DNA of 64,000 bases. Origin: a bacterium. GTDB lineage: Bacteria > Zhuqueibacterota > Zhuqueibacteria > Residuimicrobiales > Krinioviventaceae. How positions within the stretch are numbered: the first letter of the stretch is position 1; every line of letters starts with the position of its first letter. The notes beneath the pieces are model-generated. The model saw only the letters and a list, made by a program, of their open reading frames with translations, searched no databases and had not been told where the DNA came from. This document shows, piece by piece, positions 1 through 64,000 of this stretch. Made by a program: the position numbers and the translations under genes. The stretch covers positions 160,001-224,000 of the forward strand of contig CAXXMD010000002.1 of the NCBI GenBank assembly GCA_963675755.2, given 5' to 3'.

Positions 1-844
1 AAAGATTACATCCCAGGCAGAAATGCAGTATTCTCCGAAACGTACAGGAAGCAAGGCAGGTTTTATGGATTGGCTTGTTTCTCCATCTTTTGCAAGAGCA
101 GGAAAAGGTTTTGCGTTTGTCATGCTGGTTGTGATAGTAATGTTTGCGTCTTTCCAACTCATCACACGAATCGATCAAAATCCGACACAAAACCTTGTGG
201 CATACAATACAGTCAAAGTGGATACAGGTAAACGGTTGACCCTAACCCTGAGTGATGGCTCAAAAGTAACATTGGATGCTGGCAGTGAGTTTAAATATCC
301 CACCGAATTTGCTGATACAAGAGAGGTCTATTTAAAGGGTGAGGCCTTTTTTCAGGTAGCCCGCGATCCTAAACATCCATTTCATGTGCATGCGAACCAG
401 GCAATGGTCAAGGTGTTGGGAACAAAATTCAATGTCCGCGCCTGGGAAGATATTAATGCTGTAGAAGTAGCTGTTGAATCCGGTTTGGTTGCCTTTTCAA
501 ATAGCTCAGTCATAACGGATTCTGTTCTTTTGTCAAAGAATAAATATAGTTTTCTGTCTGCTGATGGAATCCCCTCTGAACCTGTTACCATCAACATTCA
601 GGAATATACAAGCTGGATGAATAATGAAAAATATTTTCATAATGCCAGTCTGAAAGAAGTAGTTGCCCAATTAGAAAGATGGTATGGATATCAGTTCTAT
701 GTTGATGATGAATCTGTTTTGGATAAAAAGTTGACAATTCATCTGAAACGAATCAATATGGATGATATCATTGAGCTAATTGCTGTACTGACCGATACCC
801 GTGTTGAGAGAAATGATAACGAATTCAGAATATTAAAAAAATAA
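1..844 (+). CDS. FecR-family anti-sigma factor (probably 5'-truncated by the window edge)
   Basis: TM segment then FecR motifs LSDGSKVTLDAGS, REVYLKGEAFFQV, VKVLGTKFNV, plus C-terminal SLKEVVAQLERWYG. The frame is open from position 2, so the true start may lie upstream of the ATG at 23. Confidence 0.92.
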   Translation, partial: KITSQAEMQYSPKRTGSKAGFMDWLVSPSFARAGKGFAFVMLVVIVMFASFQLITRIDQNPTQNLVAYNTVKVDTGKRLTLTLSDGSKVTLDAGSEFKYPTEFADTREVYLKGEAFFQVARDPKHPFHVHANQAMVKVLGTKFNVRAWEDINAVEVAVESGLVAFSNSSVITDSVLLSKNKYSFLSADGIPSEPVTINIQEYTSWMNNEKYFHNASLKEVVAQLERWYGYQFYVDDESVLDKKLTIHLKRINMDDIIELIAVLTDTRVERNDNEFRILKK

Positions 845-856
845 GGTATTAAATTA

Positions 857-3800
857 ATGAATCACTTTAGCAAAAGTATGATTTTCTTTCTGGTGATGTT
901 GATTTTTCAATTATCTTTTGCGCAGGAAGAACATGATTATAGCAGGGAAATGCTTGAGAAATTTGGAGGGCAAAAAATACCTTCAAATTTACTGAATAAA
1001 ATATCTTTGGATATTGATAACGAACCTCTCGAAGCTGCTCTTGATTCAATTACAACCCAGACACAGCTTGCCTTCAATTATCCCAGTAATGGTATACCCT
1101 TACAGAAAAGAATAACTATAAAAATGGATAAAGTATATGCTTTGGAAGCTTTATTGTCAATATTAAAAAATACAGGTACCACCTTACAGATCACCAATGG
1201 TGGAATGCTTGCTTTGTTACCCCAGAATGAACGTCCATCTAGTTACTTTGGTAGAATCAAGGGAACTGTTGTTGATAAAGATACAGGAGAACCTCTACCC
1301 GGTGCCAATGTAGTGGTTAAAGGCACTGCGATAGGTTCAGCCTCTAATATTGAAGGTGAATTTTCTATCCCAAGAATACAACCTGGAAGTTATACCCTTG
1401 ATGTGACTTTTATTGGATATAAGCAGGAATTTGTTGATGTGACCGTCCAGACCAACAAAACAACCCAGATAACTGTAAATATGGATTATGATGTGTTAGA
1501 AGGAACAGAAGTGATTGTTTCCGCACAGCGTGAGGGACAGATTGCAGCTATCAACCAGCAGCTGACAGCAAATTCAATTATGAATGTAGTATCTGCTGAC
1601 CGTATTCAGGAATTACCGGATGCGAATGCGGCAGAAGCAATTGGCCGGCTTCCGGGTATTGCGGTGCAACGAAGTGCAGGTGAAGCATCAAAAGTTATGA
1701 TACGCGGTTTGCAGCCCAAATTAAGCACCATAACAGTAAACGGCGTCAAGATGCCGGCAACTGACGGTCAGGACCGTTCCGTTGACCTCAGTATGATCTC
1801 ACCTGATCTACTCGCTGGTATTGAAGTGTTCAAATCCCCAACACCAGATATGGATGCCGAAGCGCTGGGTGGTACCGTAAACCTGGTTTTGCAAAAAGCC
1901 CCGGATGCACGAACCATTCGCGTTAGAGGATACGGCGGTTACAATCACCAAAATGATGACTGGGGTGATTATAAAAGTTCTGCAATGATGAGCAACCGGT
2001 TTTTTAACCGTTCATTGGGTGTGATAGCGGGTGTAAACCTTGAACGCTTTAACCGAGGCAGCCAGTCGTTAAGTGCAAGCTATACCAGCTTGGGAGTACG
2101 TGATGCAAGTGGAAAATACCTGCAACAAACGAATACGGTTTCACTGTCTAATGGAGCACAGATAAGAAAAAGATGGGGTGCAAATTTAAACCTGGATTAC
2201 GAGTTTTTAAACGGTTCTATTGTGCTGACAAATTTTTACAGTGAAACCTCGAGAGAAATTTTTAACCAGTCATTGAATTACAGTGCTGAAAATGCGACCA
2301 GTGGATATTCCGCAACATCTCAGGAAACAGAATTAAAAGCATTTTCAAACGCAATTAGCATAAATCAGAATGTTGCCGGAATGGACATTACCATGGGAGT
2401 CAGCCGTTACGAGATCAATTCCGACTATCCCTATTACAGTAGTCTCACGTTTACGCAAACAAGTTCTTTTAATACAAATCCGGATAACATGCCCGATGGC
2501 GGTATTTTATATAATCCCAACCTGACACCTGATCAAATACCTCTGGCTACTCATGTAGATCTTGAAAATACAAAGCTTAGAAATGCCAGTGTAGTAATGG
2601 ATAGTACCAACCAGGTTGATTATACATACCAGTTTGATCTTCAGAAACCTGTTGTAATAGGCAGTAAAATTGCCGGATTTATTAAAATGGGTGGAAAATA
2701 TTTTTCAACCAAACGAGACCATGGCGCGGGTACACGGGGTGATTTCTTTTATTACCTAGGTGGAAATCAGACTCAAACCGCTATCAATAATCATCCCACT
2801 TCTTTAATTTTGACATCAAATGGTGACTATATCTCGTTATTGAATTTTGTCGATCCCAATACTTCTGTTGATAATTTTCTTGATGGAGATTATGATTATC
2901 ACACCATATTGGATGAAGACAAGGTTAAAGACTGGAATACATACCACAATTCGGAATACCGCACTGACAGGTCAGGTATTGTCAATAATTATAATCTTGA
3001 AGAATCAATCAGTGCCGGTTATATCATGGCAAAACTGAATTTCGGACAAAAGCTGACGCTCATTCCGGGCGTACGCTATGAACATTCGGACAATGAATAT
3101 TCTGCAAAGTGGTCTACCATTTCTGGTGATTATGGTGCTTTAGGCTACGCACAAGATACAACAACCACTCAGAATTATGGACACTGGCTGCCGCATCTGC
3201 ATGTAAAATATCAGCCCTTGTCCTGGTTTGATTTGCGATTGTCTACTACCCGGACTCTTGCACGCCCGGATTTCAGTGCATTATCTCCACGTACGCAATT
3301 AAATATAGACACTCAAAGAATTGTTCGTGGAAATCCGGATTTAAAAGCTGCAAAATCATGGAATTATGATATTACTGCATCTATATACAGTAACAGCTTT
3401 GGACTGTTTACATTTAGTGGATTTTACAAAGACATTGAGGATATTTTTTACAGCAAGACAACCTATATCGTTAAAGATGATGATGTAATCAAATACCAAA
3501 TTCCGGGACAAACAAAAGGCTGGCGAATGACATATACTGAAAATTCAACAGCTCAAGTTTGGGGATTTGAAACGGATGTTCAAACACAGTTACGCTTTTT
3601 ACCCGGTTTGTTAAAAGGTATCGTGTTTAATGCGAATTATTCAGTGTTTAAATCTGAAGCATTGTTCCCTGAAACAGATTTGGATGTTGAAATTGATTAT
3701 TCAACTTATCCTTTCACATCCATCTATACAGTTACAGATAGTTACCGCAAAGGAAAAATGCCTGGCCAGGCTGACCAGATTGCAAACCTTGCTCTTGGAT

Positions 3801-4078
3801 ATGATATTGGTTCATTTTCTGTTAGAGTTTCTGCCAACTATCAGGGTAAATTTATATCCAGTGTTGGTACCATTGAAGAAATTGACAGATATACTGATGA
3901 ATTCTGGCGCTGGGATGCATCTGCAAAGTATCATCTAAATGATCATATGAGCTTGCATCTCAACCTTATCAACTTTACCAATCAATATGATCACCATTAT
4001 TTAGGTTATGTTACATATCCAACGAGCATGCAGTATTATGGTCGTGCGGGAAATGCTGGAATCGAATATGTATTTTAA
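857..4078 (+). CDS. TonB-dependent receptor with N-terminal STN signalling extension and CarboxypepD_reg-like domain (not SusC type)
   Basis: Signal peptide; STN-like ISLDIDNEPLEAALDSI; IKGTVVDKDTGEPLPGANV; plug motifs LPDANAAEAIGRLPG and KSPTPDMDAEALGG; C-terminal YVF beta-signal; directly after FecR. Confidence 0.93.
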   Translation: MNHFSKSMIFFLVMLIFQLSFAQEEHDYSREMLEKFGGQKIPSNLLNKISLDIDNEPLEAALDSITTQTQLAFNYPSNGIPLQKRITIKMDKVYALEALLSILKNTGTTLQITNGGMLALLPQNERPSSYFGRIKGTVVDKDTGEPLPGANVVVKGTAIGSASNIEGEFSIPRIQPGSYTLDVTFIGYKQEFVDVTVQTNKTTQITVNMDYDVLEGTEVIVSAQREGQIAAINQQLTANSIMNVVSADRIQELPDANAAEAIGRLPGIAVQRSAGEASKVMIRGLQPKLSTITVNGVKMPATDGQDRSVDLSMISPDLLAGIEVFKSPTPDMDAEALGGTVNLVLQKAPDARTIRVRGYGGYNHQNDDWGDYKSSAMMSNRFFNRSLGVIAGVNLERFNRGSQSLSASYTSLGVRDASGKYLQQTNTVSLSNGAQIRKRWGANLNLDYEFLNGSIVLTNFYSETSREIFNQSLNYSAENATSGYSATSQETELKAFSNAISINQNVAGMDITMGVSRYEINSDYPYYSSLTFTQTSSFNTNPDNMPDGGILYNPNLTPDQIPLATHVDLENTKLRNASVVMDSTNQVDYTYQFDLQKPVVIGSKIAGFIKMGGKYFSTKRDHGAGTRGDFFYYLGGNQTQTAINNHPTSLILTSNGDYISLLNFVDPNTSVDNFLDGDYDYHTILDEDKVKDWNTYHNSEYRTDRSGIVNNYNLEESISAGYIMAKLNFGQKLTLIPGVRYEHSDNEYSAKWSTISGDYGALGYAQDTTTTQNYGHWLPHLHVKYQPLSWFDLRLSTTRTLARPDFSALSPRTQLNIDTQRIVRGNPDLKAAKSWNYDITASIYSNSFGLFTFSGFYKDIEDIFYSKTTYIVKDDDVIKYQIPGQTKGWRMTYTENSTAQVWGFETDVQTQLRFLPGLLKGIVFNANYSVFKSEALFPETDLDVEIDYSTYPFTSIYTVTDSYRKGKMPGQADQIANLALGYDIGSFSVRVSANYQGKFISSVGTIEEIDRYTDEFWRWDASAKYHLNDHMSLHLNLINFTNQYDHHYLGYVTYPTSMQYYGRAGNAGIEYVF

Positions 4079-4102
4079 AAGGTTGTTGATTTTTGATTTG
4101 AA

Positions 4103-4129
4103 AGGAGGCTTGTGAGCAGATTTTCTTAA
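4103..4129 (+). promoter_or_regulatory. Orphan Shine-Dalgarno (AGGAGG) with a possible 5-codon GTG uORF, 78 nt upstream of the next start codon
   Basis: AGGAGG at 4103-4108, then ctt GTG AGC AGA TTT TCT TAA. The downstream gene has its own SD (GAGAGGT). Same arrangement at 31223. Confidence 0.45.
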
Positions 4130-4180
4130 TAATTGTAACTCAATCATTGGATAAAACTAATTCTAGAGAGGTATGGAAAA

Positions 4181-5749
4181 ATGAATAAAGCCCAAAAATT
4201 GTTACAAAATCTTATTATCATCAATTGCGTTGTACTCATGTTTGCTTCTATATTATCGGCAAGAGAAGTAGTTATCGATCCCAATATTCCAAACGAGATG
4301 TATAATGTGATCACTGCTGACTCTACAGCAAGACGTGATGCTGGCGAACCTACTTATTATGTATTGAAACGTGGTGGCGTGTATCCGATCCAAACAACGA
4401 TTAAGGCAGTTGACTATGATTTTAATTTAAAGGCTGAAGACGGAGAAGGAGCTTTACCTTTAGTTGTTCCTGCACCCACAGAAGATGGCGGATACAATCG
4501 TTTTATATATTTTTACCAGAGCGGAACTTTTGAAAATATACATTTCGATATGACCCGTCCCAATGGCGCGTACAGTGATAGATCACTTAGAATTTATGGT
4601 ACTGATGCAGATATCTCTTTTAAGGGCTGTATCATGAACCATGACCGTGGTGGTTTCATTGTGATCATGAGTGACAGTAATGATATCTTTATTGAAGATT
4701 GTTTGTTTGGAAATGGTAATGTTCATAACGCAATAGGTGGAAACGGACGCTTACTGGAATGCCGTAGCGGTTCGGTAGACACTATGATCGTTACCAACTC
4801 TACTTTTTACAATTTGTCTGACCGCGTTGTCCGTAATATGGGCACAGAGATCAATTACCTGGAAATGAACCATGTTACCGGTATGAATGCGCAATCACAC
4901 ATGGGATGTATTCAATTAGGTAAAACCCACAAGTTTAAATACACCAATAATATCTTTGTGAACTATTGCGCTGAAGGTGATCATCCGCTTGTAAACGAAA
5001 TAACATCTCCTGAAAAGGCATTTTACGCGATTGCGGTTGATACATTGTACGATGATCACGATTTTATCATTAATTACAACAATATGTATATTGAACAAAA
5101 TCTGCTTGATTATTTTGCAAGCAATGATTCTGTAGGTGTTCCCGGTGTTGTTGCTCCGTTACTGGCATCTGCTTTAACCAATACAGATGCTACTCATTTT
5201 TCTGAAGTTCTCGAGTTCGTAAACGGTCCGGATTCCATTATCGATTTCATTACTGCAATCTATGAAGATCCTAATGCTACAGAATTTCCCAATAACTGGT
5301 GTGATAAAGACATTACCACATTAGATTTTGCTTACTCTGTTGATTCACAGTCTTATACCGCAGGTAAAGGTGGATTTCCGCTTGGCGATTTGAACTGGTT
5401 CCCTGAAAAGAAACAGGAATGGGCAGGTTGGTATCCTACTGATGTTGAAGAACAGGGTACGGCAGTGGTTGAGGATTTCAAATTGTTTCAAAACTATCCC
5501 AATCCTTTTAATCCTTCAACTGTTATTGATTACACACTCCTCAAATCCAGTAATGTTAAACTGACTGTTTACAACGCATTGGGACAGCAGGTAGCAGATC
5601 TGGTCAATCAAAAACAGGCTGCGGGTACCTATTCAGTGAACTGGAATGCATTAGATAATCAGACCAATCCATTGTCTGCTGGTATTTATTTTTACAAACT
5701 TGAAACAGAATCATTTTCTCAAGTAAATAAAATGGTTCTATTAAAGTAA
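4181..5749 (+). CDS. Secreted acidic beta-helix-like protein with GDLNWFP motif and T9SS/FlgD-type C-terminal sorting domain; TBDR partner
   Basis: Signal peptide; YVLKRGGVY; repeated beta-helix-like turns (TNSTFYN, TNNIF); GGFPLGDLNWFP; LFQNYPNPFNP...KMVLLK tail; paralog of 31299..32945. Confidence 0.8.
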   Translation: MNKAQKLLQNLIIINCVVLMFASILSAREVVIDPNIPNEMYNVITADSTARRDAGEPTYYVLKRGGVYPIQTTIKAVDYDFNLKAEDGEGALPLVVPAPTEDGGYNRFIYFYQSGTFENIHFDMTRPNGAYSDRSLRIYGTDADISFKGCIMNHDRGGFIVIMSDSNDIFIEDCLFGNGNVHNAIGGNGRLLECRSGSVDTMIVTNSTFYNLSDRVVRNMGTEINYLEMNHVTGMNAQSHMGCIQLGKTHKFKYTNNIFVNYCAEGDHPLVNEITSPEKAFYAIAVDTLYDDHDFIINYNNMYIEQNLLDYFASNDSVGVPGVVAPLLASALTNTDATHFSEVLEFVNGPDSIIDFITAIYEDPNATEFPNNWCDKDITTLDFAYSVDSQSYTAGKGGFPLGDLNWFPEKKQEWAGWYPTDVEEQGTAVVEDFKLFQNYPNPFNPSTVIDYTLLKSSNVKLTVYNALGQQVADLVNQKQAAGTYSVNWNALDNQTNPLSAGIYFYKLETESFSQVNKMVLLK

Positions 5750-5806
5750 CGCAATTATGAATAACTGATTTACTCTTTCTACCCAAATGACTTACTCTTG
5801 ACAACA

Positions 5807-5843
5807 ATTGTCCCGGAGATCCTGAACAAATCTCCGGGACAAT
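5807..5843 (+). terminator. Strong hairpin without U-tract (3' stabiliser or weak terminator)
   Basis: Perfect 14-bp inverted repeat ATTGTCCCGGAGAT / ATCTCCGGGACAAT with a 9-nt loop. Confidence 0.6.
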
Positions 5844-5884
5844 ATTAATAACAATTTATATTATTCTCAAATAAACAGGCAATT

Positions 5885-8125
5885 ATGAAATATTTGTATT
5901 TGTTTTTGGTGATCTCTGTCTTAACCAGTAAAATTTTTGCTGTTGATTTTTATATTTCTCCAAAAGGATCTGATCAAAATTCTGGTTCTATTGAAAAACC
6001 CTTCAAAACAATAAGTGGGGCAAAAGAACATGTACGCATATTCTTACAAAATCATGATGTCAATGATGATATAAATGTGTGGTTGCGGGAGGGCACATAT
6101 TATCTTGAAAAATCAGTCGAGTTTGATAATCGGGATTCTGGTAATGAAACCGCAAAAGTAATTTATCAATCCTTTTCGGGCGAGGATGTGTTTTTATCTG
6201 GTGGAAAATCTGTGCCGGTAAATTTGGTGGAATCTGTTTATGATACCCGGATTTTAGATCGTTTACTCTCTGATCAGGCAAAAAAGCATTTAAAGCAAAT
6301 TGATTTAAAAACTATAAAAATTACAGATTTTGGTGAGCACAAACAATTCGGATTTGGCTTGCCGGTAGTCTGTACACCCTTGGAATTCTATATTAATAAT
6401 GAAAAAATGGATCTTGCTCAATATCCCAATGATGGATTTGTTAAAATCGGTCAGGTTATTGATCATGGTTCAGTGCCTCGCAGAGATGATTATGAAAACA
6501 TCAGAGGGGGAACTTTTGAATATTCTGATTTTCGTCATGAAAAGTGGCAGGATATAAATAACGTTTGGCTAAAAGGTACATTTAACCGGGGATATGCTGA
6601 TGATTATATTCAAATAAAAAGTATTGATACATTAAAAAAGCAGATAACACTGGCATCACCGCACATGTACGGACTTGCTTCTGGAAAAGATTTTCAGCAA
6701 TACAAAGCCATCAATATATTTGAAGAAATTGATACGCCGGGTGAGTGGTATCTCGACCGGGACAAGAGTATATTGTATTTTTGGCCACCTGATAATGTAA
6801 CATTGGAAAGTATTTGTGTATCCATGTTAAAAGATCCCATGGTAGTTTTTGAAAATTCATCTTTTATTGAATTCAGAAATGTTGTTTTTCAGAATACCCG
6901 GGGTATGGGTATTTACATTGAAGAGGGTAGTAATATCCTGATCAGGGGATGCGTACTGCGGAATATCGGTACAGTTGCTGTTATGATGGGGCAGGGTGCG
7001 AAACAGACATTCCCGCATATTACACATGATCAATATACCGGCGAACCAGTATCCCGAGAAATCGGGTCGTTGAGGCCGCATTTATATGACAATTCAGTAT
7101 GGGACCGCAAGGCCGGACATCATCATGGTGTGCAGAGCTGTGAAATATATAATACAGGGATTGGTGGAATTATTTTAAGTGGTGGCAGCAAAAAGACTCT
7201 CACTCCTGGATACTGTTTTGTGGATAATTGTAAAATATATGATTTTCAGACCCGGGTAGGCACCCAGGGAAATGCCATTGCAATTGACGGCTGTGGTAAC
7301 AGGATCAGTCATTGTGAGATTTTTAATTCTGAACAGCAGGCGATTCTGGTTTACGGCAATGATCATGTTTTCGAGTATAACAACATTCATCATATTGCAT
7401 TGAATACCAACGATGCTTCTGCCTGGTATACAGGTAGAAATCCTAGTGACCGGGGGCATATAATCCGTTACAATTTTTTTCATCATATAGGACGCCCTGA
7501 TCGTGAACTTATAATGGGAATTTACTTTGATGATTCCGCCTGTGGTGTGGATGTGATTGGAAATATATTTTATAAAGTAGCATCGTATGGTACCATCTAC
7601 AGTAATGCCGGTTCAGACTTGAAAATACGCAATAACATTTTTATTGAAGGATATGGCCCTGCACTGCAATTGAAATCCCGCTGGTGGGATCGTCTATTAA
7701 CCGCGCGGGAGAACAACCTCGGTGAAAACAGTATTTTCTATAAACGCCTAGTCAAAGAAATTGACCTGAAAAGTCCTCCTTACAGTACACATTATCCTGA
7801 ACTCATGAATTGGATGGACATTACCGATGATGGTGAAAACTTGTATGGTATGTTTCCTGAGAGGAATGAGTTCAGTGATAATATAATTGTAAATTATCCG
7901 GAAACCTGCCGACTGACAGGCATTTACAGCAAGTTCCAATTTGGTAACAATTGTGTGATCAAAGGAGACCCCGGTTTTTCTGATTATGGAAATATGGATT
8001 TCAACCTGGAAGATTATTCGGTGGTCTATCGCAAACTTGCAAATTTTAAGCCTGTTCCATTTAATGAAATGGGGCTCTATAAAGATGATTTTAGAAATGT
8101 TGTTGAAAGACTAATTATAAAATAA
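5885..8125 (+). CDS. Secreted right-handed parallel beta-helix protein, GH141-like
   Basis: Signal peptide; FYISPKGSDQNSGSIEKPFKT, WLREGTYYL, LAQYPN, EIDTPGEWYLD, GIYFDD; multiple PbH1-like repeats. Confidence 0.65.
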   Translation: MKYLYLFLVISVLTSKIFAVDFYISPKGSDQNSGSIEKPFKTISGAKEHVRIFLQNHDVNDDINVWLREGTYYLEKSVEFDNRDSGNETAKVIYQSFSGEDVFLSGGKSVPVNLVESVYDTRILDRLLSDQAKKHLKQIDLKTIKITDFGEHKQFGFGLPVVCTPLEFYINNEKMDLAQYPNDGFVKIGQVIDHGSVPRRDDYENIRGGTFEYSDFRHEKWQDINNVWLKGTFNRGYADDYIQIKSIDTLKKQITLASPHMYGLASGKDFQQYKAINIFEEIDTPGEWYLDRDKSILYFWPPDNVTLESICVSMLKDPMVVFENSSFIEFRNVVFQNTRGMGIYIEEGSNILIRGCVLRNIGTVAVMMGQGAKQTFPHITHDQYTGEPVSREIGSLRPHLYDNSVWDRKAGHHHGVQSCEIYNTGIGGIILSGGSKKTLTPGYCFVDNCKIYDFQTRVGTQGNAIAIDGCGNRISHCEIFNSEQQAILVYGNDHVFEYNNIHHIALNTNDASAWYTGRNPSDRGHIIRYNFFHHIGRPDRELIMGIYFDDSACGVDVIGNIFYKVASYGTIYSNAGSDLKIRNNIFIEGYGPALQLKSRWWDRLLTARENNLGENSIFYKRLVKEIDLKSPPYSTHYPELMNWMDITDDGENLYGMFPERNEFSDNIIVNYPETCRLTGIYSKFQFGNNCVIKGDPGFSDYGNMDFNLEDYSVVYRKLANFKPVPFNEMGLYKDDFRNVVERLIIK

Positions 8126-8162
8126 TTACGGGTACTGGTAGCAATAAATACAGGAGATTGTG

Positions 8163-10622
8163 ATGAGAAACAGATTTAATGTGGTATTTCGGATGATTTG
8201 TATGATAGTGTTAACTGCCATTTTACAGTCGGTAAATGCTGAAACTTTTAGAGTTGATGATTCAAATGTGAATGATGTTCTTGCTAATGCACAGCCGGGA
8301 GATGAGATCGTCTTTACGAATGGCTATTATTCAGGTTTACAGATTAGTATTAATTCCTCCGGCACTGAAGAATCACCCATAATTCTTCGTGCGGATTCTA
8401 CAGGCAAGGTGATTTTTACCGGTACAGGTTCAAGTTTGCGTTTTTTTGGCAATTGGGTTATTGTTGAGGGTTTTCGGTGGTTTAATGTGCACAAGAAAGT
8501 TTCAACACCTGTAATTTTATTCAAAGGTGCCAAACATAATGTTTTCAGAAACAACGAGATCTACAATTCTGGTGCAATAGAGGGAAGCTCTTCACGCGGT
8601 GTTATAAGAGTCATGAATACGTCGCAGAATAATATCATTGAGAATAACCGCTTTGAACATTCTTTAAGCATGGGAATCCAGGTCTGGTGCTGGGATGACG
8701 ATACAAACAATACAGACAATATTATCCGTAATAATCATTTTTTAGACCATATAGGTTACGAGGTGTTACAACTGGGGCAGGGCTCAAACAGTGCTTTTGT
8801 TGATCAGCGGACACTTGTTGAAAACAATCTCTTTGAGAATATAACCATGCAGGACCCTGAGCTGATTTCCTGCAAGACTTCAAAAAATATTATCAGGCAC
8901 AATACATTCAGAAATTGTAACAGTATGCTGGTGTTACGTACAGGTGCAGGTACTATTGTAGACGGAAACTGGTTTTTAAATTCTCATGGTATCCGCATAC
9001 ATGACCGAGATCATGTGATCATTAACAACTATATTGAAGGTCTTCCCTCTGTAATAAATTCAGATAATGAAGGTATTACAATTTATTCCGGTAATATGGA
9101 AAGACCCAATACGGATGGTTCTCATTATGCCGTTAAAAATGTACTCATTGCCAACAATACGGTTATCAATCATACAGCGGAACATATACAGATTGGCAGG
9201 AATGCTAATAACTGGCAGTTTGCACCGGACAGTTGCACTATTGAAAACAACCTGGTTGTGAATGATTCAGGTATTGGTATTGATTTTACAGTGGGAACAA
9301 ATTTTACTTTTAGCAAAAACATGGTATGGTCCACCGGCACCGGAACAAATGGCAATGCCCCGGATATGATTGTGTCAGACCCTTTATTTGAGAAAGACGA
9401 TATCATCTATCGTTTACAAGCAGCCAGTCCGGCGATTGATTCTGCACTTGTCGATACCCTTGTTCATATCGACATTGAGGGGCAAGCACGCGGTGAATTT
9501 CCAGATATTGGTGCGGATGAAGTGTCTGCGGATTCTGTTTTGTATACTCCTTTAAACGTTGATGATATTGGTCCCTCGGATATGCCCGAACGTAAAGAAT
9601 TCAGTCTTGATACAAAAGTTGTTGGCGATGGTAGTGTATCCATTGAACCGGAAGGCCCTGTTTATTTGGAAGGGACCGTGGTTAAAGTTACACCCGTAGC
9701 AGCAGAAGGCTTTTATTTTTATTGCTGGCGTGGAAATGCTATGAGCAATAAAATCCCTTATTATGTAAAAATGGATGATAATAAAAGTGTGACCGCTGTA
9801 TTTTATGCATACAAGAATAACACATTTATCCCCACTGACGACGCTTATATCGGTGGCGGAGAAAATGGGGACGGTAACTGGGGAGACAGCAAGAAATTAT
9901 ATGTACGGAATACCGAAAATGAAAAAAATATGCGAAAAACCCTGCTGAAATTTGATCTCCGCAAAGAAGATTATTCGCATGCTGATCATGCAATTTTGCG
10001 TTTGTATGTAAACAATATTTATAATGAAAGCACCTGTCCCTTTGTGATATACAATGTTGATGACAACTGGAAGGAATACGATGTAACCTGGAATACTGCT
10101 CCTGCAGTTATTTCGACTATTGATAGTTTTCGTATCAGCACTACAAAAGCATATGCCGAATTTGACATCACGGATTGCGTCAACAGCGAACTGGAAAATG
10201 ATGATATTATATCCATATCTCTCTGGGACACAACACAAAGCAACGCAGTTGCTTATTTTAAAAGTAAAGAAGAAAGTTCAGAATTACCTGAACTGGTGCT
10301 GACCAGCATTTCAGATGTATCTGAAAATATAGCCGGTATTGCAGATAAATTTTTATTAGACCAGAATTATCCCAATCCTTTTAATGCCGGAACGACAATA
10401 AAATATGGCATCAATAAACCGGGAAATGTTCTGATCAATATTTATAATATAAAAGGCGAGCTGATCAGTCGTCTTGTTGATGGTTTTAAACCTGCAGGTG
10501 AATATACTGTAAAGTGGAACGGTTCGACCGAATCTGGTATATCTGTCTCGAGCGGTGTTTACTTTTACTCAATCGAGTTTGATTCATTTGTTTTGAGGAA
10601 AAAAATGATCATGCTCAAATAG
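8163..10622 (+). CDS. PL6 (chondroitinase B/alginate lyase)-like beta-helix + B-repeat/Flg_new-like domain + DNRLRE (CBM96-like) domain + sorting tail
   Basis: AQPGDEIV, DPELISCKTSKNIIRHNTF, LVLRTG, GIRIHDRDHVIINNY, PDIGADE; PTDDAYI...LLKFDL...VTWNTAP; LDQNYPNPFN. ATG 8163 follows AGGAG; the ORF track starts at GTG 8160. Confidence 0.8.
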   Translation: MRNRFNVVFRMICMIVLTAILQSVNAETFRVDDSNVNDVLANAQPGDEIVFTNGYYSGLQISINSSGTEESPIILRADSTGKVIFTGTGSSLRFFGNWVIVEGFRWFNVHKKVSTPVILFKGAKHNVFRNNEIYNSGAIEGSSSRGVIRVMNTSQNNIIENNRFEHSLSMGIQVWCWDDDTNNTDNIIRNNHFLDHIGYEVLQLGQGSNSAFVDQRTLVENNLFENITMQDPELISCKTSKNIIRHNTFRNCNSMLVLRTGAGTIVDGNWFLNSHGIRIHDRDHVIINNYIEGLPSVINSDNEGITIYSGNMERPNTDGSHYAVKNVLIANNTVINHTAEHIQIGRNANNWQFAPDSCTIENNLVVNDSGIGIDFTVGTNFTFSKNMVWSTGTGTNGNAPDMIVSDPLFEKDDIIYRLQAASPAIDSALVDTLVHIDIEGQARGEFPDIGADEVSADSVLYTPLNVDDIGPSDMPERKEFSLDTKVVGDGSVSIEPEGPVYLEGTVVKVTPVAAEGFYFYCWRGNAMSNKIPYYVKMDDNKSVTAVFYAYKNNTFIPTDDAYIGGGENGDGNWGDSKKLYVRNTENEKNMRKTLLKFDLRKEDYSHADHAILRLYVNNIYNESTCPFVIYNVDDNWKEYDVTWNTAPAVISTIDSFRISTTKAYAEFDITDCVNSELENDDIISISLWDTTQSNAVAYFKSKEESSELPELVLTSISDVSENIAGIADKFLLDQNYPNPFNAGTTIKYGINKPGNVLINIYNIKGELISRLVDGFKPAGEYTVKWNGSTESGISVSSGVYFYSIEFDSFVLRKKMIMLK

Positions 10623-10717
10623 TAAGCACAAAAAACTGACCATTAACTACACATTATAGGGCTGTACGGATTTTGTTGAGAGCAAGTTGACTGGCCTTAT
10701 ATTGTGGAGGAGGTAAT

Positions 10718-13700
10718 ATGAATTGTAATCTATTTTCAAGATTGTCAAGGATTGTACTGATTCTAAGTTTGTTTTTTCTTGCAAGATATGCCGATGCAAC
10801 AGTTTATAACGTTGATGATTCGGATATCAATTCCGTGATTTCTAACAGTGCACAGGCAGGAGATACACTGATTATGGATGACGGTACTTATACGGACCTT
10901 GCGATTATTCTGGGTGTGTCCGGAACATCGCAGGCACCGATTACTTTGTTGCCCGAATCTGTAAACGGTGTAACATTCAAGGGTGCATCTTCACGCATCC
11001 AGTTCAGCTCTGATTGGTGGATTGTTGACGGTTTTAAATGGGATTCGGTATTAACTACCAGTTCTACCTCTGTCATCTTTTTTACAGGAGCAGATAATAA
11101 TGTGTTTCGAAATTGTACAGTTTCAAATTCAGGTAGGACCACTGTCGGTTCCAAAACAGGAATTATTCGTGTAATGAACAGTTCACATGACAATATCATT
11201 GAATATAACCGGTTTGATAATTTGGTAAATGTTGGAGTCCAGATATGGGCTTGGGACACGGATACCGATAATACAGGAAACATCATACGATATAATCATT
11301 TTGTTAACCTAACCGCATTTGAAATAATCCAGCTCGGACAAGGAGGATCAAGTGCGTTTGCAAGCCAGCAGACGGTTTTAGAATATAATCTGTTCCAGAA
11401 TATTGAAATGGAAGATCCCGAGCTCATTTCTTCCAAATCATCAGACAATATTCTCCGTTATAATACGTTCAGAGACTGCAGTTCGATGCTGGTACTTCGG
11501 ACTGGTGCACATGCAATTGTAGAAGGAAACTGGTTTTTTGATTCAAAAGGTATTCGTGTTCACGATCGGGATCATATCATTATTAATAACTATATTGAAG
11601 GTCCTTCTTCTGAAACAAATTCCGATAATGAAGGCATTACCTTGTATTGCGGAAATATGGAACGGCCCTATACAGATGGTACCCATTATACTGCCAGGAA
11701 TGTTCTGGTTGCCAATAATACGGTAATCAATCATGAGGCAGAACACATCAATGTTGGCAGGAATAGCACCTATCCCTATTACCCGGACAGTTGCAGGATC
11801 ATCAATAACCTTGTCTCCAATAATGTGGGCATTGGTATCGAATATGAAGCCGGTACAAATATAACCTGGCAGAACAATATTGCGTATCCTACCGGCAGCG
11901 GAACAGCCGGTGATGCTCCGAATCTGATTACGCGGGACCCATCTCTGACATTTGATGATCCCATTTATCGCCCGCAATCGGGCTATGCTGCTGTTGACAG
12001 TGGTGTTACCGTTACAGATGTAAGTGATGATATAGAAGGGCAGGACCGGGACAATTATCCCGATATCGGTGCTGATGAATACTCGCAGGATTCCGTTCTT
12101 CGATCTCCGCTTACCATCTCTGATGTAGGACCGTATGCCGGACAAACCGTTCAATATACGTTAACAGTTACACCATCAGGTTCCGGGATTGTTACGCTTG
12201 ATCCTTCCGGTGGCACATATGAATTGAGCACCGTAGTAACTATGACTGCCATTGCAGACAGTTCATGGAGATTCACCTCGTGGAGCGAGGATGCCAGCGG
12301 TACCGGCAGTGTAAAACCCGTATCCATGTATGATGATTATAATATTACTGCTAATTTTGCACAGGTATCCTCTACACCGGTAAATCTGACAGTAGCGTCC
12401 GTTGAAGCTTCGGAAGATGACGGCAATATTGCTGCAAATACCCTCGATGATGATTTCGATACCCGATGGTCTGCCGAAGATGGACCGCAGTACCTTGCCT
12501 TTGATTTGGGTTATATATACAAAGTGAGCAGTCTTGAAATAGCCTGGTTTAACGGAGATCAGCGGTCATCCTATTTTCAGATCGATATCTCTTCAGATAG
12601 CTCAAACTGGACAACCGTATTAACCGACACAAGCTGTGGTACTACTACAGCCCTTGAAGCATTTGATATTACGGATGTTGCCGCAAGGTATGTACGTTAT
12701 GTGGGCAATGGGAATTCTTCCAATGACTGGAACAGTGTAACGGAAGTGAATATTATTGGTATGATAAATTCTACTGCTGGTCAGTATACCCTCTCAACTG
12801 GCACAACAGGATCGGGATCAGTTACGCTTGATCCTTCGGGAGGTACATATAACCCGGATACGGAAGTCGAGTTAACAGCTGTACCTGCCAGCGGTTGGCG
12901 ATTTGATTTATGGAGCGGCAGTTTGTCTGGTAGCCAAAATCCTGATACTCTGACCATAGACAGCAACAAATCGGTAACAGCCACGTTTGTACAGGTTTGC
13001 ACTCTTTCTGTGAATACAACCGGTTCCGGCAGCGTAACGCTTAATCCCTCAGGTGGTGTATATGATGTAAACACTGAAGTGATATTAACACCGGTGCCTG
13101 TTTCGGGTTGGGAATTCGATTCGTGGAGTGGAGATTTGAGCGGCAGTACTGTTCCCGATACCATTACCATGAATGCTAACAAGAGTATAACTGCGGTGTT
13201 TACCGAACAAACCGGTGAACCGGATACAACGACAGTATATGCCGCGGCAGACGCTTTTGTAAGAGCTGGCGATTATGCTGATGACAATTTTGGTAGTGAA
13301 ACAAGACTTCAACTCAAAGAACTTGCTTTAAATTATCTGTACCACTCTTATATCAAGATGGATTGTGCTTCGGAAGGCTTAAACGATTGCAACTCTGCAA
13401 CATTGAAACTGAATATCTATTATGTTCAAGCCGCTTATACACTCAGTATTTATAAAACCTCCGATGACTGGACTGAAGGTGGTATTACATTCAATAACGC
13501 TCCATCCGCGGGTGATCTGGTAACAACGGTTTCGGTCAGTGCGGCTGGTACATATAATATTGATGTAACGGACTATGTTGATGCTGAACTTGCAGATGAC
13601 GATACAATCTCGTTTCTGCTCATTGGTCAAAACACCAACAGTTATATACGAAGCCGTGAAACAGCGTATGACCCTGAATTGGAAATTATAACCGGCTCAG

Positions 13701-14023
13701 CAGAAAAAAAACTTCCTCCGGGTTTTTTAGAGCCGGTTATTCCTTTGGCTTACAGCCTGCACCAGAATTGGCCTAATCCATTTAACCCGGTAACGACCAT
13801 TCGGTATGAACTGAGTGAACCCAGTTATGTAAATCTTTCGGTCTATGATATAAACGGCCGGCTTGTTTCTATCCTGGTTGATCAGCATCAGGAAACCGGC
13901 ATTTATCAGCAAAAATGGTCATCTGTCAGCAGGGAGGGCAGGACTATGTCTACCGGTATATATTTCTACAAATTAAAAGCCGGCACTTTTCAGGATGTGA
14001 AAAAGATGCTGCTTGTGAAATAA
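10718..14023 (+). CDS. PL6-like lyase + F5/8 type C (CBM32) + three B-repeat/Flg_new-like repeats + DNRLRE (CBM96-like) + sorting tail
   Basis: Catalytic region paralogous to the previous gene (DPELISSKS, LVLRTG); ASEDDGNIAANTLDDDFDTRWSAE; ADAFVRAG...WTEGGITFNNAP; LHQNWPNPFNP; SD GGAGGAGG. Confidence 0.82.
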   Translation: MNCNLFSRLSRIVLILSLFFLARYADATVYNVDDSDINSVISNSAQAGDTLIMDDGTYTDLAIILGVSGTSQAPITLLPESVNGVTFKGASSRIQFSSDWWIVDGFKWDSVLTTSSTSVIFFTGADNNVFRNCTVSNSGRTTVGSKTGIIRVMNSSHDNIIEYNRFDNLVNVGVQIWAWDTDTDNTGNIIRYNHFVNLTAFEIIQLGQGGSSAFASQQTVLEYNLFQNIEMEDPELISSKSSDNILRYNTFRDCSSMLVLRTGAHAIVEGNWFFDSKGIRVHDRDHIIINNYIEGPSSETNSDNEGITLYCGNMERPYTDGTHYTARNVLVANNTVINHEAEHINVGRNSTYPYYPDSCRIINNLVSNNVGIGIEYEAGTNITWQNNIAYPTGSGTAGDAPNLITRDPSLTFDDPIYRPQSGYAAVDSGVTVTDVSDDIEGQDRDNYPDIGADEYSQDSVLRSPLTISDVGPYAGQTVQYTLTVTPSGSGIVTLDPSGGTYELSTVVTMTAIADSSWRFTSWSEDASGTGSVKPVSMYDDYNITANFAQVSSTPVNLTVASVEASEDDGNIAANTLDDDFDTRWSAEDGPQYLAFDLGYIYKVSSLEIAWFNGDQRSSYFQIDISSDSSNWTTVLTDTSCGTTTALEAFDITDVAARYVRYVGNGNSSNDWNSVTEVNIIGMINSTAGQYTLSTGTTGSGSVTLDPSGGTYNPDTEVELTAVPASGWRFDLWSGSLSGSQNPDTLTIDSNKSVTATFVQVCTLSVNTTGSGSVTLNPSGGVYDVNTEVILTPVPVSGWEFDSWSGDLSGSTVPDTITMNANKSITAVFTEQTGEPDTTTVYAAADAFVRAGDYADDNFGSETRLQLKELALNYLYHSYIKMDCASEGLNDCNSATLKLNIYYVQAAYTLSIYKTSDDWTEGGITFNNAPSAGDLVTTVSVSAAGTYNIDVTDYVDAELADDDTISFLLIGQNTNSYIRSRETAYDPELEIITGSAEKKLPPGFLEPVIPLAYSLHQNWPNPFNPVTTIRYELSEPSYVNLSVYDINGRLVSILVDQHQETGIYQQKWSSVSREGRTMSTGIYFYKLKAGTFQDVKKMLLVK
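12155..13204 (+). repeat. Three intragenic ~70-aa repeats (YTLxV...GSGxVTLxPSGGxY...WxFxxWS), the first separated from the other two by the CBM32
   Basis: Copies start near 12155, 12785 and 12998; DNA gttacgcttgatccttc recurs at 12191 and 12821. Confidence 0.8.
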
Positions 14024-14031
14024 AAAAATAT

Positions 14032-14062
14032 CAGTGGCAGATATGAGAAATATCTGCCGCTG
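14032..14062 (+). terminator. Intergenic hairpin
   Basis: CAGTGGCAGATAT / ATATCTGCCGCTG, 13 bp with one G-U pair, 5-nt loop, no + strand U-tract. Confidence 0.55.
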
Positions 14063-14097
14063 GATTAAATGGTTTGAATTGTGAGAGTCAGGAGACA

Positions 14098-16050
14098 ATG
14101 GGCGATAAAAATATAAAGTGTTTGAATAAAAAACAGTATTCCATATTTAATATTGTGAAAAAAATATTTTTACCGATAATAGGATTTCTCTCTTTTTTAT
14201 GGATAGTATATCGTGTTATATCAAAACCGAGCCGAATCCAGTATCCTTGTATTAGAATGTCTGCTCCTGTTGCGTCAGGGTTTTTAATCTGGATAATGGG
14301 TCTATTTTCATCCGCCTATGCAATCCATCAGATAAAAAGATTTGTAAAAAGCAGACGATGGATTTTATCGGTTACGCTGATGTTTGTTGTACTGATTTTA
14401 ACAGTTATTTTTACTTATGATCCACAATTACCTGTTTATGCAAACTCGAACAGTTACCTTGCACCCAATACGCCTGTGGGGACTCCGCGGGGTGTAAAAC
14501 CCGGACGCGTAGTTTGGAGTTGGAATCCGAAAGCAACTAATGAAAACTGTACAAATGCATTCGGTGATGCCTACTATTTATCACAGAATACCAATATAGA
14601 TGTTGTAAACAGCATGATTGATGAATCAATTCTTCGTTTAACCGGAGCAGAAAATCTAAAATGCGCCTGGGATTCGCTGTTTGTTTATTTTAACCGAAAT
14701 CACGCCAAGGTCAACCATACCTATAACCCAGGTGAGAAAATATGTATTAAAACAAATGCGGTAGGTACAAGTGTAGATGAGGATTACAATGTAACCAACC
14801 TGTCCCAATACCAGATGGCGAGAACATCACCACAGCCGGTACTGGTTATACTGCGTCATCTGATCAATATCTGTGGTATTGCGCAGGAGAATATAAGTGT
14901 AGGAGACCCGTCCCGATATATGCAAAATGAAGTGTTTGATTTACTGCATGGCGAGTTTCCGGATGTAAAATATATCTGCCGGCAGGGCACCAAGGGCAGA
15001 ACAAAATCCGTAGCAACCGACAATGCGTCACTTTTCTATTCGGACCGGGGTACAATTTTACGGACCGGTTCGTGGGAAGACGCATCGTCCGGTTCTGCTG
15101 TGCATAATGACAAACTGTTCACAGTGATCGAAAATGCTGATTACCTGATCAACATTTCCGCGTTCAAGGCGCATGAGCGGGCGGGTGTTACCTTTTGTGC
15201 CAAAAACCATTTTGGATCACAGGGGCGCAGCAACTCCCGGCACATGCACATGGGGCTTGTGAGTCCCGATCAGGGAGAGGCTGAACGAAGTGGTTACGGC
15301 CTGTACCGGATCCAGGTTGATCTTATGGCGCACAAAGACCTTGGAGGCAAAACTGTATTATTCATGGTTGATGGATTGTGGGGCGGTTCAGGCGCCAATG
15401 ATCCGCCGCGAAAATTCCAAATGATGCCGTTCAATAATGACTGGTCGTCTTCGATTTTCATGTCGCAGGACCAGGTTGCGCTTGAATCGGTATGTTATGA
15501 TTTTCTCAAAGCAGAATTTACGGAAGACAATCCCTACGGCTCGTGGCCGCAGATGGTTGGTACGGATGATTATCTGATGCAGGCGGCAGATAATCAATAC
15601 TGGCCGGAAGGGTTTGTTTATGATCCGGAAAAAGACGAGACTGCTGTAACAAGCCTTGGCGTTCATGAACACTGGAACAATGATATAGATAAACAGTACA
15701 CGGGAAATCTGGAAGGTTCAGGCGGTATAGAACTGGTGAAAATTGAGAATACAACCTCTGTAGAATCGGAGGAAAAGAGCTTACCAGATGACATTCAGCT
15801 ACTGCAGAATTATCCCAATCCTTTTAATGCAAAAACCGTTATTTCTTTTTATCTGGAAAAGCCATCACAGGTGTCTTTAAAAATATATGATATTCAGGGA
15901 CACCAGATAGAAACCGTATGTAGTGGAATACAGCCGGCCGGTTTTAGTAGAATCCATTTTTCAGGCAGTCAATATGCCAGCGGGGTCTATTTTTATGAAC
16001 TGTTAACCGAATACAGCATTTTGAGACGAAAGATGGTTCTGATCAGGTAA
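14098..16050 (+). CDS. DUF362-domain protein with N-terminal TM helices and T9SS/FlgD-type tail
   Basis: RVISKPSRIQYPC, GVKPGRVVW, ADYLINISAFKAHERAGVTFCAKNHFGS, SQDQVALESV, GVHEHWNN; LLQNYPNPFN. ATG 14098 follows AGGAG; the ORF track starts at 14074. Confidence 0.78.
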   Translation: MGDKNIKCLNKKQYSIFNIVKKIFLPIIGFLSFLWIVYRVISKPSRIQYPCIRMSAPVASGFLIWIMGLFSSAYAIHQIKRFVKSRRWILSVTLMFVVLILTVIFTYDPQLPVYANSNSYLAPNTPVGTPRGVKPGRVVWSWNPKATNENCTNAFGDAYYLSQNTNIDVVNSMIDESILRLTGAENLKCAWDSLFVYFNRNHAKVNHTYNPGEKICIKTNAVGTSVDEDYNVTNLSQYQMARTSPQPVLVILRHLINICGIAQENISVGDPSRYMQNEVFDLLHGEFPDVKYICRQGTKGRTKSVATDNASLFYSDRGTILRTGSWEDASSGSAVHNDKLFTVIENADYLINISAFKAHERAGVTFCAKNHFGSQGRSNSRHMHMGLVSPDQGEAERSGYGLYRIQVDLMAHKDLGGKTVLFMVDGLWGGSGANDPPRKFQMMPFNNDWSSSIFMSQDQVALESVCYDFLKAEFTEDNPYGSWPQMVGTDDYLMQAADNQYWPEGFVYDPEKDETAVTSLGVHEHWNNDIDKQYTGNLEGSGGIELVKIENTTSVESEEKSLPDDIQLLQNYPNPFNAKTVISFYLEKPSQVSLKIYDIQGHQIETVCSGIQPAGFSRIHFSGSQYASGVYFYELLTEYSILRRKMVLIR

Positions 16051-16089
16051 TCACGAACAATTATGGATATATAAAAACAGACTGGATTT

Positions 16090-17313
16090 ATGAAGAAAAT
16101 TAATTCAATGTTGAAATCTGTCGGTCCCGGAATTATTATCGCATCTGCGTGCCTGGGACCCGGAAGCATTACAACTGCTTCCAAAATAGGAACTGATTAT
16201 GGTTACAGTTTGATGTGGGTAGTATTGCTGGCCGGTATTTGTATGGCCATGTATACATCCATGTCTGCAAGGTTTGGGGCAATCAGCTCCAAAACCATAC
16301 TTGCCAGCGTTGCAGAACATTATGGAAGATGGTTCGCAGTATTGATCGGCGTTTCCGCGTTTTTGGCGGCTACCAGTTTTCAGTTCGGCAATAACCTGGG
16401 TGTGGCAACGGCGTTACAGTCCCTCACCGGTATTGATGAGCATATCTGGCCATTAATTATTTCACCAGGCGGTATCGTATTAATTTTTTATGCAAAAAGT
16501 TTATATAAAATCATAGAAAAGATCATGCTGGTACTGGTACTGATTATGATTACCGCTTTTGTTATAAATTTTATTTTTACGAAACCCGAATGGTCTTCAT
16601 TATTTAAGGGATTCGTACCGCACTCTGTCCCGTCAAATGCTATGCATGAGATGGTAGCCATTGTTGGCACCACGTTTATACTCCATTCCTGTTTATACCA
16701 GTCGTACCTGGTGCAATATAAAGGGTGGGACATCAAACAGTTGAAAACCGGTTTCAGAGATTCATTAATTGGCATTATCATTCTCGCTGGTACCAGCTTG
16801 CTGATCATTGCCACATCCGCAACGGCTTTGCATCCCAAGGGAATATCCATAACCAGTGCTGCTGATATGGCGCTTCAGCTTGAAACACTGTTTGGCTCTT
16901 TTGCCAAAATTGTGTTCAGCATGGGACTTTTCGCTGCAGCATTTTCATCATTACTGGTGAATTCCATCATTGGTGGTGGTTTGCTGGCAGACAGTTTAGG
17001 ATGGGGAAACCAAATGAATGATAAGGGGCCCAAAATTTTTGCAACGGTAATTCTGCTTACGGGAATGACCATCGCTGTTTTTTTTCGCGGCAACTTGGTT
17101 TACGCGCTTGTTCTTGCCCAGGCAAGTTCCATGCTGGCAGTTCCTGCTATCGCCGTGGGTTTGATCATGGTTGTTAATAATAAAAAAATTATGGGGGGAC
17201 ATGTTAATAACTGGAAACAGAATATTATTACTTTTATCGGACTGGTTTTGGTTTTTTTTATGGTAATCAATTTTTATTTCAGAATATATGCTTTACTGGG
17301 TTTTGGACATTGA
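16090..17313 (+). CDS. Nramp-like (YcsG-type) permease
   Basis: About 11 hydrophobic segments; VGPGIIIASACLGPGSITTAS, FQFGNNLG, IVGTT, AAAFSS. Confidence 0.8.
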   Translation: MKKINSMLKSVGPGIIIASACLGPGSITTASKIGTDYGYSLMWVVLLAGICMAMYTSMSARFGAISSKTILASVAEHYGRWFAVLIGVSAFLAATSFQFGNNLGVATALQSLTGIDEHIWPLIISPGGIVLIFYAKSLYKIIEKIMLVLVLIMITAFVINFIFTKPEWSSLFKGFVPHSVPSNAMHEMVAIVGTTFILHSCLYQSYLVQYKGWDIKQLKTGFRDSLIGIIILAGTSLLIIATSATALHPKGISITSAADMALQLETLFGSFAKIVFSMGLFAAAFSSLLVNSIIGGGLLADSLGWGNQMNDKGPKIFATVILLTGMTIAVFFRGNLVYALVLAQASSMLAVPAIAVGLIMVVNNKKIMGGHVNNWKQNIITFIGLVLVFFMVINFYFRIYALLGFGH

Positions 17314-17343
17314 GTATTTAATAAACAAAAATTTGGAGTCATA

Positions 17344-18810
17344 ATGGAAAATATAAACAGAAGAGATTTTGTCAAATCCGTTGGCGCGGGAGTCGCATTG
17401 TCGTTGGCTGCCGGAATTGGATCCAATGTGATGGGTGCTAATGACAGGATACGGCTGGGAATCGTCGGTTTGAATTCCAAAGGTGCGTCACATGTGAATA
17501 ACTTTTCGCAACTGGAGAATGTACAGGTTGCCGCCTTGTGTGATGTTGATCGTGATGTTTTGAACAGAGAAAAAGAAAAATTCACCCAAAAGAATACTAA
17601 AGTAGATACCTATACTGATATTCGTAAACTTTTAGATGATAAAGATATAGATGCTATTGTTGTCGTGACCCCGAACCACTGGCACTCTTTAATGGGAATT
17701 TGGGCCTGCCAGGCCGGCAAAGATGTATATGTTGAAAAACCCGTCAGTCATGATGTTTGGGAAGGTCGTCAACTGGTTAGTGCGGCTAAAAAATACAAGC
17801 GAATTGTGCAGGCAGGTACGCAATCCCGTTCAGACGAAGCCTTGAAAGAGGTGTTTCAATATATTCAGGACGGAAATTTAGGCAAAATGAAACTGGTTTG
17901 GGGATTCTGTTATAAGCAAAGGCCAAGTATTGGAAAAGTGAAAGGTCCCCAATCTATCAGCCCATCTGTTGATTACAACCTGTGGACGGGTCCCGCTCCG
18001 TTACAGCCGTTAATGCGTGAAAAACTGCATTATGATTGGCATTGGCAGTGGGATACCGGTAATGGTGATATCGGTAACCAGGGTATCCATCAATTGGATA
18101 TGTGTCGCTGGGCAACCGGGCAGGAGCTGCTGCCTGAACGTGTTATGAGTATAGGGGGACGCTTTGGCTATAACGATGATGGTGAAACCGCAAATACCCA
18201 GATAATATTTTATGATTATAAACCTGTACCAATCATTTTTGAAGTACGGGGCTTGCCAGCCCGCAAAGATAGTACACAAATGGACCACTTTAAAGGCATA
18301 AGGATTGGGATTGTGATCGAATGCGAGCACGGCTATTTTGCTGGAGGCGCCGGAGGCGGTTGGATATATGATAACAATGGTAAGCGGGGCAAACAGTTTT
18401 CCAGTCCCGGTGGAGGCGGACACCATGGTAATTTTATTGATGCTATGAGAAGCAGAAGAGAAAGCGATCTGAATGCTCCCATCATTGAGGGACATGTGTC
18501 ATCCGGGTTGGCACATCTGGCCAACATTTCACACCGCATCGGTGTGAAAAACAGTATTGATGTGGTAAATGAACAATGCAAAAGTTATTACGATATGAAC
18601 AAGGTGTTTTATCGGTTGCAGTCCCATCTTTTTGAGAACTGGGTGGACCTTTCAAAGGATCTGGTAACCATGGGACCGGATCTTGAATTTGATCCAAAAG
18701 CGGAAAGATTCATTTCCAATGTTGAATATGATCAGGGATATTGGGCTAATACTATGCTGAAAAGGCAGAGCGTTCGTGAACCGTTTGTTGTGAAAGAAAT
18801 TAAAGGTTAA
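17344..18810 (+). CDS. Tat-exported Gfo/Idh/MocA oxidoreductase
   Basis: INRRDFVK twin-arginine signal; TPNHWH, DVYVEKP, GDIGNQGIHQLD. Confidence 0.9.
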   Translation: MENINRRDFVKSVGAGVALSLAAGIGSNVMGANDRIRLGIVGLNSKGASHVNNFSQLENVQVAALCDVDRDVLNREKEKFTQKNTKVDTYTDIRKLLDDKDIDAIVVVTPNHWHSLMGIWACQAGKDVYVEKPVSHDVWEGRQLVSAAKKYKRIVQAGTQSRSDEALKEVFQYIQDGNLGKMKLVWGFCYKQRPSIGKVKGPQSISPSVDYNLWTGPAPLQPLMREKLHYDWHWQWDTGNGDIGNQGIHQLDMCRWATGQELLPERVMSIGGRFGYNDDGETANTQIIFYDYKPVPIIFEVRGLPARKDSTQMDHFKGIRIGIVIECEHGYFAGGAGGGWIYDNNGKRGKQFSSPGGGGHHGNFIDAMRSRRESDLNAPIIEGHVSSGLAHLANISHRIGVKNSIDVVNEQCKSYYDMNKVFYRLQSHLFENWVDLSKDLVTMGPDLEFDPKAERFISNVEYDQGYWANTMLKRQSVREPFVVKEIKG

Positions 18811-18881
18811 TGATTTATCATATTACAAATTTTTTATTAAAGATGTTTAAGCAATATATTTTGCTGCTACAAGGAGATTAG

Positions 18882-20237
18882 ATGAAGCTTGAAAAAAATA
18901 ATATTGAACGTAGAGAATTTATTCATAAAGGAGCAGGGCTTGTAGGATTACTGGCATTGGCACCGGATAAAAGCCGGGCTGCAGCAAAATCATCCAGGCT
19001 GCGTGTTGCACTTGTGGGTACCGGTTCAAGAGGATGTGATATGTGGGGTAAGCGGCTGGTGCACCCCTTTGCGGAATATATCGAGATAGTGGCCCTGTGT
19101 GATATCAATCCCAAAAGGCTAAAAGCGGCCCGGGAATATATTGGTACTGATGCGGATTTATACATGGCTAAAGATTTTGATAAAATGATACAGGAAAAAC
19201 AACCCGATGCAGTAATATTGACAACTCCGGATTGTTTTCATGTAGATTATGCAATACGTGCGATGGAGTTGGGCTGTGATGTCATTTGTGAAAAACCAGT
19301 GGCAACTACAGCGGAGCAGTGTCAACGTTTATTGGATACGGAATACAAAACAGGTAAAAAAGTAACAGTGACTTTTAATGTGAGGCATGATCCCTCTGCT
19401 ATTGAAGTAAAGAAGCAGATCATTACGGGTAAGCTGGGCAAGATCATTTCTATGGAGTTTCATGAATTTTTGAATTTTGATCACGGTGCAAGTTATTTTA
19501 GAAGATGGCATGGCAAAACCGAATATTCCGGTTCGTTGCTTGTACACAAGGCCAGCCATCATTTTGACCAGATCAATTGGTGGCTCAATGCTGATCCGGT
19601 AGAGGTTACGGCACACGGTAAACTGGCATTTTATGGTAAAAATAATGCTTTCCGTGCGCAGAATTGCCGTAAGTGCAGTCACGTCAGCAAATGCAAATTT
19701 TACTGGGATATTTCTAAAAACGAATACTATCAAAAACTGTTTTTGGGATGTGAAGATTTCGACGGTTATTATCGTGATGGATGTGTATGGGACAATGATA
19801 TTAACGGATTTGATTCGGTTGTTGTGGATATTCTGTTTGATAATGATGTGATTGTATCTTATACCCTGGATGCCTATTTGCCGTATGAAGGTCAGGTTGT
19901 GGCAATAAATGGTGAATCGGGACGACTGGACGCCCACATATTCATGGCCCAACCATGGAAGGAAGACAAGGTATCCGAATTCCGGTATACTGAAACCTTT
20001 GGTGAATCAACAATATGGAGTCTGCCCCGTGTTGAAGAAGGGCACCTGACAGCTGATAATGACCTGAAAACACATTTGTTTGAACCCAGTCATCCGGACC
20101 CTCTGTTGAAAATGGCAGGCAGCCGTGAAGGCGTAATGTCCAGCCTGGTTGGAATTGCCGCACGGAAATCCATAGAAACCGGCAAGTCGATTAAAATTAA
20201 AGACCTTGTGGATTTTCCGTTATACTGGAAAGCATGA
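18882..20237 (+). CDS. Tat-exported Gfo/Idh/MocA oxidoreductase with Cys cluster (YteT-like)
   Basis: ERREFIHK signal; VGTGSRG, ICEKP, HGASYFRRWH, HKASHHFD, CRKCSHVSKC. Confidence 0.88.
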   Translation: MKLEKNNIERREFIHKGAGLVGLLALAPDKSRAAAKSSRLRVALVGTGSRGCDMWGKRLVHPFAEYIEIVALCDINPKRLKAAREYIGTDADLYMAKDFDKMIQEKQPDAVILTTPDCFHVDYAIRAMELGCDVICEKPVATTAEQCQRLLDTEYKTGKKVTVTFNVRHDPSAIEVKKQIITGKLGKIISMEFHEFLNFDHGASYFRRWHGKTEYSGSLLVHKASHHFDQINWWLNADPVEVTAHGKLAFYGKNNAFRAQNCRKCSHVSKCKFYWDISKNEYYQKLFLGCEDFDGYYRDGCVWDNDINGFDSVVVDILFDNDVIVSYTLDAYLPYEGQVVAINGESGRLDAHIFMAQPWKEDKVSEFRYTETFGESTIWSLPRVEEGHLTADNDLKTHLFEPSHPDPLLKMAGSREGVMSSLVGIAARKSIETGKSIKIKDLVDFPLYWKA

Positions 20238-20271
20238 GAACTGTTATTGATGATCTAATGTGGAGTTTTTT

Positions 20272-21510
20272 ATGAATAAATTATTTATGGTATTAGTAAT
20301 GATCTTTATTGCAGCATCAGGTGGAACTGTTTGGAGCAATCCGGATTTACAGGTTAGAGGGCTTTTTTATCTTGATAACCATCCTGTTTCGATCTCTATC
20401 AAAGATGGGATTATCGAAAATATCGAGCGTATAAATCCGCAGGAATCAGATCTTTCTACTGTCTATATAGCGCCGGGCTTTATTGATAATCAGGTGAACG
20501 GTTACGCGGGTATATCCTTCTCATTTGGTGGCGGTGATCTGACTGTAGACGGCGTGGAAAAGGCCACAAAAGCGTTATGGCGGGATGGGATAACTTCATA
20601 TTTACCTACACTGACTACCAATTCGCATGAATTGCTGGTCAAAAACCTGGGGGTACTTGCCAATGCAATGGATGCTCCGCAGATAAGGGGCTCTATTCCC
20701 GGATTTCACCTGGAAGGTCCGTATCTTTCCCCGGTGGACGGATGCCGAGGTGCTCAACCTTTGAAATGGATACGTAAGCCCGATTGGAATGAATTTCAGC
20801 AATATATTAAAGCGGCAGATGATCATATTTTGCAGGTAACCGTAGCCCCTGAAATTGATGGTGCTATGGATTTTATCCGCTATTGCAGCAGGGAAAACAT
20901 TGTTGTTGCGTTGGGGCACCACAATGCATCAGCAGAGCAGGTTAGAGAAGCGGCTGATCTGGGAGCGAGTCTTGCTACTCATTTGGGGAATGGCTGCGCT
21001 AACAGTATCAACCGTCATGCAAATCCGCTATGGCCGCAACTGGCAGAAGACCGTATTACAGCAACGATTATCTGCGACGGATTTCATCTTCGCCCTGAAG
21101 AGATCAAAACCTTTTACAAAGCAAAAGGCATTGAAAACACGATCATTGTTTCTGATGTCACCAGTTATGCTTCATTGCCACCGGGTGAATATACCGGTGC
21201 AAATGGCGAAACCATAGAGTTGACTCCTGAAGGTATGCTGCAGTACCCGGCACAAAAGGTTTTATACGGGTCTGCTTCTCCCATTACACGTGGAGTGGGA
21301 CATATCATGGAGGTGACCGGCTGCACACTTGCTGACGCGGTACGTATGGCAAGTTCTAATGTTGCCCGAGTAAATCATCTGGATGACCGTGGTGTAATTG
21401 AGCCAGGCAAGAGAGCGGATATTGTGCTCTTAACTATTGATAATTACAAAATTAAAATAGTGAAAACAATCGTGGCCGGTGAGGTCGTATATGATGTGGA
21501 TAAAGAATAG
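20272..21510 (+). CDS. nagA: N-acetylglucosamine-6-phosphate deacetylase-like amidohydrolase with apparent signal peptide
   Basis: PGFIDNQVNG, GITSYLPT, HLEGPY, TVAPE, LGH, THLGNG, DGFH, GKRADIV. ATG 20272 follows GGAG; the ORF track starts at 20260. Confidence 0.8.
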   Translation: MNKLFMVLVMIFIAASGGTVWSNPDLQVRGLFYLDNHPVSISIKDGIIENIERINPQESDLSTVYIAPGFIDNQVNGYAGISFSFGGGDLTVDGVEKATKALWRDGITSYLPTLTTNSHELLVKNLGVLANAMDAPQIRGSIPGFHLEGPYLSPVDGCRGAQPLKWIRKPDWNEFQQYIKAADDHILQVTVAPEIDGAMDFIRYCSRENIVVALGHHNASAEQVREAADLGASLATHLGNGCANSINRHANPLWPQLAEDRITATIICDGFHLRPEEIKTFYKAKGIENTIIVSDVTSYASLPPGEYTGANGETIELTPEGMLQYPAQKVLYGSASPITRGVGHIMEVTGCTLADAVRMASSNVARVNHLDDRGVIEPGKRADIVLLTIDNYKIKIVKTIVAGEVVYDVDKE

Positions 21511-21512
21511 GA

Positions 21513-22757
21513 ATGTTTGTGCAGAATAAGAATCTATTGAAAAAGATAATATTGTTACTCGGCTCAATTGGGCCGGGCCTCTTTTTAATTGGATATAATA
21601 TTGGTACCGGCAGCCTCACAACAATGGCTAAATCCGGCGCTCAATTTGGTATGAGTCTGTTTTGGGCTTTGCTTTTATCATGCCTGTTTACATACATACT
21701 CATGCTTGCGTATGGTAAAGTAACATTGGTTACTGGTAAAACGGCCCTGTATAATATAAAATCCTGTTTAAAGGGTGGTACACTGCTGGCTGTATATATT
21801 ATGGCTGCATTGATTTTCGGGGAGCTTCTGGCGCTGATGGGTATTATGGGCATAGTAGCCGATCTGCTGCAGGAAGGCGGACGTCTGGTGTTTGGTGTAA
21901 CCGTAAAGTCGGTATGGATCATCACAGTTTTGTCCATTGTCATGTATGCACTGCTCTGGTACGGCAGGTACAATGTGTTTGAAAAAGTATTGACGTTTTT
22001 CGTGATCCTGATGGGTGCCAGTTTTTTAGTGGTATTTTTTATGGTAAAACCGGATTTTGCTGAAATTGGCCGCGGTCTGGTTCCTGCAATTCCTGAAGGT
22101 CCGGGTGCATTGGGACTGATCGCCGCCATGGCAGGTACAACCTGTTCCGCAGCGGTCTTTATTATGCGAAGTACAGTGGTTGCTGAAAAAGGCTGGACCA
22201 TTGAGAATCTGAAGGATGAGAAAAAGGATGCTTTTGTATCTGTTTTCATGATGTTGTTTCTGAGCGGTATCATTATGGCTGTTTCAGCCGGTACGCTACA
22301 TGTAATGGGACTACAGTTAACCGAGACTATTGAAATGATCCAATTGTTTCAGCCGCTGGGCGGAAAAACGGCGGCGGTTATCCTGATTTTGGGTATCGCC
22401 GGGGCGGGTATTTCAACGATCTTTCCGATTGTATTGATTGCTCCCTGGTTGATTAGCGATTTTACCGGCAAACCCCGCGATATTCATTCTCCCTTGTATC
22501 GGATTTTGACATTAACAGCTCTTATATTCGGATTTGGCATGTTGTTTCTGGAACAAAAACCACCCGCGTTGATGATCTTTTCGCAGGCATTTCAGGCGTG
22601 TATTTTACCCGCGGTTTGCATACCCGTATTTTTACTGGTCCGCAATGAGGGCTTGATGGGGGACCATAAAGCAAAGTCCCTGTTGAGTACCGGTATATTT
22701 TTAGTGATTTTGTATTCATTCATCACCACAATTTTTGCATTGATAGAATTATTATAA
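21513..22757 (+). CDS. Nramp-like permease
   Basis: IGPGLFLIGYNIGTGSLTT, MAGTT; polytopic membrane protein; close paralog of 53427..54668. Confidence 0.8.
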   Translation: MFVQNKNLLKKIILLLGSIGPGLFLIGYNIGTGSLTTMAKSGAQFGMSLFWALLLSCLFTYILMLAYGKVTLVTGKTALYNIKSCLKGGTLLAVYIMAALIFGELLALMGIMGIVADLLQEGGRLVFGVTVKSVWIITVLSIVMYALLWYGRYNVFEKVLTFFVILMGASFLVVFFMVKPDFAEIGRGLVPAIPEGPGALGLIAAMAGTTCSAAVFIMRSTVVAEKGWTIENLKDEKKDAFVSVFMMLFLSGIIMAVSAGTLHVMGLQLTETIEMIQLFQPLGGKTAAVILILGIAGAGISTIFPIVLIAPWLISDFTGKPRDIHSPLYRILTLTALIFGFGMLFLEQKPPALMIFSQAFQACILPAVCIPVFLLVRNEGLMGDHKAKSLLSTGIFLVILYSFITTIFALIELL

Positions 22758-22792
22758 TTGAATTAATATTTATATAAACCCTGGAGTAAAAG

Positions 22793-23569
22793 ATGGAAAC
22801 CGTTTTACCTTTAAAATATTTTTCTGAAAACAAAATGCTTATAAAAGTATATAATACAGATGTTGAGCTGGGCAAAGCAGCCGCAGAATTTGTAGCTACA
22901 CGGTTAAATGAAACCATACAGCAGAAAAATAGCGCGAATTTAATTTTAGCTACCGGAGCTTCCCAGTTTACTTTTCTGGCTGCTTTGAAAACCATGAATA
23001 TTGACTGGTCAAAAATTACAGTATTTCATCTGGATGAATATAAAGATATGCCAATACAGCATCCCGCGAGTTTTAGAAAATATCTAAAAGAAAGAATACT
23101 TGATGATGTAAAGCCAGGTAAAGTATACCTGCTGGAAGGAGACGCCAATGATATTGAAGCAGAATTGAAACGGTATTCAGAATTGCTACAGTCCCATCCG
23201 GTGGATGTAGCTTGCATTGGTATTGGCGAAAACGGGCATATAGCCTTTAACGATCCTCCAGTAGCGGATTTTAATGATCCTAAACTTGTCAAGGTGGTTG
23301 ATCTGGATGAGGATTGCAGAAAGCAACAGTTGGGCGAAGGCTGGTTTGCAACCATCGATGATGTTCCTAAACAGGCACTGAGTCTTACTGTAACGGCCAT
23401 AATGAATTGCAAAACCGTGTGCTCAATGGTCCCGGATGAACGAAAAGCTCAGGCTGTCTATAATACCTTGAATATGCAGATAAGTACCGATTGTCCGGCA
23501 ACCATATTGCGCAATCATGATGATAACGTTCTGTTTCTCGATAAAAATTCTGCAAAGTTGATTATCTGA
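22793..23569 (+). CDS. nagB: Glucosamine-6-phosphate deaminase family protein
   Basis: ATGASQ, FHLDEY, HPASF, GIGENGHIAFNDPP, CPATILR. Confidence 0.85.
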   Translation: METVLPLKYFSENKMLIKVYNTDVELGKAAAEFVATRLNETIQQKNSANLILATGASQFTFLAALKTMNIDWSKITVFHLDEYKDMPIQHPASFRKYLKERILDDVKPGKVYLLEGDANDIEAELKRYSELLQSHPVDVACIGIGENGHIAFNDPPVADFNDPKLVKVVDLDEDCRKQQLGEGWFATIDDVPKQALSLTVTAIMNCKTVCSMVPDERKAQAVYNTLNMQISTDCPATILRNHDDNVLFLDKNSAKLII

Positions 23570-23619
23570 TGATTGTTTAATTCAAAATTGTATTATGTGA
23601 TTTTAAAAGGAAAATTTTT

Positions 23620-24531
23620 ATGAGTAAAACAATTAAAGTCTTTTTAATTTGTTTATGGATTTTTATGCCGATTTTTGTTTACGGTATTTCTGCAGAACCT
23701 TTTACTTTAGCGATATACTCAAAGGGTGAAATAGATAATACTATAGTGCATCAGATACCGGAAGAAGTGAAAAAAGCACCATCCAGGATCAATAAACTTG
23801 GGTATAACCGCGGCTATTATAATGTAAGCACACCCGAATTAACGGTTTTTCCTGCAATTGACCAATCAAAACCAACTCCTGCTATTGTTGTATTTCCCGG
23901 TGGTGGCTTTACTCATATTACGTATGATAAAGAAGGGACCATGATAGCGGATTGGTTAAATTCACTTGGAATTACTGCCATTGTTGTAAAGTATCGTACA
24001 TTACCCAAAGGTATACATAGAAATTCCGAAGAGGGGAAAAAGCTTGTGTTATCCATTGTTGATGATTGTATTCATGCCGTCTCAATTGTGAATACCAATG
24101 CGGCTGAATGGAATATTGATCCTGATAAAATCGGGATTATGGGATTTTCAGCGGGTGGTAGAATTTGCGCATCAATTATTACACAAACTCACTCTCATCA
24201 TCCAATCGATTACGACAACTATAAGCCTGATTTTTGTTGTCTGGTTTATCCCGGTTTGAGTGAACAGCAAATAGAAAGTGTAAATGCTGATTTACCCCCA
24301 ACGTTTATTACAGTGGCAAGGGATGACAAGGTAACCCCAGCCAATAAAACAATTGATCTATATTCAAAAATGTTGATTGCAAACGTTCCGTCAGAAATGC
24401 ACATCTTTATGAATGGAGCACATGGTTTTGGGATTTATAAAGACAGGGGGGTAGTATCTAATTGGCCGCTCCTCTTTGAAAATTGGATGGATAAACTAGA
24501 GATAACCAGTCATAATAGTCAGGGATTATAA
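23620..24531 (+). CDS. Secreted alpha/beta hydrolase (acetyl esterase-like)
   Basis: Signal peptide; FPGGGF, GFSAGG nucleophile elbow, DD and HGFG triad residues. Confidence 0.85.
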   Translation: MSKTIKVFLICLWIFMPIFVYGISAEPFTLAIYSKGEIDNTIVHQIPEEVKKAPSRINKLGYNRGYYNVSTPELTVFPAIDQSKPTPAIVVFPGGGFTHITYDKEGTMIADWLNSLGITAIVVKYRTLPKGIHRNSEEGKKLVLSIVDDCIHAVSIVNTNAAEWNIDPDKIGIMGFSAGGRICASIITQTHSHHPIDYDNYKPDFCCLVYPGLSEQQIESVNADLPPTFITVARDDKVTPANKTIDLYSKMLIANVPSEMHIFMNGAHGFGIYKDRGVVSNWPLLFENWMDKLEITSHNSQGL

Positions 24532-24611
24532 GTCAACTTTTTGTGGTTTTGTTTACTTTATATTTTGAATTTTATTCTGTTTTTTAATGGAATATATAAA
24601 TGGAGCAAAAA

Positions 24612-25502
24612 ATGATACAATTAAAATCTTTACAGTTGTTTTTGATTTTAAATTTAATGGGCAGTGTTATACTCGCCAAACCTTTTACCGTACCTTTGTA
24701 TAAAGATGGAATCAAAGATAATCCATTCAAACCGATAAATGATGAAAAAACTGTTAACCGACAAGCTGATCAGAATGAAAAGGGGTTAAATCGAGCCATT
24801 TACAATGTAACAGACCCTGATTTGATGGTTTATAAGGTACCAAAATCAGACAAGCCTACTGCGGCAGTTGTGGTTTTCCCAGGGGGTGGATTCACCCACG
24901 TTACGATTGATAAAGAAGGCATTGATGTGGCAGAATGGCTTAATGGGATCGGTATTACCGCGGTGATTGTCAAGTATCGTACAGTTCCTGAGGATTATGA
25001 TCGCGGATCAGAAGAAGGTTTAAAACTCCGTGAATTGATTGTTGAGGATGCTGTCAATGCTGTTTATGTATCACGAAAACATGCAACAGAGTGGAATCTT
25101 GATGTTGAAAAGATTGGAGTAATGGGATTCTCTGCAGGAGGATACTTGAGTGGAGCTGTCATTACGCAAATGTATGTGCCGGATAATGTGGATTATGAAT
25201 CTGCAATCCGTCCTGATTTTGCTTGTCTGATTTACCCTGGTGTGAACAAGCAGCATAATTCAAGGGTAGATTCTACTTTACCCCCGGTTTTTATTACCGT
25301 GGCAGCAGACGATCAAACAACTCCTGCTCCGCGGTCCATTTCTTTTTATGAAAAGCTGTATGAAAATTCAATACCTGCCGAACTGCATGTTTTTCAGAAT
25401 GGATCACACGGATTTGGTTTGGGGGAAAACAGGGGAATGGTTAATAGTTGGCCGCAATTATTTGAAAAATGGCTTGTTGAAAATGGAATTTTGGATAAAT
25501 AG
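24612..25502 (+). CDS. Secreted alpha/beta hydrolase (acetyl esterase-like), tandem paralog
   Basis: FPGGGFTH, GFSAGG, ADD, HGFG. ATG 24612 follows GGAG; the ORF track starts at 24600. Confidence 0.85.
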   Translation: MIQLKSLQLFLILNLMGSVILAKPFTVPLYKDGIKDNPFKPINDEKTVNRQADQNEKGLNRAIYNVTDPDLMVYKVPKSDKPTAAVVVFPGGGFTHVTIDKEGIDVAEWLNGIGITAVIVKYRTVPEDYDRGSEEGLKLRELIVEDAVNAVYVSRKHATEWNLDVEKIGVMGFSAGGYLSGAVITQMYVPDNVDYESAIRPDFACLIYPGVNKQHNSRVDSTLPPVFITVAADDQTTPAPRSISFYEKLYENSIPAELHVFQNGSHGFGLGENRGMVNSWPQLFEKWLVENGILDK

Positions 25503-25512
25503 AGTGGAAATT

Positions 25513-26544
25513 ATGCTGACAGAAAATATTAAAAATATAAATGAGCTGGACAATTTTTTATCCAATCCATCTGATGAATTGATAGAATACATGTCCGGTT
25601 TGAATGGAGATTTGATGATTCTCGGAGTTGCTGGTAAAATGGGTCCGTCACTGTCCTGTCTGGCAAAGCGTGCGTTATCGGCAAACAATATGAACAACCG
25701 GGTTATTGGTGTATCCCGGTTTTCATCAAAGGAAACCATGCATGAATTGAACAATGCCGGGATTGAGACCATACAGGGTGATCTGCTGGATGATGGATTT
25801 GTGGACTCGCTCCCTGACTGTGAAAATGTAATATATATGGCAGGTATGAAATTTGGGTCATCAGGAAACCCCGGACTTACCTGGGCCATGAACACCTATC
25901 TTCCATCACAGGTTGTTAAAAAATACCAAAACTCCCGTATTGTTGCGTTATCGACAGGAAATGTTTATCCCTTTTCGCAAGTGAATAGCGGCGGATGCAG
26001 TGAATCCGATCAGCCGGGGCCGGTAGGCGAATACGCACAATCATGTCTGGGCCGGGAACGGATATTTGAATATTTCAGCGGGATATACAATACTCCTGTT
26101 TGTCTGGTTCGTTTAAATTACGCGGTTGAAATGCGTTACGGCGTTTTGGTTGATATTGCTTCTCAGGTATTTCATGGAGAGTCTGTTGATGTTACCATGG
26201 GGTATACGAATGTTATCTGGCAGGGGGACGCGAATTCCATGATTTTGCAGGCGTTGTCTTATTGCAATGTGCCGGCAGTGCCCCTGAACATTACGGGGCC
26301 TGAGATCATATCTATTCGCTGGTTGGCAGAGCAGTTTGGTGAACGCTTTGGCGTCACTCCGCGAATTGTTAATAAAGAGGCTGATACTGCTTTATTGAAC
26401 AATGCGGGGTTATCGTTTTCGCTTATGGGCTACCCTAAAGTATCATTGAATCGTATCATCGACTGGACAGCTGAATGGATAAAGAGCGGAAAACCGTTAC
26501 TTGACAAACCAACCCATTTTCAGGAACGGGCAGGCAAATTTTAA
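25513..26544 (+). CDS. NAD-dependent epimerase/dehydratase (extended SDR)
   Basis: LGVAGKMG Rossmann motif, STGNVY, YAQSCLGRE, RLNYA. The likely start is ATG 25513; the ORF-track start 25348 overlaps the previous gene. Confidence 0.85.
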   Translation: MLTENIKNINELDNFLSNPSDELIEYMSGLNGDLMILGVAGKMGPSLSCLAKRALSANNMNNRVIGVSRFSSKETMHELNNAGIETIQGDLLDDGFVDSLPDCENVIYMAGMKFGSSGNPGLTWAMNTYLPSQVVKKYQNSRIVALSTGNVYPFSQVNSGGCSESDQPGPVGEYAQSCLGRERIFEYFSGIYNTPVCLVRLNYAVEMRYGVLVDIASQVFHGESVDVTMGYTNVIWQGDANSMILQALSYCNVPAVPLNITGPEIISIRWLAEQFGERFGVTPRIVNKEADTALLNNAGLSFSLMGYPKVSLNRIIDWTAEWIKSGKPLLDKPTHFQERAGKF

Positions 26545-26561
26545 TATAGGAGTTAGCACGA

Positions 26562-27635
26562 ATGACATTACCCTTACCATCTGAAGCAATAACTTCTTTG
26601 TTGAAAAAAGGAGTGGTTATACCAGCGCATCCGCTTGCGTTAAACAAAGACCTGAAACTGGATGAACGCAGACAAAAAGCATTGACCCGTTATTACCTGG
26701 ATTCAGGTGTTGGTGGATTGGCCGTAGGTGTTCATACGACACAGTTTGAGATCCGTGACCCCCAAATCGGATTGTTCAAACCTGTGCTGGAACTGGCAGC
26801 GCTGGAAATAAACGAGTTTATGAGCAGAGAAAACAAAACGATCATCAAAGTTGCCGGTATAACCGGAAATACGGCACAGGCCGTTAAAGAAGCAGAGATC
26901 ATTGCAGACCTGGGGTATGATGCCGGATTATTGAGTCTTGCTGCGTTGCCAGGCGCATCCAATGATGAATTGATTGCGCATTGCAGGCATGTAGCCCAGG
27001 TTATGCCGTTGATGGGATTTTATCTGCAACCTGCAGTTGGCGGACGAATACTGGATTTTGAATTCTGGAAAGCATTTGCAGAAATTGAAAACGTGGTTGC
27101 GATCAAAATGGCACCGTTCAACCGCTACCAGACGCTCGATGTAATTCGTGGTGTTGCGGAATCAGACAGGAGGGATGACATTGCATTATATACCGGCAAT
27201 GACGACAGTATTGTTACTGATTTGCTAACGGAATTCAGGATCAATATTGGATATGAAATCGTATCCATGAATATTGTTGGTGGGTTATTGGGACATTGGG
27301 CTGTCTGGACTCGGAATGTGGTAGAGATGTTTAACTCGGTCAAGATGGAGGTTAACAATTTGGGCAATATCCCCAGAGACTTTATGACCCTGGCTGCGCA
27401 GGTGACGGATTGCAATGCCGCGTTTTTTGACGCTAAATACAACTTTCGTGGGGTCATCGCTGGCATTCATGAGGTTTTGTACCGCCAGGGACTGCTAGAA
27501 GGGATCTGGACACTGAATCCTGCTGAAACCTTATCCCCGGGACAGCGAGAAGAGATTGACCGAGTGTATGCAGCGTATCCACATTTGAATGACGATGATT
27601 TTGTTAAAACCAATCTGGACAAATGGTTGGCCTAG
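26562..27635 (+). CDS. Dihydrodipicolinate synthase / class I aldolase family protein
   Basis: VIPAHPLAL, GVHTTQF, GFYLQPAVGG, VAIKMAPFNRY (Schiff-base Lys), LYTGNDD. Confidence 0.85.
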   Translation: MTLPLPSEAITSLLKKGVVIPAHPLALNKDLKLDERRQKALTRYYLDSGVGGLAVGVHTTQFEIRDPQIGLFKPVLELAALEINEFMSRENKTIIKVAGITGNTAQAVKEAEIIADLGYDAGLLSLAALPGASNDELIAHCRHVAQVMPLMGFYLQPAVGGRILDFEFWKAFAEIENVVAIKMAPFNRYQTLDVIRGVAESDRRDDIALYTGNDDSIVTDLLTEFRINIGYEIVSMNIVGGLLGHWAVWTRNVVEMFNSVKMEVNNLGNIPRDFMTLAAQVTDCNAAFFDAKYNFRGVIAGIHEVLYRQGLLEGIWTLNPAETLSPGQREEIDRVYAAYPHLNDDDFVKTNLDKWLA

Positions 27636-27672
27636 TTTAAAATATAAAAAGAATTTTATCTTGCTGCTTTTT

Positions 27673-27727
27673 TTAGAGTAAGAACTCATAATCCGCAGGT
27701 TCGGGATTCAAATCCCTGTGGGCCCAC
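27673..27727 (+). pseudogene. Degenerate 3' fragment of a tRNA with CAT anticodon (Ile2/Met-like)
   Basis: TTAGAG..CTCATAA TCCGC AGGTT CGGGA TTCAAAT CCCTG TGGGCCC A: anticodon loop, T-loop and 3' acceptor strand are recognisable. The 5' acceptor strand is absent, the anticodon stem is unpaired and G53 is replaced by A. Confidence 0.7.
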
Positions 27728-27730
27728 TGG

Positions 27731-27759
27731 AAAGCCATCAAACCTTTGATGGCTTTTTT
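27731..27759 (+). terminator. Rho-independent terminator
   Basis: AAAGCCATCAAA-CC-TTTGATGGCTTT followed by further Ts. Confidence 0.85.
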
Positions 27760-28044
27760 ATATAACTTTCCATAACTTTTCAATAATACTTTTCCCGATA
27801 TTAATTTTATTTCATTGTATTTAAATTTTCTTTATATATATATATGTGTGTGTTATGTATGAATTGGTTTGAATGAAATTGTTTAAAAATTAATTAATAT
27901 TATTTCAATTTTTAAAAGAATTTAATATCATAATTTCTATTTCTTTCTGTTTGTTCAGAACCTTTTAATCAATATTTATTATATAAGAATAATAAATATA
28001 TTTTTTTCTAGATGATAACTTTTCATTTTTTAAAATTTTGCTAA

Positions 28045-28115
28045 TGTTAATGTTGTTAAAAACATTATTTAACAGTTATTATCTGGATATTTGCTTTATT
28101 TATTAATACTATACA
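28045..28115 (+). promoter_or_regulatory. 71-bp conserved non-coding element, copy A (candidate operator/promoter)
   Basis: Ungapped 61/71 identity with 49353..49423; core TGTTAA-N3-TGTTAA-N9-TTAACA. Confidence 0.75.
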
Positions 28116-28250
28116 GGAGATTAATTATTATTTTAATCTTGTTTATTAATTATATATGTAGTAAAAGATAATTGAAATAAATGTAACACTTTTTTATCCA
28201 TTTTTATCTTCCAGAATAATCTGAATTATATGCGATTGGAGGTAATAACA

Positions 28251-31142
28251 ATGCGATGGTTGCAATATCTTTTCATTACTTTAGGGGTACAATTAACACT
28301 CACATTATCTGTCTATTCTGCAGTTATTCAAGGTAAAATAACAGACAAGTCTACGGGAGATCCTTTACCAGGAGCTAATGTACTCATTCAAGGTACTGCA
28401 ATTGGTGCTGCTACGAATATTGAAGGAAAATATTACATCTCCAAGGTCCCGCCTGGTAATTATACGCTGAATGTTACTTTTATAGGTTATAAATCAAGTT
28501 CAAGTAATGTGATTGTAAGTGCCAACAAACCTGCTGTTGTAGATTTTACTTTGGTTTATGATGTAGTTGAAGGGGAAACAGTAACTATTACCGCACAAGC
28601 TGAAGGTCAAATTGCTGCTATTAATCAGCAATTACGTTCAAATACAATTAAAAATGTAGTCTCTTCAGAAAGGATATTGGAATTACCAGATGCTAATGCT
28701 GCAGAATCGGTTGGAAGACTGCCTGGTATTTCTATCAAACGAAGTGGTGGTGAAGGAAATCAAATTGTTATACGTGGATTATCTCCTACTTATAATACGA
28801 TTACCGTTGGGGGAGAAAAAGTACCGGCAACGGATCTGGATACCCGTAGTGTTGATTTGAACATGATCTCTCCGGAAATATTGGATGGAATTGAAGTCAC
28901 AAAGGCGCTTACTCCAGATATGGATGCAGATGCATTTGGAGGTGTTGTAAATTTCAAACTTGCTGAAGCACCATCGGGCTTTCGGTCAAATATGCGGTTT
29001 CAACAAGGTTACAACCAGCAACGAGATGAATTGGGGCAGTATAAAGGTAGTGTTACATTGAGTAACCGTTATATGAATGATAAATTGGGTATAATGATTA
29101 CAGGTAATATGGAAAGAGCACAGCGTGGTTCTGATCAATATGAAGCCAGTTATGGTATTGTTCGTGAAAAGCGTGAAGGCGAAGAATATGCACCTGTATC
29201 AGTAGGGCAGGTTAACCTTATATATGTAGATGAAATTCGTGAACGTTTAGGTTTTAGTCTTCTTTCAGATTATAAGCTAAAGTATGGAAAAATTATGTTT
29301 TCAAATTTCTTTAGCCGTTTAAACCGAGACGAATTTAATATGCAAAATTCTTACAATGATGGTAGCAATTGGCACGAATATAGATCTACTGATCGTCAAC
29401 GTCAAATTGATATTATGACTAATTCATTTTCTGGCGAACACAGTTTGTATTTTGGTACAGTTGACTGGCGTCTTTCACGTACAGCTTCAATGACTCGACA
29501 TCCTTATGATAGCAGATTCCGTTTTCAAGAAAAAAGTGCTTTTGATCAATCAATGTTGCCGATTTATGCAACGGCAGATCAGTTGATTGCCGCTGCAGTA
29601 AATGATCTGGACAAAACATTTTTGTACCAGGGAAATTATTATGAAGAGAAAGCATTTGAACGTGATTATAATGCACAGTTTAATGTCGAAATACCTTATA
29701 TGATAAAAAATAATATTGCTGGAAAATTGAAATTTGGTGCAAAGTATACCAGTAAAAGTAAAATTCGAGATCGTTTGCATGCCAACAAACGGTTGGATAC
29801 AAATAATGAAGCTTTTGTACGTCATCATTCAAAATATGGCGATCCAGACTTTGAATTTCAAAAAATTGCTGGTACACATTTTCCGTCGATTTATAATTAT
29901 ATTGATCCCGATTTTGATGTGGGAAATTTCCTGAGTGGCGATTATGATTTTCCAGTTGGTTTAGACCGTGAAGAGCTGGACTATTTTCTAAGTTCGTACC
30001 TGTTAGATTCAACCTATGTTTTTTCGTCGCTGGCAGACATGGATGATTACGAAACTTCTGAAAATGTTAGTGCTGGTTATATAATGACAGAGATCAATTT
30101 GGGTAGATCATTGATGTTTATGCCTGGTGTGCGTTATGAACATACATTTAATGATATGACAGGACGAAAAGGAAGTATTGCGGAAGAATTTTACGAGCCT
30201 GATCTAAATGATCCTTTTGTTTCTGATACTACTGCAACAAACAAGTATGGACGATGGTTTCCTATGGTTCATGCCCGTTACAAACCGTTCAGTTGGTTTG
30301 ATATTCGAGTTGCATATACTCGAACCCTGTCACGTCCTCGTTTATCCTGGATGTTACCCAAACGTAAAATTCATGGTTCCGCACAGACTGTTGAGTTTGG
30401 TCGTCCGGATTTATTGCCACAAATTGCTACTAATTATGATATCTTTTTATCTTTTTACAGTAATCGTATTGGATTATTCACATTGGGAGGATTTTATAAA
30501 GATATAGATGATCTGATTTTTCAACGTGAGGGGCACAAAATTCTTGATCCTGAAGCCGAAGGCTTTACAAGTGACCTAAAAGGACTATGGCTCGATCGTC
30601 CAGAAAATAATCCATACAAAACTAAAATTCGTGGTCTTGAGATGGAATGGCAAACCAATCTAAATTGGCTTCCTAAACCTTTTAATGGATTTGTTATTAA
30701 TGTAAATTATTCACATATCTGGTCAGAAACACGATTCCCCAGATCTTATGTAGTCTCTGACAAAATTCCTGTCTTTCCATTTGTTGTTACAACGGTTGTT
30801 GATACATTTCGTGTAGGTGATATGCCAGACCAGCCAGATGATATCGCTAATATTGCACTTGGTTATGATAATGGACCCTTTTCAGCACGATTATCCATGT
30901 TGTACCAGGGTAAAACTTTATCAATAGTTGGCGAACGAGAAGAGTTGGATGGTTTTACCGCTGATCTTTTAAGATGGGATTTATCTGTTAAATACCGTTT
31001 AAATCAACAAATTGGCCTTTTTGTTAATTGGACAAATATTAGTAATGAAGCGGATGAATCTTTTATGTTGGATCAAAAATACCTGACTTTGAGAGAATAT
31101 TATGGTTGGACTGTAGATTTAGGTATTGCTTATTCATTATAA
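28251..31142 (+). CDS. TonB-dependent receptor (CarboxypepD_reg-like + plug + barrel; no STN)
   Basis: IQGKITDKSTGDPLPGANV, LPDANAAESVGRLPG, KALTPDMDADAFGG, PGVRYE. ATG 28251 follows GGAGGT; the ORF track starts at 28230. Confidence 0.93.
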   Translation: MRWLQYLFITLGVQLTLTLSVYSAVIQGKITDKSTGDPLPGANVLIQGTAIGAATNIEGKYYISKVPPGNYTLNVTFIGYKSSSSNVIVSANKPAVVDFTLVYDVVEGETVTITAQAEGQIAAINQQLRSNTIKNVVSSERILELPDANAAESVGRLPGISIKRSGGEGNQIVIRGLSPTYNTITVGGEKVPATDLDTRSVDLNMISPEILDGIEVTKALTPDMDADAFGGVVNFKLAEAPSGFRSNMRFQQGYNQQRDELGQYKGSVTLSNRYMNDKLGIMITGNMERAQRGSDQYEASYGIVREKREGEEYAPVSVGQVNLIYVDEIRERLGFSLLSDYKLKYGKIMFSNFFSRLNRDEFNMQNSYNDGSNWHEYRSTDRQRQIDIMTNSFSGEHSLYFGTVDWRLSRTASMTRHPYDSRFRFQEKSAFDQSMLPIYATADQLIAAAVNDLDKTFLYQGNYYEEKAFERDYNAQFNVEIPYMIKNNIAGKLKFGAKYTSKSKIRDRLHANKRLDTNNEAFVRHHSKYGDPDFEFQKIAGTHFPSIYNYIDPDFDVGNFLSGDYDFPVGLDREELDYFLSSYLLDSTYVFSSLADMDDYETSENVSAGYIMTEINLGRSLMFMPGVRYEHTFNDMTGRKGSIAEEFYEPDLNDPFVSDTTATNKYGRWFPMVHARYKPFSWFDIRVAYTRTLSRPRLSWMLPKRKIHGSAQTVEFGRPDLLPQIATNYDIFLSFYSNRIGLFTLGGFYKDIDDLIFQREGHKILDPEAEGFTSDLKGLWLDRPENNPYKTKIRGLEMEWQTNLNWLPKPFNGFVINVNYSHIWSETRFPRSYVVSDKIPVFPFVVTTVVDTFRVGDMPDQPDDIANIALGYDNGPFSARLSMLYQGKTLSIVGEREELDGFTADLLRWDLSVKYRLNQQIGLFVNWTNISNEADESFMLDQKYLTLREYYGWTVDLGIAYSL

Positions 31143-31222
31143 ACAATTAATGTAATTATCCTGTTAATGAATTTGATTATTATTGGATTTAAGTAATTCA
31201 TTCATTTTAAATCTTTTTGACA

Positions 31223-31258
31223 AGGAGGTGATTGAGTACAAAAGGTTATTACCATTAA
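31223..31258 (+). promoter_or_regulatory. Orphan Shine-Dalgarno (AGGAGGTGA) with a possible 8-codon TTG uORF, 76 nt upstream of the next start codon
   Basis: AGGAGG tga TTG AGT ACA AAA GGT TAT TAC CAT TAA; the downstream gene has its own GGAGGT. Confidence 0.45.
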
Positions 31259-31298
31259 TTCTATTAATTCATTAAAAACTTATCATCGGAGGTTTTGT

Positions 31299-32945
31299 AT
31301 GAAAGTTCTATTTACAATTTTGTTATCAACAGCTTTATGTTGTTTATTGGTTATGCCAGCAGTAGCTCAGGATTACTTGGATGTTGAACCGGGTTACGAA
31401 ACATTGAACCTTGCCATTGAAGGTGATACAACCGCAGCAGGTGAACCAGTCAGCCAGAATCGAGTTTATCGGCTACAGCGCGGTGGATATTATCTTTTGA
31501 ATGGTTCTATACAAAACTCGAAAGATATGCCACTGGTAATTGAAGCGGCTGAAGGTGATGGTGCATTACCCATTATTATCCCTGCTGCAGATGAGACCGG
31601 TGCTTCTTCAAGAGCATTTGCTTTACCCGCTGATTGTACTTTGAGGAATTTATATGTTTCCGGTATTGATAATCTGGGAAATCAGGCATCAAAGAACATG
31701 TTCCGTTTGGAAAAAACAGGTGGCCGTTATATTGTTGATGGCTGTTTTTTTGATCACGATGCACAATCATTTGTAAGAATGAATGCTGATGATCAAAAAT
31801 TATATATCTATGACTCTATCTTCCGTAATTCAATACTTCTTGCAGGTCCGGGAAATGGACGTTTTATAGATACACGCGGAAACACAGTTGATACGATGAT
31901 GGTACAAAACTCTACATTTTATATGTGTTCCAGCAGCATGGTAAGAGATGGTGGCGGAATTATTCAAAATGTATTGTTTGATCATGTGACTGTGTATCAG
32001 GGTGGTGGAAATTTTGCTTTCAATAAAGTATTGAATGGCCATTTTAATGACTGTCTCATCATAGATGCACGTTGGGAAGGTGATGTTGAGCCTACTGATC
32101 CTGCTGCCGCATTGGCTGACAGTCTGGAAACAGATATCATTTCTATTGACTCATTAAATGCTCCTGATCTGATGTCTGAAGGTGAACGTGCATTTCAGCT
32201 CAAAAATAATATTTATGGATGGACACCTGAAGTTACAGCGTTTATCGCAGGCATAGATTCACTGCAAAAAGCAGTTTTGTTTAATGTTCGCGCACAACGT
32301 TATTTTGACTTGTTTGATGGTTTTGTAGAAGAAAATAATGTTGAAGATGCTGTTGTATTTAGTGATGCTCCGGATCCAGCGAATGTTATTACTTTTGCTC
32401 AATATCGTATTGATACTGGTTTCAGTGATGAGAATAATCCTGATCCAAGAGCTGACCGAAATGGAATGGCAGCATTATCTGAAGATCCTGAAAGTATCGG
32501 ACCCGCTCCGGATGAATATGATTTTGATTACAATACCGATGCTCAAGCTTATACACATGCTGCAGGTGGATTCCCTGTTGGTGATTTAAACTGGTTCCCG
32601 GATAAAAAAGCTGAATGGGAAACCTGGATTACAACAGATATCACAGATAATAATGCTACCCCGTCAACATTTAGCATGAAACAGAATTATCCCAATCCAT
32701 TTAATCCTACAACTACAATTGATTTCGCTTTGAATAAATCTTCTCAAGTTGAATTGATCGTCTATAATGCATTGGGACAAAAAATTAGAACATTAATGAA
32801 TGGAAAAATCCAGGCTGCGGGTACCCATAGTGTAAATTGGGATGGTCGCAATGATAATGGAATCAAGGTTGCCAGTGGTATTTACATGTATCAGATCAAA
32901 GCTGGTGATCAGGTTGAAACGAAAAAAATGGTTTTAATGAAATAA
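31299..32945 (+). CDS. Secreted acidic beta-helix-like protein with GDLNWFP motif and sorting tail; TBDR partner
   Basis: Signal peptide ending AVA-Q; YRLQRGGYY, GNGRFIDTRG, GGFPVGDLNWFP, KQNYPNPFNP...KMVLMK; paralog of 4181..5749. Confidence 0.8.
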   Translation: MKVLFTILLSTALCCLLVMPAVAQDYLDVEPGYETLNLAIEGDTTAAGEPVSQNRVYRLQRGGYYLLNGSIQNSKDMPLVIEAAEGDGALPIIIPAADETGASSRAFALPADCTLRNLYVSGIDNLGNQASKNMFRLEKTGGRYIVDGCFFDHDAQSFVRMNADDQKLYIYDSIFRNSILLAGPGNGRFIDTRGNTVDTMMVQNSTFYMCSSSMVRDGGGIIQNVLFDHVTVYQGGGNFAFNKVLNGHFNDCLIIDARWEGDVEPTDPAAALADSLETDIISIDSLNAPDLMSEGERAFQLKNNIYGWTPEVTAFIAGIDSLQKAVLFNVRAQRYFDLFDGFVEENNVEDAVVFSDAPDPANVITFAQYRIDTGFSDENNPDPRADRNGMAALSEDPESIGPAPDEYDFDYNTDAQAYTHAAGGFPVGDLNWFPDKKAEWETWITTDITDNNATPSTFSMKQNYPNPFNPTTTIDFALNKSSQVELIVYNALGQKIRTLMNGKIQAAGTHSVNWDGRNDNGIKVASGIYMYQIKAGDQVETKKMVLMK

Positions 32946-32998
32946 TTCAGTTTACCGGTTTGGACGTTTTTTTCTAAAACCGGATTGGATAATCTTTC

Positions 32999-33036
32999 AG
33001 GTTGCAGCAGGTAGAATGCAAAGCCTGCTGCAACCT
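32999..33036 (+). terminator. Strong hairpin without U-tract
   Basis: Perfect 13-bp inverted repeat AGGTTGCAGCAGG / CCTGCTGCAACCT; a weaker CCGGTTT/AAACCGG stem lies at 32955-32983. Confidence 0.6.
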
Positions 33037-33079
33037 ATTGATAAAAATGATTCCTGGATTTTCATGAAAGGACCTAAAC

Positions 33080-33880
33080 ATGAAACATATTCTTATGTTT
33101 TTGCTCGTGTTTATTTTATCATCTGTTGGGAATTTGATTGCCCAGGAGGATAATGATATATCTTTACATCTGTTTGGTACGTTCTCACTTCCTACAGGTG
33201 ATTACGGTAAAGATATTACCGATAATTCAATTCCCACTCGTCGCTTTGGATTCAATATCGGTGATGATATCGGTTTGGCAACAACAGGTTTTGGCGCAGG
33301 TGCTGAATTAACATCAGCAGTGTGGTTTAAGGGACTGCAATGGATGTTTAGTGTTAATTATATACTCAATCCTGCAGAGAATTCAGCTCTGGAACCGGTT
33401 TATAATGACTTGCTTTCAGACACTACAAAAAGTGTTTCTGTTGATTTTGAATTAGGGAAATGGATTAATATTCCGATATTTAGTGGTTTTCAGTACAATT
33501 ATAACATTTCTTCAGATTTTATGATTTATGGTATGCTACAGGGTGGAATGAATTTTTCAAGACGTCCTTCTCAAAAAGCAGTTGTTCAGATTGTTCCAAG
33601 TGAAGCAAGCACTGTAGTTGCTCGTTCAGATCTTGTTGCTGAAGATACCAGTTATGAATTTGCACGGGATTTTGGATTTGGTACAGGTATGGGTATTGTT
33701 TTTAAAGATCGTATTAATCTAGGTGTAAGATATTTTAATCTCAGCCAACCCAAGTATGAAGGTACCCGCCAATTATCTGAAAAAGTTTTCCCTGAAATAT
33801 ATGCCAGAGAAAATTATATCCTCGGTGAAGAGCGTTCTATCTCTATGTTATTGGTTACTCTTGGTATTGTATTATTCTAA
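33080..33880 (+). CDS. Putative small outer-membrane beta-barrel protein
   Basis: Signal peptide, SLPTGDY, amphipathic strands (GFGAGAEL, IPIFSGFQY, INLGVRY), C-terminal LGIVLF. Confidence 0.6.
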   Translation: MKHILMFLLVFILSSVGNLIAQEDNDISLHLFGTFSLPTGDYGKDITDNSIPTRRFGFNIGDDIGLATTGFGAGAELTSAVWFKGLQWMFSVNYILNPAENSALEPVYNDLLSDTTKSVSVDFELGKWINIPIFSGFQYNYNISSDFMIYGMLQGGMNFSRRPSQKAVVQIVPSEASTVVARSDLVAEDTSYEFARDFGFGTGMGIVFKDRINLGVRYFNLSQPKYEGTRQLSEKVFPEIYARENYILGEERSISMLLVTLGIVLF

Positions 33881-33889
33881 GTTGCCCAT

Positions 33890-34936
33890 ATGAAAAAAAA
33901 ATTGAATTTTTCAATCCCCATTTATTTGCTCTTTATGCTAATTTTGCTTCAATCATGTGAGCAAACAAATATTAAAAAACCGTTCAGAACAATTTCCAAA
34001 ATTGTATTTTTATCGAATCGGGATTCTGAGCCGAGACAATTTGATGTTTTTACTATGAACCTTGATGGAAGTGAACAAATCAACTTGACGCGTGATTTGA
34101 ATTCTATTCGAACCCATTCAAGGCCAATATTATCACCAGATCAACATAAATTGGTCTTTACAGCTTTTGAAGATTCTGGACCTGTTCTCAAGTTGTTTGA
34201 TTTGCAAGACAGTACATTTACTACATTGTGTTTGTTGACACATGTTGCACCTCATGCTGAATTTTCTCCTGATGGCAAAACTATTGTTTTTGTTCAAAAG
34301 GTTGATGACCGTCGACAGATTTATCAAATCAATTCCGATGGTACCGGTGAAAGGAATCTCTCAAATAATAATTTTGATGAATACAATCCTTCTTTTGCCA
34401 GTGATGGAAAACAAATAGTCTGTGTATCAAATCGTAATAATTCCTATTTAATAAACATTTTTAACCTTGAAACCTTGAAAGTAAATGAAATTAATGTGGA
34501 TTGCGGTATTCCAGCTAATCCTAAATTTTCTCAAGATATTTCAATGATTGTATTTTCTGCGGAGCAGAATAGAGTCTCAGATATTTATATTATGAAATCT
34601 AATGGTAAACATTTACAAAACTTGACCCTTGGTCGCTACCGTAATACATTTCCACAATTTACACCTGATGGCTCAAAACTTTTATTTTTATCTAATGAAC
34701 GAGGTATGAAATATCAGGATATTTGTATAATAGATGTTAAAGGAAGACAAATAACAAATCTAACCCGAGATTTGAATTATATTAATCAGCATTTTAATAT
34801 TACACCAGATGGCCGGTTTATTATTTTCGATTCTGTCAAGTTTAATGATTGTGAAATTTTTAAAGTTGAAATTAAATCAGGTGAATTGGTCAATCTCTCC
34901 AATCATCCCAAATGGGACCAGTCACCAAATATTTAA
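33890..34936 (+). CDS. TolB-like / PD40-repeat beta-propeller lipoprotein
   Basis: Lipobox-like LLQSC; repeated FSPDGKTIVF, SFASDGKQI, FTPDGSKLLF, and NLT motifs. Confidence 0.85.
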   Translation: MKKKLNFSIPIYLLFMLILLQSCEQTNIKKPFRTISKIVFLSNRDSEPRQFDVFTMNLDGSEQINLTRDLNSIRTHSRPILSPDQHKLVFTAFEDSGPVLKLFDLQDSTFTTLCLLTHVAPHAEFSPDGKTIVFVQKVDDRRQIYQINSDGTGERNLSNNNFDEYNPSFASDGKQIVCVSNRNNSYLINIFNLETLKVNEINVDCGIPANPKFSQDISMIVFSAEQNRVSDIYIMKSNGKHLQNLTLGRYRNTFPQFTPDGSKLLFLSNERGMKYQDICIIDVKGRQITNLTRDLNYINQHFNITPDGRFIIFDSVKFNDCEIFKVEIKSGELVNLSNHPKWDQSPNI

Positions 34937-35050
34937 AAATAAAATTAAAACAGAGGTGGTTTTGTAAAGTTGTTGATTGTTAATACCTCATGGTAAAAAA
35001 AAGTGTGAATCATTTTACTAAATTTACACTTATTGTAAATGGAGGTCCAA

Positions 35051-37945
35051 ATGAGATCTTGGCAAATACTTTTAGTGCTGGCAGTTTTGTTGTCTTTAAA
35101 TTTTACGGCTCTGGGGGCAACTGGTCAAATTCAGGGGAAAATAACTGATCAGGTTACAGGAGATCCCTTGCCAGGCGCAAACATTATTCTTGAAGGAACT
35201 GCTATTGGTGCCGCTACGGATTCCAAAGGTGAATATAAAGTTTTAAAGATCCCACCAGGTAATTTCAACCTCAAAGTTACTTTTATTGGCTATAAAACAG
35301 CTACTTATGCGGTAAATGTAACTGCAGGAAGAACTGTTACAGTAAATTTAGATCTAGTTTATGATGTAGTAGAAGGAGAAACTGTTACTATCACTGCTCA
35401 GGCTGAAGGTCAAATTGCAGCAATTAACCAACAATTAAGATCCAATACCATCAAGAATGTTGTATCTGCAGAACGAATCATGGAATTGCCGGATGCGAAT
35501 GCAGCAGAATCGGTTGGACGATTACCCGGTGTTTCAATAAAGCGTAGTGGTGGAGAAGGGAATAGAGTTGTTATTCGTGGACTTTCACCAACATATAATA
35601 CCATTACCATTGGGGGTGAAAAAATACCCGCAACAGACCTTGATGATAGAAGCGTTGACCTGAATATGATTTCTCCTGAAATACTTGGCGGTATTGAGGT
35701 AACCAAAGCCCTTACACCAGATATGGATGCTGATGCTTTTGGTGGTACAGTTAATTTTAAACTTGCTGATGCTCCATCAGGTTTTCAAAGTAAATTCAGA
35801 TTTCAGGAAGGTTACAATCAACATCGTGATCAATTTGGCTTGTACAAAGGGAGTTTAACTCTCAGTAACCGTTATCTTGAAGATAAATTTGGAATTATGA
35901 TTACGGGAAACATGGAAAAAGCGCAAAGAGGTTCAGATCAGTTTAATGCAAGTTATTCAATTGTGCGTGAAAAACGAGAAGGCGAAGAGTTTGCTCCCGT
36001 AACTGTTGGAAGTGTGAATTTGGAATATTCTGATGAAATCCGTGAAAGAATGGGTTTTAGTGTATTATCTGATTATCGTTTAAAGAATGGTAAAATTTTA
36101 TTTTCAAATTTCTTTAGTCGTCTTGACCGTGATGAATATATTACAAGCAGCGATTATTCTGTGGAAAGCAATGCTCATGATTATAATTTCTCTGATTTGC
36201 AGCGCCAAATTGATGTGATGACCAACTCTCTTTCCGGAGAGCATAGCCTTTATTTTGGTACTGTTGATTGGAAAGTGTCAAGAACTTCATCTTCAACCCG
36301 TCACCCTTTTAATAATGAAATTGGAATGAAAGAGTTGAGTGCTTTTGATCAATCTCTTTTGTCACAATTCAATACTGCCGATGATTTAATTGCATCTGCG
36401 GTAAATAATTTGGATAATACTTTTCTTTACACAGGTCACTTTAGGCAGGAAAAATCATGGGAACGGGATTATAATACTCAGATAAATCTTGAAATTCCAT
36501 ATACATTAACGAACAAGATGGCTGGTTATATTAAAATGGGATTCAAGTATACTGACAAGGAAAAGAATCGTGACCGTTTTCATATGAACCATAGATTAGA
36601 TGAATGGCATGATGCTTATATTCGTTATCATACTCAATATAACGATCCCAATTTTGAATTTCAAAAAATCGCAGGTACTGGTTATGCGTCTATCCGAAAT
36701 TATATTGACGAATCAGTTGATATAAGTGATTTTTTGGATGGACAATATGATTTGGGTGTAGCTCTTGATAGAGATGAACTCAATAATTTATTTAACAGAT
36801 ATTTATTGGATTCCCTTTATATCTACTCTTCACTTGAAGAGTTGGACGATTATGAAACAAGTGAAGAAACCGCAGCCGGTTATATTATGAGCGAAATTAA
36901 TTTTGGGCGTTTTTTCATGCTGTTGCCGGGTGTTCGTTTTGAAAAGACATCAAATGATATGACGGGACGTATTGGTAGTGTACCTTCAGATCATATAGAA
37001 CCGGAACTTGATAGCCCTTATGTTGCAGATACTACGGCGACTGCATCTTATAAAAACTGGTTTCCAATGATTCATGCGCGGGTAAGACCCACTAACTGGT
37101 TTGATATTAGATTGGCTTATACGGAATCAATATCTAAACCTCGTCTTGACTGGATGCTGCCAAAGAAAAAAGTTAGAGGAAATCGTCAATCTGTCGAGTA
37201 CGGCAGCCCCAATCTGAATCCGCAGCTTGCAACCAACTATGACGTATTTTTGTCATTTTACGGCAATCGACTTGGATTGTTAACGCTGGGTGGATTTTAT
37301 AAAGAGATAAAAGATCTGATCTTTAAGCGAAATGGACACAAAATATTAGATGCTGAAGGTGAAGGTTATCCACAAAATTTACAAGGATTCTGGCTTGATC
37401 AGCCCGAAAATAATCCGTATACAACAGAAGTAAAGGGATTTGAAGTTGAATGGCAAACCAATTTTAATTGGTTACCAAAGCCATTTGATGGTTTTGTGAT
37501 CAATGCAAATTATACGCATTTGAATTCAGATACCCGGTTCCCACGTTCTTTTGTAGTTTCTGAAAAAATCCCGGTATTTCCTTTTGTCAAAACAACTGCT
37601 ATTGATACTTTTCGTGTAGGTAATATGCCAGACCAGGCAGATGACATTGCCAACCTTGCAATCGGCTATGATAAAGGCCCGTTTTCTGCAAGATTATCCA
37701 TGTTGTACCAGGGTAAAACCTTGACATCTGTTGGAGAAAGACCTGAACAAGATGGTTATACGGCAGATTTACTCAGATGGGATATGTCTGTTAAATACAG
37801 AGTGAACAGACAAATGGGTCTCTTTTTTAATTTTGCCAATATTACCAACGAACCTGACGAGTCGTTTATGCTTGATCAAAAGTATCTAACAGCACGAGAA
37901 TTTTATGGCTGGACCCTTGATGTAGGTATAGGATACGAATTCTGA
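35051..37945 (+). CDS. TonB-dependent receptor, close paralog of 28251..31142
   Basis: Long near-identical blocks (EGETVTITAQAEGQIAAINQQLRSNTIKNVVS; GPFSARLSMLYQGKTL); terminal YEF. ATG 35051 follows GGAGGT; the ORF track starts at 35039. Confidence 0.93.
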   Translation: MRSWQILLVLAVLLSLNFTALGATGQIQGKITDQVTGDPLPGANIILEGTAIGAATDSKGEYKVLKIPPGNFNLKVTFIGYKTATYAVNVTAGRTVTVNLDLVYDVVEGETVTITAQAEGQIAAINQQLRSNTIKNVVSAERIMELPDANAAESVGRLPGVSIKRSGGEGNRVVIRGLSPTYNTITIGGEKIPATDLDDRSVDLNMISPEILGGIEVTKALTPDMDADAFGGTVNFKLADAPSGFQSKFRFQEGYNQHRDQFGLYKGSLTLSNRYLEDKFGIMITGNMEKAQRGSDQFNASYSIVREKREGEEFAPVTVGSVNLEYSDEIRERMGFSVLSDYRLKNGKILFSNFFSRLDRDEYITSSDYSVESNAHDYNFSDLQRQIDVMTNSLSGEHSLYFGTVDWKVSRTSSSTRHPFNNEIGMKELSAFDQSLLSQFNTADDLIASAVNNLDNTFLYTGHFRQEKSWERDYNTQINLEIPYTLTNKMAGYIKMGFKYTDKEKNRDRFHMNHRLDEWHDAYIRYHTQYNDPNFEFQKIAGTGYASIRNYIDESVDISDFLDGQYDLGVALDRDELNNLFNRYLLDSLYIYSSLEELDDYETSEETAAGYIMSEINFGRFFMLLPGVRFEKTSNDMTGRIGSVPSDHIEPELDSPYVADTTATASYKNWFPMIHARVRPTNWFDIRLAYTESISKPRLDWMLPKKKVRGNRQSVEYGSPNLNPQLATNYDVFLSFYGNRLGLLTLGGFYKEIKDLIFKRNGHKILDAEGEGYPQNLQGFWLDQPENNPYTTEVKGFEVEWQTNFNWLPKPFDGFVINANYTHLNSDTRFPRSFVVSEKIPVFPFVKTTAIDTFRVGNMPDQADDIANLAIGYDKGPFSARLSMLYQGKTLTSVGERPEQDGYTADLLRWDMSVKYRVNRQMGLFFNFANITNEPDESFMLDQKYLTAREFYGWTLDVGIGYEF

Positions 37946-37954
37946 TTTTAAACC

Positions 37955-37989
37955 AGCAATTCAGGAGAATTCTGTTCTCCTGAATTGCT
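37955..37989 (+). terminator. Strong hairpin ending the TBDR cassette
   Basis: Perfect 15-bp inverted repeat AGCAATTCAGGAGAA / TTCTCCTGAATTGCT with a 5-nt loop. Confidence 0.65.
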
Positions 37990-38412
37990 AAAGAATTCTG
38001 AATCATTAAGAGAGACTTGCAGTATTGATCAAAAATTAATTTACAATAACAAGATTTGATTTCGCTACTGACCAGAGATTATAGAATGTTTTATTTTAAA
38101 CGTCAAATCATTCAAATAAAACAACCCGATAAAACAATAATAGATTTAGAGACAGTAATCTTTTATTTAAAAAGTATATTGTTGATTTACAAAAGTAATT
38201 CATATTTATTTAACCCCATACCATCGTTAACCTCCATTGATAGCTCTGTAAATGTATCCCTTTTAGATTATTTGAAAAAAAATTATAAATAAAGGTGCAA
38301 TTCTACCAATGGTTCGTTGCTTTTTGATTGCCTAATTAGAGTGTTTAAATTTAAAGGTATAATCGTTTTGAGCTTGAATAATATATCTAATTCTGAACTA
38401 TAAGGCATTACT

Positions 38413-40968
38413 ATGACACAGGTATTCAAGATGTTGAAAATCCGGATTGATAAAATGTCTAATCATTTAAAAAATACTAGTATTGTTTTGAGAATTTTTG
38501 TTCTCTTTTTTTCAATTTTGGGATTATATCATGAGGCTTTTTCTTTAGATCATCCACATATGATTGTGCAAAAACAGGATTTTTCATCTATGGAGGAAAA
38601 GCAAAAAGAGTGGCCCTGGTCTGTTATGAAAGAAAAGGCAATAACTACTGCCAAAAGTATGAATTATAATTCCACCTGGACGCTGGATAAAAAGTGTACC
38701 CGAATACATGAAATGGCCAGTGCTATTGCCCTGGCTTTTATTTTAGATCAGGAATCACGATCAGTTTATATAAACAAAGTTGAATCACAAATTGCCGAGG
38801 GGATCCATTCTATTCGCCTTTTAAAAGGTACAGGTACTGATCATGGTTATAATGTTGCTCCGGCACATGCGGCTTTTATGGTCTACCTGCTACTTGATAT
38901 CATGTATGATGATCTGTCTTTGGATGTACGACAATCCATGGAAGACGATTGTGATTATATTGCATCAAATCATGTTCATTCATGGTTTGCCAGTGAATAT
39001 TCAATAAAAGGCATGATGGAGTTGTATCATAATGGAAATACGGTCTCCTTTAAAGCATGGAAGGATTTATACAAAAATCATATTCTGGATTTAACCAGTT
39101 CAGATGGTGTATATTCTGCCGGACCGGGATATTCAAAGAGTCGCCTTTTTATGGATAACAGAATGCAAAAGAAAATATTTATGGATATATGCGAATATCA
39201 AGGATATAATGAATTTTTTAATAATCCCAAATTGCAGTTGTTGTATGAATGGGTTATGGGTTATTTAGTGACACCCTTTAACAGATCCTATACGTTTGGT
39301 GATACTCCACCAACCAAGGATTTGGATTACTGGACGGTTGCAGCTTTGCGAGTTCAAAAGTTTTCAGAAAATGCTGCTTCATATGCATTGTGGAGAATGG
39401 GACCTCTGGATGATGATAACATTATCGGTGGGCTGTTACATTTTTTACTTTGCGATTCATTGCCCGTTCAGCCCACAAGACCCAGGAGTAAAATTTTTGA
39501 TAACGGTGGTGCATGGTTAAGAGAAGATTCAGAATCCAAATATTCACTTGCTGCTGTTTTATGGAATATCAATACAATTAAAGATAGTCACAGACATTTT
39601 GATATTAATGCGATACATATTGCCGGATACGGAGCTCACATTCTTCGTAATTCCGGGTATGATGGTTCCGGCATGCCTGATCCCGTTACCTGGGATTGGA
39701 TAAAATATACCGCCGAGTCATCAAATACTTTAATGATGAACGACAAGAATCATGCAATGATTCAAGGGGGTGGTATAGATGAAGGATTAATAGGGGGTAA
39801 CTTTGAATATGCATGTGGTAATTCAGGTTCTGTACTACCTTTGGGTACTCATCATAGAAATATGATATTTGTAAGACCTGTAAATGATAAAGTAAACGGA
39901 TATTTTATTTTTATAGACCAATTGCGTACCATCTTTCAATGGGATGCTAACGCATTAGTAAATATAGCCTGGCACCCTAATTCTTTTCATTCTCCAGATG
40001 TTACTGAAAACAACAATAGATTCAGTTGGCAAATTGATGGATGTGACTATGGTGGTGAAGGAGTTGGTGTTTCAATTCATACTGTAACACCAACCATTGA
40101 TTGGGAAATTCGCGATGGATACTTGGCATCATATAGTGATTGCAGCCGTTTTACTGGCAAATATCTTTATAATAGTTATCAGTGCAGTAATAACCTGGCT
40201 GATATTATGACAATTATTTTTCCGTTTGATGTTAACCATACAGTTGCACAAATGAAATCGTTAGAAATAAATGGGGGAGAGGGTTGTGAAATTTCCCATG
40301 ATGACTCTATAATTGATTATGCACTTGTGTCTCGTGATTCAAGTGTCTGTTTTGAAAGTGTTTCGTTTGCAGGAACTGGGGTTGTGTGGCGTGAGAATAA
40401 TGGATCTTTGAGTAATCTATTAGCAATCAAAAGTACAGAGTTTTTTGATAATGATTCAGAAATTGGTTTTAAATGCGATTCTGAAATATCCATTCAATTG
40501 GATGGCAATACAGGTAAACTGATTTCAAAAGGCGGGGACATAACTTTTTTTCAGCGTGGTATTGAGCAAATAAAAAGTGATGGAATGGCATTACCTGTTT
40601 TGGCATCAGGTGACAATTGGATGACTGTTGCTGTTGATTCCGGGCAACATGATATTGTTCTGGAAATTGCCCCAACTCATGTTGATGATTTAACAATTAT
40701 GACGAGTACTTCCAATGAACTGCTTCAAAATTATCCCAATCCATTTAACAACTCTACTGTTATTAGTTTTAGTATTGAAACTCCTGAATTTGTTGATTTA
40801 TCAATTTTTAATATCAATGGCCAGTTGGTAAATCAATTGGTCAAAGCGTATAAAACTGCCGGCAGTTATCGGGTAAAATGGGATGCTCAAGGTTTATCGC
40901 GAGGTATATATTTCGTCCGGATTACCACTGGCGAGTTTAAACAGGTGAAAAAAATTATTTTACAATAG
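38413..40968 (+). CDS. Heparinase II/III-like (alpha-toroid + beta-sandwich) polysaccharide lyase with sorting tail
   Basis: DHPHMI N-terminus, TFGDT, HRHFDINAIHIAGYG..LRNSGY, SSNTL, HHRNMIFV; LLQNYPNPFN. An alternative start lies at 38455. Confidence 0.68.
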   Translation: MTQVFKMLKIRIDKMSNHLKNTSIVLRIFVLFFSILGLYHEAFSLDHPHMIVQKQDFSSMEEKQKEWPWSVMKEKAITTAKSMNYNSTWTLDKKCTRIHEMASAIALAFILDQESRSVYINKVESQIAEGIHSIRLLKGTGTDHGYNVAPAHAAFMVYLLLDIMYDDLSLDVRQSMEDDCDYIASNHVHSWFASEYSIKGMMELYHNGNTVSFKAWKDLYKNHILDLTSSDGVYSAGPGYSKSRLFMDNRMQKKIFMDICEYQGYNEFFNNPKLQLLYEWVMGYLVTPFNRSYTFGDTPPTKDLDYWTVAALRVQKFSENAASYALWRMGPLDDDNIIGGLLHFLLCDSLPVQPTRPRSKIFDNGGAWLREDSESKYSLAAVLWNINTIKDSHRHFDINAIHIAGYGAHILRNSGYDGSGMPDPVTWDWIKYTAESSNTLMMNDKNHAMIQGGGIDEGLIGGNFEYACGNSGSVLPLGTHHRNMIFVRPVNDKVNGYFIFIDQLRTIFQWDANALVNIAWHPNSFHSPDVTENNNRFSWQIDGCDYGGEGVGVSIHTVTPTIDWEIRDGYLASYSDCSRFTGKYLYNSYQCSNNLADIMTIIFPFDVNHTVAQMKSLEINGGEGCEISHDDSIIDYALVSRDSSVCFESVSFAGTGVVWRENNGSLSNLLAIKSTEFFDNDSEIGFKCDSEISIQLDGNTGKLISKGGDITFFQRGIEQIKSDGMALPVLASGDNWMTVAVDSGQHDIVLEIAPTHVDDLTIMTSTSNELLQNYPNPFNNSTVISFSIETPEFVDLSIFNINGQLVNQLVKAYKTAGSYRVKWDAQGLSRGIYFVRITTGEFKQVKKIILQ

Positions 40969-41075
40969 TACATTTTTTATTTATTGGTTTGCTATACAAA
41001 AGAAGCGAGTGACCAATAGAATTTTTCCATCACTTTTTAAAAATTACAGATTTATTGGACTATAACGAGCAGGAC

Positions 41076-42503
41076 ATGAAAGCTGGTTTTTTATTAAAAA
41101 ACAATACACATGTATTTATATTTTTACTGATTTCGTTCATTTTGAGTTTTTTACAAAATGGGTATACAGAAATTATTCAAACCATATATATATCGCAACA
41201 GGACGGAACGGATATTGATAATTTGGGTGACGATGTCAGTAAACCCATACGTACTTTAGCAAGAGCAAGGGTCATTGCATTATCAAATTGGAGAAATGTA
41301 GATGGTTTTGAGATCCTGTTCAAGGGTGGCGAACAGTTTGACGAGTTTTTACCCATTACAAATCAGGTTTTAAAAGATTATGATCCCTTACGAAACTCAT
41401 TTGCATTCGTCTGGGATATTGACAGGTCTTTAAAAATTTCCACTTTTGGATCTCTTGAAAAGGCCATCCTGTATTCAAACAAATATACACATGAGGGAGG
41501 TCCTCAGGCTGCTATTGCCGTTACCACTCCCAGTACACAGAATGTAATCATAGAAAATTTACATTTCAAACATTGGCAGGTTTGTGCTTTTTTTGCGTAC
41601 AAGACCCGTAATATTCAATTTCTAAATAATATCGTTGAAGAAATTGGGACCCTCTATTTTCCTGATGAAAAAACAGCGGGCATTTATGGAGCGGGTGCCA
41701 TATATCCCAAAAATTCTTCCAATGTATTCATTCAAGGGAACTATATCCGCAATATTCATAATCAATTTGATATGCTCGACAAGATGCATGTTTTTTATTT
41801 GACCCGGTTGAACAACTCTGAAATCTGTGATAATATTATTATAAACGCGAGCGGACCTCCGTTAAAATTTCGCCGTAGTCAGACAAATAATGTGTATGTG
41901 CATGATAATGAATTCTACTATACAGGTCCCTCACAATCCTTAAATCAGGTTCAGGAAGGTTGGGTGAGATACAGCGGAGATGCTGATGATGGCTGCCCTT
42001 ATGCAATAGTCTTAGAACACAATCTTTTTTATTATCCCTATTGTTGGGAAAACACTCAAGAATGTGATAATGCGTTAGCTGTAAAATACAGTATAAGCAA
42101 TACAAGTGTATGCGGAGTAGATGCTTGTGAGGATGAGGAAAAGGTAAAGTGGATTGATAATGACTATCGTTATGAATGGGAGCCATATACTGTACCCGAT
42201 ATTCCAACCCGTGTTGAAAGAACAATAGTAAAAAAAATAGAAACATTTGAGTTGTTTGGTAACTATCCCAATCCATTTAATCCGGTGACTGAGATCTGTT
42301 TCCGAATACCAACTCGAAATCAAACCCGATTAACAATATACAATGAATTAGGTAAAGCAGTAAGGGTGCTAGTTAACAGAAGATTAGAATCCGGATTTCA
42401 TCGTTTCACTTTTGATGCCAGTGAATTACCCTCTGGAATTTATTTTTACCGCTTGCAAAGCGGAGAATTGCACAACACTAAAAAAATGGTTTTGATCAAG
42501 TAG
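41076..42503 (+). CDS. Secreted beta-helix-like protein of unknown specificity with sorting tail
   Basis: IYISQQDG...KPIRTL, ILFKGG, NVIIENLHF, NVFIQGNYIRN; LFGNYPNPFNP. ATG 41076 follows AGGA; the ORF track starts at TTG 41055. Confidence 0.65.
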   Translation: MKAGFLLKNNTHVFIFLLISFILSFLQNGYTEIIQTIYISQQDGTDIDNLGDDVSKPIRTLARARVIALSNWRNVDGFEILFKGGEQFDEFLPITNQVLKDYDPLRNSFAFVWDIDRSLKISTFGSLEKAILYSNKYTHEGGPQAAIAVTTPSTQNVIIENLHFKHWQVCAFFAYKTRNIQFLNNIVEEIGTLYFPDEKTAGIYGAGAIYPKNSSNVFIQGNYIRNIHNQFDMLDKMHVFYLTRLNNSEICDNIIINASGPPLKFRRSQTNNVYVHDNEFYYTGPSQSLNQVQEGWVRYSGDADDGCPYAIVLEHNLFYYPYCWENTQECDNALAVKYSISNTSVCGVDACEDEEKVKWIDNDYRYEWEPYTVPDIPTRVERTIVKKIETFELFGNYPNPFNPVTEICFRIPTRNQTRLTIYNELGKAVRVLVNRRLESGFHRFTFDASELPSGIYFYRLQSGELHNTKKMVLIK

Positions 42504-42552
42504 GAAATCTATAAACAAGAGGATTTGATATGTTATTCTTTAAAAAATATAT

Positions 42553-44049
42553 ATGATTTTATTATGTTTTATTTGGGTTCCCATGGTCTTACCTGCTGCA
42601 GATGTTTATTTCAATGTGATGGATTATGGCGCAATTTCTGATGGCAAAACATTGTGCACAACCGAGATTCAGAAAACCATAGATGCCTGTAATGAGGCCG
42701 GGGGAGGTTATGTAGTTTTTCCCAGTGGTGAATTTTTAACCGGTACAATTGAGCTGAAAAATAATGTATTTTTACAAATCCATCCTGCTGCAACATTGTT
42801 GGGTAGTAAGAACATTGCTGATTATGATCCCGGTTATTTGATATATGCAAAGGGGATTACTCACGCAGGAATTCTGGGGGAAGGTACAATCAATGGACAG
42901 GGAGATTCATTCTGGAAAGGTAAAGAACGTCCTTTTAACAGACCCGGAAGAACTATAAAGTTTCTTGATTGCAGGGATATTGTTTTCAAAGATTTTCATT
43001 TGATCAACTCTGCAAGCTGGTGTATTGATGTTGAAGGTTGTGATCGGGTAACTTTAACAGGGCTTACAATTATTAATGACCGTGATGCTCCCAATACAGA
43101 TGGTATTGATCCTGTTTCTTCGTCAAATGTGTTTATTTCAGATTGCTATATTGATACAGGTGATGACTGTATCTGCCCCAAATCAAATGATATTAACAAA
43201 CCCTGTGAAAATCTGGTTGTAACAAATTGTGTGCTCATTAGTGATGATTCCGCAATAAAATGCGGAACCCGATCTAATGGAGCAATACGGAATTGTACTT
43301 TTAGTAATATTGTAATTCGAAATACCAAATACGGTATTGGATTTTACATGAAAGATGGTGGCAGCTATGAGGATATTCAGTTTTCAAATATATCGATTGA
43401 AACAATTATCCCTGCTGATTTGCAAAGCCCCAATTGTACAAACAGTTTTGCGATTTTTATGGATATTGAGGGCAGAGATGAACAAACGCCATTAGGTACA
43501 ATTCGGAATATCATGTTTAATGATATTAACATACTATCCTATGATGGGAATTGCTTGTTTGCAGGTATGCCCGAACAAAATATTAACGATTTGACCTTGA
43601 ATAATGTACGAATGAACGTGTTGAGACGTACTGATTTGGCAGAAAGGAGTAAACCCAGAGGTACCCGCACCTTGAAAAATATTGCTGTTAATGATCGTGC
43701 AGGCATTCAGTCATATTTTACTTTTGTAAATATTGATGGATTATCTATAAACAATCTGTTTATTGATGACGAATCTATTACAAATACTGTTAAAAGTTAT
43801 TGCCTATGGGGACAAAATATCAAGAATGTTACGCTTGAAGGATTTCAAAATTGTCAGTCTGTTAGTAATGAAAATCTACCATTGGTTCTATTTGAAAATA
43901 TTTCGAATCTTTTTGTTAGTCGCTGCCAACCGGTTTCAGCAACAACACCATTTATTTCGCTCCAGGGTGCTCAATCTTCCGATATAACTTTGTTGAATAA
44001 TAATTTTTCAAGCGTTGGTAAACCGGTTTCAGTGGGGGCCGAACGTTGA
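42553..44049 (+). CDS. Glycoside hydrolase family 28 protein (possible frameshifts at both ends)
   Basis: FNVMDYGA, IQKTIDAC, NTDGID, GDDCICPKS, AIKCGT. An out-of-frame SD/ATG at 42530 and an alternative-frame tail to 44089 are present. Confidence 0.82.
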   Translation: MILLCFIWVPMVLPAADVYFNVMDYGAISDGKTLCTTEIQKTIDACNEAGGGYVVFPSGEFLTGTIELKNNVFLQIHPAATLLGSKNIADYDPGYLIYAKGITHAGILGEGTINGQGDSFWKGKERPFNRPGRTIKFLDCRDIVFKDFHLINSASWCIDVEGCDRVTLTGLTIINDRDAPNTDGIDPVSSSNVFISDCYIDTGDDCICPKSNDINKPCENLVVTNCVLISDDSAIKCGTRSNGAIRNCTFSNIVIRNTKYGIGFYMKDGGSYEDIQFSNISIETIIPADLQSPNCTNSFAIFMDIEGRDEQTPLGTIRNIMFNDINILSYDGNCLFAGMPEQNINDLTLNNVRMNVLRRTDLAERSKPRGTRTLKNIAVNDRAGIQSYFTFVNIDGLSINNLFIDDESITNTVKSYCLWGQNIKNVTLEGFQNCQSVSNENLPLVLFENISNLFVSRCQPVSATTPFISLQGAQSSDITLLNNNFSSVGKPVSVGAER

Positions 44050-44099
44050 TTCAAAACAGGTTTATATGGATAATAATCGATTGCAATAAATAGGAAAAT

Positions 44100-46655
44100 A
44101 TGAGTATGAAGAATTTATTTAACATTATCTTTCTATTATTAATATTTAACGCTCTTGGATATTCAACAATGTTGAATAAAACATATTACTGTTTTGATGC
44201 AGGAGGAGATAATTCTAAAATAATTAATGGAGCAATTCAACTTGACATTATGAATACTTTTTCGGATGATAATGGGTATGGATGGACTGTATCCCCGGAC
44301 AAGTCATTTGAAAGAGAAAAATTATCTAATAGTCGTGACGCATTTGATATTGATGGCGTAATTGCCAAAAATATTGGATTCAAAGCCAACTTGCCAAATG
44401 GACGCTGGTGGGTTACTCTTTTTATGGAATCCGGATTGGAAGATTCCGCTACAACAAAAATTAAGCTAAATGGCGATTTTCAAAATCCTCAATGGCAAAC
44501 TTTTAGACCCAATGCTGAAGGCAGAAAAAACTGGTCTGATGCATATCGTGTATTTCACAGACCTGTTATTATTAGTCACAATGAATTAATGCTTGAGGTT
44601 TTGGGTGTACAGGATTCGGTCAGGATAATGGGAATAAAGTTGTATCCTGATCCCCAACCCGCTTCTGAAACAGATAAACAATTATTAGATCAAATAAGGT
44701 CTGCCGGAAAATTTGCAAGTGCAATTCCATTGGACAGCCTCAATGCGGGACTGCCGGAATTGATCGATAAATTAAAACTGGTAATTGATAAAGATCAGGA
44801 CAATGCATTTTCCCGGTATTGGTATGATCAATTATCCATATTGTATAAAGCTGAAAATTATATAAAGATGATGGGGTGGGAATGGGAAACGGAAAGAACC
44901 GGCTTGAATATTTTTGACAGATATACAGCCGCGGTAATGCTGCTGGATGGTTTACTTGACCAGCCGGACCCGGAAAATAATCCGATTTATGAACGTGCGC
45001 TTTGGCAGCGAAGTCGGGTTTTGTTTTGGCTGGATATGGAACGCCATGGTAAATATGAACGGCAAACTGCAATTAGAGATTTGTCTCTTTTGTTTTCAAT
45101 GTATTCTGATAATAAATTACTAGCCATGTACAACGGGCAAAAGATTGTAACAACAATAGATGATATAGAAATCAGCAACAATGCGCCACAGTGGTCAGCT
45201 CTGCAGTATAAAGTCCTTTCTTATTTGAGGACAATCACTTATTGGTGGGTATTGGAGCGTCAGGCAGAGAACGGCGAATTTGGTGGTAAATTGGGGGACG
45301 ATGTTGAATTGCTTCGGGCATTTCCTCCTCTGGTTTTGTCTGGTGATACTTGTACATTTAAAGGCTGGAAAAAGCTGGCAGACCGGGTTTGGCAGAGTGA
45401 TCAGATTTACAAGGGCTATGCACGAATTGCCAGCGATGTGGAACATGCATCTGAACTGGTTTCTGATGTAGCGCCTGAAATGGTGATGTATACCGATGAC
45501 CAGGAATATGCCAAGAGACTTGAATGGTCTGCAGATTATTTCAGGGATTTATGGACTGGGAAAACCAAATCCGGATCACGATATTTCAAATCATCCTGGT
45601 TTAGTTCAACAAAAGTTAGAACTGACCCACCCCGGGACCGTGATGTTGAAATGAACTCAAGAGCTGTCAAAGCAGTTCGTTATTTGGCCTGGAAATCAAG
45701 AGACGCACAAGTAATTGAAACACTATATGAGTGGTCATTAGCCTGGGTAAAAGCAGCATTGCGAACGGATAAGGGAAAGCCTCTAGGCATTGTGCCTGCA
45801 TCAATTCGTTTCACGGATGAATCTATAAACGGAGATGGCCCGAATTGGTACAATGCCGATATGTATTGGTCTTATTACAACTGGAGTCATAATGCGGGTT
45901 CTATGATTCTTGATCAATTGTTATTTACATATACCCTGACACATGATGAAAAATTGTTACAGCCTTTAATAGAAACATTAACATTGATTCAAAAGTACAG
46001 AGAGATTGATTTCGGTTCCATTGATACCGAGCCAGGTTCAGAGCTATGGGCTGTGAAAATATTAATTTCTAAATCCGGGTTCTGGAATGTTGTTGAGCAA
46101 TGGAGATTGTATACCGGGGACCAACGTTTCGATGATCTTGTGCTAGAGTATGGTACACCTTTTATACGATTCCGCTTGACGGGAGAGGAACAGTATCTTG
46201 TTCAGGGCCTGAAAAGTAATCTAGAGAAAATCAAATATAATTTTCCACTTTTGACCAGTGAAGTTTTACATACAGACAGGGTATATCTCAGAGGCGGTTC
46301 TGCCAATCTGGGCACTTTTCATTTAAATGCAATGCTTACAGGTAGTGGATTACAAACATCTCCATATAATGCAATAAGCTGGGAAAATACAAACTCCATG
46401 TTTACTGCATTGGTTAAAGAAACCGGAAAAAATACTCTGAGCGTTGATGTTTTTAATCATTCTAAAAATAAAACAAATGTTACCATTCGTATATGGCAAT
46501 TGGATCCTGGAGAATATAATATGTTTACCGTTTTAGACGGTATTAAATATAATGATCATATTATAAAAATCAATAAACCCGGAGAGCGGATAATACTTGA
46601 AATTCCCGGTGAACAGTTGATTAATTATGTTTTTCAATCCATAAATAAAAATTAG
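44100..46655 (+). CDS. Secreted hypothetical protein: N-terminal galactose-binding-like beta-sandwich + helical (alpha/alpha-barrel-like) region
   Basis: Signal peptide; YCFDAG...GYGW; Trp/Asp/Glu-rich WWVLERQAENGEFGGKLGDDVELLR and DVEHASE. Confidence 0.6.
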   Translation: MSMKNLFNIIFLLLIFNALGYSTMLNKTYYCFDAGGDNSKIINGAIQLDIMNTFSDDNGYGWTVSPDKSFEREKLSNSRDAFDIDGVIAKNIGFKANLPNGRWWVTLFMESGLEDSATTKIKLNGDFQNPQWQTFRPNAEGRKNWSDAYRVFHRPVIISHNELMLEVLGVQDSVRIMGIKLYPDPQPASETDKQLLDQIRSAGKFASAIPLDSLNAGLPELIDKLKLVIDKDQDNAFSRYWYDQLSILYKAENYIKMMGWEWETERTGLNIFDRYTAAVMLLDGLLDQPDPENNPIYERALWQRSRVLFWLDMERHGKYERQTAIRDLSLLFSMYSDNKLLAMYNGQKIVTTIDDIEISNNAPQWSALQYKVLSYLRTITYWWVLERQAENGEFGGKLGDDVELLRAFPPLVLSGDTCTFKGWKKLADRVWQSDQIYKGYARIASDVEHASELVSDVAPEMVMYTDDQEYAKRLEWSADYFRDLWTGKTKSGSRYFKSSWFSSTKVRTDPPRDRDVEMNSRAVKAVRYLAWKSRDAQVIETLYEWSLAWVKAALRTDKGKPLGIVPASIRFTDESINGDGPNWYNADMYWSYYNWSHNAGSMILDQLLFTYTLTHDEKLLQPLIETLTLIQKYREIDFGSIDTEPGSELWAVKILISKSGFWNVVEQWRLYTGDQRFDDLVLEYGTPFIRFRLTGEEQYLVQGLKSNLEKIKYNFPLLTSEVLHTDRVYLRGGSANLGTFHLNAMLTGSGLQTSPYNAISWENTNSMFTALVKETGKNTLSVDVFNHSKNKTNVTIRIWQLDPGEYNMFTVLDGIKYNDHIIKINKPGERIILEIPGEQLINYVFQSINKN

Positions 46656-46673
46656 CAAAGAAAGGTGTATATT

Positions 46674-47813
46674 ATGCGAAATGTTGTGATTTTATTTATT
46701 CTTGTTTTTACTGTAATATCTGTAGCTCAAACTGATGCTGTAATTGAATGGAAAAAAAGGCCTGATCTTGTTACTGAACGGATAGTATGGCAAATAACCA
46801 GCCATGATTCAGCAAGCGAAGCTGTATATTTTGAACAACAGCCATTTACGACCGATGATAAATATTTGGTATTCAAATCAAAAAGAACTGGCGACTGGTT
46901 AATTTATCGTGCTGACTTGCAAACGGGAGAAATTGCCCTTGTTTCGAAAGAAATAAATCCTGGTACTATTTCAATTGGTCCGGATGGACAGCATGTATGG
47001 TATACAAGTGATAATAAATTGTTTAAAACAGATGTTGCCACTCTGGAAGAAAAAATAGCATTTGATTTTAAAGACAGTTTTAAAGATCAGCGAATCAGTT
47101 TTTCCGGATCATTAAGCGCTGATGGTGTATACACACTTGTACGTACATATACTGATACGTCACGTTCTATCTATCGCGTAAATCTGGAATCCGGCGATGT
47201 AGAGCATGCATTGACAGTGAACAATTCAGAGGGTACATTTTCTCATCCACTTATTAATCCCAAATATCCGCATTTGATCAGTTATGTGCCCGGTCCCGAC
47301 ACTCAGAATGATATGACTTTACCTATGGAGAAAAGGGCCAGAACATGGATCATCAATATGAAAACCGGAGAAAATAAGCAATTTTTAACAATGCCTTATG
47401 GATTCCGTGCAACACACGAAAAATGGTCAGCAGATGGTGAATTGTTTACTTTTTTCAGAAAAACTGTACCAGGCTGGACACCCGTAAGTATATGTTCAAT
47501 TAACAAAGATGGTTCAAATTTTCAGGTATATTATTCTCATAATAATATAAGGCTGGGGCATGGTTTATCTTCAGATGATGGGAAATGGTTTGTATCGGAC
47601 GGGCAAGATCCTCATTATAATCCCATAATTTTGATTAATATGGAGACGGGTCTCGCAACAACACTTTGTTGGCCCAATTCCAGTATATATGGTGGCCTCG
47701 GCACAACCGGTCATGTTCATCCATCCATAAGTAAAAGTGGACGTTTTGTTTGTTATAGTTCTGATCTCACCGGTACTCCACAGGTTTATGTAGTGCCAAC
47801 CGGGATTGAATGA
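46674..47813 (+). CDS. Oligogalacturonate lyase (PL22)-like beta-propeller with signal peptide
   Basis: VWQITS...VYFEQQPFTTDDKYLVFKSKRTG, SHPLINP, ATHEKW, LGH, HVHPS. ATG 46674; the ORF track starts at GTG 46665. Confidence 0.75.
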   Translation: MRNVVILFILVFTVISVAQTDAVIEWKKRPDLVTERIVWQITSHDSASEAVYFEQQPFTTDDKYLVFKSKRTGDWLIYRADLQTGEIALVSKEINPGTISIGPDGQHVWYTSDNKLFKTDVATLEEKIAFDFKDSFKDQRISFSGSLSADGVYTLVRTYTDTSRSIYRVNLESGDVEHALTVNNSEGTFSHPLINPKYPHLISYVPGPDTQNDMTLPMEKRARTWIINMKTGENKQFLTMPYGFRATHEKWSADGELFTFFRKTVPGWTPVSICSINKDGSNFQVYYSHNNIRLGHGLSSDDGKWFVSDGQDPHYNPIILINMETGLATTLCWPNSSIYGGLGTTGHVHPSISKSGRFVCYSSDLTGTPQVYVVPTGIE

Positions 47814-47887
47814 ATTTTTAGTTTGAACACAAAGTCTTGAATGGAAATTAATAATTATGATTTTTTTGATTATTAAGGATTGAGTAA

Positions 47888-47954
47888 AGCAGTTAAAATA
47901 TGCCCAATGTAATGAAAATAATATTACCAGATTGATGGGTATGTTTTAACTGCT
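47888..47954 (+). terminator. Long hairpin between convergent genes
   Basis: 19-bp stem AGCAGTTAAAATATGCCCA / TGGGTATGTTTTAACTGCT with two G-U pairs; inner GTAAT/ATTAC stem. Confidence 0.55.
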
Positions 47955-47985
47955 ATTTTGGGATATAATATAAGCTGAATTCATA

Positions 47986-49260
47986 TCAATCATGAAGTTT
48001 TACCAGGTCGATATTTGGAGAGATAGGGAATGATGCTATCAGGTTGGTACTGAAACCAATTCGGCTTATTGTGTTTACTTCTAAAGCCAGTTCATAATAT
48101 TCCGGAATGACCCCATGTTTCTCTCTTAATTGAGCTTCAAGTTGTTTAAGAGATTCTTTTTCGGTCAATGCGTTAACAGCTTCGTAAACGCCTGCCAGGT
48201 CCGTACAAGTTATAATCATGATACTATTTTTCTTGTTAGGCCCGGGTAATTTGTTAACCATTACATAATCTTTTCGGGGGCCTGAACCTTGTATACCTTT
48301 GGGAGAAAATGTTTGAACCGAATCCGGTGAATAATTGACAATGAGCTGATGCGGAAAGACTTTATATTGAATATGAAGTTTTGATAATAAGGGATTTAGG
48401 ATTCCCAGTGTTTTTGTTATACCAATAAAAATGATATTATAGTTTTGCAGATCAGAACCGTTTAATTCAGAAGCAAGTTTCATTTCAAAATTGTCATTAT
48501 AGTAGTCAAGAATTGGATATAATGAACGAAACGACCATAAAATTTCTTTTTCAATTATTGCAGGTTTATAGGGTTTGTATGAAATTACAGATGTATCTGC
48601 ATCTATTATTTTGGCATAATTGTTCAAATCTTCTATTGAATTGATTTTACTGTATCTCATAATTTTCATTCCAACAGATTCATGGATATTGTTGGGATTT
48701 TTGGTGCTCTCTATAAAAAAGAATTGATTGCCTACTACAAACAATACAGGCTGATCATTTTTAATAGAATTTTTCCAAATTGGGCTGGAATGAATATATG
48801 ACAAGTCACTGGAATGTCTGGGGTTTGCGTAATTATAATAAATCCATTGAAAAATCAATAATATACTGGGAAGGATAATGAATAGATATTTAATTTTTTT
48901 TGTATCAAAAAAATGAGAGCTGAGATTTTTTTTCTCATTATTTTTTATGAATTTTAACTTGTATCCGCCTTTGGGTATTTCAATTTTTATATCGTCATCT
49001 TTGCCTTCTGACAGATAATAGGTATATAATTTTTTTCTGAGATTATGTGTATGAACTCTTACTATAGAGTCTTCAGCAGGGTTGAAATATGAATTCTTTG
49101 AGAAAACCTCATTTGCAATTGTTGTTTCATTTAGAGGTTCTTTGTTGAATGTGTTTTTATATAAATATAAAAGTAATTTTTTTTCAGTCTTGCATGATTC
49201 AAATTCTTTACTATTTAGAATTTTTTCAATTTGGCTTGAATATATCTGCATGTTGTTCAT
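47986..49260 (-). CDS. Membrane-anchored winged-helix transcriptional regulator (ToxR/CadC-like topology)
   Basis: N-terminal ILNSKEF..KLLLYL..ETTIANEVF..DSIVRVHTHNLRKKLYTYY..IEIPKGGY; one TM (YLFIILPSILLIFQWIYY); ~280-aa extracytoplasmic domain; only minus-strand gene. Confidence 0.75.
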   Translation of the reverse strand: MNNMQIYSSQIEKILNSKEFESCKTEKKLLLYLYKNTFNKEPLNETTIANEVFSKNSYFNPAEDSIVRVHTHNLRKKLYTYYLSEGKDDDIKIEIPKGGYKLKFIKNNEKKNLSSHFFDTKKIKYLFIILPSILLIFQWIYYNYANPRHSSDLSYIHSSPIWKNSIKNDQPVLFVVGNQFFFIESTKNPNNIHESVGMKIMRYSKINSIEDLNNYAKIIDADTSVISYKPYKPAIIEKEILWSFRSLYPILDYYNDNFEMKLASELNGSDLQNYNIIFIGITKTLGILNPLLSKLHIQYKVFPHQLIVNYSPDSVQTFSPKGIQGSGPRKDYVMVNKLPGPNKKNSIMIITCTDLAGVYEAVNALTEKESLKQLEAQLREKHGVIPEYYELALEVNTISRIGFSTNLIASFPISPNIDLVKLHD

Positions 49261-49352
49261 AATCTATTAATTCCTGTACTAGTCATATTTTCAGATGTAA
49301 TGAACAATTACTTGTTTAAAATAGGAGTATAATTATTAAAATGCAATAGTAT

Positions 49353-49423
49353 TGTTAAGGATGTTAAAAACATAAATTAACAGTTATTATCTGGAAATTT
49401 GGGCTAATTATTAATACCATACA
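49353..49423 (+). promoter_or_regulatory. 71-bp conserved non-coding element, copy B, in the divergent regulator/SSS intergenic region
   Basis: 61/71 identical to 28045..28115; begins 93 bp from the regulator start codon. Confidence 0.75.
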
Positions 49424-49741
49424 ATATGTAATTTTTTGTGTTTATCTGGTCCTTTAAAATGATACTAAATCATTGTAAGAATAATGAAAAGTTGAAAATA
49501 CATACTCTAAAAAGAGACAATTTTATTAAATTTTGAATGATTGCATATAAATAATTTAACAGTTCTTTTTACTTTGATCTTTCAATTAATTTCCTGCTGC
49601 AAATTATAATCTTGAAATTGTATTTTGCACCATGACTCACGATTAACTCACCGAATGTGAATGTACTATTGGTAGCGCTGTAATCCATTGCAATTAATTA
49701 GGATTATTTATTGATCAAAAAAATACAGGTTTAGGGAAGAC

Positions 49742-51511
49742 ATGACACTCGGAGTTTGGGATTATACAATACTAATTGGATATTTTACGATTGCTCTTGT
49801 TTTGGTAACAGTCTATTTTAGACGTGCAAGCAAGGGTATAGATGAATATTTTGCTGCGGGTCGTTCTTTACCTTGGTGGCTTTTGGGCACTTCTATGGTT
49901 GCCACTACCTTTAGTACTGACACCCCCAATCTTGTTGCAAATGTGGTTCGTGAAAATGGAGTGTCTGGTAATTGGGTGTGGTGGTCTTTTCTCTTTACTG
50001 GAATGATGACTGTGTTTTTTTATGCACGACTGTGGCGACGCTCTGGAGTACTTACCGATCTCGAGTTTTATGAATTACGTTATTCAGGTAAATCTGCAAC
50101 TTTTGTTAGGGGTTTTAGAGCTTTATACCTGGGATTCTTTTTTAATACAGTCATTATGGCTACGGTAACCTTGTCTGCTGTCAAAATTGCCAATATTCTA
50201 TTTGGCTGGTCCAGAATTGAGACGGTTATTATTTGCTCACTGGGCGCAGTTGCTTTTTCCGTAACATCCGGTTTGTGGGGGGTGGTTGTAACTGATTTAC
50301 TATTGTTCATAATGGCAATGGTTGGGTCCATTTCTGCTGCCTGGTTTTCATTACAACACCCAAGTGTTGGCGGATTGCATGGACTTGTTGAAAAGATCGA
50401 TCCTCAAACTCTTAACCTGTTACCGGATTTTTCGAATTTAGAATCGGCTCTTGCAATATTTATAATTCCATTGGCAGTGCAATGGTGGTCTGTTTGGTAT
50501 CCCGGTGCTGAACCCGGGGGCGGCAGTTATATTGCACAAAGGATGTTGGCTGCTAAAAATGAACGTCACTCTATGGGTGCAACACTCTGGTTTAATATTG
50601 CACATTATGGTCTAAGACCCTGGCCCTGGATTATTGTAGGATTATGCTCAATTCTGGTTTATCCCTCACTTGCTGATATTCAGCAGGTTTTTCCCCATGT
50701 CAGCCCCAATCTTGTAGGACATGATATTGCCTACCCGGCAATGCTGGTGTTTTTACCGGAAGGATTCAGAGGTGTAATGGTAGCTTCGTTGATTGCTGCA
50801 TACCTGTCTACTATGGATACAAGTTTGAATTGGGGTGCTTCTTATATAGTACATGATTTTTATAGACGATTTTTTAAACCCCAGGCCAGTCAACGTCATT
50901 ATATTATGGTCTCCCGAATGAGTACTTTGTTATTGATGGTTTTTGCTGCCATGATTGTATTTGTACTGGATACCGCCAAAAACAGCTTTGATCTATTATT
51001 GTCCATTGGAGCAGGTACCGGCCTGATTTATCTGCTGCGCTGGTTCTGGTGGCGCATCAATGCATGGAGTGAAATTGCTGCAATGATCAGTTCATTTGTT
51101 ATTGCATTTGCTCTGTTTTTTGCAAAACGTGCAGGATTAGAATTATCTACCCATTTTACTCTGATCATTAGCGTTGCAGCAACCACACTTGTCTGGATGC
51201 TTGTAACTTTTTTAACAAAGCCTGCTGATATTAAGGTTTTGGAAACTTTTTACAACCTGGTTCGTCCTGCGGGAAGAGGATGGAAACCAATACAAACTCG
51301 TCTTCAACTTGAACCATCTCATGATAGTGTAACTCATAGCATATTGGGTTGGATTCTGGGCTGCGTTTTTGTTTATTCTGCTCTGTTTTTAATGGGATAT
51401 GTACTTTATGGACAATATGTTTCTGCTATTATTTGCCTGTTACCATTTATAATCAGTTCAATTGGTTTAATTAAAATATTAGGCAAAATGTTTAGTACCA
51501 AATATAACTAA
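49742..51511 (+). CDS. Sodium:solute symporter (SSS family)
   Basis: YFAAGRSLPWW, SMVATTF, AQRMLAAKNE, AAYLSTMDT, YIVHDFY; about 14-15 TM. Confidence 0.92.
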   Translation: MTLGVWDYTILIGYFTIALVLVTVYFRRASKGIDEYFAAGRSLPWWLLGTSMVATTFSTDTPNLVANVVRENGVSGNWVWWSFLFTGMMTVFFYARLWRRSGVLTDLEFYELRYSGKSATFVRGFRALYLGFFFNTVIMATVTLSAVKIANILFGWSRIETVIICSLGAVAFSVTSGLWGVVVTDLLLFIMAMVGSISAAWFSLQHPSVGGLHGLVEKIDPQTLNLLPDFSNLESALAIFIIPLAVQWWSVWYPGAEPGGGSYIAQRMLAAKNERHSMGATLWFNIAHYGLRPWPWIIVGLCSILVYPSLADIQQVFPHVSPNLVGHDIAYPAMLVFLPEGFRGVMVASLIAAYLSTMDTSLNWGASYIVHDFYRRFFKPQASQRHYIMVSRMSTLLLMVFAAMIVFVLDTAKNSFDLLLSIGAGTGLIYLLRWFWWRINAWSEIAAMISSFVIAFALFFAKRAGLELSTHFTLIISVAATTLVWMLVTFLTKPADIKVLETFYNLVRPAGRGWKPIQTRLQLEPSHDSVTHSILGWILGCVFVYSALFLMGYVLYGQYVSAIICLLPFIISSIGLIKILGKMFSTKYN

Positions 51512-51520
51512 ACAACGGGT

Positions 51521-52585
51521 GTGCTTTTGAATTCAAAAGATCGTATACTGAATGCCATTGAGCATAAAACAACGGATAGAATTCCTATAACTTTTGATGC
51601 TGAAATAGAAGTGTATGATGCTCTATACAAGCATCTTTTAATTTCTAATAAAGAGCAATTGTTCGACCGCCTGAATGTAGATACCTGGATGGTATTACCA
51701 AAGAATTTCATTTATCCGGACATTGAACTGGATAATGGATTCAAAACTTCGATTTGGGGATACAAAACCCAATATAAAAATTATTCAGGGGGGGCGTATG
51801 ACGAGTTGTATTACAGTCCTCTTGCCGGTAAAAATGATATTGATGATATAAAAAAACATACCTGGCCCAACGAAAATACCCAGCAATATGATCATTACCC
51901 TGCCGAGATAGCTGCTCACAAGGATCGTACAATTATAGGTGTGTTTACCTGGGGCGCTTATTTTTTAGCTACTCACGTACGAGGAATGCAAGACCTGATG
52001 ATGGACTTTGCTCTTCGAAGACAGTATATCCAATATCTTTTTGATACAATTGCGGATATCAGTTACAATTACCTGGAGAAAATGTTGAAAAATTATGGGG
52101 ATGGTGTTGACATTGTCTATATGGCGGATGATTACTGTTCCCAACAGGGTCCATTTTTTAGTCCTGATGATTTTAAAACGTTTATAGTGCCTTATCTCAA
52201 AAGATATGTCTCACTTGTCCATAAATATAACAAGAAATTTCTGCTGCATGTATGTGGTGCAGTAAGACCTCTTTTGCCTATGATTATTGATTGCGGAGTG
52301 GACATGCTTGAACCGATCCAGACGCGTGCTGCTGGTATGGAGCCGGAGGGATTGAAAAGAGATTTTGGCAACGACATTGCTTTTTATGGTGGTATGGACC
52401 TGCAGCAGACACTGCGCCTGGGCTCTGTTGATGATGTAAAGAATGAAACAAAATATTTGATTGATACGCTGGGTAAAGACGGCGGGTATGTTTTTGGTCC
52501 TGGGCATACCTATATTCAAATTGATGCACCCATTGAAAATATAATTGCAATGTATGATACAGCTATGCAATATTATCCATTTTAA
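51521..52585 (+). CDS. Uroporphyrinogen decarboxylase / MtaA-like TIM-barrel family protein
   Basis: NSKDRILNAIEHKTTDRIP, RGMQDLMMD, ADDY, LHVCG, GGMDLQ, GGYVFGPGH. Confidence 0.82.
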   Translation: MLLNSKDRILNAIEHKTTDRIPITFDAEIEVYDALYKHLLISNKEQLFDRLNVDTWMVLPKNFIYPDIELDNGFKTSIWGYKTQYKNYSGGAYDELYYSPLAGKNDIDDIKKHTWPNENTQQYDHYPAEIAAHKDRTIIGVFTWGAYFLATHVRGMQDLMMDFALRRQYIQYLFDTIADISYNYLEKMLKNYGDGVDIVYMADDYCSQQGPFFSPDDFKTFIVPYLKRYVSLVHKYNKKFLLHVCGAVRPLLPMIIDCGVDMLEPIQTRAAGMEPEGLKRDFGNDIAFYGGMDLQQTLRLGSVDDVKNETKYLIDTLGKDGGYVFGPGHTYIQIDAPIENIIAMYDTAMQYYPF

Positions 52586-52597
52586 TGTGAGGTTGAT

Positions 52598-53377
52598 ATG
52601 GCAAAAATCTATTACGTAGGGGACTGGGCAGTAATGACGGGGCCGGTTTTCGCTGAAACCCCATTTAACTATGCTTATAAGGGACTTGATATTTTTAATT
52701 ACGGCAAGTGGTTAAAAGAGGGCTTGGAAAAAGACGGCAAGCATGATGTCACGTCGGTACCCACCTGGGAGTTTTATAAACTGGCACCAGGTGAATATGA
52801 AAAAATTCTGGATGAATATGATGTTATCATTTTTAGTGATGTTGAAGCTAAAAATTTTCAACTTGCTCCTGCTTTTTTTGATCGCAAGAAATTTGGTACA
52901 CAGGTTTTGACTTTTCCGGATCGTATTCGTTTAACAATTGATGCGGTAAATAATGGAAAGGGTATTTTATTTTTAGGCGGATGGTTATCCTTCACAGGTG
53001 AAATGGGCAAAGGAGGATGGAACCGCACACGTTTAAAAGAAATGCTGCCAGTGCAATGTCTGGATTATGAAGACCTGGTTGAGAGTACTGAAGGATTTAC
53101 AGCAAAATTGTCAACATCAGGGTTGCTTTCTTTTGGAACTATTGATATAGATTCGTTTCCACCTATACTTGGATATAATAAAACTTTGCCTATTGATGAA
53201 GGTGACGTACTGTTGACTGTTAAAGAAACCGGTGATCCTTTGGTGGCGTTTCGGAAATTTGGTGAAGGCAGAGTACTTGCGTATATGTCTGATCCTGCCC
53301 CGCATTGGGGTTGCAATTTTATCTTTTGGGAGCATTATGCCAAATTCTGGTCTGTTTGCATTGAACAGGTTCTTTAG
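52598..53377 (+). CDS. Glutamine amidotransferase-like (GATase1_like / DUF1355-type) protein
   Basis: YDVIIFSDV, LFLGGWLSFTG, LPV, ILGYN, GEGRVLAYMSDPAPHW. Confidence 0.8.
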   Translation: MAKIYYVGDWAVMTGPVFAETPFNYAYKGLDIFNYGKWLKEGLEKDGKHDVTSVPTWEFYKLAPGEYEKILDEYDVIIFSDVEAKNFQLAPAFFDRKKFGTQVLTFPDRIRLTIDAVNNGKGILFLGGWLSFTGEMGKGGWNRTRLKEMLPVQCLDYEDLVESTEGFTAKLSTSGLLSFGTIDIDSFPPILGYNKTLPIDEGDVLLTVKETGDPLVAFRKFGEGRVLAYMSDPAPHWGCNFIFWEHYAKFWSVCIEQVL

Positions 53378-53426
53378 GTTTTAGCTGAATGTCTGGAATA
53401 TCAATAAAACAGGAATTGATTAAATA

Positions 53427-54668
53427 ATGAAATCCGTTTTGAAAAAGATTGGGATATTTTTTGCGTCTATTGCACCTGGTGTGTTTTTGCTGGGTTATAA
53501 TATTGGAACGGGGAGTGTGACTACAGCGGCATCTACAGGTGCGTTATACGGAATGATGTTTGTCTGGCCGTTTTTATTGTCTTGTATTTTTACCTATGTC
53601 CTGATACTGGCATTTGGTCGTTATACGGTAGTAACAGGCAAGACTGCACTGTTTAGTTTCCGTGAGTATTTCGGGACGCCAATTTCAGTATTTGTGCTGA
53701 TAGCGGTTGTGTTTAGTGAATGGGTTGCGTTTATGGGAGTAATGGGCGTAGTTACTGAAGTGGTTAAAGAATGGTCGCGTCCGCTAACTCCCTCGGGAAA
53801 TGGAATTAAAATGATTTGGTCTACTCTGCTATTTGGTGGATTAATATATTTTCTGTTTTGGAAAGGAAAGCACCGTTTCTTTGAGAAAATCTTGCTTGTT
53901 TTTGTAACGCTGATGGGAATCAGTTTTATTGCAACGATGTTTATGGTTATCCCGGATCCTATGCAGGTTATTAAGGGGCTTGTGCCCAGGATACCACATG
54001 AGTCCAATGCTGCATTGCTTATTGCGGGTATGGTGGGTACTACTATGGGGGGGGTGCTTTACTTGGTCCGTTCCATCCTGGTGCAGGAAAAAGGCTGGAA
54101 AATTAGTGATCTGAAAATAGAAAAACGCGATGCTTTTATTAGCGCTACACTCATGTTTGTTCTCAGTGCAGCTATAATGGCCTGTGCTGCAGGCACTCTT
54201 TATCCGCTCGGTTTAAAAGTGGATAATGCCATTGATATGGTCAAGCTGCTTGAACCATTGGCGGGACGTTTTGCCATATCGATATTTGTAGCTGGCATTG
54301 TCAGTGCGGGTTTATCTTCATTGTTTCCTCATATATTGCTTGCACCCTGGTTTCTTGCCGATTTTACCGGCCAGCCTCGTGATATGACCTTGACCAAAAA
54401 TCGTCTCATTGCTCTTTTTACTGTAAGCCTTGGATTTGTAGTACCTGTTTTTGGTGGACGGCCGGTTATGGTGATGATCATTTCTCAGGCTTTTGCTGCT
54501 ATTGTAACTCCCGTGATTATAATTTTAATGTTGATCCTGTTAAACCGTTCATCACTAATGGGAGAGTACAAGATAAAACCCATGTTAAATTTTGTTTTGA
54601 TTGTGATTTTTATTTTTACAGTTTTTATGGCGATCACTGGCATTGTCGGTATTCGTGGATTGTTTTGA
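53427..54668 (+). CDS. Nramp-like permease
   Basis: IAPGVFLLGYNIGTGSVTT, MVGTT, SAGLSS; paralog of 21513..22757. Confidence 0.8.
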   Translation: MKSVLKKIGIFFASIAPGVFLLGYNIGTGSVTTAASTGALYGMMFVWPFLLSCIFTYVLILAFGRYTVVTGKTALFSFREYFGTPISVFVLIAVVFSEWVAFMGVMGVVTEVVKEWSRPLTPSGNGIKMIWSTLLFGGLIYFLFWKGKHRFFEKILLVFVTLMGISFIATMFMVIPDPMQVIKGLVPRIPHESNAALLIAGMVGTTMGGVLYLVRSILVQEKGWKISDLKIEKRDAFISATLMFVLSAAIMACAAGTLYPLGLKVDNAIDMVKLLEPLAGRFAISIFVAGIVSAGLSSLFPHILLAPWFLADFTGQPRDMTLTKNRLIALFTVSLGFVVPVFGGRPVMVMIISQAFAAIVTPVIIILMLILLNRSSLMGEYKIKPMLNFVLIVIFIFTVFMAITGIVGIRGLF

Positions 54669-54687
54669 AAAAAGGAGAATTGAAATT

Positions 54688-55593
54688 ATGTTTTCATCAT
54701 CTATTGTTTGTTGTTATTTGCACCCAATAACTAAATATGGCTATCCTCCCAAAGCTGAAAATACAGTAAACTATTTAGAGGAAATGCATGAAATGGGTTT
54801 CCGTTCTGTAGAACTGGAAGGTATTCGCGAAAAACATTTAATGGGTGTTTATGAGGACCGTGAAAATATATTGAAAAAAATTGACGAGCTGAATTTGAAT
54901 ATCCCTTATTTCTGTATTGTACTGCCGGGTTTGTCATCTCCGGATGAAAAGGAACGTATACGTAATCTTGAGTTGTTTGAAAAGGGATGCGAGATAGCTC
55001 AATTTTTTGGAACAAAGGGAGTACTGGATAATGCGCCATTACCTCCATATCAGTTTCCAACAGATATTCCGGTTGTAAGGCATTATGGAAAAGAGGCATT
55101 GTCGCAGGCATTTTTACCGGAAAATTTAAATTGGGACCATTACTGGAACGATATGGTCCTGACGTATAGAGAAGCTTGTGATATTGCAGCAAAATATGAA
55201 CAGACTTTTCAAATGCATCCATGTTTGGGGGTTTTTGCTTCAAATACAGACGGATTTTTGAATTTGCATGCAGCAGTTCAGCGAGACAATTTACGATTTA
55301 ATCTGGATACTGCAAATCAGTTCATGCAGCATGATAATTTGGTTTTATCTGTGTATCGGACGAGAGAGTATCTTGACTATATACATATTTCGGATAACCG
55401 TGGGACAAATGTTGAGCATCTTGTTCCCGGCAATGGTAACATCCCCTGGGATACTTTTTTTGAAGCCCTGGACCAATGCAGCTTCAAGGGGCACCTGGGT
55501 ATCGATGTAGGTGGTGATGAATCAGATGTTGATGATATAGATAAAGCATTTATTCAAACAGCAAAATGGTTGGAGAAAAAATGGAAAAAGTAA
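54688..55593 (+). CDS. Sugar phosphate isomerase/epimerase (xylose isomerase-like TIM barrel)
   Basis: GFRSVELE, FNLDTAN, YIHISDN, HLVPGNGNIPW. ATG 54688 follows AAGGAG; the ORF track starts at 54643. Confidence 0.82.
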   Translation: MFSSSIVCCYLHPITKYGYPPKAENTVNYLEEMHEMGFRSVELEGIREKHLMGVYEDRENILKKIDELNLNIPYFCIVLPGLSSPDEKERIRNLELFEKGCEIAQFFGTKGVLDNAPLPPYQFPTDIPVVRHYGKEALSQAFLPENLNWDHYWNDMVLTYREACDIAAKYEQTFQMHPCLGVFASNTDGFLNLHAAVQRDNLRFNLDTANQFMQHDNLVLSVYRTREYLDYIHISDNRGTNVEHLVPGNGNIPWDTFFEALDQCSFKGHLGIDVGGDESDVDDIDKAFIQTAKWLEKKWKK

Positions 55594-57233
55594 AATCACT
55601 AAAAGATTGTGCTTTTACAGGAGTGTTGGTCCTGGTTTTAATTACTCTGTTTATCCCAAGTTTAAAAGTTGTAAACGCTTCCCCATTATCTCAAGGTCTT
55701 ATTTATAATGTTCGGGATTATGGCGCGAAGGGTGATTCTGTCACTCTCGATACAAAATCTATTCAAGCAGCTATTGATGATTGTTCAAAACAGGGAGGTG
55801 GTACCGTATTGCTTCCTGCGGGGACATATTTGAGTGGTACATTACATTTAAAAAGCTATATTACACTCCATATTCAGAGCGGGGCTGTATTGCTTGGAAG
55901 TACCCGGATTGATGATTATACTCTCAATTCTCCCGAGTTGGTATCCTACAATGACAGCTTTTTGAAACAGAGCCTCATATACGGGGAAAATCTCGATCAT
56001 ATCAGTATTGAAGGAGATGGGATTATTGACGGACAGGGAGGTGCATTCAAGGTAACCACCAAAGTAAAACCTGATCGTTACAAAAACAGACCTTTTATAC
56101 TTCGTCTGATTCATTGCCGTAACGTTAGGGTAGAAAACATAACTCTGCAAAATTCCGCCATGTGGATGCAGCACTATCTTGCCTGTGAAAATCTGATTAT
56201 TCGAGGTATTAAAGTTTATAATCATTGTAATCAAAATAATGACATGATGGATATTGACGGTTGTAAAAATGTTGTGATTTCTGATTGTATCGGTGATACC
56301 GATGATGATGGATTAACTTTAAAAAGTACTTCCGGGCAGATTACAGAAAATGTCACAATAACCAATTGTATTCTCAGTAGTCATTGCAATGCGCTAAAAT
56401 GTGGTACGGAATCGCATGGCGGATTTAAAAATATTGTTATATCCAATATACTTGTTAAACCCTCTAAAGACGATACAGCCATTTTTGGTGATCCGAAAGG
56501 TATTGGGGGGATTGTTTTGGCTATTGTAGATGGCGGTCTGCTTGATAATGTGAATATCAGTAATGTTCGCATTGAAGGTACGCGGGTACCGCTTTTTCTG
56601 CGTCTGGGCAACCGCGCACGAACTGTTGTGCCGGGTGATATACCGCCAGGTGTAGGAACCTATGAGAATGTAAAAATATCTCATGTTACTGCTACCGGAG
56701 CGGACAGTATCGGGTGTTCTATCACCGGTCTGCCGGGACATCCGGTCAGGAATGTTGAATTGAGCGATATTACCATCTCTTTTCGCGGTGGTGTGGTTGA
56801 CCCGCAACGGCTTGCGAATGTACCGGAAAATGAAACATTTTATCCTGAAAGCACAATGTTTGGTACTTTGCCCGCGTATGGATTTTATCTTCGTCATGCT
56901 GTGAATATTAGTCTAAGTGATATTGATCTGTCTTGTAAACAACCGGATGAACGACCGGCTTTACTGGCTGATGATGTAAAAGAACTGGATATTGACAATT
57001 TAAAAGCAATGGGTAGTGAAAACGCGGAACCTTTGATCTCGCTAATCAATACATCAAATGTTTATTTAACCGATTCACGAGCTAGCAATAGTGCGAATGG
57101 TTTTGTAAGCATTAGCGGAGAATATACCGGTCCTGTTTTTATGTATAATAACAAAATGAGTAACACACGAATACCTATAATGATAAATGATAATGTTCCG
57201 GGAGATGTCATAAAATGTCTAGATTCATATTAA
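55581..57233 (+). CDS. Glycoside hydrolase family 28 protein
   Basis: YNVRDYGAKGD, IQAAIDDC, NNDMMDIDGC, DDDGLTLKS, KCGTES, LPAYGFYLRH. ATG 55581 follows GGAG. Confidence 0.88.
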   Translation: MEKVKSLKDCAFTGVLVLVLITLFIPSLKVVNASPLSQGLIYNVRDYGAKGDSVTLDTKSIQAAIDDCSKQGGGTVLLPAGTYLSGTLHLKSYITLHIQSGAVLLGSTRIDDYTLNSPELVSYNDSFLKQSLIYGENLDHISIEGDGIIDGQGGAFKVTTKVKPDRYKNRPFILRLIHCRNVRVENITLQNSAMWMQHYLACENLIIRGIKVYNHCNQNNDMMDIDGCKNVVISDCIGDTDDDGLTLKSTSGQITENVTITNCILSSHCNALKCGTESHGGFKNIVISNILVKPSKDDTAIFGDPKGIGGIVLAIVDGGLLDNVNISNVRIEGTRVPLFLRLGNRARTVVPGDIPPGVGTYENVKISHVTATGADSIGCSITGLPGHPVRNVELSDITISFRGGVVDPQRLANVPENETFYPESTMFGTLPAYGFYLRHAVNISLSDIDLSCKQPDERPALLADDVKELDIDNLKAMGSENAEPLISLINTSNVYLTDSRASNSANGFVSISGEYTGPVFMYNNKMSNTRIPIMINDNVPGDVIKCLDSY

Positions 57234-59776
57234 TATCACTATTAACTCTATTCAGTGTTCAGGCAGGATTTTCAGCAAAAACGCAATTGAATATAGTCCC
57301 TTATCCGCAAGTGATTGATTTTCAATCCGGCACGCTTGAATTGAATAATGGACCTGTTGATATTAATTTAGGAACGAAAAAAGGTGTTGATCTGGAATTT
57401 GAAGTTCAACAAGCCAAGCAAGCGTTTGCATCAACTAATCCTGCAGGTAACAAAGAAACTGTACTCTGGATGGGATTGTTTGGAGAACACAAGCAATTTG
57501 ATGAGCTTTGCAAAAAACATGGTATCACTCGGGATGAGCGTATCGGCAACGAAGGCTATGTTCTGCTAATCAACAAAGATTTGATTGCCATTGCGGCAAA
57601 TTCATCAGCAGGAATCTTTTATGGGATCCAGACTCTCAAGCAGATAATAATGGATAAGGAAAATGAAAACGAATTGCCTTGTGTCAAAATCACTGACTGG
57701 CCGCAGTATCGCTATCGTGGAATGATGGATGATATAAGCCGTGGCCCTGTGCCAACGCTGGCATTTATGAAAAATCAGATCCGGCGTTGTGCAGAGATGA
57801 AAATTAACATGCTCATGTATTATATCGAGCATATTGTAGAGACTGAAAGCCATGGTGATTTTGCTCCGGATGAAGCATCTATTACTATACCGCAGTGGAA
57901 AATGCTGTCAGACTATGCAAAGCAGTATCACATTGACCTGGTAGGCAGCTTTCAGTCCCTTAGCCATGGTGAAAATATCCTCAAACATCCCAATTATAAG
58001 CATCTGGCTGTTACTTATCGTATGTTCAATCCCTTACTTCCCGAGACCTATGATTTTTTTAGAGATGTTTATTCTGAGATGATTCCGGCATTCAACTCTG
58101 ATTTTTTTGCCATCAACTGTGATGAATCATGGGATATTGGTGTGGGAGTAACAAAAGAAACCGTGGACCGGATTGGTCTTGAGCAGTTTTTTGTTGATCA
58201 TGTAACCAAACTGGATAATATAGTAAAACCTTTTAATAAGCGCTCAATTGTATGGGCCGATATTCCGCTTGAACATCCCCAGATTTTGGATATGCTTCCC
58301 AAGGACATAATTCTCGGCGCCTGGGAGTATTCGCCCCTGGAATCTTATGAACGTTATTTAAAACCCCTGTACGATAAAGGATTTGATATTATAATAACTC
58401 CCGGAGTTTTAAATTCTACTCGCTTAATGCCAGATCTGATCATGGCCCACGATAATATTAAATCTTTTATTGAGGCGGGTGTAGATTATAATGCCATGGC
58501 CACTCTGGTAACCGTATGGGATGATGGCGGTATGGCCTTGTTTTCAAGAGATTGGTACGGAGTTGCATATTCTGCCGAAAAGTCATGGAATGTATACGGT
58601 GAAAACCGGGCCCCATTTGATGTTCGCTTTAATAAAACCATTTACGGTATGTCAAACACAGCTCTGACAGATGCGATCAGGGTGATAGAAAAACTTGCAT
58701 ATTTGCCACCCACACAGGAACTGAACGAGAATGTTTTGTGGCAAAAGATTGTTCCTGATTCGGGACGTACATTGTTTTTACGTACTGATTATTGGGACGA
58801 AATTTCGTACATCTGCGATCAAACTGATCAAGCTCTCGAGTTGGCTGATGCCGAACGCTTTGCAGTTGATCTTGATTATTTTGATTTCTCTGTTGCACAG
58901 TATCGTTACCTGGCACAAGCGAGGAAAAGAATGCTGCAAGCGGCACGTGAATATGATAAAGCGTATCTGATTCAGGATAAAGATGTCTTTAAAGCCCGAG
59001 AACACTTGCTGATTGCCAAAGATTGTATTCATAACAATATAGCTCAATTGTCAGAAATAAAAGCAGAATACGAACGACTGTGGCTTATTGAAAACAAAGT
59101 TTGGTGGCTGGATAATGTTTTGACCAGGTATCAGTCAGTATTGGACGCTTATCAGGATGTGCAGCGGCATCTTGTAAACGCGCTTGCAAAACTGGATGTT
59201 AACCAAAGCTTGCCTGTACCCGCAGATTGTCGGCTTGATATCGTTGAATCAAATGGTGATTATTTTCAAGAGTGGATGATAACCGGTCCTTTTGAAAATA
59301 ATGCCGGAGCAAATGGAACGGATGTCGATTTTCTTATTGAAACCGGTGGAATTGAAAATACGGAACCCATTGCGGGTCAAACTTTTCCAGCTCCTGATGG
59401 ACAACCGTACCGGTGGAGTAAATATCATTCACCCGAGTTTGGGGTGATTGATATTACACAAAAAATTGGTTATGCCGAAAACGCTGTTGCATATGCAAAT
59501 TGTCGCATTTATGCTGACAAAGACCAAACAGTGACAGCATCTTTTGCATCTGATGATGGAGTGGATGTTTATTTGAATGGTAAACAGGTCTATTCTAAAC
59601 GAGGTGAAAGAAAATTTTCACCAGATCAGGATAATGTAAAATTACATTTGAATAAAGGCACCAACTATGTAATTCTGAAATTATTTCAGGGTACTGATGA
59701 TTGGAGATTTTCCTTTCAACTTTTAAGCGAAAATGTTAAACATCATAAATACAAATATACATTGCTCAATAATTAG
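57215..59776 (+). CDS. GH20-like beta-N-acetylhexosaminidase-fold protein with C-terminal PA14-like domain
   Basis: IVPYPQ, EGYVL, GIFYGIQTLKQ, ITDWPQYRYRGMMDDISRG, INCDE, WADI; WMITGPF...SDDGVDVYLNG. Confidence 0.78.
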   Translation: MSRFILISLLTLFSVQAGFSAKTQLNIVPYPQVIDFQSGTLELNNGPVDINLGTKKGVDLEFEVQQAKQAFASTNPAGNKETVLWMGLFGEHKQFDELCKKHGITRDERIGNEGYVLLINKDLIAIAANSSAGIFYGIQTLKQIIMDKENENELPCVKITDWPQYRYRGMMDDISRGPVPTLAFMKNQIRRCAEMKINMLMYYIEHIVETESHGDFAPDEASITIPQWKMLSDYAKQYHIDLVGSFQSLSHGENILKHPNYKHLAVTYRMFNPLLPETYDFFRDVYSEMIPAFNSDFFAINCDESWDIGVGVTKETVDRIGLEQFFVDHVTKLDNIVKPFNKRSIVWADIPLEHPQILDMLPKDIILGAWEYSPLESYERYLKPLYDKGFDIIITPGVLNSTRLMPDLIMAHDNIKSFIEAGVDYNAMATLVTVWDDGGMALFSRDWYGVAYSAEKSWNVYGENRAPFDVRFNKTIYGMSNTALTDAIRVIEKLAYLPPTQELNENVLWQKIVPDSGRTLFLRTDYWDEISYICDQTDQALELADAERFAVDLDYFDFSVAQYRYLAQARKRMLQAAREYDKAYLIQDKDVFKAREHLLIAKDCIHNNIAQLSEIKAEYERLWLIENKVWWLDNVLTRYQSVLDAYQDVQRHLVNALAKLDVNQSLPVPADCRLDIVESNGDYFQEWMITGPFENNAGANGTDVDFLIETGGIENTEPIAGQTFPAPDGQPYRWSKYHSPEFGVIDITQKIGYAENAVAYANCRIYADKDQTVTASFASDDGVDVYLNGKQVYSKRGERKFSPDQDNVKLHLNKGTNYVILKLFQGTDDWRFSFQLLSENVKHHKYKYTLLNN

Positions 59777-59786
59777 GAGAGAGATT

Positions 59787-61031
59787 ATGAAGACTGTAAA
59801 CCGTGTCACAGCATTGCTATTATTTGTTTTTGTTATAACTGCTTTAGGCCAAAAGGGTGATGAAGAGAAAAAACAGGCAATTATTTCTGCAATTCATGAT
59901 GGTGCAAACTATGCTTGTGATGTATTGCTTGATGAGTCCGGGAAATCACGTTGTGACTATAATTTGTTGCAAGGTAAATGGTTTGTTTACGAGGCACCCT
60001 GGCATACCGGTCAAATTATTTACGGATTGTTGCGTGCACATGATGTGACCAATACCCAAAAATATCTCGATAATGCAAAACGTGCAGGTGACTGGTGGGT
60101 AGGACTCGAGATCAAAGACCACCCTGTATTAAAAGGGATGGTTAACTCTATTCATGGTGATTACATTGAAGACCAGATTGTTTTTGCTACTACATCGGAT
60201 GGAACCGCAGGTTTATTCTATCTTTATAATAAAACAGGTGATGTTAAATATGCGCGTATTCCCACTCAGGCTGGTGCATGGATGCTGGAACACATGTATG
60301 TTCCTTCTCATGGTGTTTTTTATGATGTAGTAGATGCTAAAACCGGCCAGGTTTTAAAAGAAAATAGCCCGTTTTGGGAAGGCAAAGAAGACCAGAAACT
60401 TTATGACGTCTCTCGCCCAAACAATGAAGGGTCTTTGTTCAAGGACATGTATGAATATTCTCATGATGAAAAATATAAAAAAGTTTTTATTGAATTGTGT
60501 GAGAGTCTGGTTAAAAAGCAGGGACCGGAAGGATTATGGATGGATTTTATGCCTAATGATAAGGAATCCGGTTCTTTCCATCCTCGTTTTAATCTCTGGT
60601 ATGCGGAATCTCTGCTTGAAGGTTATGAGTTGACAGGTGATAAACGATATCTGGAAGCCGCTTTAAAAACAGGCAGGCTGTACTCAAAATTTCAACAAGA
60701 TGATGGTACTATTTATTATAAAAACTATCTTGATGGTAAAACAAACCGCAATTCCATTTCCGGTTCTACGGTTGCGTTTGCCGGAATGGTATGGCTGCGA
60801 TTATTAGAGTATGGAGTTGGTGAAGAGTTTAAAGAAAATATAGAGAAATCTTTGGAATGGACACTGATTAATCGTTTTTCAAATGATCATCCGGATAAAA
60901 ATCTGGCAGGTGGTTTTTTCGAAATACGTACACGTCGCAAAGATGGATTGTGGATTACTTTGCGTGACATTGCAACAAGCTTTTCGCTTCGCTTTTTAGC
61001 AGATTATCATGATTACTATTATGCAAAATAG
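59787..61031 (+). CDS. Secreted (alpha/alpha)6-barrel protein (AGE-epimerase/GH76/GH88-like superfamily)
   Basis: Signal peptide; helical repeats TQKYLDNAKRAGDW, TGDVKYA, YELTGDKRYLEAA. ATG 59787 follows AGGAG; the ORF track starts at 59733. Confidence 0.62.
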   Translation: MKTVNRVTALLLFVFVITALGQKGDEEKKQAIISAIHDGANYACDVLLDESGKSRCDYNLLQGKWFVYEAPWHTGQIIYGLLRAHDVTNTQKYLDNAKRAGDWWVGLEIKDHPVLKGMVNSIHGDYIEDQIVFATTSDGTAGLFYLYNKTGDVKYARIPTQAGAWMLEHMYVPSHGVFYDVVDAKTGQVLKENSPFWEGKEDQKLYDVSRPNNEGSLFKDMYEYSHDEKYKKVFIELCESLVKKQGPEGLWMDFMPNDKESGSFHPRFNLWYAESLLEGYELTGDKRYLEAALKTGRLYSKFQQDDGTIYYKNYLDGKTNRNSISGSTVAFAGMVWLRLLEYGVGEEFKENIEKSLEWTLINRFSNDHPDKNLAGGFFEIRTRRKDGLWITLRDIATSFSLRFLADYHDYYYAK

Positions 61032-61079
61032 ATAATGATAAAGTATTATCTGGAATTAATGATTAACAAAGTCATGTCG

Positions 61080-61111
61080 AAAATCCTCTGATTTCCATCA
61101 GGGGATTTTTT
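61080..61111 (+). terminator. Rho-independent terminator
   Basis: AAAATCCTCTGAT-TTCC-ATCAGGGGATTTT followed by Ts. Confidence 0.75.
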
Positions 61112-61160
61112 CATTCTTTAAGACCTGTCTTGATTTTATTCATATTTCTGATTATCCAAC

Positions 61161-61189
61161 TTGAATACAGAGTGGATTATCATTATATT
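61161..61189 (+). promoter_or_regulatory. Candidate sigma70 promoter for the GH2 gene
   Basis: TTGAAT-N17-TATATT downstream of the terminator; the AT-rich background lowers significance. Confidence 0.4.
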
Positions 61190-61242
61190 CCAATAATCAA
61201 GTATAATTTGTAGTATTGTTGTAGTGAATTGAGGACAGAATT

Positions 61243-63669
61243 ATGAATTTCAAATTTCCAGTTATTCTGGTGATTTTATTATCCATTCAATTTTGTTTTG
61301 CTTCTGAACGAATCGTCACAGAACTGAATACGGCAAGGTTCATAAAAGGTGAATCTGCATCTGCCTTTAAATCTGATTTTGATGATTCTGACTGGCGGGT
61401 TGTCAAGCTTCCTCATGATTGGGGGATTGAAGGACCGGTAATTCCTGATGGAGATGGAAATACTGCCAAATTGCCCTGGAAAGGAGAGGCATGGTATCGT
61501 ATTCCTTTGCAAATTCCTCAGAACTATGAAGGTAGACAAATATACCTTTTGTGTGACGGTATTATGGCGTTTCCCCAAATATATGTAAATGGTGAACTGG
61601 CTGGCAAGTGGGATTACGGATACAGTTCGTTTTATGTTGATATAACAAAGTTTTTGCAATATGATAAATCAAACAGCCTGGCAATACATGTGGATACCCG
61701 GAATCACGACAGCCGGTGGTATCCGGGAGCGGGCATCTATCGAAAAATTCAAATGATTGCTGTTGATCCTGTACATGTTGACATTTGGGGTGTTCATATT
61801 TCAACCCCAATCATCAAGCCTCACTATGCAGATGTTCGAATTGCTGCGACTATTAAAAATGATACAAATTCTGAAAAGCATATAGCTGTAAAACATACAA
61901 TTTATGATGCAAATCAAATCAAGATTGCGTCAATTGATACCGTTAAACGTATTAATGCAAATTCCAATATCTTGTCTGAAGTAACAATGACTATTACCGA
62001 TCCTGTTCGTTGGGATGTTGATAATCCTCATCTTTATAAAGTGATTACGGAAATAAGTGATGATGAGCATACTTTAGATACGGTATCCAATACTTTTGGT
62101 GTTCGTTCAATGCGTTTTACTGCCGACAATGGGTTCTATTTGAATGATAAACGCGTTCAGTTCAAGGGAGTGAATTTACATCATGGTCATGGTCCCTTGG
62201 GAACCGTGTTTAACAAACAGGCCATGCAGAGACAGTTGGAGATCATGAAAAATATGGGATGCAATGCCATAAGAACGAGCCATAATATTCCCGCTCCCGA
62301 ATTGTTGGATCTGTGTGATGAAATGGGCCTGCTTGTCTTTGACGAGATCTTTGACAAGTATGATGGCAAAGCAGATATTATGGATACGACGAATTTTGAT
62401 CATTTTGCGCATCGTAATATCCGTAATTTTGTTGTCAGGGACCGTAACCATCCGTCTATTTTTATCTGGAGTGTGGGGAACGAGATAGGTGATGTGCAAA
62501 CCAACTATGATAATGGCTTTTTAAAATTGCAGACCATGATCAGTTATGTGAAAAAATATGACAATTCCCGTCCTACAACCCTGGTTTGTGATCAATTGGA
62601 TAATGCCAAAACGCGTCATTTTGATTACTATGATATTCACAGTTGGAATTATGGCAGGCGTTGGAGGCTTGCCCGTCAGCTTGAACCTAATAAAGCTGTG
62701 ATTATTAGCGAATCTGCATCTACCGTGAGCACACGTGGATTTTACGAGTTCCCCTTGCCTAAAGATAGAACCGCGTTTACCAATTCGCTGCAAATCAGCT
62801 CTTATGATCTTTACGCGCCACGTTGGGCAGAGGTAGCAGATGATGATTTTATGTGGCAGCAGGATGAACCCTATATTGCCGGTGAATTTGTATGGACTGG
62901 ATTCGATTATCTGGGTGAGCCTACACCGTATAGGAACGTATGGGTTAAACAGCAGGGAATGACCGATGAGGATGCTTCACGGAGTTCATATTTTGGTATT
63001 GTGGATTTGTGCGGAATTCCCAAAGATCGTTATTACTTGTACAAGAGTTACTGGAAACCGGATGAAACCACTATACATATTCTTCCACATTGGAACTGGC
63101 CAGACCGGATTGGTAAAACGGTCCCTGTTTTTGTGTATACCAATGGTGATTGTGCTGAACTTTTCTTGAACGGAAAGTCTTTGGGTAAACAGTACAAGAA
63201 ACCCAAATCAGAAAATTCTATTGAACGGTTTCGACTCATGTGGAACGATGTGATTTATCAACCTGGTGAAATAAAAGCAGTGGCCTATAAAGCGGGCCAA
63301 CCGATTGGCGAAAACACTGTTGTAACAACAGGAGAACCCTATCGTTTGCGTTTAACTCCTGATCGAAAGGTTATTCATGCGAATGGACAAGATTTGTCAT
63401 ATGTTTTGATAGAAGCTTTGGATAAAGAGGGCAATTGTCACCCCCTGGCAAATAATCTGATCAAGATTGAGATCAGTGGTAATGGCAAAAATGTAGGTGT
63501 TGGCAATGGCGATCCACAATGTATGAGTGAATTCAAGAGTGATACCATTGAACTGTTTTACGGTAAAGCTATGCTCATTGTGCAATCAGAAAAAGATGCA
63601 GGAAATATTACAGTTAAAGCATCTGCTGAAGGATTAAAAGACGCTGATGTTCGTATTAAAACCGAATAG
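61243..63669 (+). CDS. Glycoside hydrolase family 2 (beta-galactosidase-like)
   Basis: LPHDW, SRWYPGAGIYR, KGVNLHH, MGCNAIRTSHN, RDRNHPSIFIWSVGNE, IISE, FVWTGFDYLGEPTP. Confidence 0.92.
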   Translation: MNFKFPVILVILLSIQFCFASERIVTELNTARFIKGESASAFKSDFDDSDWRVVKLPHDWGIEGPVIPDGDGNTAKLPWKGEAWYRIPLQIPQNYEGRQIYLLCDGIMAFPQIYVNGELAGKWDYGYSSFYVDITKFLQYDKSNSLAIHVDTRNHDSRWYPGAGIYRKIQMIAVDPVHVDIWGVHISTPIIKPHYADVRIAATIKNDTNSEKHIAVKHTIYDANQIKIASIDTVKRINANSNILSEVTMTITDPVRWDVDNPHLYKVITEISDDEHTLDTVSNTFGVRSMRFTADNGFYLNDKRVQFKGVNLHHGHGPLGTVFNKQAMQRQLEIMKNMGCNAIRTSHNIPAPELLDLCDEMGLLVFDEIFDKYDGKADIMDTTNFDHFAHRNIRNFVVRDRNHPSIFIWSVGNEIGDVQTNYDNGFLKLQTMISYVKKYDNSRPTTLVCDQLDNAKTRHFDYYDIHSWNYGRRWRLARQLEPNKAVIISESASTVSTRGFYEFPLPKDRTAFTNSLQISSYDLYAPRWAEVADDDFMWQQDEPYIAGEFVWTGFDYLGEPTPYRNVWVKQQGMTDEDASRSSYFGIVDLCGIPKDRYYLYKSYWKPDETTIHILPHWNWPDRIGKTVPVFVYTNGDCAELFLNGKSLGKQYKKPKSENSIERFRLMWNDVIYQPGEIKAVAYKAGQPIGENTVVTTGEPYRLRLTPDRKVIHANGQDLSYVLIEALDKEGNCHPLANNLIKIEISGNGKNVGVGNGDPQCMSEFKSDTIELFYGKAMLIVQSEKDAGNITVKASAEGLKDADVRIKTE

Positions 63670-63791
63670 ATGTTAAATTTGAAATGGTGTTTTTAATTAT
63701 TCCTAGAGTCAATTCGTTTGAAATTTTTATGAATTTTTGGAAATATTTTGTATTTTTAAACAGTCAATAAAATATTGAATCGAGGAAGTAA

Positions 63792-64000
63792 ATGAGTAAA
63801 TATTTGGATTTAAAACGACGGGTTTATGAATGTAATATGGAACTACCGCGTCATGGTGTTGTTATCTATACTTTTGGGAATGTAAGTGCAATTGATCGTG
63901 ATGCAGGTGTTATGGCAATCAAACCCAGTGGCGTCAGTTACGATAAAATGCAGCCCGCGGATATGGTTATTGTGGATCTGGATGGAAAAATAGTAGAAGG
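63792..64000 (+). CDS. araD: L-ribulose-5-phosphate 4-epimerase (class II aldolase fold), 3'-truncated by the window edge; absent from the ORF track
   Basis: Manual translation [51 protein letters not shown]...; SD GAGG. Confidence 0.88.

Follow-up and report, generated by a model that had tools for sequence, protein, structure and literature searches.

In the SusC/SusD (RagA/RagB) systems, the gene for a TonB-dependent transporter (TBDT) is followed by one for a dedicated surface partner, SusD, a lipid-attached alpha-helical protein of the TPR type, and the pair is multiplied within genomes, in loci of carbohydrate-active enzymes (CAZymes) under HTCS or ECF-sigma/anti-sigma control. Prediction of polysaccharide utilization loci (PULs) relies on SusC/SusD pairs, and outside the Bacteroidia, annotations of glycan uptake usually stop at "TonB receptor plus hypothetical proteins". 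The CUT loci of Xanthomonas and Caulobacter combine a TIGR01782-family receptor with degradative enzymes, inner-membrane transporters and regulators and have no SusD; we know of no dedicated surface partner for their receptors. None is mentioned in the accessible part of a review (PMC13543919). Some non-SusC transporters are served by a cognate protein, at the surface or secreted, that captures the ligand, as in TbpA-TbpB, HasR-HasA and XusA-XusB; there the ligands are iron carriers, and each partner is either a lipoprotein or a hemophore exported by type I secretion.

Two groups of beta-helix proteins also bear on the locus described here. Lipoproteins with DUF4957 and DUF5123 domains are encoded directly 3' of the outer-membrane import genes in PULs of Bacteroidota and are presumably surface-exposed; we found no functional study of either domain in the literature, so the label "SGBP" for these proteins reflects locus position only. 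In two-domain PL6 lyases, a C-terminal domain is fused to the catalytic domain and shapes the active site; PMC12992946 describes this C-terminal domain as inactive and as binding polyguluronate. Against these systems we compared a 64-kb stretch of bacterial DNA (the window, meaning the whole stretch analysed), in which two TonB-dependent receptor (TBDR) genes are each followed by the gene for an acidic, putatively secreted beta-helix protein, hereafter the partner (Table 1).

Table 1. Features of the window, with positions counted from its first nucleotide.
Feature	Position	Strand	Description
FecR-type anti-sigma factor	23..844	+	directly 5' of receptor 1; Pfam FecR 67.2 bits, FecR_C 46.2 bits
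TonB-dependent receptor 1, 1073 aa	857..4078	+	N-terminal extension, CarboxypepD_reg-like domain, plug, barrel
Partner 1, P0001, 522 aa	4181..5749	+	signal peptide, acidic beta-helix (about residues 28-435), T9SS type A sorting domain (439-519; nt 5495-5737)
Genes for a beta-helix protein and a pair of PL6-type lyases, with CBM96 and T9SS sorting domains	5885..14023	+	Pfam Beta_helix, Chondroitinas_B, CBM96, Por_Secre_tail
TonB-dependent receptor 2, 970 aa	28230..31142	+	CarboxypepD_reg-like domain, plug, 22-strand-type barrel
Partner 2, P0002, 548 aa	31299..32945	+	signal peptide, beta-helix, cap, linker, T9SS type A sorting domain
266-aa protein	33080..33880	+	signal peptide, C-terminal Phe; third gene, restricted to the partner-2 subtype
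TonB-dependent receptor 3, 968 aa	35039..37945	+	TIGR01782; duplicate of receptor 2

A PUL-like locus lacking SusD

The window combines a TBDR, CAZymes, an inner-membrane transporter and a regulator, as does a PUL in the wide sense or a CUT locus, its genes including FecR, two PL6, two GH28, PL22-like, GH88-like, GH2 and GH20 genes, and SSF- and Nramp-type transporters. The tandem susC/susD pair that defines a PUL in the PULDB sense is absent. SusD families had no match among the 37 window open reading frames (ORFs) of at least 150 aa, in agreement with the preliminary description, which had noted no SusD-like lipoprotein in the 64 kb, and the absence extends to the whole genome (98% complete), in which neither PF07980 (SusD_RagB) nor PF14322 (SusD-like_3) was matched. 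The beta-helix protein and the PL6-type lyases downstream of partner 1 are the probable depolymerases of that locus. The 266-aa protein downstream of partner 2 is probably a small outer-membrane beta-barrel (OMP_b-brl was matched below threshold in 4/4 family members tested); its homologs lie directly 3' of the partner in 12/12 of those loci within L084-L113 that belong to the partner-2 orthogroup, and the gene has no further copies elsewhere in the genome.

Six of the seven receptor-partner pairs of this genome are situated amid HTCS, ECF-sigma/FecR and DeoR regulators and PL6, GH28, PL11, PL22-like and BNR genes (with PL6 near two of the seven only), and the pair L079 has no carbohydrate genes nearby. 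In a set of 52 foreign loci, 28 of the genes directly downstream had a Pfam match, and 17 of these 28 were carbohydrate-active (four GH88, three GH2, three Pel9A-like, esterases, a sulfatase and others). The earlier proposal of a distinct, SusD-less PUL-like architecture is supported to this extent: the loci are PUL-like without SusD, the arrangement is widespread (see below), and our literature search found no paper describing the receptor-partner cassette.

Classification of the receptors

Receptors 1, 2 and 3 scored 410.6, 372.2 and 392.8 bits, respectively, against TIGR01782 (TonB-Xanth-Caul, cut-off 310), with matches spanning model positions 2-868 (the full plug and barrel). They missed the cut-off of the SusC/RagA model TIGR04056 (84.1, 66.4 and 60.4 bits versus 368.25), to which they align at positions 2-182 only (N-terminal domain and start of the plug). 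This agrees with the PDANAAE and TPDMD(A) plug motifs, visible in the sequences, from which Xanthomonas/Caulobacter-type receptors had been proposed. Receptor 1 matched the Pfam families Plug, TonB_dep_Rec_b-barrel and CarbopepD_reg_2, and its N-terminal extension had a sub-threshold STN match (25.5 bits versus a 28.4 cut-off). Receptor 2 shares 40% identity with receptor 1 and 68% with receptor 3; its ORF begins at 28230, and position 28251, previously given as its start, is an internal start. The AlphaFold2 model of receptor 2 (pLDDT 81.7) had classical TBDTs as its top structural matches in Foldseek (PhuR, PfeA, Cir, HasR and TbpA), with no SusC or RagA chain among the 50 best. On these profile and model comparisons, the receptors are classed as classical TIGR01782-type TBDTs, not SusC.

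FecR probably couples the N-terminal signalling extension of receptor 1 to an ECF sigma factor encoded beyond the window, and the layout of ECF sigma factor, FecR and long receptor also occurs at two other pairs of the genome (L081 and L082). Receptor 3 is the only one of the eight receptors of this clade in the genome without its own partner; the 851-aa T9SS protein encoded 3' of it has the sorting domain alone in common with the partner and did not match the partner HMM.

Receptor and partner form a conserved unit

All seven partner paralogs in this genome lie directly 3' of a receptor, and the receptors concerned belong to a distinct clade of eight (660-1929 bits on the clade HMM, versus 205.6 bits for the next best of the 55 TBDR-like ORFs). 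The partner family was detected in 96/167 genomes of the same phylum, a tally that takes in the unpublished genomes G158 and G162. A clade receptor C-terminus was found directly upstream, on the same strand, in 27 of the 30 best-per-genome loci; one further locus ends at a contig edge, giving 27/29 testable loci, and of the two without an upstream receptor, L099 has a GH28 gene in its place and L112 has a partner with an in-frame TGA. In a second phylum (that of a Melioribacter metagenome-assembled genome), the family was present in 56/301 genomes, with the receptor-then-partner order in 30/30 of the best loci and 7/8 of the weakest matches. As a control, we fetched 78 loci by a generic sorting-domain motif: an upstream receptor was present in the three with a partner domain (3/3) and in none of the other 75 (0/75), which encode unrelated T9SS cargo. 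Receptor-partner pairing is thus close to obligate and far beyond chance, bearing out the earlier expectation that homologs would be preferentially adjacent to TBDRs.

Co-divergence of the trees, which the preliminary description had proposed as a check, was likewise observed. Receptor and partner trees for 72 pairs gave a Mantel r of 0.77, a value reached in 0/500 permutations, and the nearest neighbor was the same locus for receptor and partner in 45/72 pairs. Congruent trees are expected from linkage alone and are no proof of contact. These data support the pair as a conserved unit, and the 102-nt gap between receptor 1 and partner 1 has no terminator-like site. One could suppose that the adjacency reflects co-regulation only, or that the partner has a role unrelated to import (e.g. 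as an adhesin or structural surface protein), as the single pair of this genome without nearby carbohydrate genes might suggest. However, pair and order are kept in at least two phyla, over the approximately 70 loci examined, while other genes of the loci vary freely, and we consider this explanation highly improbable.

Predicted export and anchoring of the partner

The full-length alignment of P0001 with P0002 shows 32% identity (E 8e-73), and both begin with a Sec signal. A homologous acidic protein of about 530 aa (522 and 548 aa) does follow both paired receptors, as first noticed, and the motif blocks quoted at that time (L.RGG.Y, EG.GALP...PA, GNGR...VDTM.V.NSTFY, GGFP.GDLNWFP.KK.EW and QNYPNPFNP) are all present in the alignment. 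The pI of the N-domain was 4.07-4.38 in 7/7 genome paralogs (P0001, 4.38), and the family as a whole comprises approximately 1,000 sequence clusters at 50% identity. In P0002, the signal peptide ends before Gln24 and is followed by the beta-helix (residues 25-356), a C-terminal cap with the GDLNWFP motif (360-447), a disordered linker (447-467) and the sorting domain (464-545; nt 32688-32933). In the AlphaFold2 model of this protein (mean pLDDT 88.7), the beta-helix is right-handed and followed by the cap, the linker is disordered and the sorting domain is Ig-like.

Both partners exceeded the cut-offs of TIGR04183 (42.9 bits for P0001 and 44.5 for P0002 versus 23) and PF18962 (Por_Secre_tail; 34.0 bits versus 27) at their C-termini, and a sorting-domain HMM matched the C-terminus of 135 of the 150 best partner-family representatives. 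A lipobox was found in 0/144 family members, and Gln24 after the signal peptide is conserved in the family. The genome encodes two copies of PorU (884 and 877 bits, cut-off 420) and SprA (518 bits, cut-off 200, read in two adjoining frames). The suggestion of a T9SS-like route instead of a lipid anchor is consistent with these results, which support the partner as predicted T9SS cargo, not a lipoprotein.

Type A T9SS cargo is released rather than anchored in some bacteria, which would allow the partner to be a soluble scavenger of oligosaccharides that docks transiently on the receptor in the manner of HasA on HasR. HasR-HasA is among the structural neighbors of the receptor, and a dedicated gene pairing would suit a cognate carrier and receptor. 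However, an elongated beta-helix of 45 kDa, to which CBM35 modules or tandem copies are added, resembles a polymer-binding surface protein more than a small-ligand carrier, making such a role very unlikely.

Relationship to DUF4957/DUF5123 lipoproteins and PL6 lyases

Profile comparison (hhalign) aligned the partners with DUF4957/DUF5123 proteins at 98.6% probability (E 9e-16, 167 columns), with a common FID.R...NSTF block. The partners themselves fall below the Pfam cut-offs: P0001 reached 19.5 bits on DUF4957 (PF16318, cut-off 30.8), P0002 had no match, and the tandem homolog P0123 scored a sub-threshold 19.8 and 20.9 bits in the same DUF4957/DUF5123 (PF17161) comparison. The partner HMM in turn matched a true DUF4957+DUF5123 protein at 58.7 bits. 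The closest structural match of the P0002 model was the C-terminal domain of a two-domain PL6 lyase (7dmk residues 424-747; VIA-align Z 31.2, rmsd 2.4, 296 aligned), which stood well above all others; Z values for such domains (BcAlyPL6 7DMK, AlyGC 5GKD, BoPL6) were 31.2 and 23.7. The DUF4957/DUF5123 profile matched 7dmk residues 427-736 (E 4e-18), and the partner profile alone had no match among PDB sequences. At the level of profiles, the partner is a distant homolog of the DUF4957/DUF5123 lipoproteins, a relationship new to this study.

Since beta-helices are common among enzymes, the partner could belong to a new family of surface or secreted lyases or hydrolases that cut polysaccharide into products fitting the transporter, which we rate as unlikely but with some chance of being correct. 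Many of its fold neighbors are enzymes (PL6, GH141, PL31, PL9, PL1, GH28 and phage depolymerases, Z 16-24; among them GH141 BT_1002, PL31, PL9 and PL1 at Z 17-24), and the uronate-rich polymers targeted by the loci are typical substrates of beta-helix enzymes. Some charged residues are also conserved: over 72 family members, the conserved positions are mostly an Asn ladder and aromatics, and the charged ones kept in at least 80% (D43, R/K116, D/E147, D/E198 and H229) could form a site. However, the clearly best match is to the inactive PL6 domain, not the catalytic N-terminal domain. Neither Chondroitinas_B nor any other catalytic Pfam family was matched in the partners (PF14592, the Chondroitinase B-type catalytic domain, is present in the neighbors at 8160-10622 and 10718-14023), and paralogs do not retain the motif around GNGRFIDTR. 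Moreover, one partner family is paired with the receptor across loci of very different enzyme sets, and in longer partner forms the additions are CBM35 modules or one or two further copies; a catalytic domain was never among them. We disfavor an ordinary free lyase.

A true SusD equivalent, forming a stable 1:1 complex on the receptor and closing over the ligand as a pedal-bin lid, with a T9SS anchor replacing the lipid, was also weighed. The partner gene occupies the exact position of susD, pairing is near-obligate with co-diverging trees, SusD is missing from window and genome, and conservation among partner paralogs is highest in the membrane-proximal C-terminal cap. However, the receptor is un-SusC-like in sequence and in its best structural matches, and classical TBDTs are closed by their own loops. 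Partner homologs in canonical PULs also coexist with SusD and follow it: each of the 12 DUF4957/DUF5123 proteins fetched had a lipoprotein-type Cys and, with the domain make-up [fn3]-DUF4957-DUF5123, was encoded behind SusC and then SusD. By eye, a GD..W motif similar to that in the partner C-terminus is invariant in these SusCD-linked lipoproteins too and is therefore not specific to SusD-less cassettes. Nor are SusD and partner mutually exclusive by genome, with 34 of 56 partner-positive genomes also carrying SusD (Fisher p 0.37). The partner has none of the marks of SusD membership, being modelled as a beta-helix rather than alpha-helical and TPR-type, without SusD Pfam matches or a lipobox. 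We regard a full SusD equivalent as quite improbable and a lid role as less likely than glycan capture. Given the DUF4957/DUF5123 homology and the likeness to the PL6 C-terminal domain, a T9SS-delivered surface glycan-binding protein is preferred over a SusD-like lid. Of the earlier view of the partner as a SusD analogue, surface glycan capture is retained as the best reading; a SusD counterpart by descent or position is not, as relatives follow SusD in canonical PULs.

Proposed mechanism and implications

On balance, and with moderate confidence, we favor a two-gene uptake cassette as the core of a SusD-less PUL, in which a non-catalytic, T9SS-delivered surface beta-helix would bind glycan and feed a classical TBDT. 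The first gene would encode the TIGR01782-type transporter with its N-terminal CarboxypepD_reg-like domain, in pair 1 with a signalling extension wired to the FecR anti-sigma factor, and the second a secreted right-handed beta-helix of the DUF4957/DUF5123/PL6-C-terminal-domain superfamily. Sec would carry the partner across the inner membrane, and the type IX secretion system would take it on through the outer membrane; its sorting domain would then be cut off by PorU, and the C-terminal end would tether the protein to the cell surface. There it may bind acidic (uronate-rich) polysaccharide chains, or fragments made by the neighboring T9SS-exported lyases and hydrolases, enriching them locally at the cognate receptor, which would import them. 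For the partner we infer surface retention, glycan binding, absence of catalysis and hand-off to, or contact with, the receptor. Its acidity (pI about 4.1-4.4) is awkward for polyanion binding unless bridged by cations. In a stronger version, which appears distinctly unlikely, receptor and T9SS-anchored partner would be stably complexed at the surface, as a "utilisome" core that evolved independently and replaces SusC/SusD. Were this the case, polysaccharide import would require T9SS in KSB1-like bacteria, Calditrichota, Ignavibacteria, Fidelibacterota and many other FCB bacteria, and the beta-helix superfamily would have been recruited twice, lipid-anchored behind SusD and T9SS-anchored behind a classical receptor.

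The cassette offers a second, easily recognized marker pair for polysaccharide loci, and the lineages concerned are abundant members of sediment, aquifer and digester communities. For the uncharacterized DUF4957/DUF5123 proteins that gut and marine Bacteroidota encode, the cassette provides a role that can be tested, and it ties nutrient import to type IX secretion in a form open to experiment.

Comparison with known systems

The cassette resembles SusC/SusD in gene order, multiplication within the genome and regulated CAZyme surroundings, but differs in a receptor that fails the SusC model and an all-beta, T9SS-attached partner. It resembles CUT loci in receptor family, gene complement and lack of SusD, but adds a partner gene in nearly every case and a CarboxypepD_reg-like domain at the receptor N-terminus. 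TbpA-TbpB, HasR-HasA and XusA-XusB are similar in plan, and their transporters are among the structural neighbors of receptor 2, whereas their partners have an unrelated fold. With two-domain PL6 lyases, the partner shares the superfamily (by profile) and its best structural match, but is free-standing, with its own export signal, and transporter-paired. The DUF4957/DUF5123 lipoproteins have a homologous beta-helix, but begin with an N-terminal Cys, often with an fn3 spacer, lack a sorting domain and are encoded after SusD, whereas the partner has a type A sorting domain in place of a lipobox and directly follows a non-SusC receptor.

Paired receptor and partner genes

A co-directional gene run fills the window (G000:C2:160001-224000; G000 is the genome studied), and within it two TonB-dependent receptor genes are each directly followed by the gene of a secreted partner protein (P0001 and P0002, Table). 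The partners are homologous across their full length (pairwise alignment, 32% identity, E 8e-73), and the alignment contains every sequence block quoted in the preliminary description, whose report of two receptors with homologous, acidic secreted partners therefore stands; the N-domains of the partner paralogs have a pI of 4.07–4.38. A type A T9SS sorting domain (PF18962, TIGR04183) scores over cut-off in both partners; no other Pfam family does so in either, and P0001 has a sub-threshold match to DUF4957. A scan in which promoter and terminator site counts were at chance level found no terminator-like site between receptor and partner in either window pair.

Features of the two receptor–partner pairs and of the partner 2 model
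Feature	Position	Context
TonB-dependent receptor 1	857-4078	ORF
Partner 1 (P0001), 522 aa	4181-5749	ORF directly after receptor 1
TonB-dependent receptor 2	28230-31142	ORF
Partner 2 (P0002), 548 aa	31299-32945	ORF directly after receptor 2
266-aa protein with signal peptide, C-terminal Phe and sub-threshold OMP_b-brl match	33080-33880	directly after partner 2
Right-handed beta-helix	P0002 residues 25-356	AlphaFold2 model
Helix-and-loop C-terminal cap, site of the GDLNWFP motif	P0002 residues 360-447	AlphaFold2 model
Disordered linker	P0002 residues 447-467	AlphaFold2 model
Ig-like sorting domain	P0002, after linker	AlphaFold2 model

The absence of SusD noted earlier for the 64-kb window was confirmed (no Pfam SusD family in any of the 37 ORFs of at least 150 aa) and extends to the whole genome (98% complete), where SusD_RagB and SusD-like_3 had zero matches. 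The receptors are, as first described, of the TonB-Xanth-Caul type: they score 372–411 bits on TIGR01782 against a cut-off of 310 and fail the SusC/RagA model (60–84 bits versus 368), their match to the latter being confined to the N-terminal domain. An HMM of the three window receptors split 55 TBDR-like ORFs into a clade of eight (660–1929 bits) and the rest (205.6 bits for the next). The best structural matches of the receptor model (pLDDT 81.7) were the classical transporters PhuR, PfeA, PirA, Cir, HasR and TbpA, with no SusC or RagA chain within the 50 best Foldseek matches; by sequence profile, solved structures in the PDB matched the N-terminal domain and plug only.

Receptor 3 (35039-37945), the eighth of the clade, duplicates receptor 2 at 68% identity. 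It is followed, after a 468-nt gap, by an 851-aa protein (38413-40968) in which a T9SS sorting domain is the sole known family. This protein was rejected as a divergent partner, being unrelated to the partner and giving no match to the partner HMM. A second 851-aa ORF (44100-46655), without a Pfam match, is not related to the first.

Conservation of the pairing across genomes

We assessed how consistently homologs of the partner adjoin TonB-dependent receptors, a test set beforehand. All seven partner paralogs found in the genome itself by phmmer and an N-domain HMM (21–32% identity) lie directly downstream of one of the eight clade receptors. Within the window's phylum, 96 of 167 genomes contain the family (a tally that takes in two unpublished genomes, G158 and G162, unused otherwise). 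Of the 30 best-per-genome loci (the window's own among them), 27 have a clade receptor's C-terminal part directly upstream on the same strand; one further locus breaks off 84 nt upstream of the partner, too soon for a judgement, and the two true exceptions have a GH28 gene upstream in one case and a partner with an in-frame TGA in the other. A second GTDB phylum, to which a Melioribacter MAG belongs, had the family in 56 of 301 sampled genomes, with the receptor–partner arrangement in 30/30 best loci and in seven of the eight weakest matches fetched with wide flanks. The Melioribacter MAG itself gave nine matches, some of them inside genes with tandem copies. As a control, 78 loci were picked by a generic sorting-domain motif and represent mostly unrelated T9SS cargo. 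Three of them hold the partner N-domain, all with a clade receptor upstream, versus none of the remaining 75. Homologs of the partner thus preferentially adjoin TonB-dependent receptors. The best named homologs came from MAGs of candidate division KSB1, Fidelibacterota, Calditrichota and Ignavibacteria.

Receptor and partner trees, whose comparison had been proposed, co-diverge, with a Mantel r of 0.77 over 72 pairs that none of 500 label permutations reached (permutation maximum 0.11), and the nearest neighbour was the same locus for receptor and partner in 45 of the 72. Because the trees are so strongly correlated, the cassette (receptor gene, then partner gene) duplicates and travels as one unit; since the genes are linked, this correlation alone does not establish contact between their products. 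For pair 1, the nearest neighbour of both receptor and partner is L123, a locus from the other phylum sampled, and this neighbourhood hints that whole cassettes may move between phyla.

Other arrangements were also observed. In five control loci (L008, L009, L045, L053 and L059), an unrelated T9SS cargo gene is followed directly by a different TonB receptor (75–98 bits on the clade HMM), a reversed order that may be another receptor–cargo arrangement. A 455-aa T9SS beta-helix protein elsewhere in the genome (G000:C2:1089351-1090718, minus strand) has a weak match (E 1e-10) to the partner HMM, over the N-terminal half of the model, and is not in the cassette arrangement, given its place two genes upstream of a receptor of another clade.

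Gene neighbourhood of the cassette

Regulators and enzymes of the kind found in polysaccharide utilization loci (PULs) surround six of the seven pairs in the genome, the seventh (L079) being without either. The regulators comprise a hybrid two-component system, an ECF sigma factor with FecR, and DeoR, and the enzymes (PL6, GH28, PL11, PL22-like and BNR sialidase-like) are ones that act on acidic polymers. In 28 of 52 foreign loci, the gene next after the partner had a Pfam match, and 17 of these 28 were carbohydrate-active: GH88 (four), GH2 (three), Pel9A-like (three), SASA esterase (two), and one each of GDSL esterase, GH27, sulfatase, GHL10 and pectinesterase. The cassette locus is a putative glycan-uptake locus with a candidate surface binding protein.

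The 266-aa protein behind partner 2 is single copy in the genome, and its homologs follow the partner in 12/12 partner-2 orthogroup loci among the 30 best-per-genome loci (L084–L113). The partner-2 subtype is therefore a three-gene unit of receptor, partner and small putative barrel.

The window also encodes three Nramp-family transporters (16090-17313, 21513-22757 and 53427-54668; 187–250 bits) among sugar-acid catabolic genes (GFO/IDH oxidoreductases, amidohydrolase, DHDPS-like and xylose-isomerase-like). Such surroundings are odd for metal transporters, which suggests that these proteins may carry another substrate. A DUF362 protein with a T9SS sorting domain is encoded at 14074-16050, and in two foreign loci (L090 and L103) the partner gene is immediately followed by a DUF362 gene.

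Export and domain architecture of the partner family

The genome encodes both T9SS components searched for, with two PorU sortases and SprA over cut-off. The SprA match (G000:C3:1879556-1885587) is spread over two adjoining frames with open frames of 654 and 1456 aa; the gene may be split or frameshifted, or the assembly may be in error. The partner family comprises 1,013 clusters at 50% identity (E up to 1e-10). The sorting-domain HMM matches the C-terminus in 135 of the 150 best representatives; by eye, a comparable strand pattern closes most of the remaining 15. No lipobox was found in the 144 of these with a complete N-terminus. A Gln directly after the predicted signal peptide is conserved in the family; this position of Gln is typical of T9SS cargo.

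Beyond the single-domain form, representatives carry either two or three tandem partner copies or, in a form of ~850 aa, an added CBM35 over cut-off. No fusion of the partner domain to a catalytic domain was seen among the 150 best representatives or in a search for longer homologs, which returned three forms only, all tandem-duplicated, and is weak evidence on fusions. Two representatives (P0242 and P0254) are without a sorting domain and have C-terminal ends that look dockerin-like by eye.

Partner fold and superfamily

The partner profile matched nothing significant among PDB sequences. In a Foldseek-independent search, the top structural match of the P0002 model (mean pLDDT 88.7) stood well clear of the others: it is the C-terminal domain (residues 424-747 of 7dmk) of BcAlyPL6, a PL6 alginate lyase with two domains (Z 31.2, rmsd 2.4, 296 residues aligned). 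The corresponding domain of AlyGC came second (Z 23.7), followed by many beta-helix enzymes and tailspikes (Z 16–24). In the accessible text of a 2026 study (PMC12992946), the PL6 C-terminal domain is described as non-catalytic, binding polyguluronate and shaping the active site of the N-terminal domain.

A protein atlas pointed to DUF4957/DUF5123 clusters, and the sole match away from a receptor among the eight weakest fetched was a true DUF4957+DUF5123 protein. DUF5123 occurs in 20 of the 301 genomes; twelve such proteins (roughly 520–540 aa) were taken with upstream DNA. The gene order was SusC-like, SusD, [fn3]-DUF4957-DUF5123 in 12/12 loci, and all twelve proteins have a lipoprotein-like Cys at ~20-27 behind a hydrophobic stretch. 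Aligned by hhalign, the seven partner N-domains matched these proteins with 98.6% probability (E 9e-16, 167 columns), sharing an FID.R...NSTF block, and the DUF4957/DUF5123 profile in turn matched 7dmk residues 427-736 (E 4e-18) as well as 7o77 and 5gkd. These two profile comparisons place the partner in one superfamily with the SusCD-linked lipoproteins and with the C-terminal domain of PL6 lyases. A role for GDLNWFP as a cassette-specific receptor-docking motif was set aside because the DUF5123 lipoproteins end in an invariant GDPRW (a by-eye comparison, outside hhalign).

Proposed role and relation to SusD

The reading we favour, with somewhat better than even confidence, is that a T9SS-delivered surface beta-helix protein binds glycan and feeds a classical TonB-dependent transporter. 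The T9SS would place the protein on the cell surface with its C-terminal end as tether; the protein would bind polymer or large fragments released by lyases and hydrolases that the locus exports through the T9SS; and the bound glycan would feed the adjacent transporter. Over 72 members, conservation falls mainly on an Asn ladder, Y65 and W432. Surface motifs vary among paralogs (GNGRFIDTR, for example, is not retained), which would be consistent with substrate-specific binding. That the partner is instead an enzyme appears unlikely, roughly a one-in-five prospect; the beta-helix fold allows it, and it can draw on the few charged residues that are conserved.

The preliminary description had proposed an analogue of SusD, acting in surface glycan capture or as a lid. 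Capture is retained in the favoured reading. A SusD-like lid on the receptor we consider improbable, more so than an enzyme, given that the receptor is not SusC-like and that relatives of the partner coexist with SusD in canonical loci. A complex prediction of receptor residues 112-970 with partner cap 345-450 scored 0.00, for a fragment pair rather than the full pair and with the fragment's own fold uncertain, and speaks neither for nor against a complex. Replacement of SusD by the partner, lineage by lineage, was rejected: over the 301 genomes there was no negative association (34 with partner and SusD, 22 partner only, 130 SusD only, 115 neither; Fisher p 0.37), and genomes often hold both systems. 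The small remaining probability is divided between a glycan carrier that is released from the cell and some role outside import.

Comparison with known systems

Public names of the family are 'T9SS type A sorting domain-containing protein', 'FlgD Ig-like domain containing protein' and 'hypothetical protein'. In the openly accessible full-text literature, a TonB receptor paired with a beta-helix protein exported by the T9SS was nowhere described. Nor is the cassette described in the accessible parts of the Caldithrix and Melioribacter genome papers (PMC5317091, PMC3534657) or of a 2026 glycoside transporter review (PMC13543919), and DUF4957 and DUF5123 were found in passing only, in one paper. 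New here are the partner's superfamily link to SusCD-associated lipoproteins and to the C-terminal domain of PL6 lyases, a negative control on pairing provided by T9SS cargo loci, and the observation that the cassette and SusD can share a genome. Among known systems, the PL6 lyases BcAlyPL6 and AlyGC resemble the partner through the C-terminal domain that best matches its model. The DUF4957/DUF5123 lipoproteins share a homologous domain with it, whereas theirs sits behind SusC-like and SusD genes and comes with a lipoprotein-type Cys.

Follow-up and report, generated by a model that had tools for sequence, protein, structure and literature searches.

What does a 71-bp non-coding sequence do when it stands twice in one locus, about 21 kb apart, with the gene of a putative membrane-anchored regulator in between? 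We addressed this question in a window of 64,000 nucleotides (contig CAXXMD010000002.1, positions 160,001 to 224,000; coordinates below are those of the window) and in the whole genome to which it belongs (G000; 6,481,216 bases). An initial annotation had proposed that the sequence is the operator of the regulator, which would co-control two operons and itself. Our analysis supports the prediction that the element is bound by the adjacent regulator, a membrane-anchored winged-helix protein, and that it defines a two-operon regulon. We further consider it probable that both copies are complete, regulator-dependent promoters of the sigma-70 type which bear this site and jointly switch on two glycan operons.

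Two copies and the putative operons downstream

Copy A (28045..28115, plus strand) ends 115 bases ahead of the ORF of a TonB-dependent receptor (28230-31142), and copy B (49353..49423, plus strand) lies between the regulator gene and the first gene of a second operon, which encodes a sodium:solute symporter (49742-51511). ORFs and Pfam matches thus bore out the context described initially, and alignment of A with B, ungapped and identical at 61 of 71 positions, bore out the duplication. The putative operon A (28230..47813, plus strand) encodes two TonB-dependent receptors, type IX secretion cargo proteins, a GH28 enzyme and oligogalacturonate-lyase-like proteins; strand and spacing suggest a single transcript. 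A 468-bp gap within it (37946-38412) could hold another promoter. The receptor in the window is trailed by a secretion-tail protein, and no protein of the window matched the SusD Pfam families at E 1e-5. After the symporter, the putative operon B (49742..61031, plus strand; predicted transcript extent) encodes URO-D-like, GATase1-like, Nramp-like, TIM-barrel isomerase-like, GH28, GH20 and GH88-like proteins. Ahead of A, a terminator-like hairpin followed by a T run (27731..27756, plus strand) divides the upstream operon from promoter A. The fold of 27715-27765 (-18.5 kcal/mol, z -3.99) was equalled by none of 200 shuffles; a simple consensus scan for terminators missed this hairpin. ARAGORN found no tRNA ahead of A.

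The pattern of direct and inverted hexamers common to both copies, TGTTAA-N3-TGTTAA-N9-TTAACA, occurred exactly twice in the window when up to two mismatches were allowed (shuffle expectation, 0.02), and two or more occurrences were found in 0/100 shuffles of the window. A and B were the sole copies in the whole genome by blastn-short, and a scan allowing mismatches at 7 of 35 specified bases returned the same two. An 18-nt exact match of part of A at C2:2074304 falls inside a long ORF and was dismissed as chance. In a sister species of the same genus (G001), the orthologous positions of both copies are occupied. The orthologue of A is identical at 68/71 positions, with the upstream flank (27901-28009) aligning at only 46/109; that of B is identical at 65/71, with 93/177 in the flank 49424-49600. 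Across the four copies, 55 of the 71 columns are invariant. With two copies in 6.48 Mb, syntenic in the sister species, the MITE-like repeat named initially as the competing explanation is ruled out.

A related explanation is that the pair is a functionless remnant of a local duplication or of a mobile short repeat. Copying by descent rather than convergence is indeed suggested by the positions common to A and B in the spacer between the predicted -35 and -10 boxes (12/17). Against neutrality, there are just two copies, no terminal inverted repeats or target duplications were noted, the downstream genes are unrelated (receptor versus symporter), conservation between species is far higher in both copies than in their flanks, and the core motif turns up again near homologous regulators elsewhere in the phylum, as described below. 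We regard a neutral remnant as extremely improbable. Long duplication of a promoter was seen only in this genus: querying with the local promoters of L004 (G024, G032, G021), L007 (G034) and L017 (G011) returned the queries themselves and a single additional match, a short one found in G034 with the L007 query at the promoter of another paralogue; the assemblies queried are fragmented, so that second sites of short length would escape this search.

We also considered that the element acts as RNA, in the form of a shared 5′ leader, a riboswitch or a small RNA. In a repeat search the similarity of A and B stretched to 108 nt at 77% (28042-28149 and 49350-49457), and the leaders counted from the predicted start sites are long (about 110 and about 315 nt), as this explanation would have it. 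Yet the best Rfam matches, with 16.7-18.5 bits, were far from their cut-offs of 39-119. Neither strand of either copy folded better than shuffles did (z -1.10, -0.15, -1.36 and -0.84), and the structures predicted for A and B differ. Moreover, conservation of B in the sister species stops at the 3′ edge of the element, and the promoter model would place almost the entire 71 bp upstream of the start site. A role as RNA is thus very unlikely.

The regulator and the motif beside its homologues

The gene between the operons (47986..49260, minus strand) encodes a 424-aa protein (P0001) with a predicted cytoplasmic winged helix at about residues 2-106, a predicted membrane helix at 116-145 and a predicted periplasmic domain at about 159-417. 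Pfam Trans_reg_C matched it with E 0.0012 and 19.3 bits, under the cut-off of 26.2 bits. In a structure model (pLDDT 82), the N-terminal domain resembled the PhoB effector domain on pho-box DNA (1gxp; Foldseek probability 0.97), and residues 2-106 aligned with the DNA-binding domains of PrrA (Z 7.8), GlnR, ArlR, CpxR, PhoP, CadC (5ju7, Z 6.3) and TcpP as seen in an RNA polymerase activation complex (9gdr, Z 5.5), scores of 5.5-7.8 being moderate by the comparison tool's own caveat. Foldseek with the whole model gave no match at E 0.001 or better. A single long helix (116-145) covers a hydrophobic stretch preceded by lysines, features from which the orientation in the membrane is deduced. Neither receiver nor kinase domains turned up when Pfam and NCBIfam were scanned with E values as high as 10. 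On this model the regulator would have a ToxR/CadC-like layout, in which a winged helix of the OmpR/PhoB type is followed by a single membrane helix and a periplasmic domain that has no name.

Pfam assigns the predicted periplasmic domain to no family. Closest to it in fold (Z 8-10.8) were BcsB, in its C-terminal part, and GH67, GH84 and GH115 enzymes, in their N-terminal domains; the periplasmic domains of CadC, ToxR and TcpP were absent from the 50 matches listed. Its resemblance to non-catalytic domains of glucuronidases and to BcsB makes it a candidate glycan sensor.

Matches to this regulator family were found in 70/167 genomes of the uncultured phylum (97 had none), with up to 12 matches per genome; the 70 include one genome marked as unpublished, G158. 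Regular-expression forms of the site proved too insensitive or too unspecific for comparing genomes with and without the regulator. Upstream of the homologues we found a common core, an 11-bp unit T-A/C-A-C-N-G-T-T-A-W-T enclosing the palindrome TAAC-N-GTTA. Exact TAACNGTTA, a search that involved no training, was present within 500 bp upstream of 26/66 homologues outside this genus and absent upstream of the other 40, related loci not being independent samples in this and the following motif counts. The same word was found in 78/4960 (1.6%) of the upstream regions of all ORFs of the genome and in 9/401 (2.2%) of its divergent intergenic regions, and shuffles gave an average of 0.97/66 with a maximum of 4. 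The non-coding DNA of the genome, about 554 kb, has just 24 occurrences of it, yet all three paralogues of the regulator have one beside them.

To score longer sites we used a 38-nt matrix trained on 48 sites, none of them from G000 or G001. Among 12,962,210 positions of the genome, A ranked first (26.4 bits), B second (25.2 bits) and the site of paralogue 1 third (23.0 bits), and only these three exceeded 22 bits; the site of paralogue 2 reached just 12.5 bits. Matches at C2:544330 (21.7 bits) and C2:2008055 (21.5 bits) are unexplained. At held-out loci from other orders and classes, 12/17 scored at least 18 bits in the orientation that reads away from the regulator and 5/17 fell below; in reverse orientation the count was 0/17, and among control regions 7/4960. 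Recurrence of the motif near homologous regulators, whose absence would have spoken against the initial proposal, is thus borne out by 26/66 homologues against about 2% of controls and by 12/17 held-out loci. Together with the ranking of A and B, this enrichment lends support from sequence to a predicted operator that would co-control the two operons.

The matrix describes a tandem direct repeat with a period of 11 bp: columns -10..0 recur as 1..11 and again as 12..15, and are followed by C-T-T-G-A at positions 14-18, the third, partial unit overlapping a -35 box. Clear tandems are seen in L009, L017, L041 and L094-L098, for example, and four paralogue promoters in G034 share AC-N-GTTATTATCT. 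The central base of the unit is free (A 13, C 15, G 17, T 3). On the protein side, helix 66-83 has three invariant and four nearly invariant columns in the family alignment; we take it to be the recognition helix, if the winged helix follows the OmpR/PhoB layout. Its near-invariance fits a core motif common to the family.

Another transcription factor, such as a LacI-type or global carbohydrate regulator, might instead bind the motif, and adjacency to the membrane regulator would then merely reflect a shared type of locus. The palindromic nature of TAAC-N-GTTA would suit such a factor. Among 54 loci, the gene downstream of the site encodes a TonB-dependent receptor in 18, a glycoside hydrolase, lyase or sulfatase in 12, a secretion-tail protein in 2, another protein in 2 and a protein without Pfam family in 16; LacI-type genes account for the remaining 4, which can be read the same way. 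The regulator gene, however, is the sole constant neighbour of the site across these loci, and Pfam detected no LacI-type gene in the A-B locus. LacI operators are typically even palindromes centred on CG, to which an 11-bp tandem with a free central base is ill suited. Genome-wide, the top matches to the matrix fell at loci of the regulator's paralogues only and were not scattered among sugar genes. Binding by another factor is therefore distinctly unlikely.

Anatomy of the predicted promoters

Read against the family matrix, each copy would comprise, 5′ to 3′, two TGTTAA hexamers, a degenerate unit, a consensus unit TAACAGTTATT, a weak -35 box, a 17-bp spacer and a -10 box. In A, the distal hexamers lie at 28045-28050 and 28054-28059 (plus strand). 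They are invariant in A, B and both sister-species copies, with a variable 3-bp spacer between them, and their distance of 9 bp is not a helical repeat. Elsewhere in the family, starts of TGT[TC][AG]A peak near the same position (8/57 sites), and TGTTAA-N9/10-TTAAC is also found in L017, L048 and L015. The degenerate unit of A, AAACATTATT (28060..28069, plus strand), is placed 10 bp ahead of the main unit and is less conserved in B (AAACATAAAT). The main unit TAACAGTTATT itself (28070..28080 in A and 49378..49388 in B, plus strand; matrix positions 1-11) contains the palindrome TAACAGTTA and is identical in A, B and both sister-species copies. It was located from the genome-wide listing of TAACNGTTA, the family matrix and the sister-species alignment. 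A and B accordingly hold a single near-consensus unit, with the degenerate one at 10-bp rather than 11-bp spacing.

These comparisons recast the initial description. The direct and inverted hexamers reported as invariant are so in A and B, but the family core is the 11-bp unit, which holds most of TTAACA, and TGTTAA is a distal feature of a subset of loci. A further ttaacagtt is present as described (49556-49564). Its score with the family matrix stays under 14 bits and the sister species does not conserve it, and as a third site it finds no support.

At homologous sites, a TATAAT-like hexamer starts at position 38 from the first T of the unit in 22/58 cases, a clear mode that falls outside the trained window; its composition is T in 48/58, A in 37/58 and a final T in 43/58. 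With C-T-T-G-A at positions 14-18, the unit thus abuts the -35 box of a sigma-70-type promoter in the family at large. These boxes agree with the promoter words of the genome itself, TTGAC and TATATT; Shine-Dalgarno sites are in use as well. Applying this register to A, we predict a weak -35 box TGGATA (28084..28089, plus strand), placed by C-T-T-G-A and 17 bp before a -10 box TACTAT (28107..28112, plus strand), with a start site near 28119 and the main unit centred about -44 from it. In B, the same register would give TGGAAA (49392..49397), TACCAT (49415..49420) and a start near 49427, all on the plus strand. Each of these boxes matches consensus at just 4/6 positions, and other -35/-10 pairs are possible on both strands of the AT-rich element, where scan counts did not exceed those of shuffles (7 versus 6.7; 6 versus 5.0). 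Two other promoter types were rejected: the Bacteroidota-type TAnnTTTG showed no strand bias upstream of genes (363 versus 317) in this genome with its TTGAC and TATATT words, and the GG-to-GC spacing does not fit a sigma-54 box, by eye. The operator proposed initially is thus present as a predicted part of the element, while the 71 bp as a whole would be operator plus core promoter. The proposal that the regulator also controls its own gene finds no support; the promoter reads away from that gene.

Would the regulator activate these promoters or repress them? It could repress, or act in both directions, from the same sites, occupying the units and the -35 region when no signal is present and, in B, also shutting its own divergent promoter. 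Several features could be read in this way. On the opposite strand the TGTTAA hexamers read TTAACA, a -35-like word; on the minus strand, a consensus scan found the pair TTAACA-18-AATTAT, which in B overlaps the first hexamer, as well as the pair TTAATA-17-GATAAT, present in A and B alike; and the third, partial unit overlaps the -35 box. The sites, however, lie upstream of the -35 box and abut it, rather than lying between the boxes or over the start site, and A and B have weak predicted -35 boxes, a trait of activator-dependent promoters. A keeps its hexamers even though no minus-strand gene lies to its left and the flank is unconserved (46/109). Regulators of related layout, ToxR, CadC and TcpP, and the membrane one-component glycan regulator BguR are reported to be activators. 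Repression is therefore unlikely, and we favour activation.

A model for joint activation, and known systems

In the activation model, the product of 47986-49260 would be a ToxR/CadC-like transmembrane one-component regulator, whose periplasmic domain would sense a signal; this is probably released in the breakdown of an acidic glycan of the uronic-acid type. Its cytoplasmic OmpR/PhoB-type winged helix would bind the units beside the -35 box, the consensus unit being centred about 44 bp before the start site, and recruit RNA polymerase. The outer-membrane uptake and degradation operon driven by A and the inner-membrane uptake and catabolism operon driven by B would thereby be turned on together. 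Since all paralogues have a similar core, the tentative assignment of A and B to this particular one leans on its adjacency and on how nearly identical the two copies are.

With up to about a dozen paralogues, a near-invariant helix 66-83 and one common core operator, promoter choice might depend more on place than on DNA sequence: each regulator would enter the membrane near its own gene and act mainly on the promoter beside it. We hold this idea to be doubtful. If true, reaching an operon 21 kb away would have required copying of the whole 71-bp module, distal hexamers included, and the locus would exemplify membrane-bound transcription factors whose specificity is enforced by space. Independently of that idea, the analysis provides a DNA site and a promoter geometry, concrete enough to be tested, for a family of membrane-anchored regulators that has no name. 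Loci of TonB-dependent receptors may thus have one more kind of switch, in addition to hybrid two-component systems, sigma/anti-sigma pairs and proteins of the SusR/BguR type, and the site is usable for regulon prediction in metagenome-assembled genomes. Our literature search, covering sources other than subscription journals, found no paper on this regulator family or motif and none on ToxR-like proteins in polysaccharide utilization or on transmembrane CadC proteins in TonB-dependent polysaccharide utilization loci.

Three known systems resemble parts of this arrangement. The first is the pho box of OmpR/PhoB-family response regulators, whose phased direct repeats lie upstream of the -35 box and partly replace it. 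The family site likewise consists of 11-bp, helically phased direct repeats directly upstream of the -35 box and partly in its place. Unlike those response regulators, the protein described here has no receiver domain and is predicted to be anchored in the membrane, and, unlike pho-type boxes, A and B have one near-consensus unit plus extra TGTTAA hexamers further upstream.

The transmembrane transcription regulators (TTRs) ToxR, CadC and TcpP share with the regulator an N-terminal winged helix of the OmpR/PhoB type and the lack of a phosphorelay; they have one membrane helix and a C-terminal periplasmic sensor, an arrangement that is predicted for the regulator too. TTRs are reported to be widespread, and 56% of them to be single-pass (PMC10269533). 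The regulator differs from these three in its putative targets, which are glycan uptake and breakdown operons, in its operator sequence, and in the expansion of its family in an uncultured phylum.

Finally, SusR and BguR, activators of polysaccharide utilization loci in Bacteroidota, resemble the regulator, as predicted here, in combining, in one membrane protein, periplasmic sensing with control of an adjacent operon headed by a TonB-dependent receptor, again with no phosphorelay. For BguR, a preprint describes a conserved motif in the interval that separates the regulator gene from the first structural gene, an N-terminal sensor formed by a beta-propeller with a Y_Y_Y domain, and a C-terminal helix-turn-helix of the GerE type (10.64898/2026.01.10.698779). 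Compared with that description, the regulator has the reverse domain order and a DNA-binding domain of the OmpR/PhoB type, with no homology apparent. The hosts differ as well: this genome has Shine-Dalgarno sites and TTGAC/TATATT promoters rather than the Bacteroidota promoter type.

Conservation and copy number of the element

Realignment of the two copies of the 71-bp element, A (28045-28115) and B (49353-49423, both + strand), reproduced the ungapped identity of 61/71 positions claimed in the initial annotation, and ungapped extension carried the likeness to 108 nt at 77%. The arrangement TGTTAA-N3-TGTTAA-N9-TTAACA was likewise confirmed in both copies, with 2 occurrences in the window versus 0.02 expected from shuffles. 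We searched the whole source genome (G000; 6.48 Mb, three contigs), in which the window spans C2:160001-224000, for a third copy. None was found by short-word BLAST with both intergenic regions as query, nor by a mismatch scan of G000 allowing 7 of 35 specified bases. An 18-nt exact match at G000:C2:2074304 was rejected as chance, falling within a long ORF. Since neither search gave a third copy anywhere in G000, we excluded a dispersed, MITE-like mobile repeat, the alternative named in the initial annotation.

A sister species of the same genus (G001), whose regulator is 90% identical to that of G000 (P0001, 424 aa), carries both copies at orthologous places 23 kb apart. Identity to G001 was 68/71 for A versus 46/109 for the flank before it (27901-28009), and 65/71 for B versus 93/177 for the flank after it (49424-49600). 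This difference between element and flank contradicts a neutral duplicate, a reading we find hardly credible. Across the four copies 55/71 positions are invariant; the variable ones are in the 3-bp hexamer spacer, near positions 22-24, at position 44 and in the interval that parts the predicted -35 box from the -10 box. The further ttaacagtt reported at 49556 is present (49556-49564) but not conserved in the sister species.

The spacer bases shared by A and B suggest that one promoter arose as a copy of the other. In five other genomes, searches for a further long copy of the local promoter gave none, and at most homologous loci the regulator and the receptor operon directly face each other; the two-promoter layout is therefore probably a derived feature of this genus.

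Gene context of the two copies

ORFs and Pfam matches upheld the setting first described, with A before a TonB-dependent receptor cassette and B between the regulator and a symporter operon. Copy A precedes, by 115 bases, a receptor gene (28230-31142) whose product has CarboxypepD_reg, Plug and barrel domains by Pfam. This gene is the first of a same-strand run ending at 47813 (putative operon A), whose further products include another receptor, cargo proteins of type IX secretion, a GH28 enzyme and proteins like oligogalacturonate lyase. At 27731-27756, a strong hairpin with a T run behind it (z -3.99) divides A from the operon upstream. The regulator gene (47986-49260, - strand) lies tail-to-tail with operon A. 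B stands 92 bases from the regulator's start codon; 318 bases beyond B, a sodium:solute symporter gene heads a second same-strand run (putative operon B, 49742-61031) that also contains URO-D-like, GATase1-like, Nramp-like, TIM-barrel, GH28, GH20 and GH88-like genes; the URO-D-like (PF01208) and GATase1-like (PF07090) genes directly follow the symporter (51521-53377).

Several other features were observed in this region. Three paralogous TonB-dependent receptor genes share stretches (28326-28625, 35129-35428 and 1256-1555; family D1) of 64-71% DNA identity; two lie within operon A, and only the first has the 71-bp module in front. By eye, 27678-27727 resembles the 3' two-thirds of a tRNA, with an anticodon-loop-like CTCATAA and a T-arm-like GGTTCGGGATTCAAATCCC; ARAGORN called no tRNA there. 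The entire surrounding stretch 27636-28009 fails to align to the sister species and may be a scar of integration or rearrangement directly upstream of promoter A. Two Nramp-family genes (21513-22757 and 53427-54668, Pfam), sharing stretches of 72-73% DNA identity (families D8, D13), both lie within sugar-catabolism operons, an unusual setting for a metal-transporter family. A DNA repeat (families D4, D5) occurs in 7 copies (5476-5545, 10349-10418, 13763-13819, 15792-15861, 32669-32738, 40713-40748 and 42245-42280); the last three, the copies scanned with Pfam, fall where the Por_Secre_tail domain, a sorting domain for type IX secretion, begins.

Association of the site with the regulator family

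Element positions 26-34 form a 9-bp palindrome, TAAC-N-GTTA, which occurs 24 times in ~554 kb of non-coding DNA of G000 and is present in the intergenic region beside each of the three regulator paralogues of this genome. Upstream DNA was compiled for 70 homologues, which come from 27 genomes within the same order. Exact TAACNGTTA was found within 500 bp upstream of 26/66 homologues outside this genus, compared with 78/4960 of all G000 ORFs, 9/401 divergent intergenic regions of G000 and a mean of 0.97/66 (maximum 4) when the 66 regions were shuffled. We refined a 38-nt weight matrix on 48 homologue sites, none of them from G000 or G001; it describes a tandem direct repeat of 11-bp period (unit T-A/C-A-C-N-G-T-T-A-W-T) followed by C-T-T-G-A. 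In the genome-wide scan proposed by the initial annotation, run with this matrix on both strands of G000 (12,962,210 positions), the three top matches, and the only ones above 22 bits, were A (26.4 bits), B (25.2) and a site beside paralogue 1 (23.0), in that order; 12 matches exceeded 18 bits.

A phylum-wide search found the regulator in 70/167 genomes and 48/100 genera, a tally that includes the unpublished genome G158. Sites of at least 18 bits reading away from the regulator were present in 12/17 usable new loci of other orders or classes, versus 0/17 in reverse orientation and 7/4960 G000 upstream regions; the genomes are kin, so that homologue-locus counts overstate independence, but the effect itself is very large. 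The motif was thus found near homologous regulators, as had been expected, and this enrichment together with the matrix ranking supports and sharpens the view of the element as candidate operator of the adjacent membrane-anchored regulator. Binding by another transcription factor is improbable: the site has no other regulator gene as a constant neighbour, and head-to-tail binding by a winged-helix protein would fit an 11-bp tandem whose central base is free.

In 54 homologous loci, the longest ORF that follows the site, partial in most cases, encodes a TonB-dependent receptor in 18, a glycoside hydrolase, lyase or sulfatase in 12, a LacI-type protein in 4, a secretion-tail protein in 2, another family in 2 and no Pfam family in 16; the regulator is the constant partner of the site. 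This tally and this constancy suggest that the family is a class of glycan-utilisation regulators in this uncultured phylum, offering a regulatory code that is open to test.

Other matches were also recorded. Beside paralogue 1 (G000:C2:2053877-2054010), the tandem site scores 23.0 bits toward the regulator gene versus 18.5 toward the divergent gene; since this regulator is the first gene of a same-strand run including a 1025-residue ORF, it may drive its own operon. Two matches lie far from any paralogue, at G000:C2:544330 (21.7 bits, 41 bases before a small ORF) and G000:C2:2008055 (21.5 bits, between two minus-strand ORFs that lie 367 bp apart). Four paralogue promoters of one genome (G034; L007, L042, L054, L059) have AC-N-GTTATTATCT in common and differ mainly at the unit's central and second bases, raising the question of how cross-talk is avoided.

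Predicted promoter geometry, the regulator and known systems

Shine-Dalgarno sites are in use in G000, with TTGAC and TATATT as its promoter words; the Bacteroidota promoter type is not used. Among 58 sites of at least 17 bits, with register counted from the first T of the 11-bp main unit (28070-28080 in A, 49378-49388 in B), a TATAAT-like hexamer starts at position 38 in 22, a clear mode outside the matrix training window (T 48/58 at position 38, A 37/58 at 39, T 43/58 at 43). A -35-like C-T-T-G-A at positions 14-18 gives a 17-bp spacer. This register predicts -35 boxes TGGATA (28084-28089) in A and TGGAAA (49392-49397) in B, -10 boxes TACTAT (28107-28112) and TACCAT (49415-49420), and transcription starts at ~28119 and ~49427, the main unit being centred ~44 bp before the start. 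The boxes of A and B are weak, and AT-rich DNA permits other hexamer pairs; their assignment follows from the cross-locus register, not from the two copies alone. The 71-bp conservation stops just beyond the predicted -10 box, as expected of an operator plus core promoter, and the reading supported here is that A and B are two complete promoters, each with the conserved, predicted regulator site of the family. Repression instead of activation, or action both ways, is unlikely, as the site lies upstream of and abuts a weak -35 box and, by analogy, the behaviour of known relatives favours activation. That the element acts as RNA is very improbable: Rfam matches were nowhere near threshold, and the folds were no better than shuffles and differed between A and B.

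The distal TGTTAA pair is probably functional but a subset feature of the family, because it recurs at some homologous loci. TGT[TC][AG]A has its start mode ~25 bp before the main unit (8/57 sites), and TGTTAA-N9/10-TTAAC recurs in loci L017, L048 and L015. The closest cross-family homologues (L004-L007, 36-39% identity) have TTAACA and TGTTAAC words, then T-A/C-AC-G-GTTATTATCT, with the same proximal sequence as A and B. Hexamer spacing in A and B is 9 bp, no helical repeat. Each hexamer is a -35-like word on the opposite strand, which in B could serve the regulator's own promoter; A retains the hexamers though no conserved gene lies to its left.

Family members are named only 'hypothetical protein' in source records. 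P0001 gave only a sub-threshold Pfam match (Trans_reg_C, E 0.0012) and no NCBIfam match. In an AlphaFold2 model (15-sequence alignment, pLDDT 82), residues 2-106 resemble OmpR/PhoB-family DNA-binding domains (PrrA Z 7.8, CadC Z 6.3, TcpP Z 5.5; Foldseek probability 0.97 against the PhoB-DNA complex). The family alignment has 18 invariant and 11 nearly invariant columns, of which 3 and 4, respectively, fall in helix 66-83, presumably the recognition helix if the domain is arranged as is usual in OmpR/PhoB proteins. Residues 116-145 form a single long helix across a hydrophobic stretch, and residues 159-417 (47986-48786, - strand) a predicted periplasmic alpha/beta domain without a Pfam family. 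In fold it comes closest to BcsB, a cellulose-synthase subunit, over the C-terminal part of the latter (Z 10.8), followed by N-terminal, non-catalytic domains from glycosidases of families GH67, GH84 and GH115 (Z 8-9.7), a likeness we treat as a lead only. The modelled layout is that of a ToxR/CadC-type transmembrane transcription regulator.

Searches of the open literature, which listed papers on CadC (PMC5430869) and ToxR (PMC7496328), found none on this regulator family or motif. Its site geometry is like that of OmpR/PhoB-family activators, for which the pho box provides the comparison. The layout is like that of ToxR, CadC and TcpP, and regulators of this type are described as widespread (survey, PMC10269533). 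Since topology and DNA-binding domain differ, P0001 is not of the BguR/SusR type. In biological role it resembles SusR and BguR; the latter, recently described, is reported to be a one-component activator in the membrane that controls a laminarin locus, where a conserved motif precedes the first structural gene (preprint 10.64898/2026.01.10.698779).
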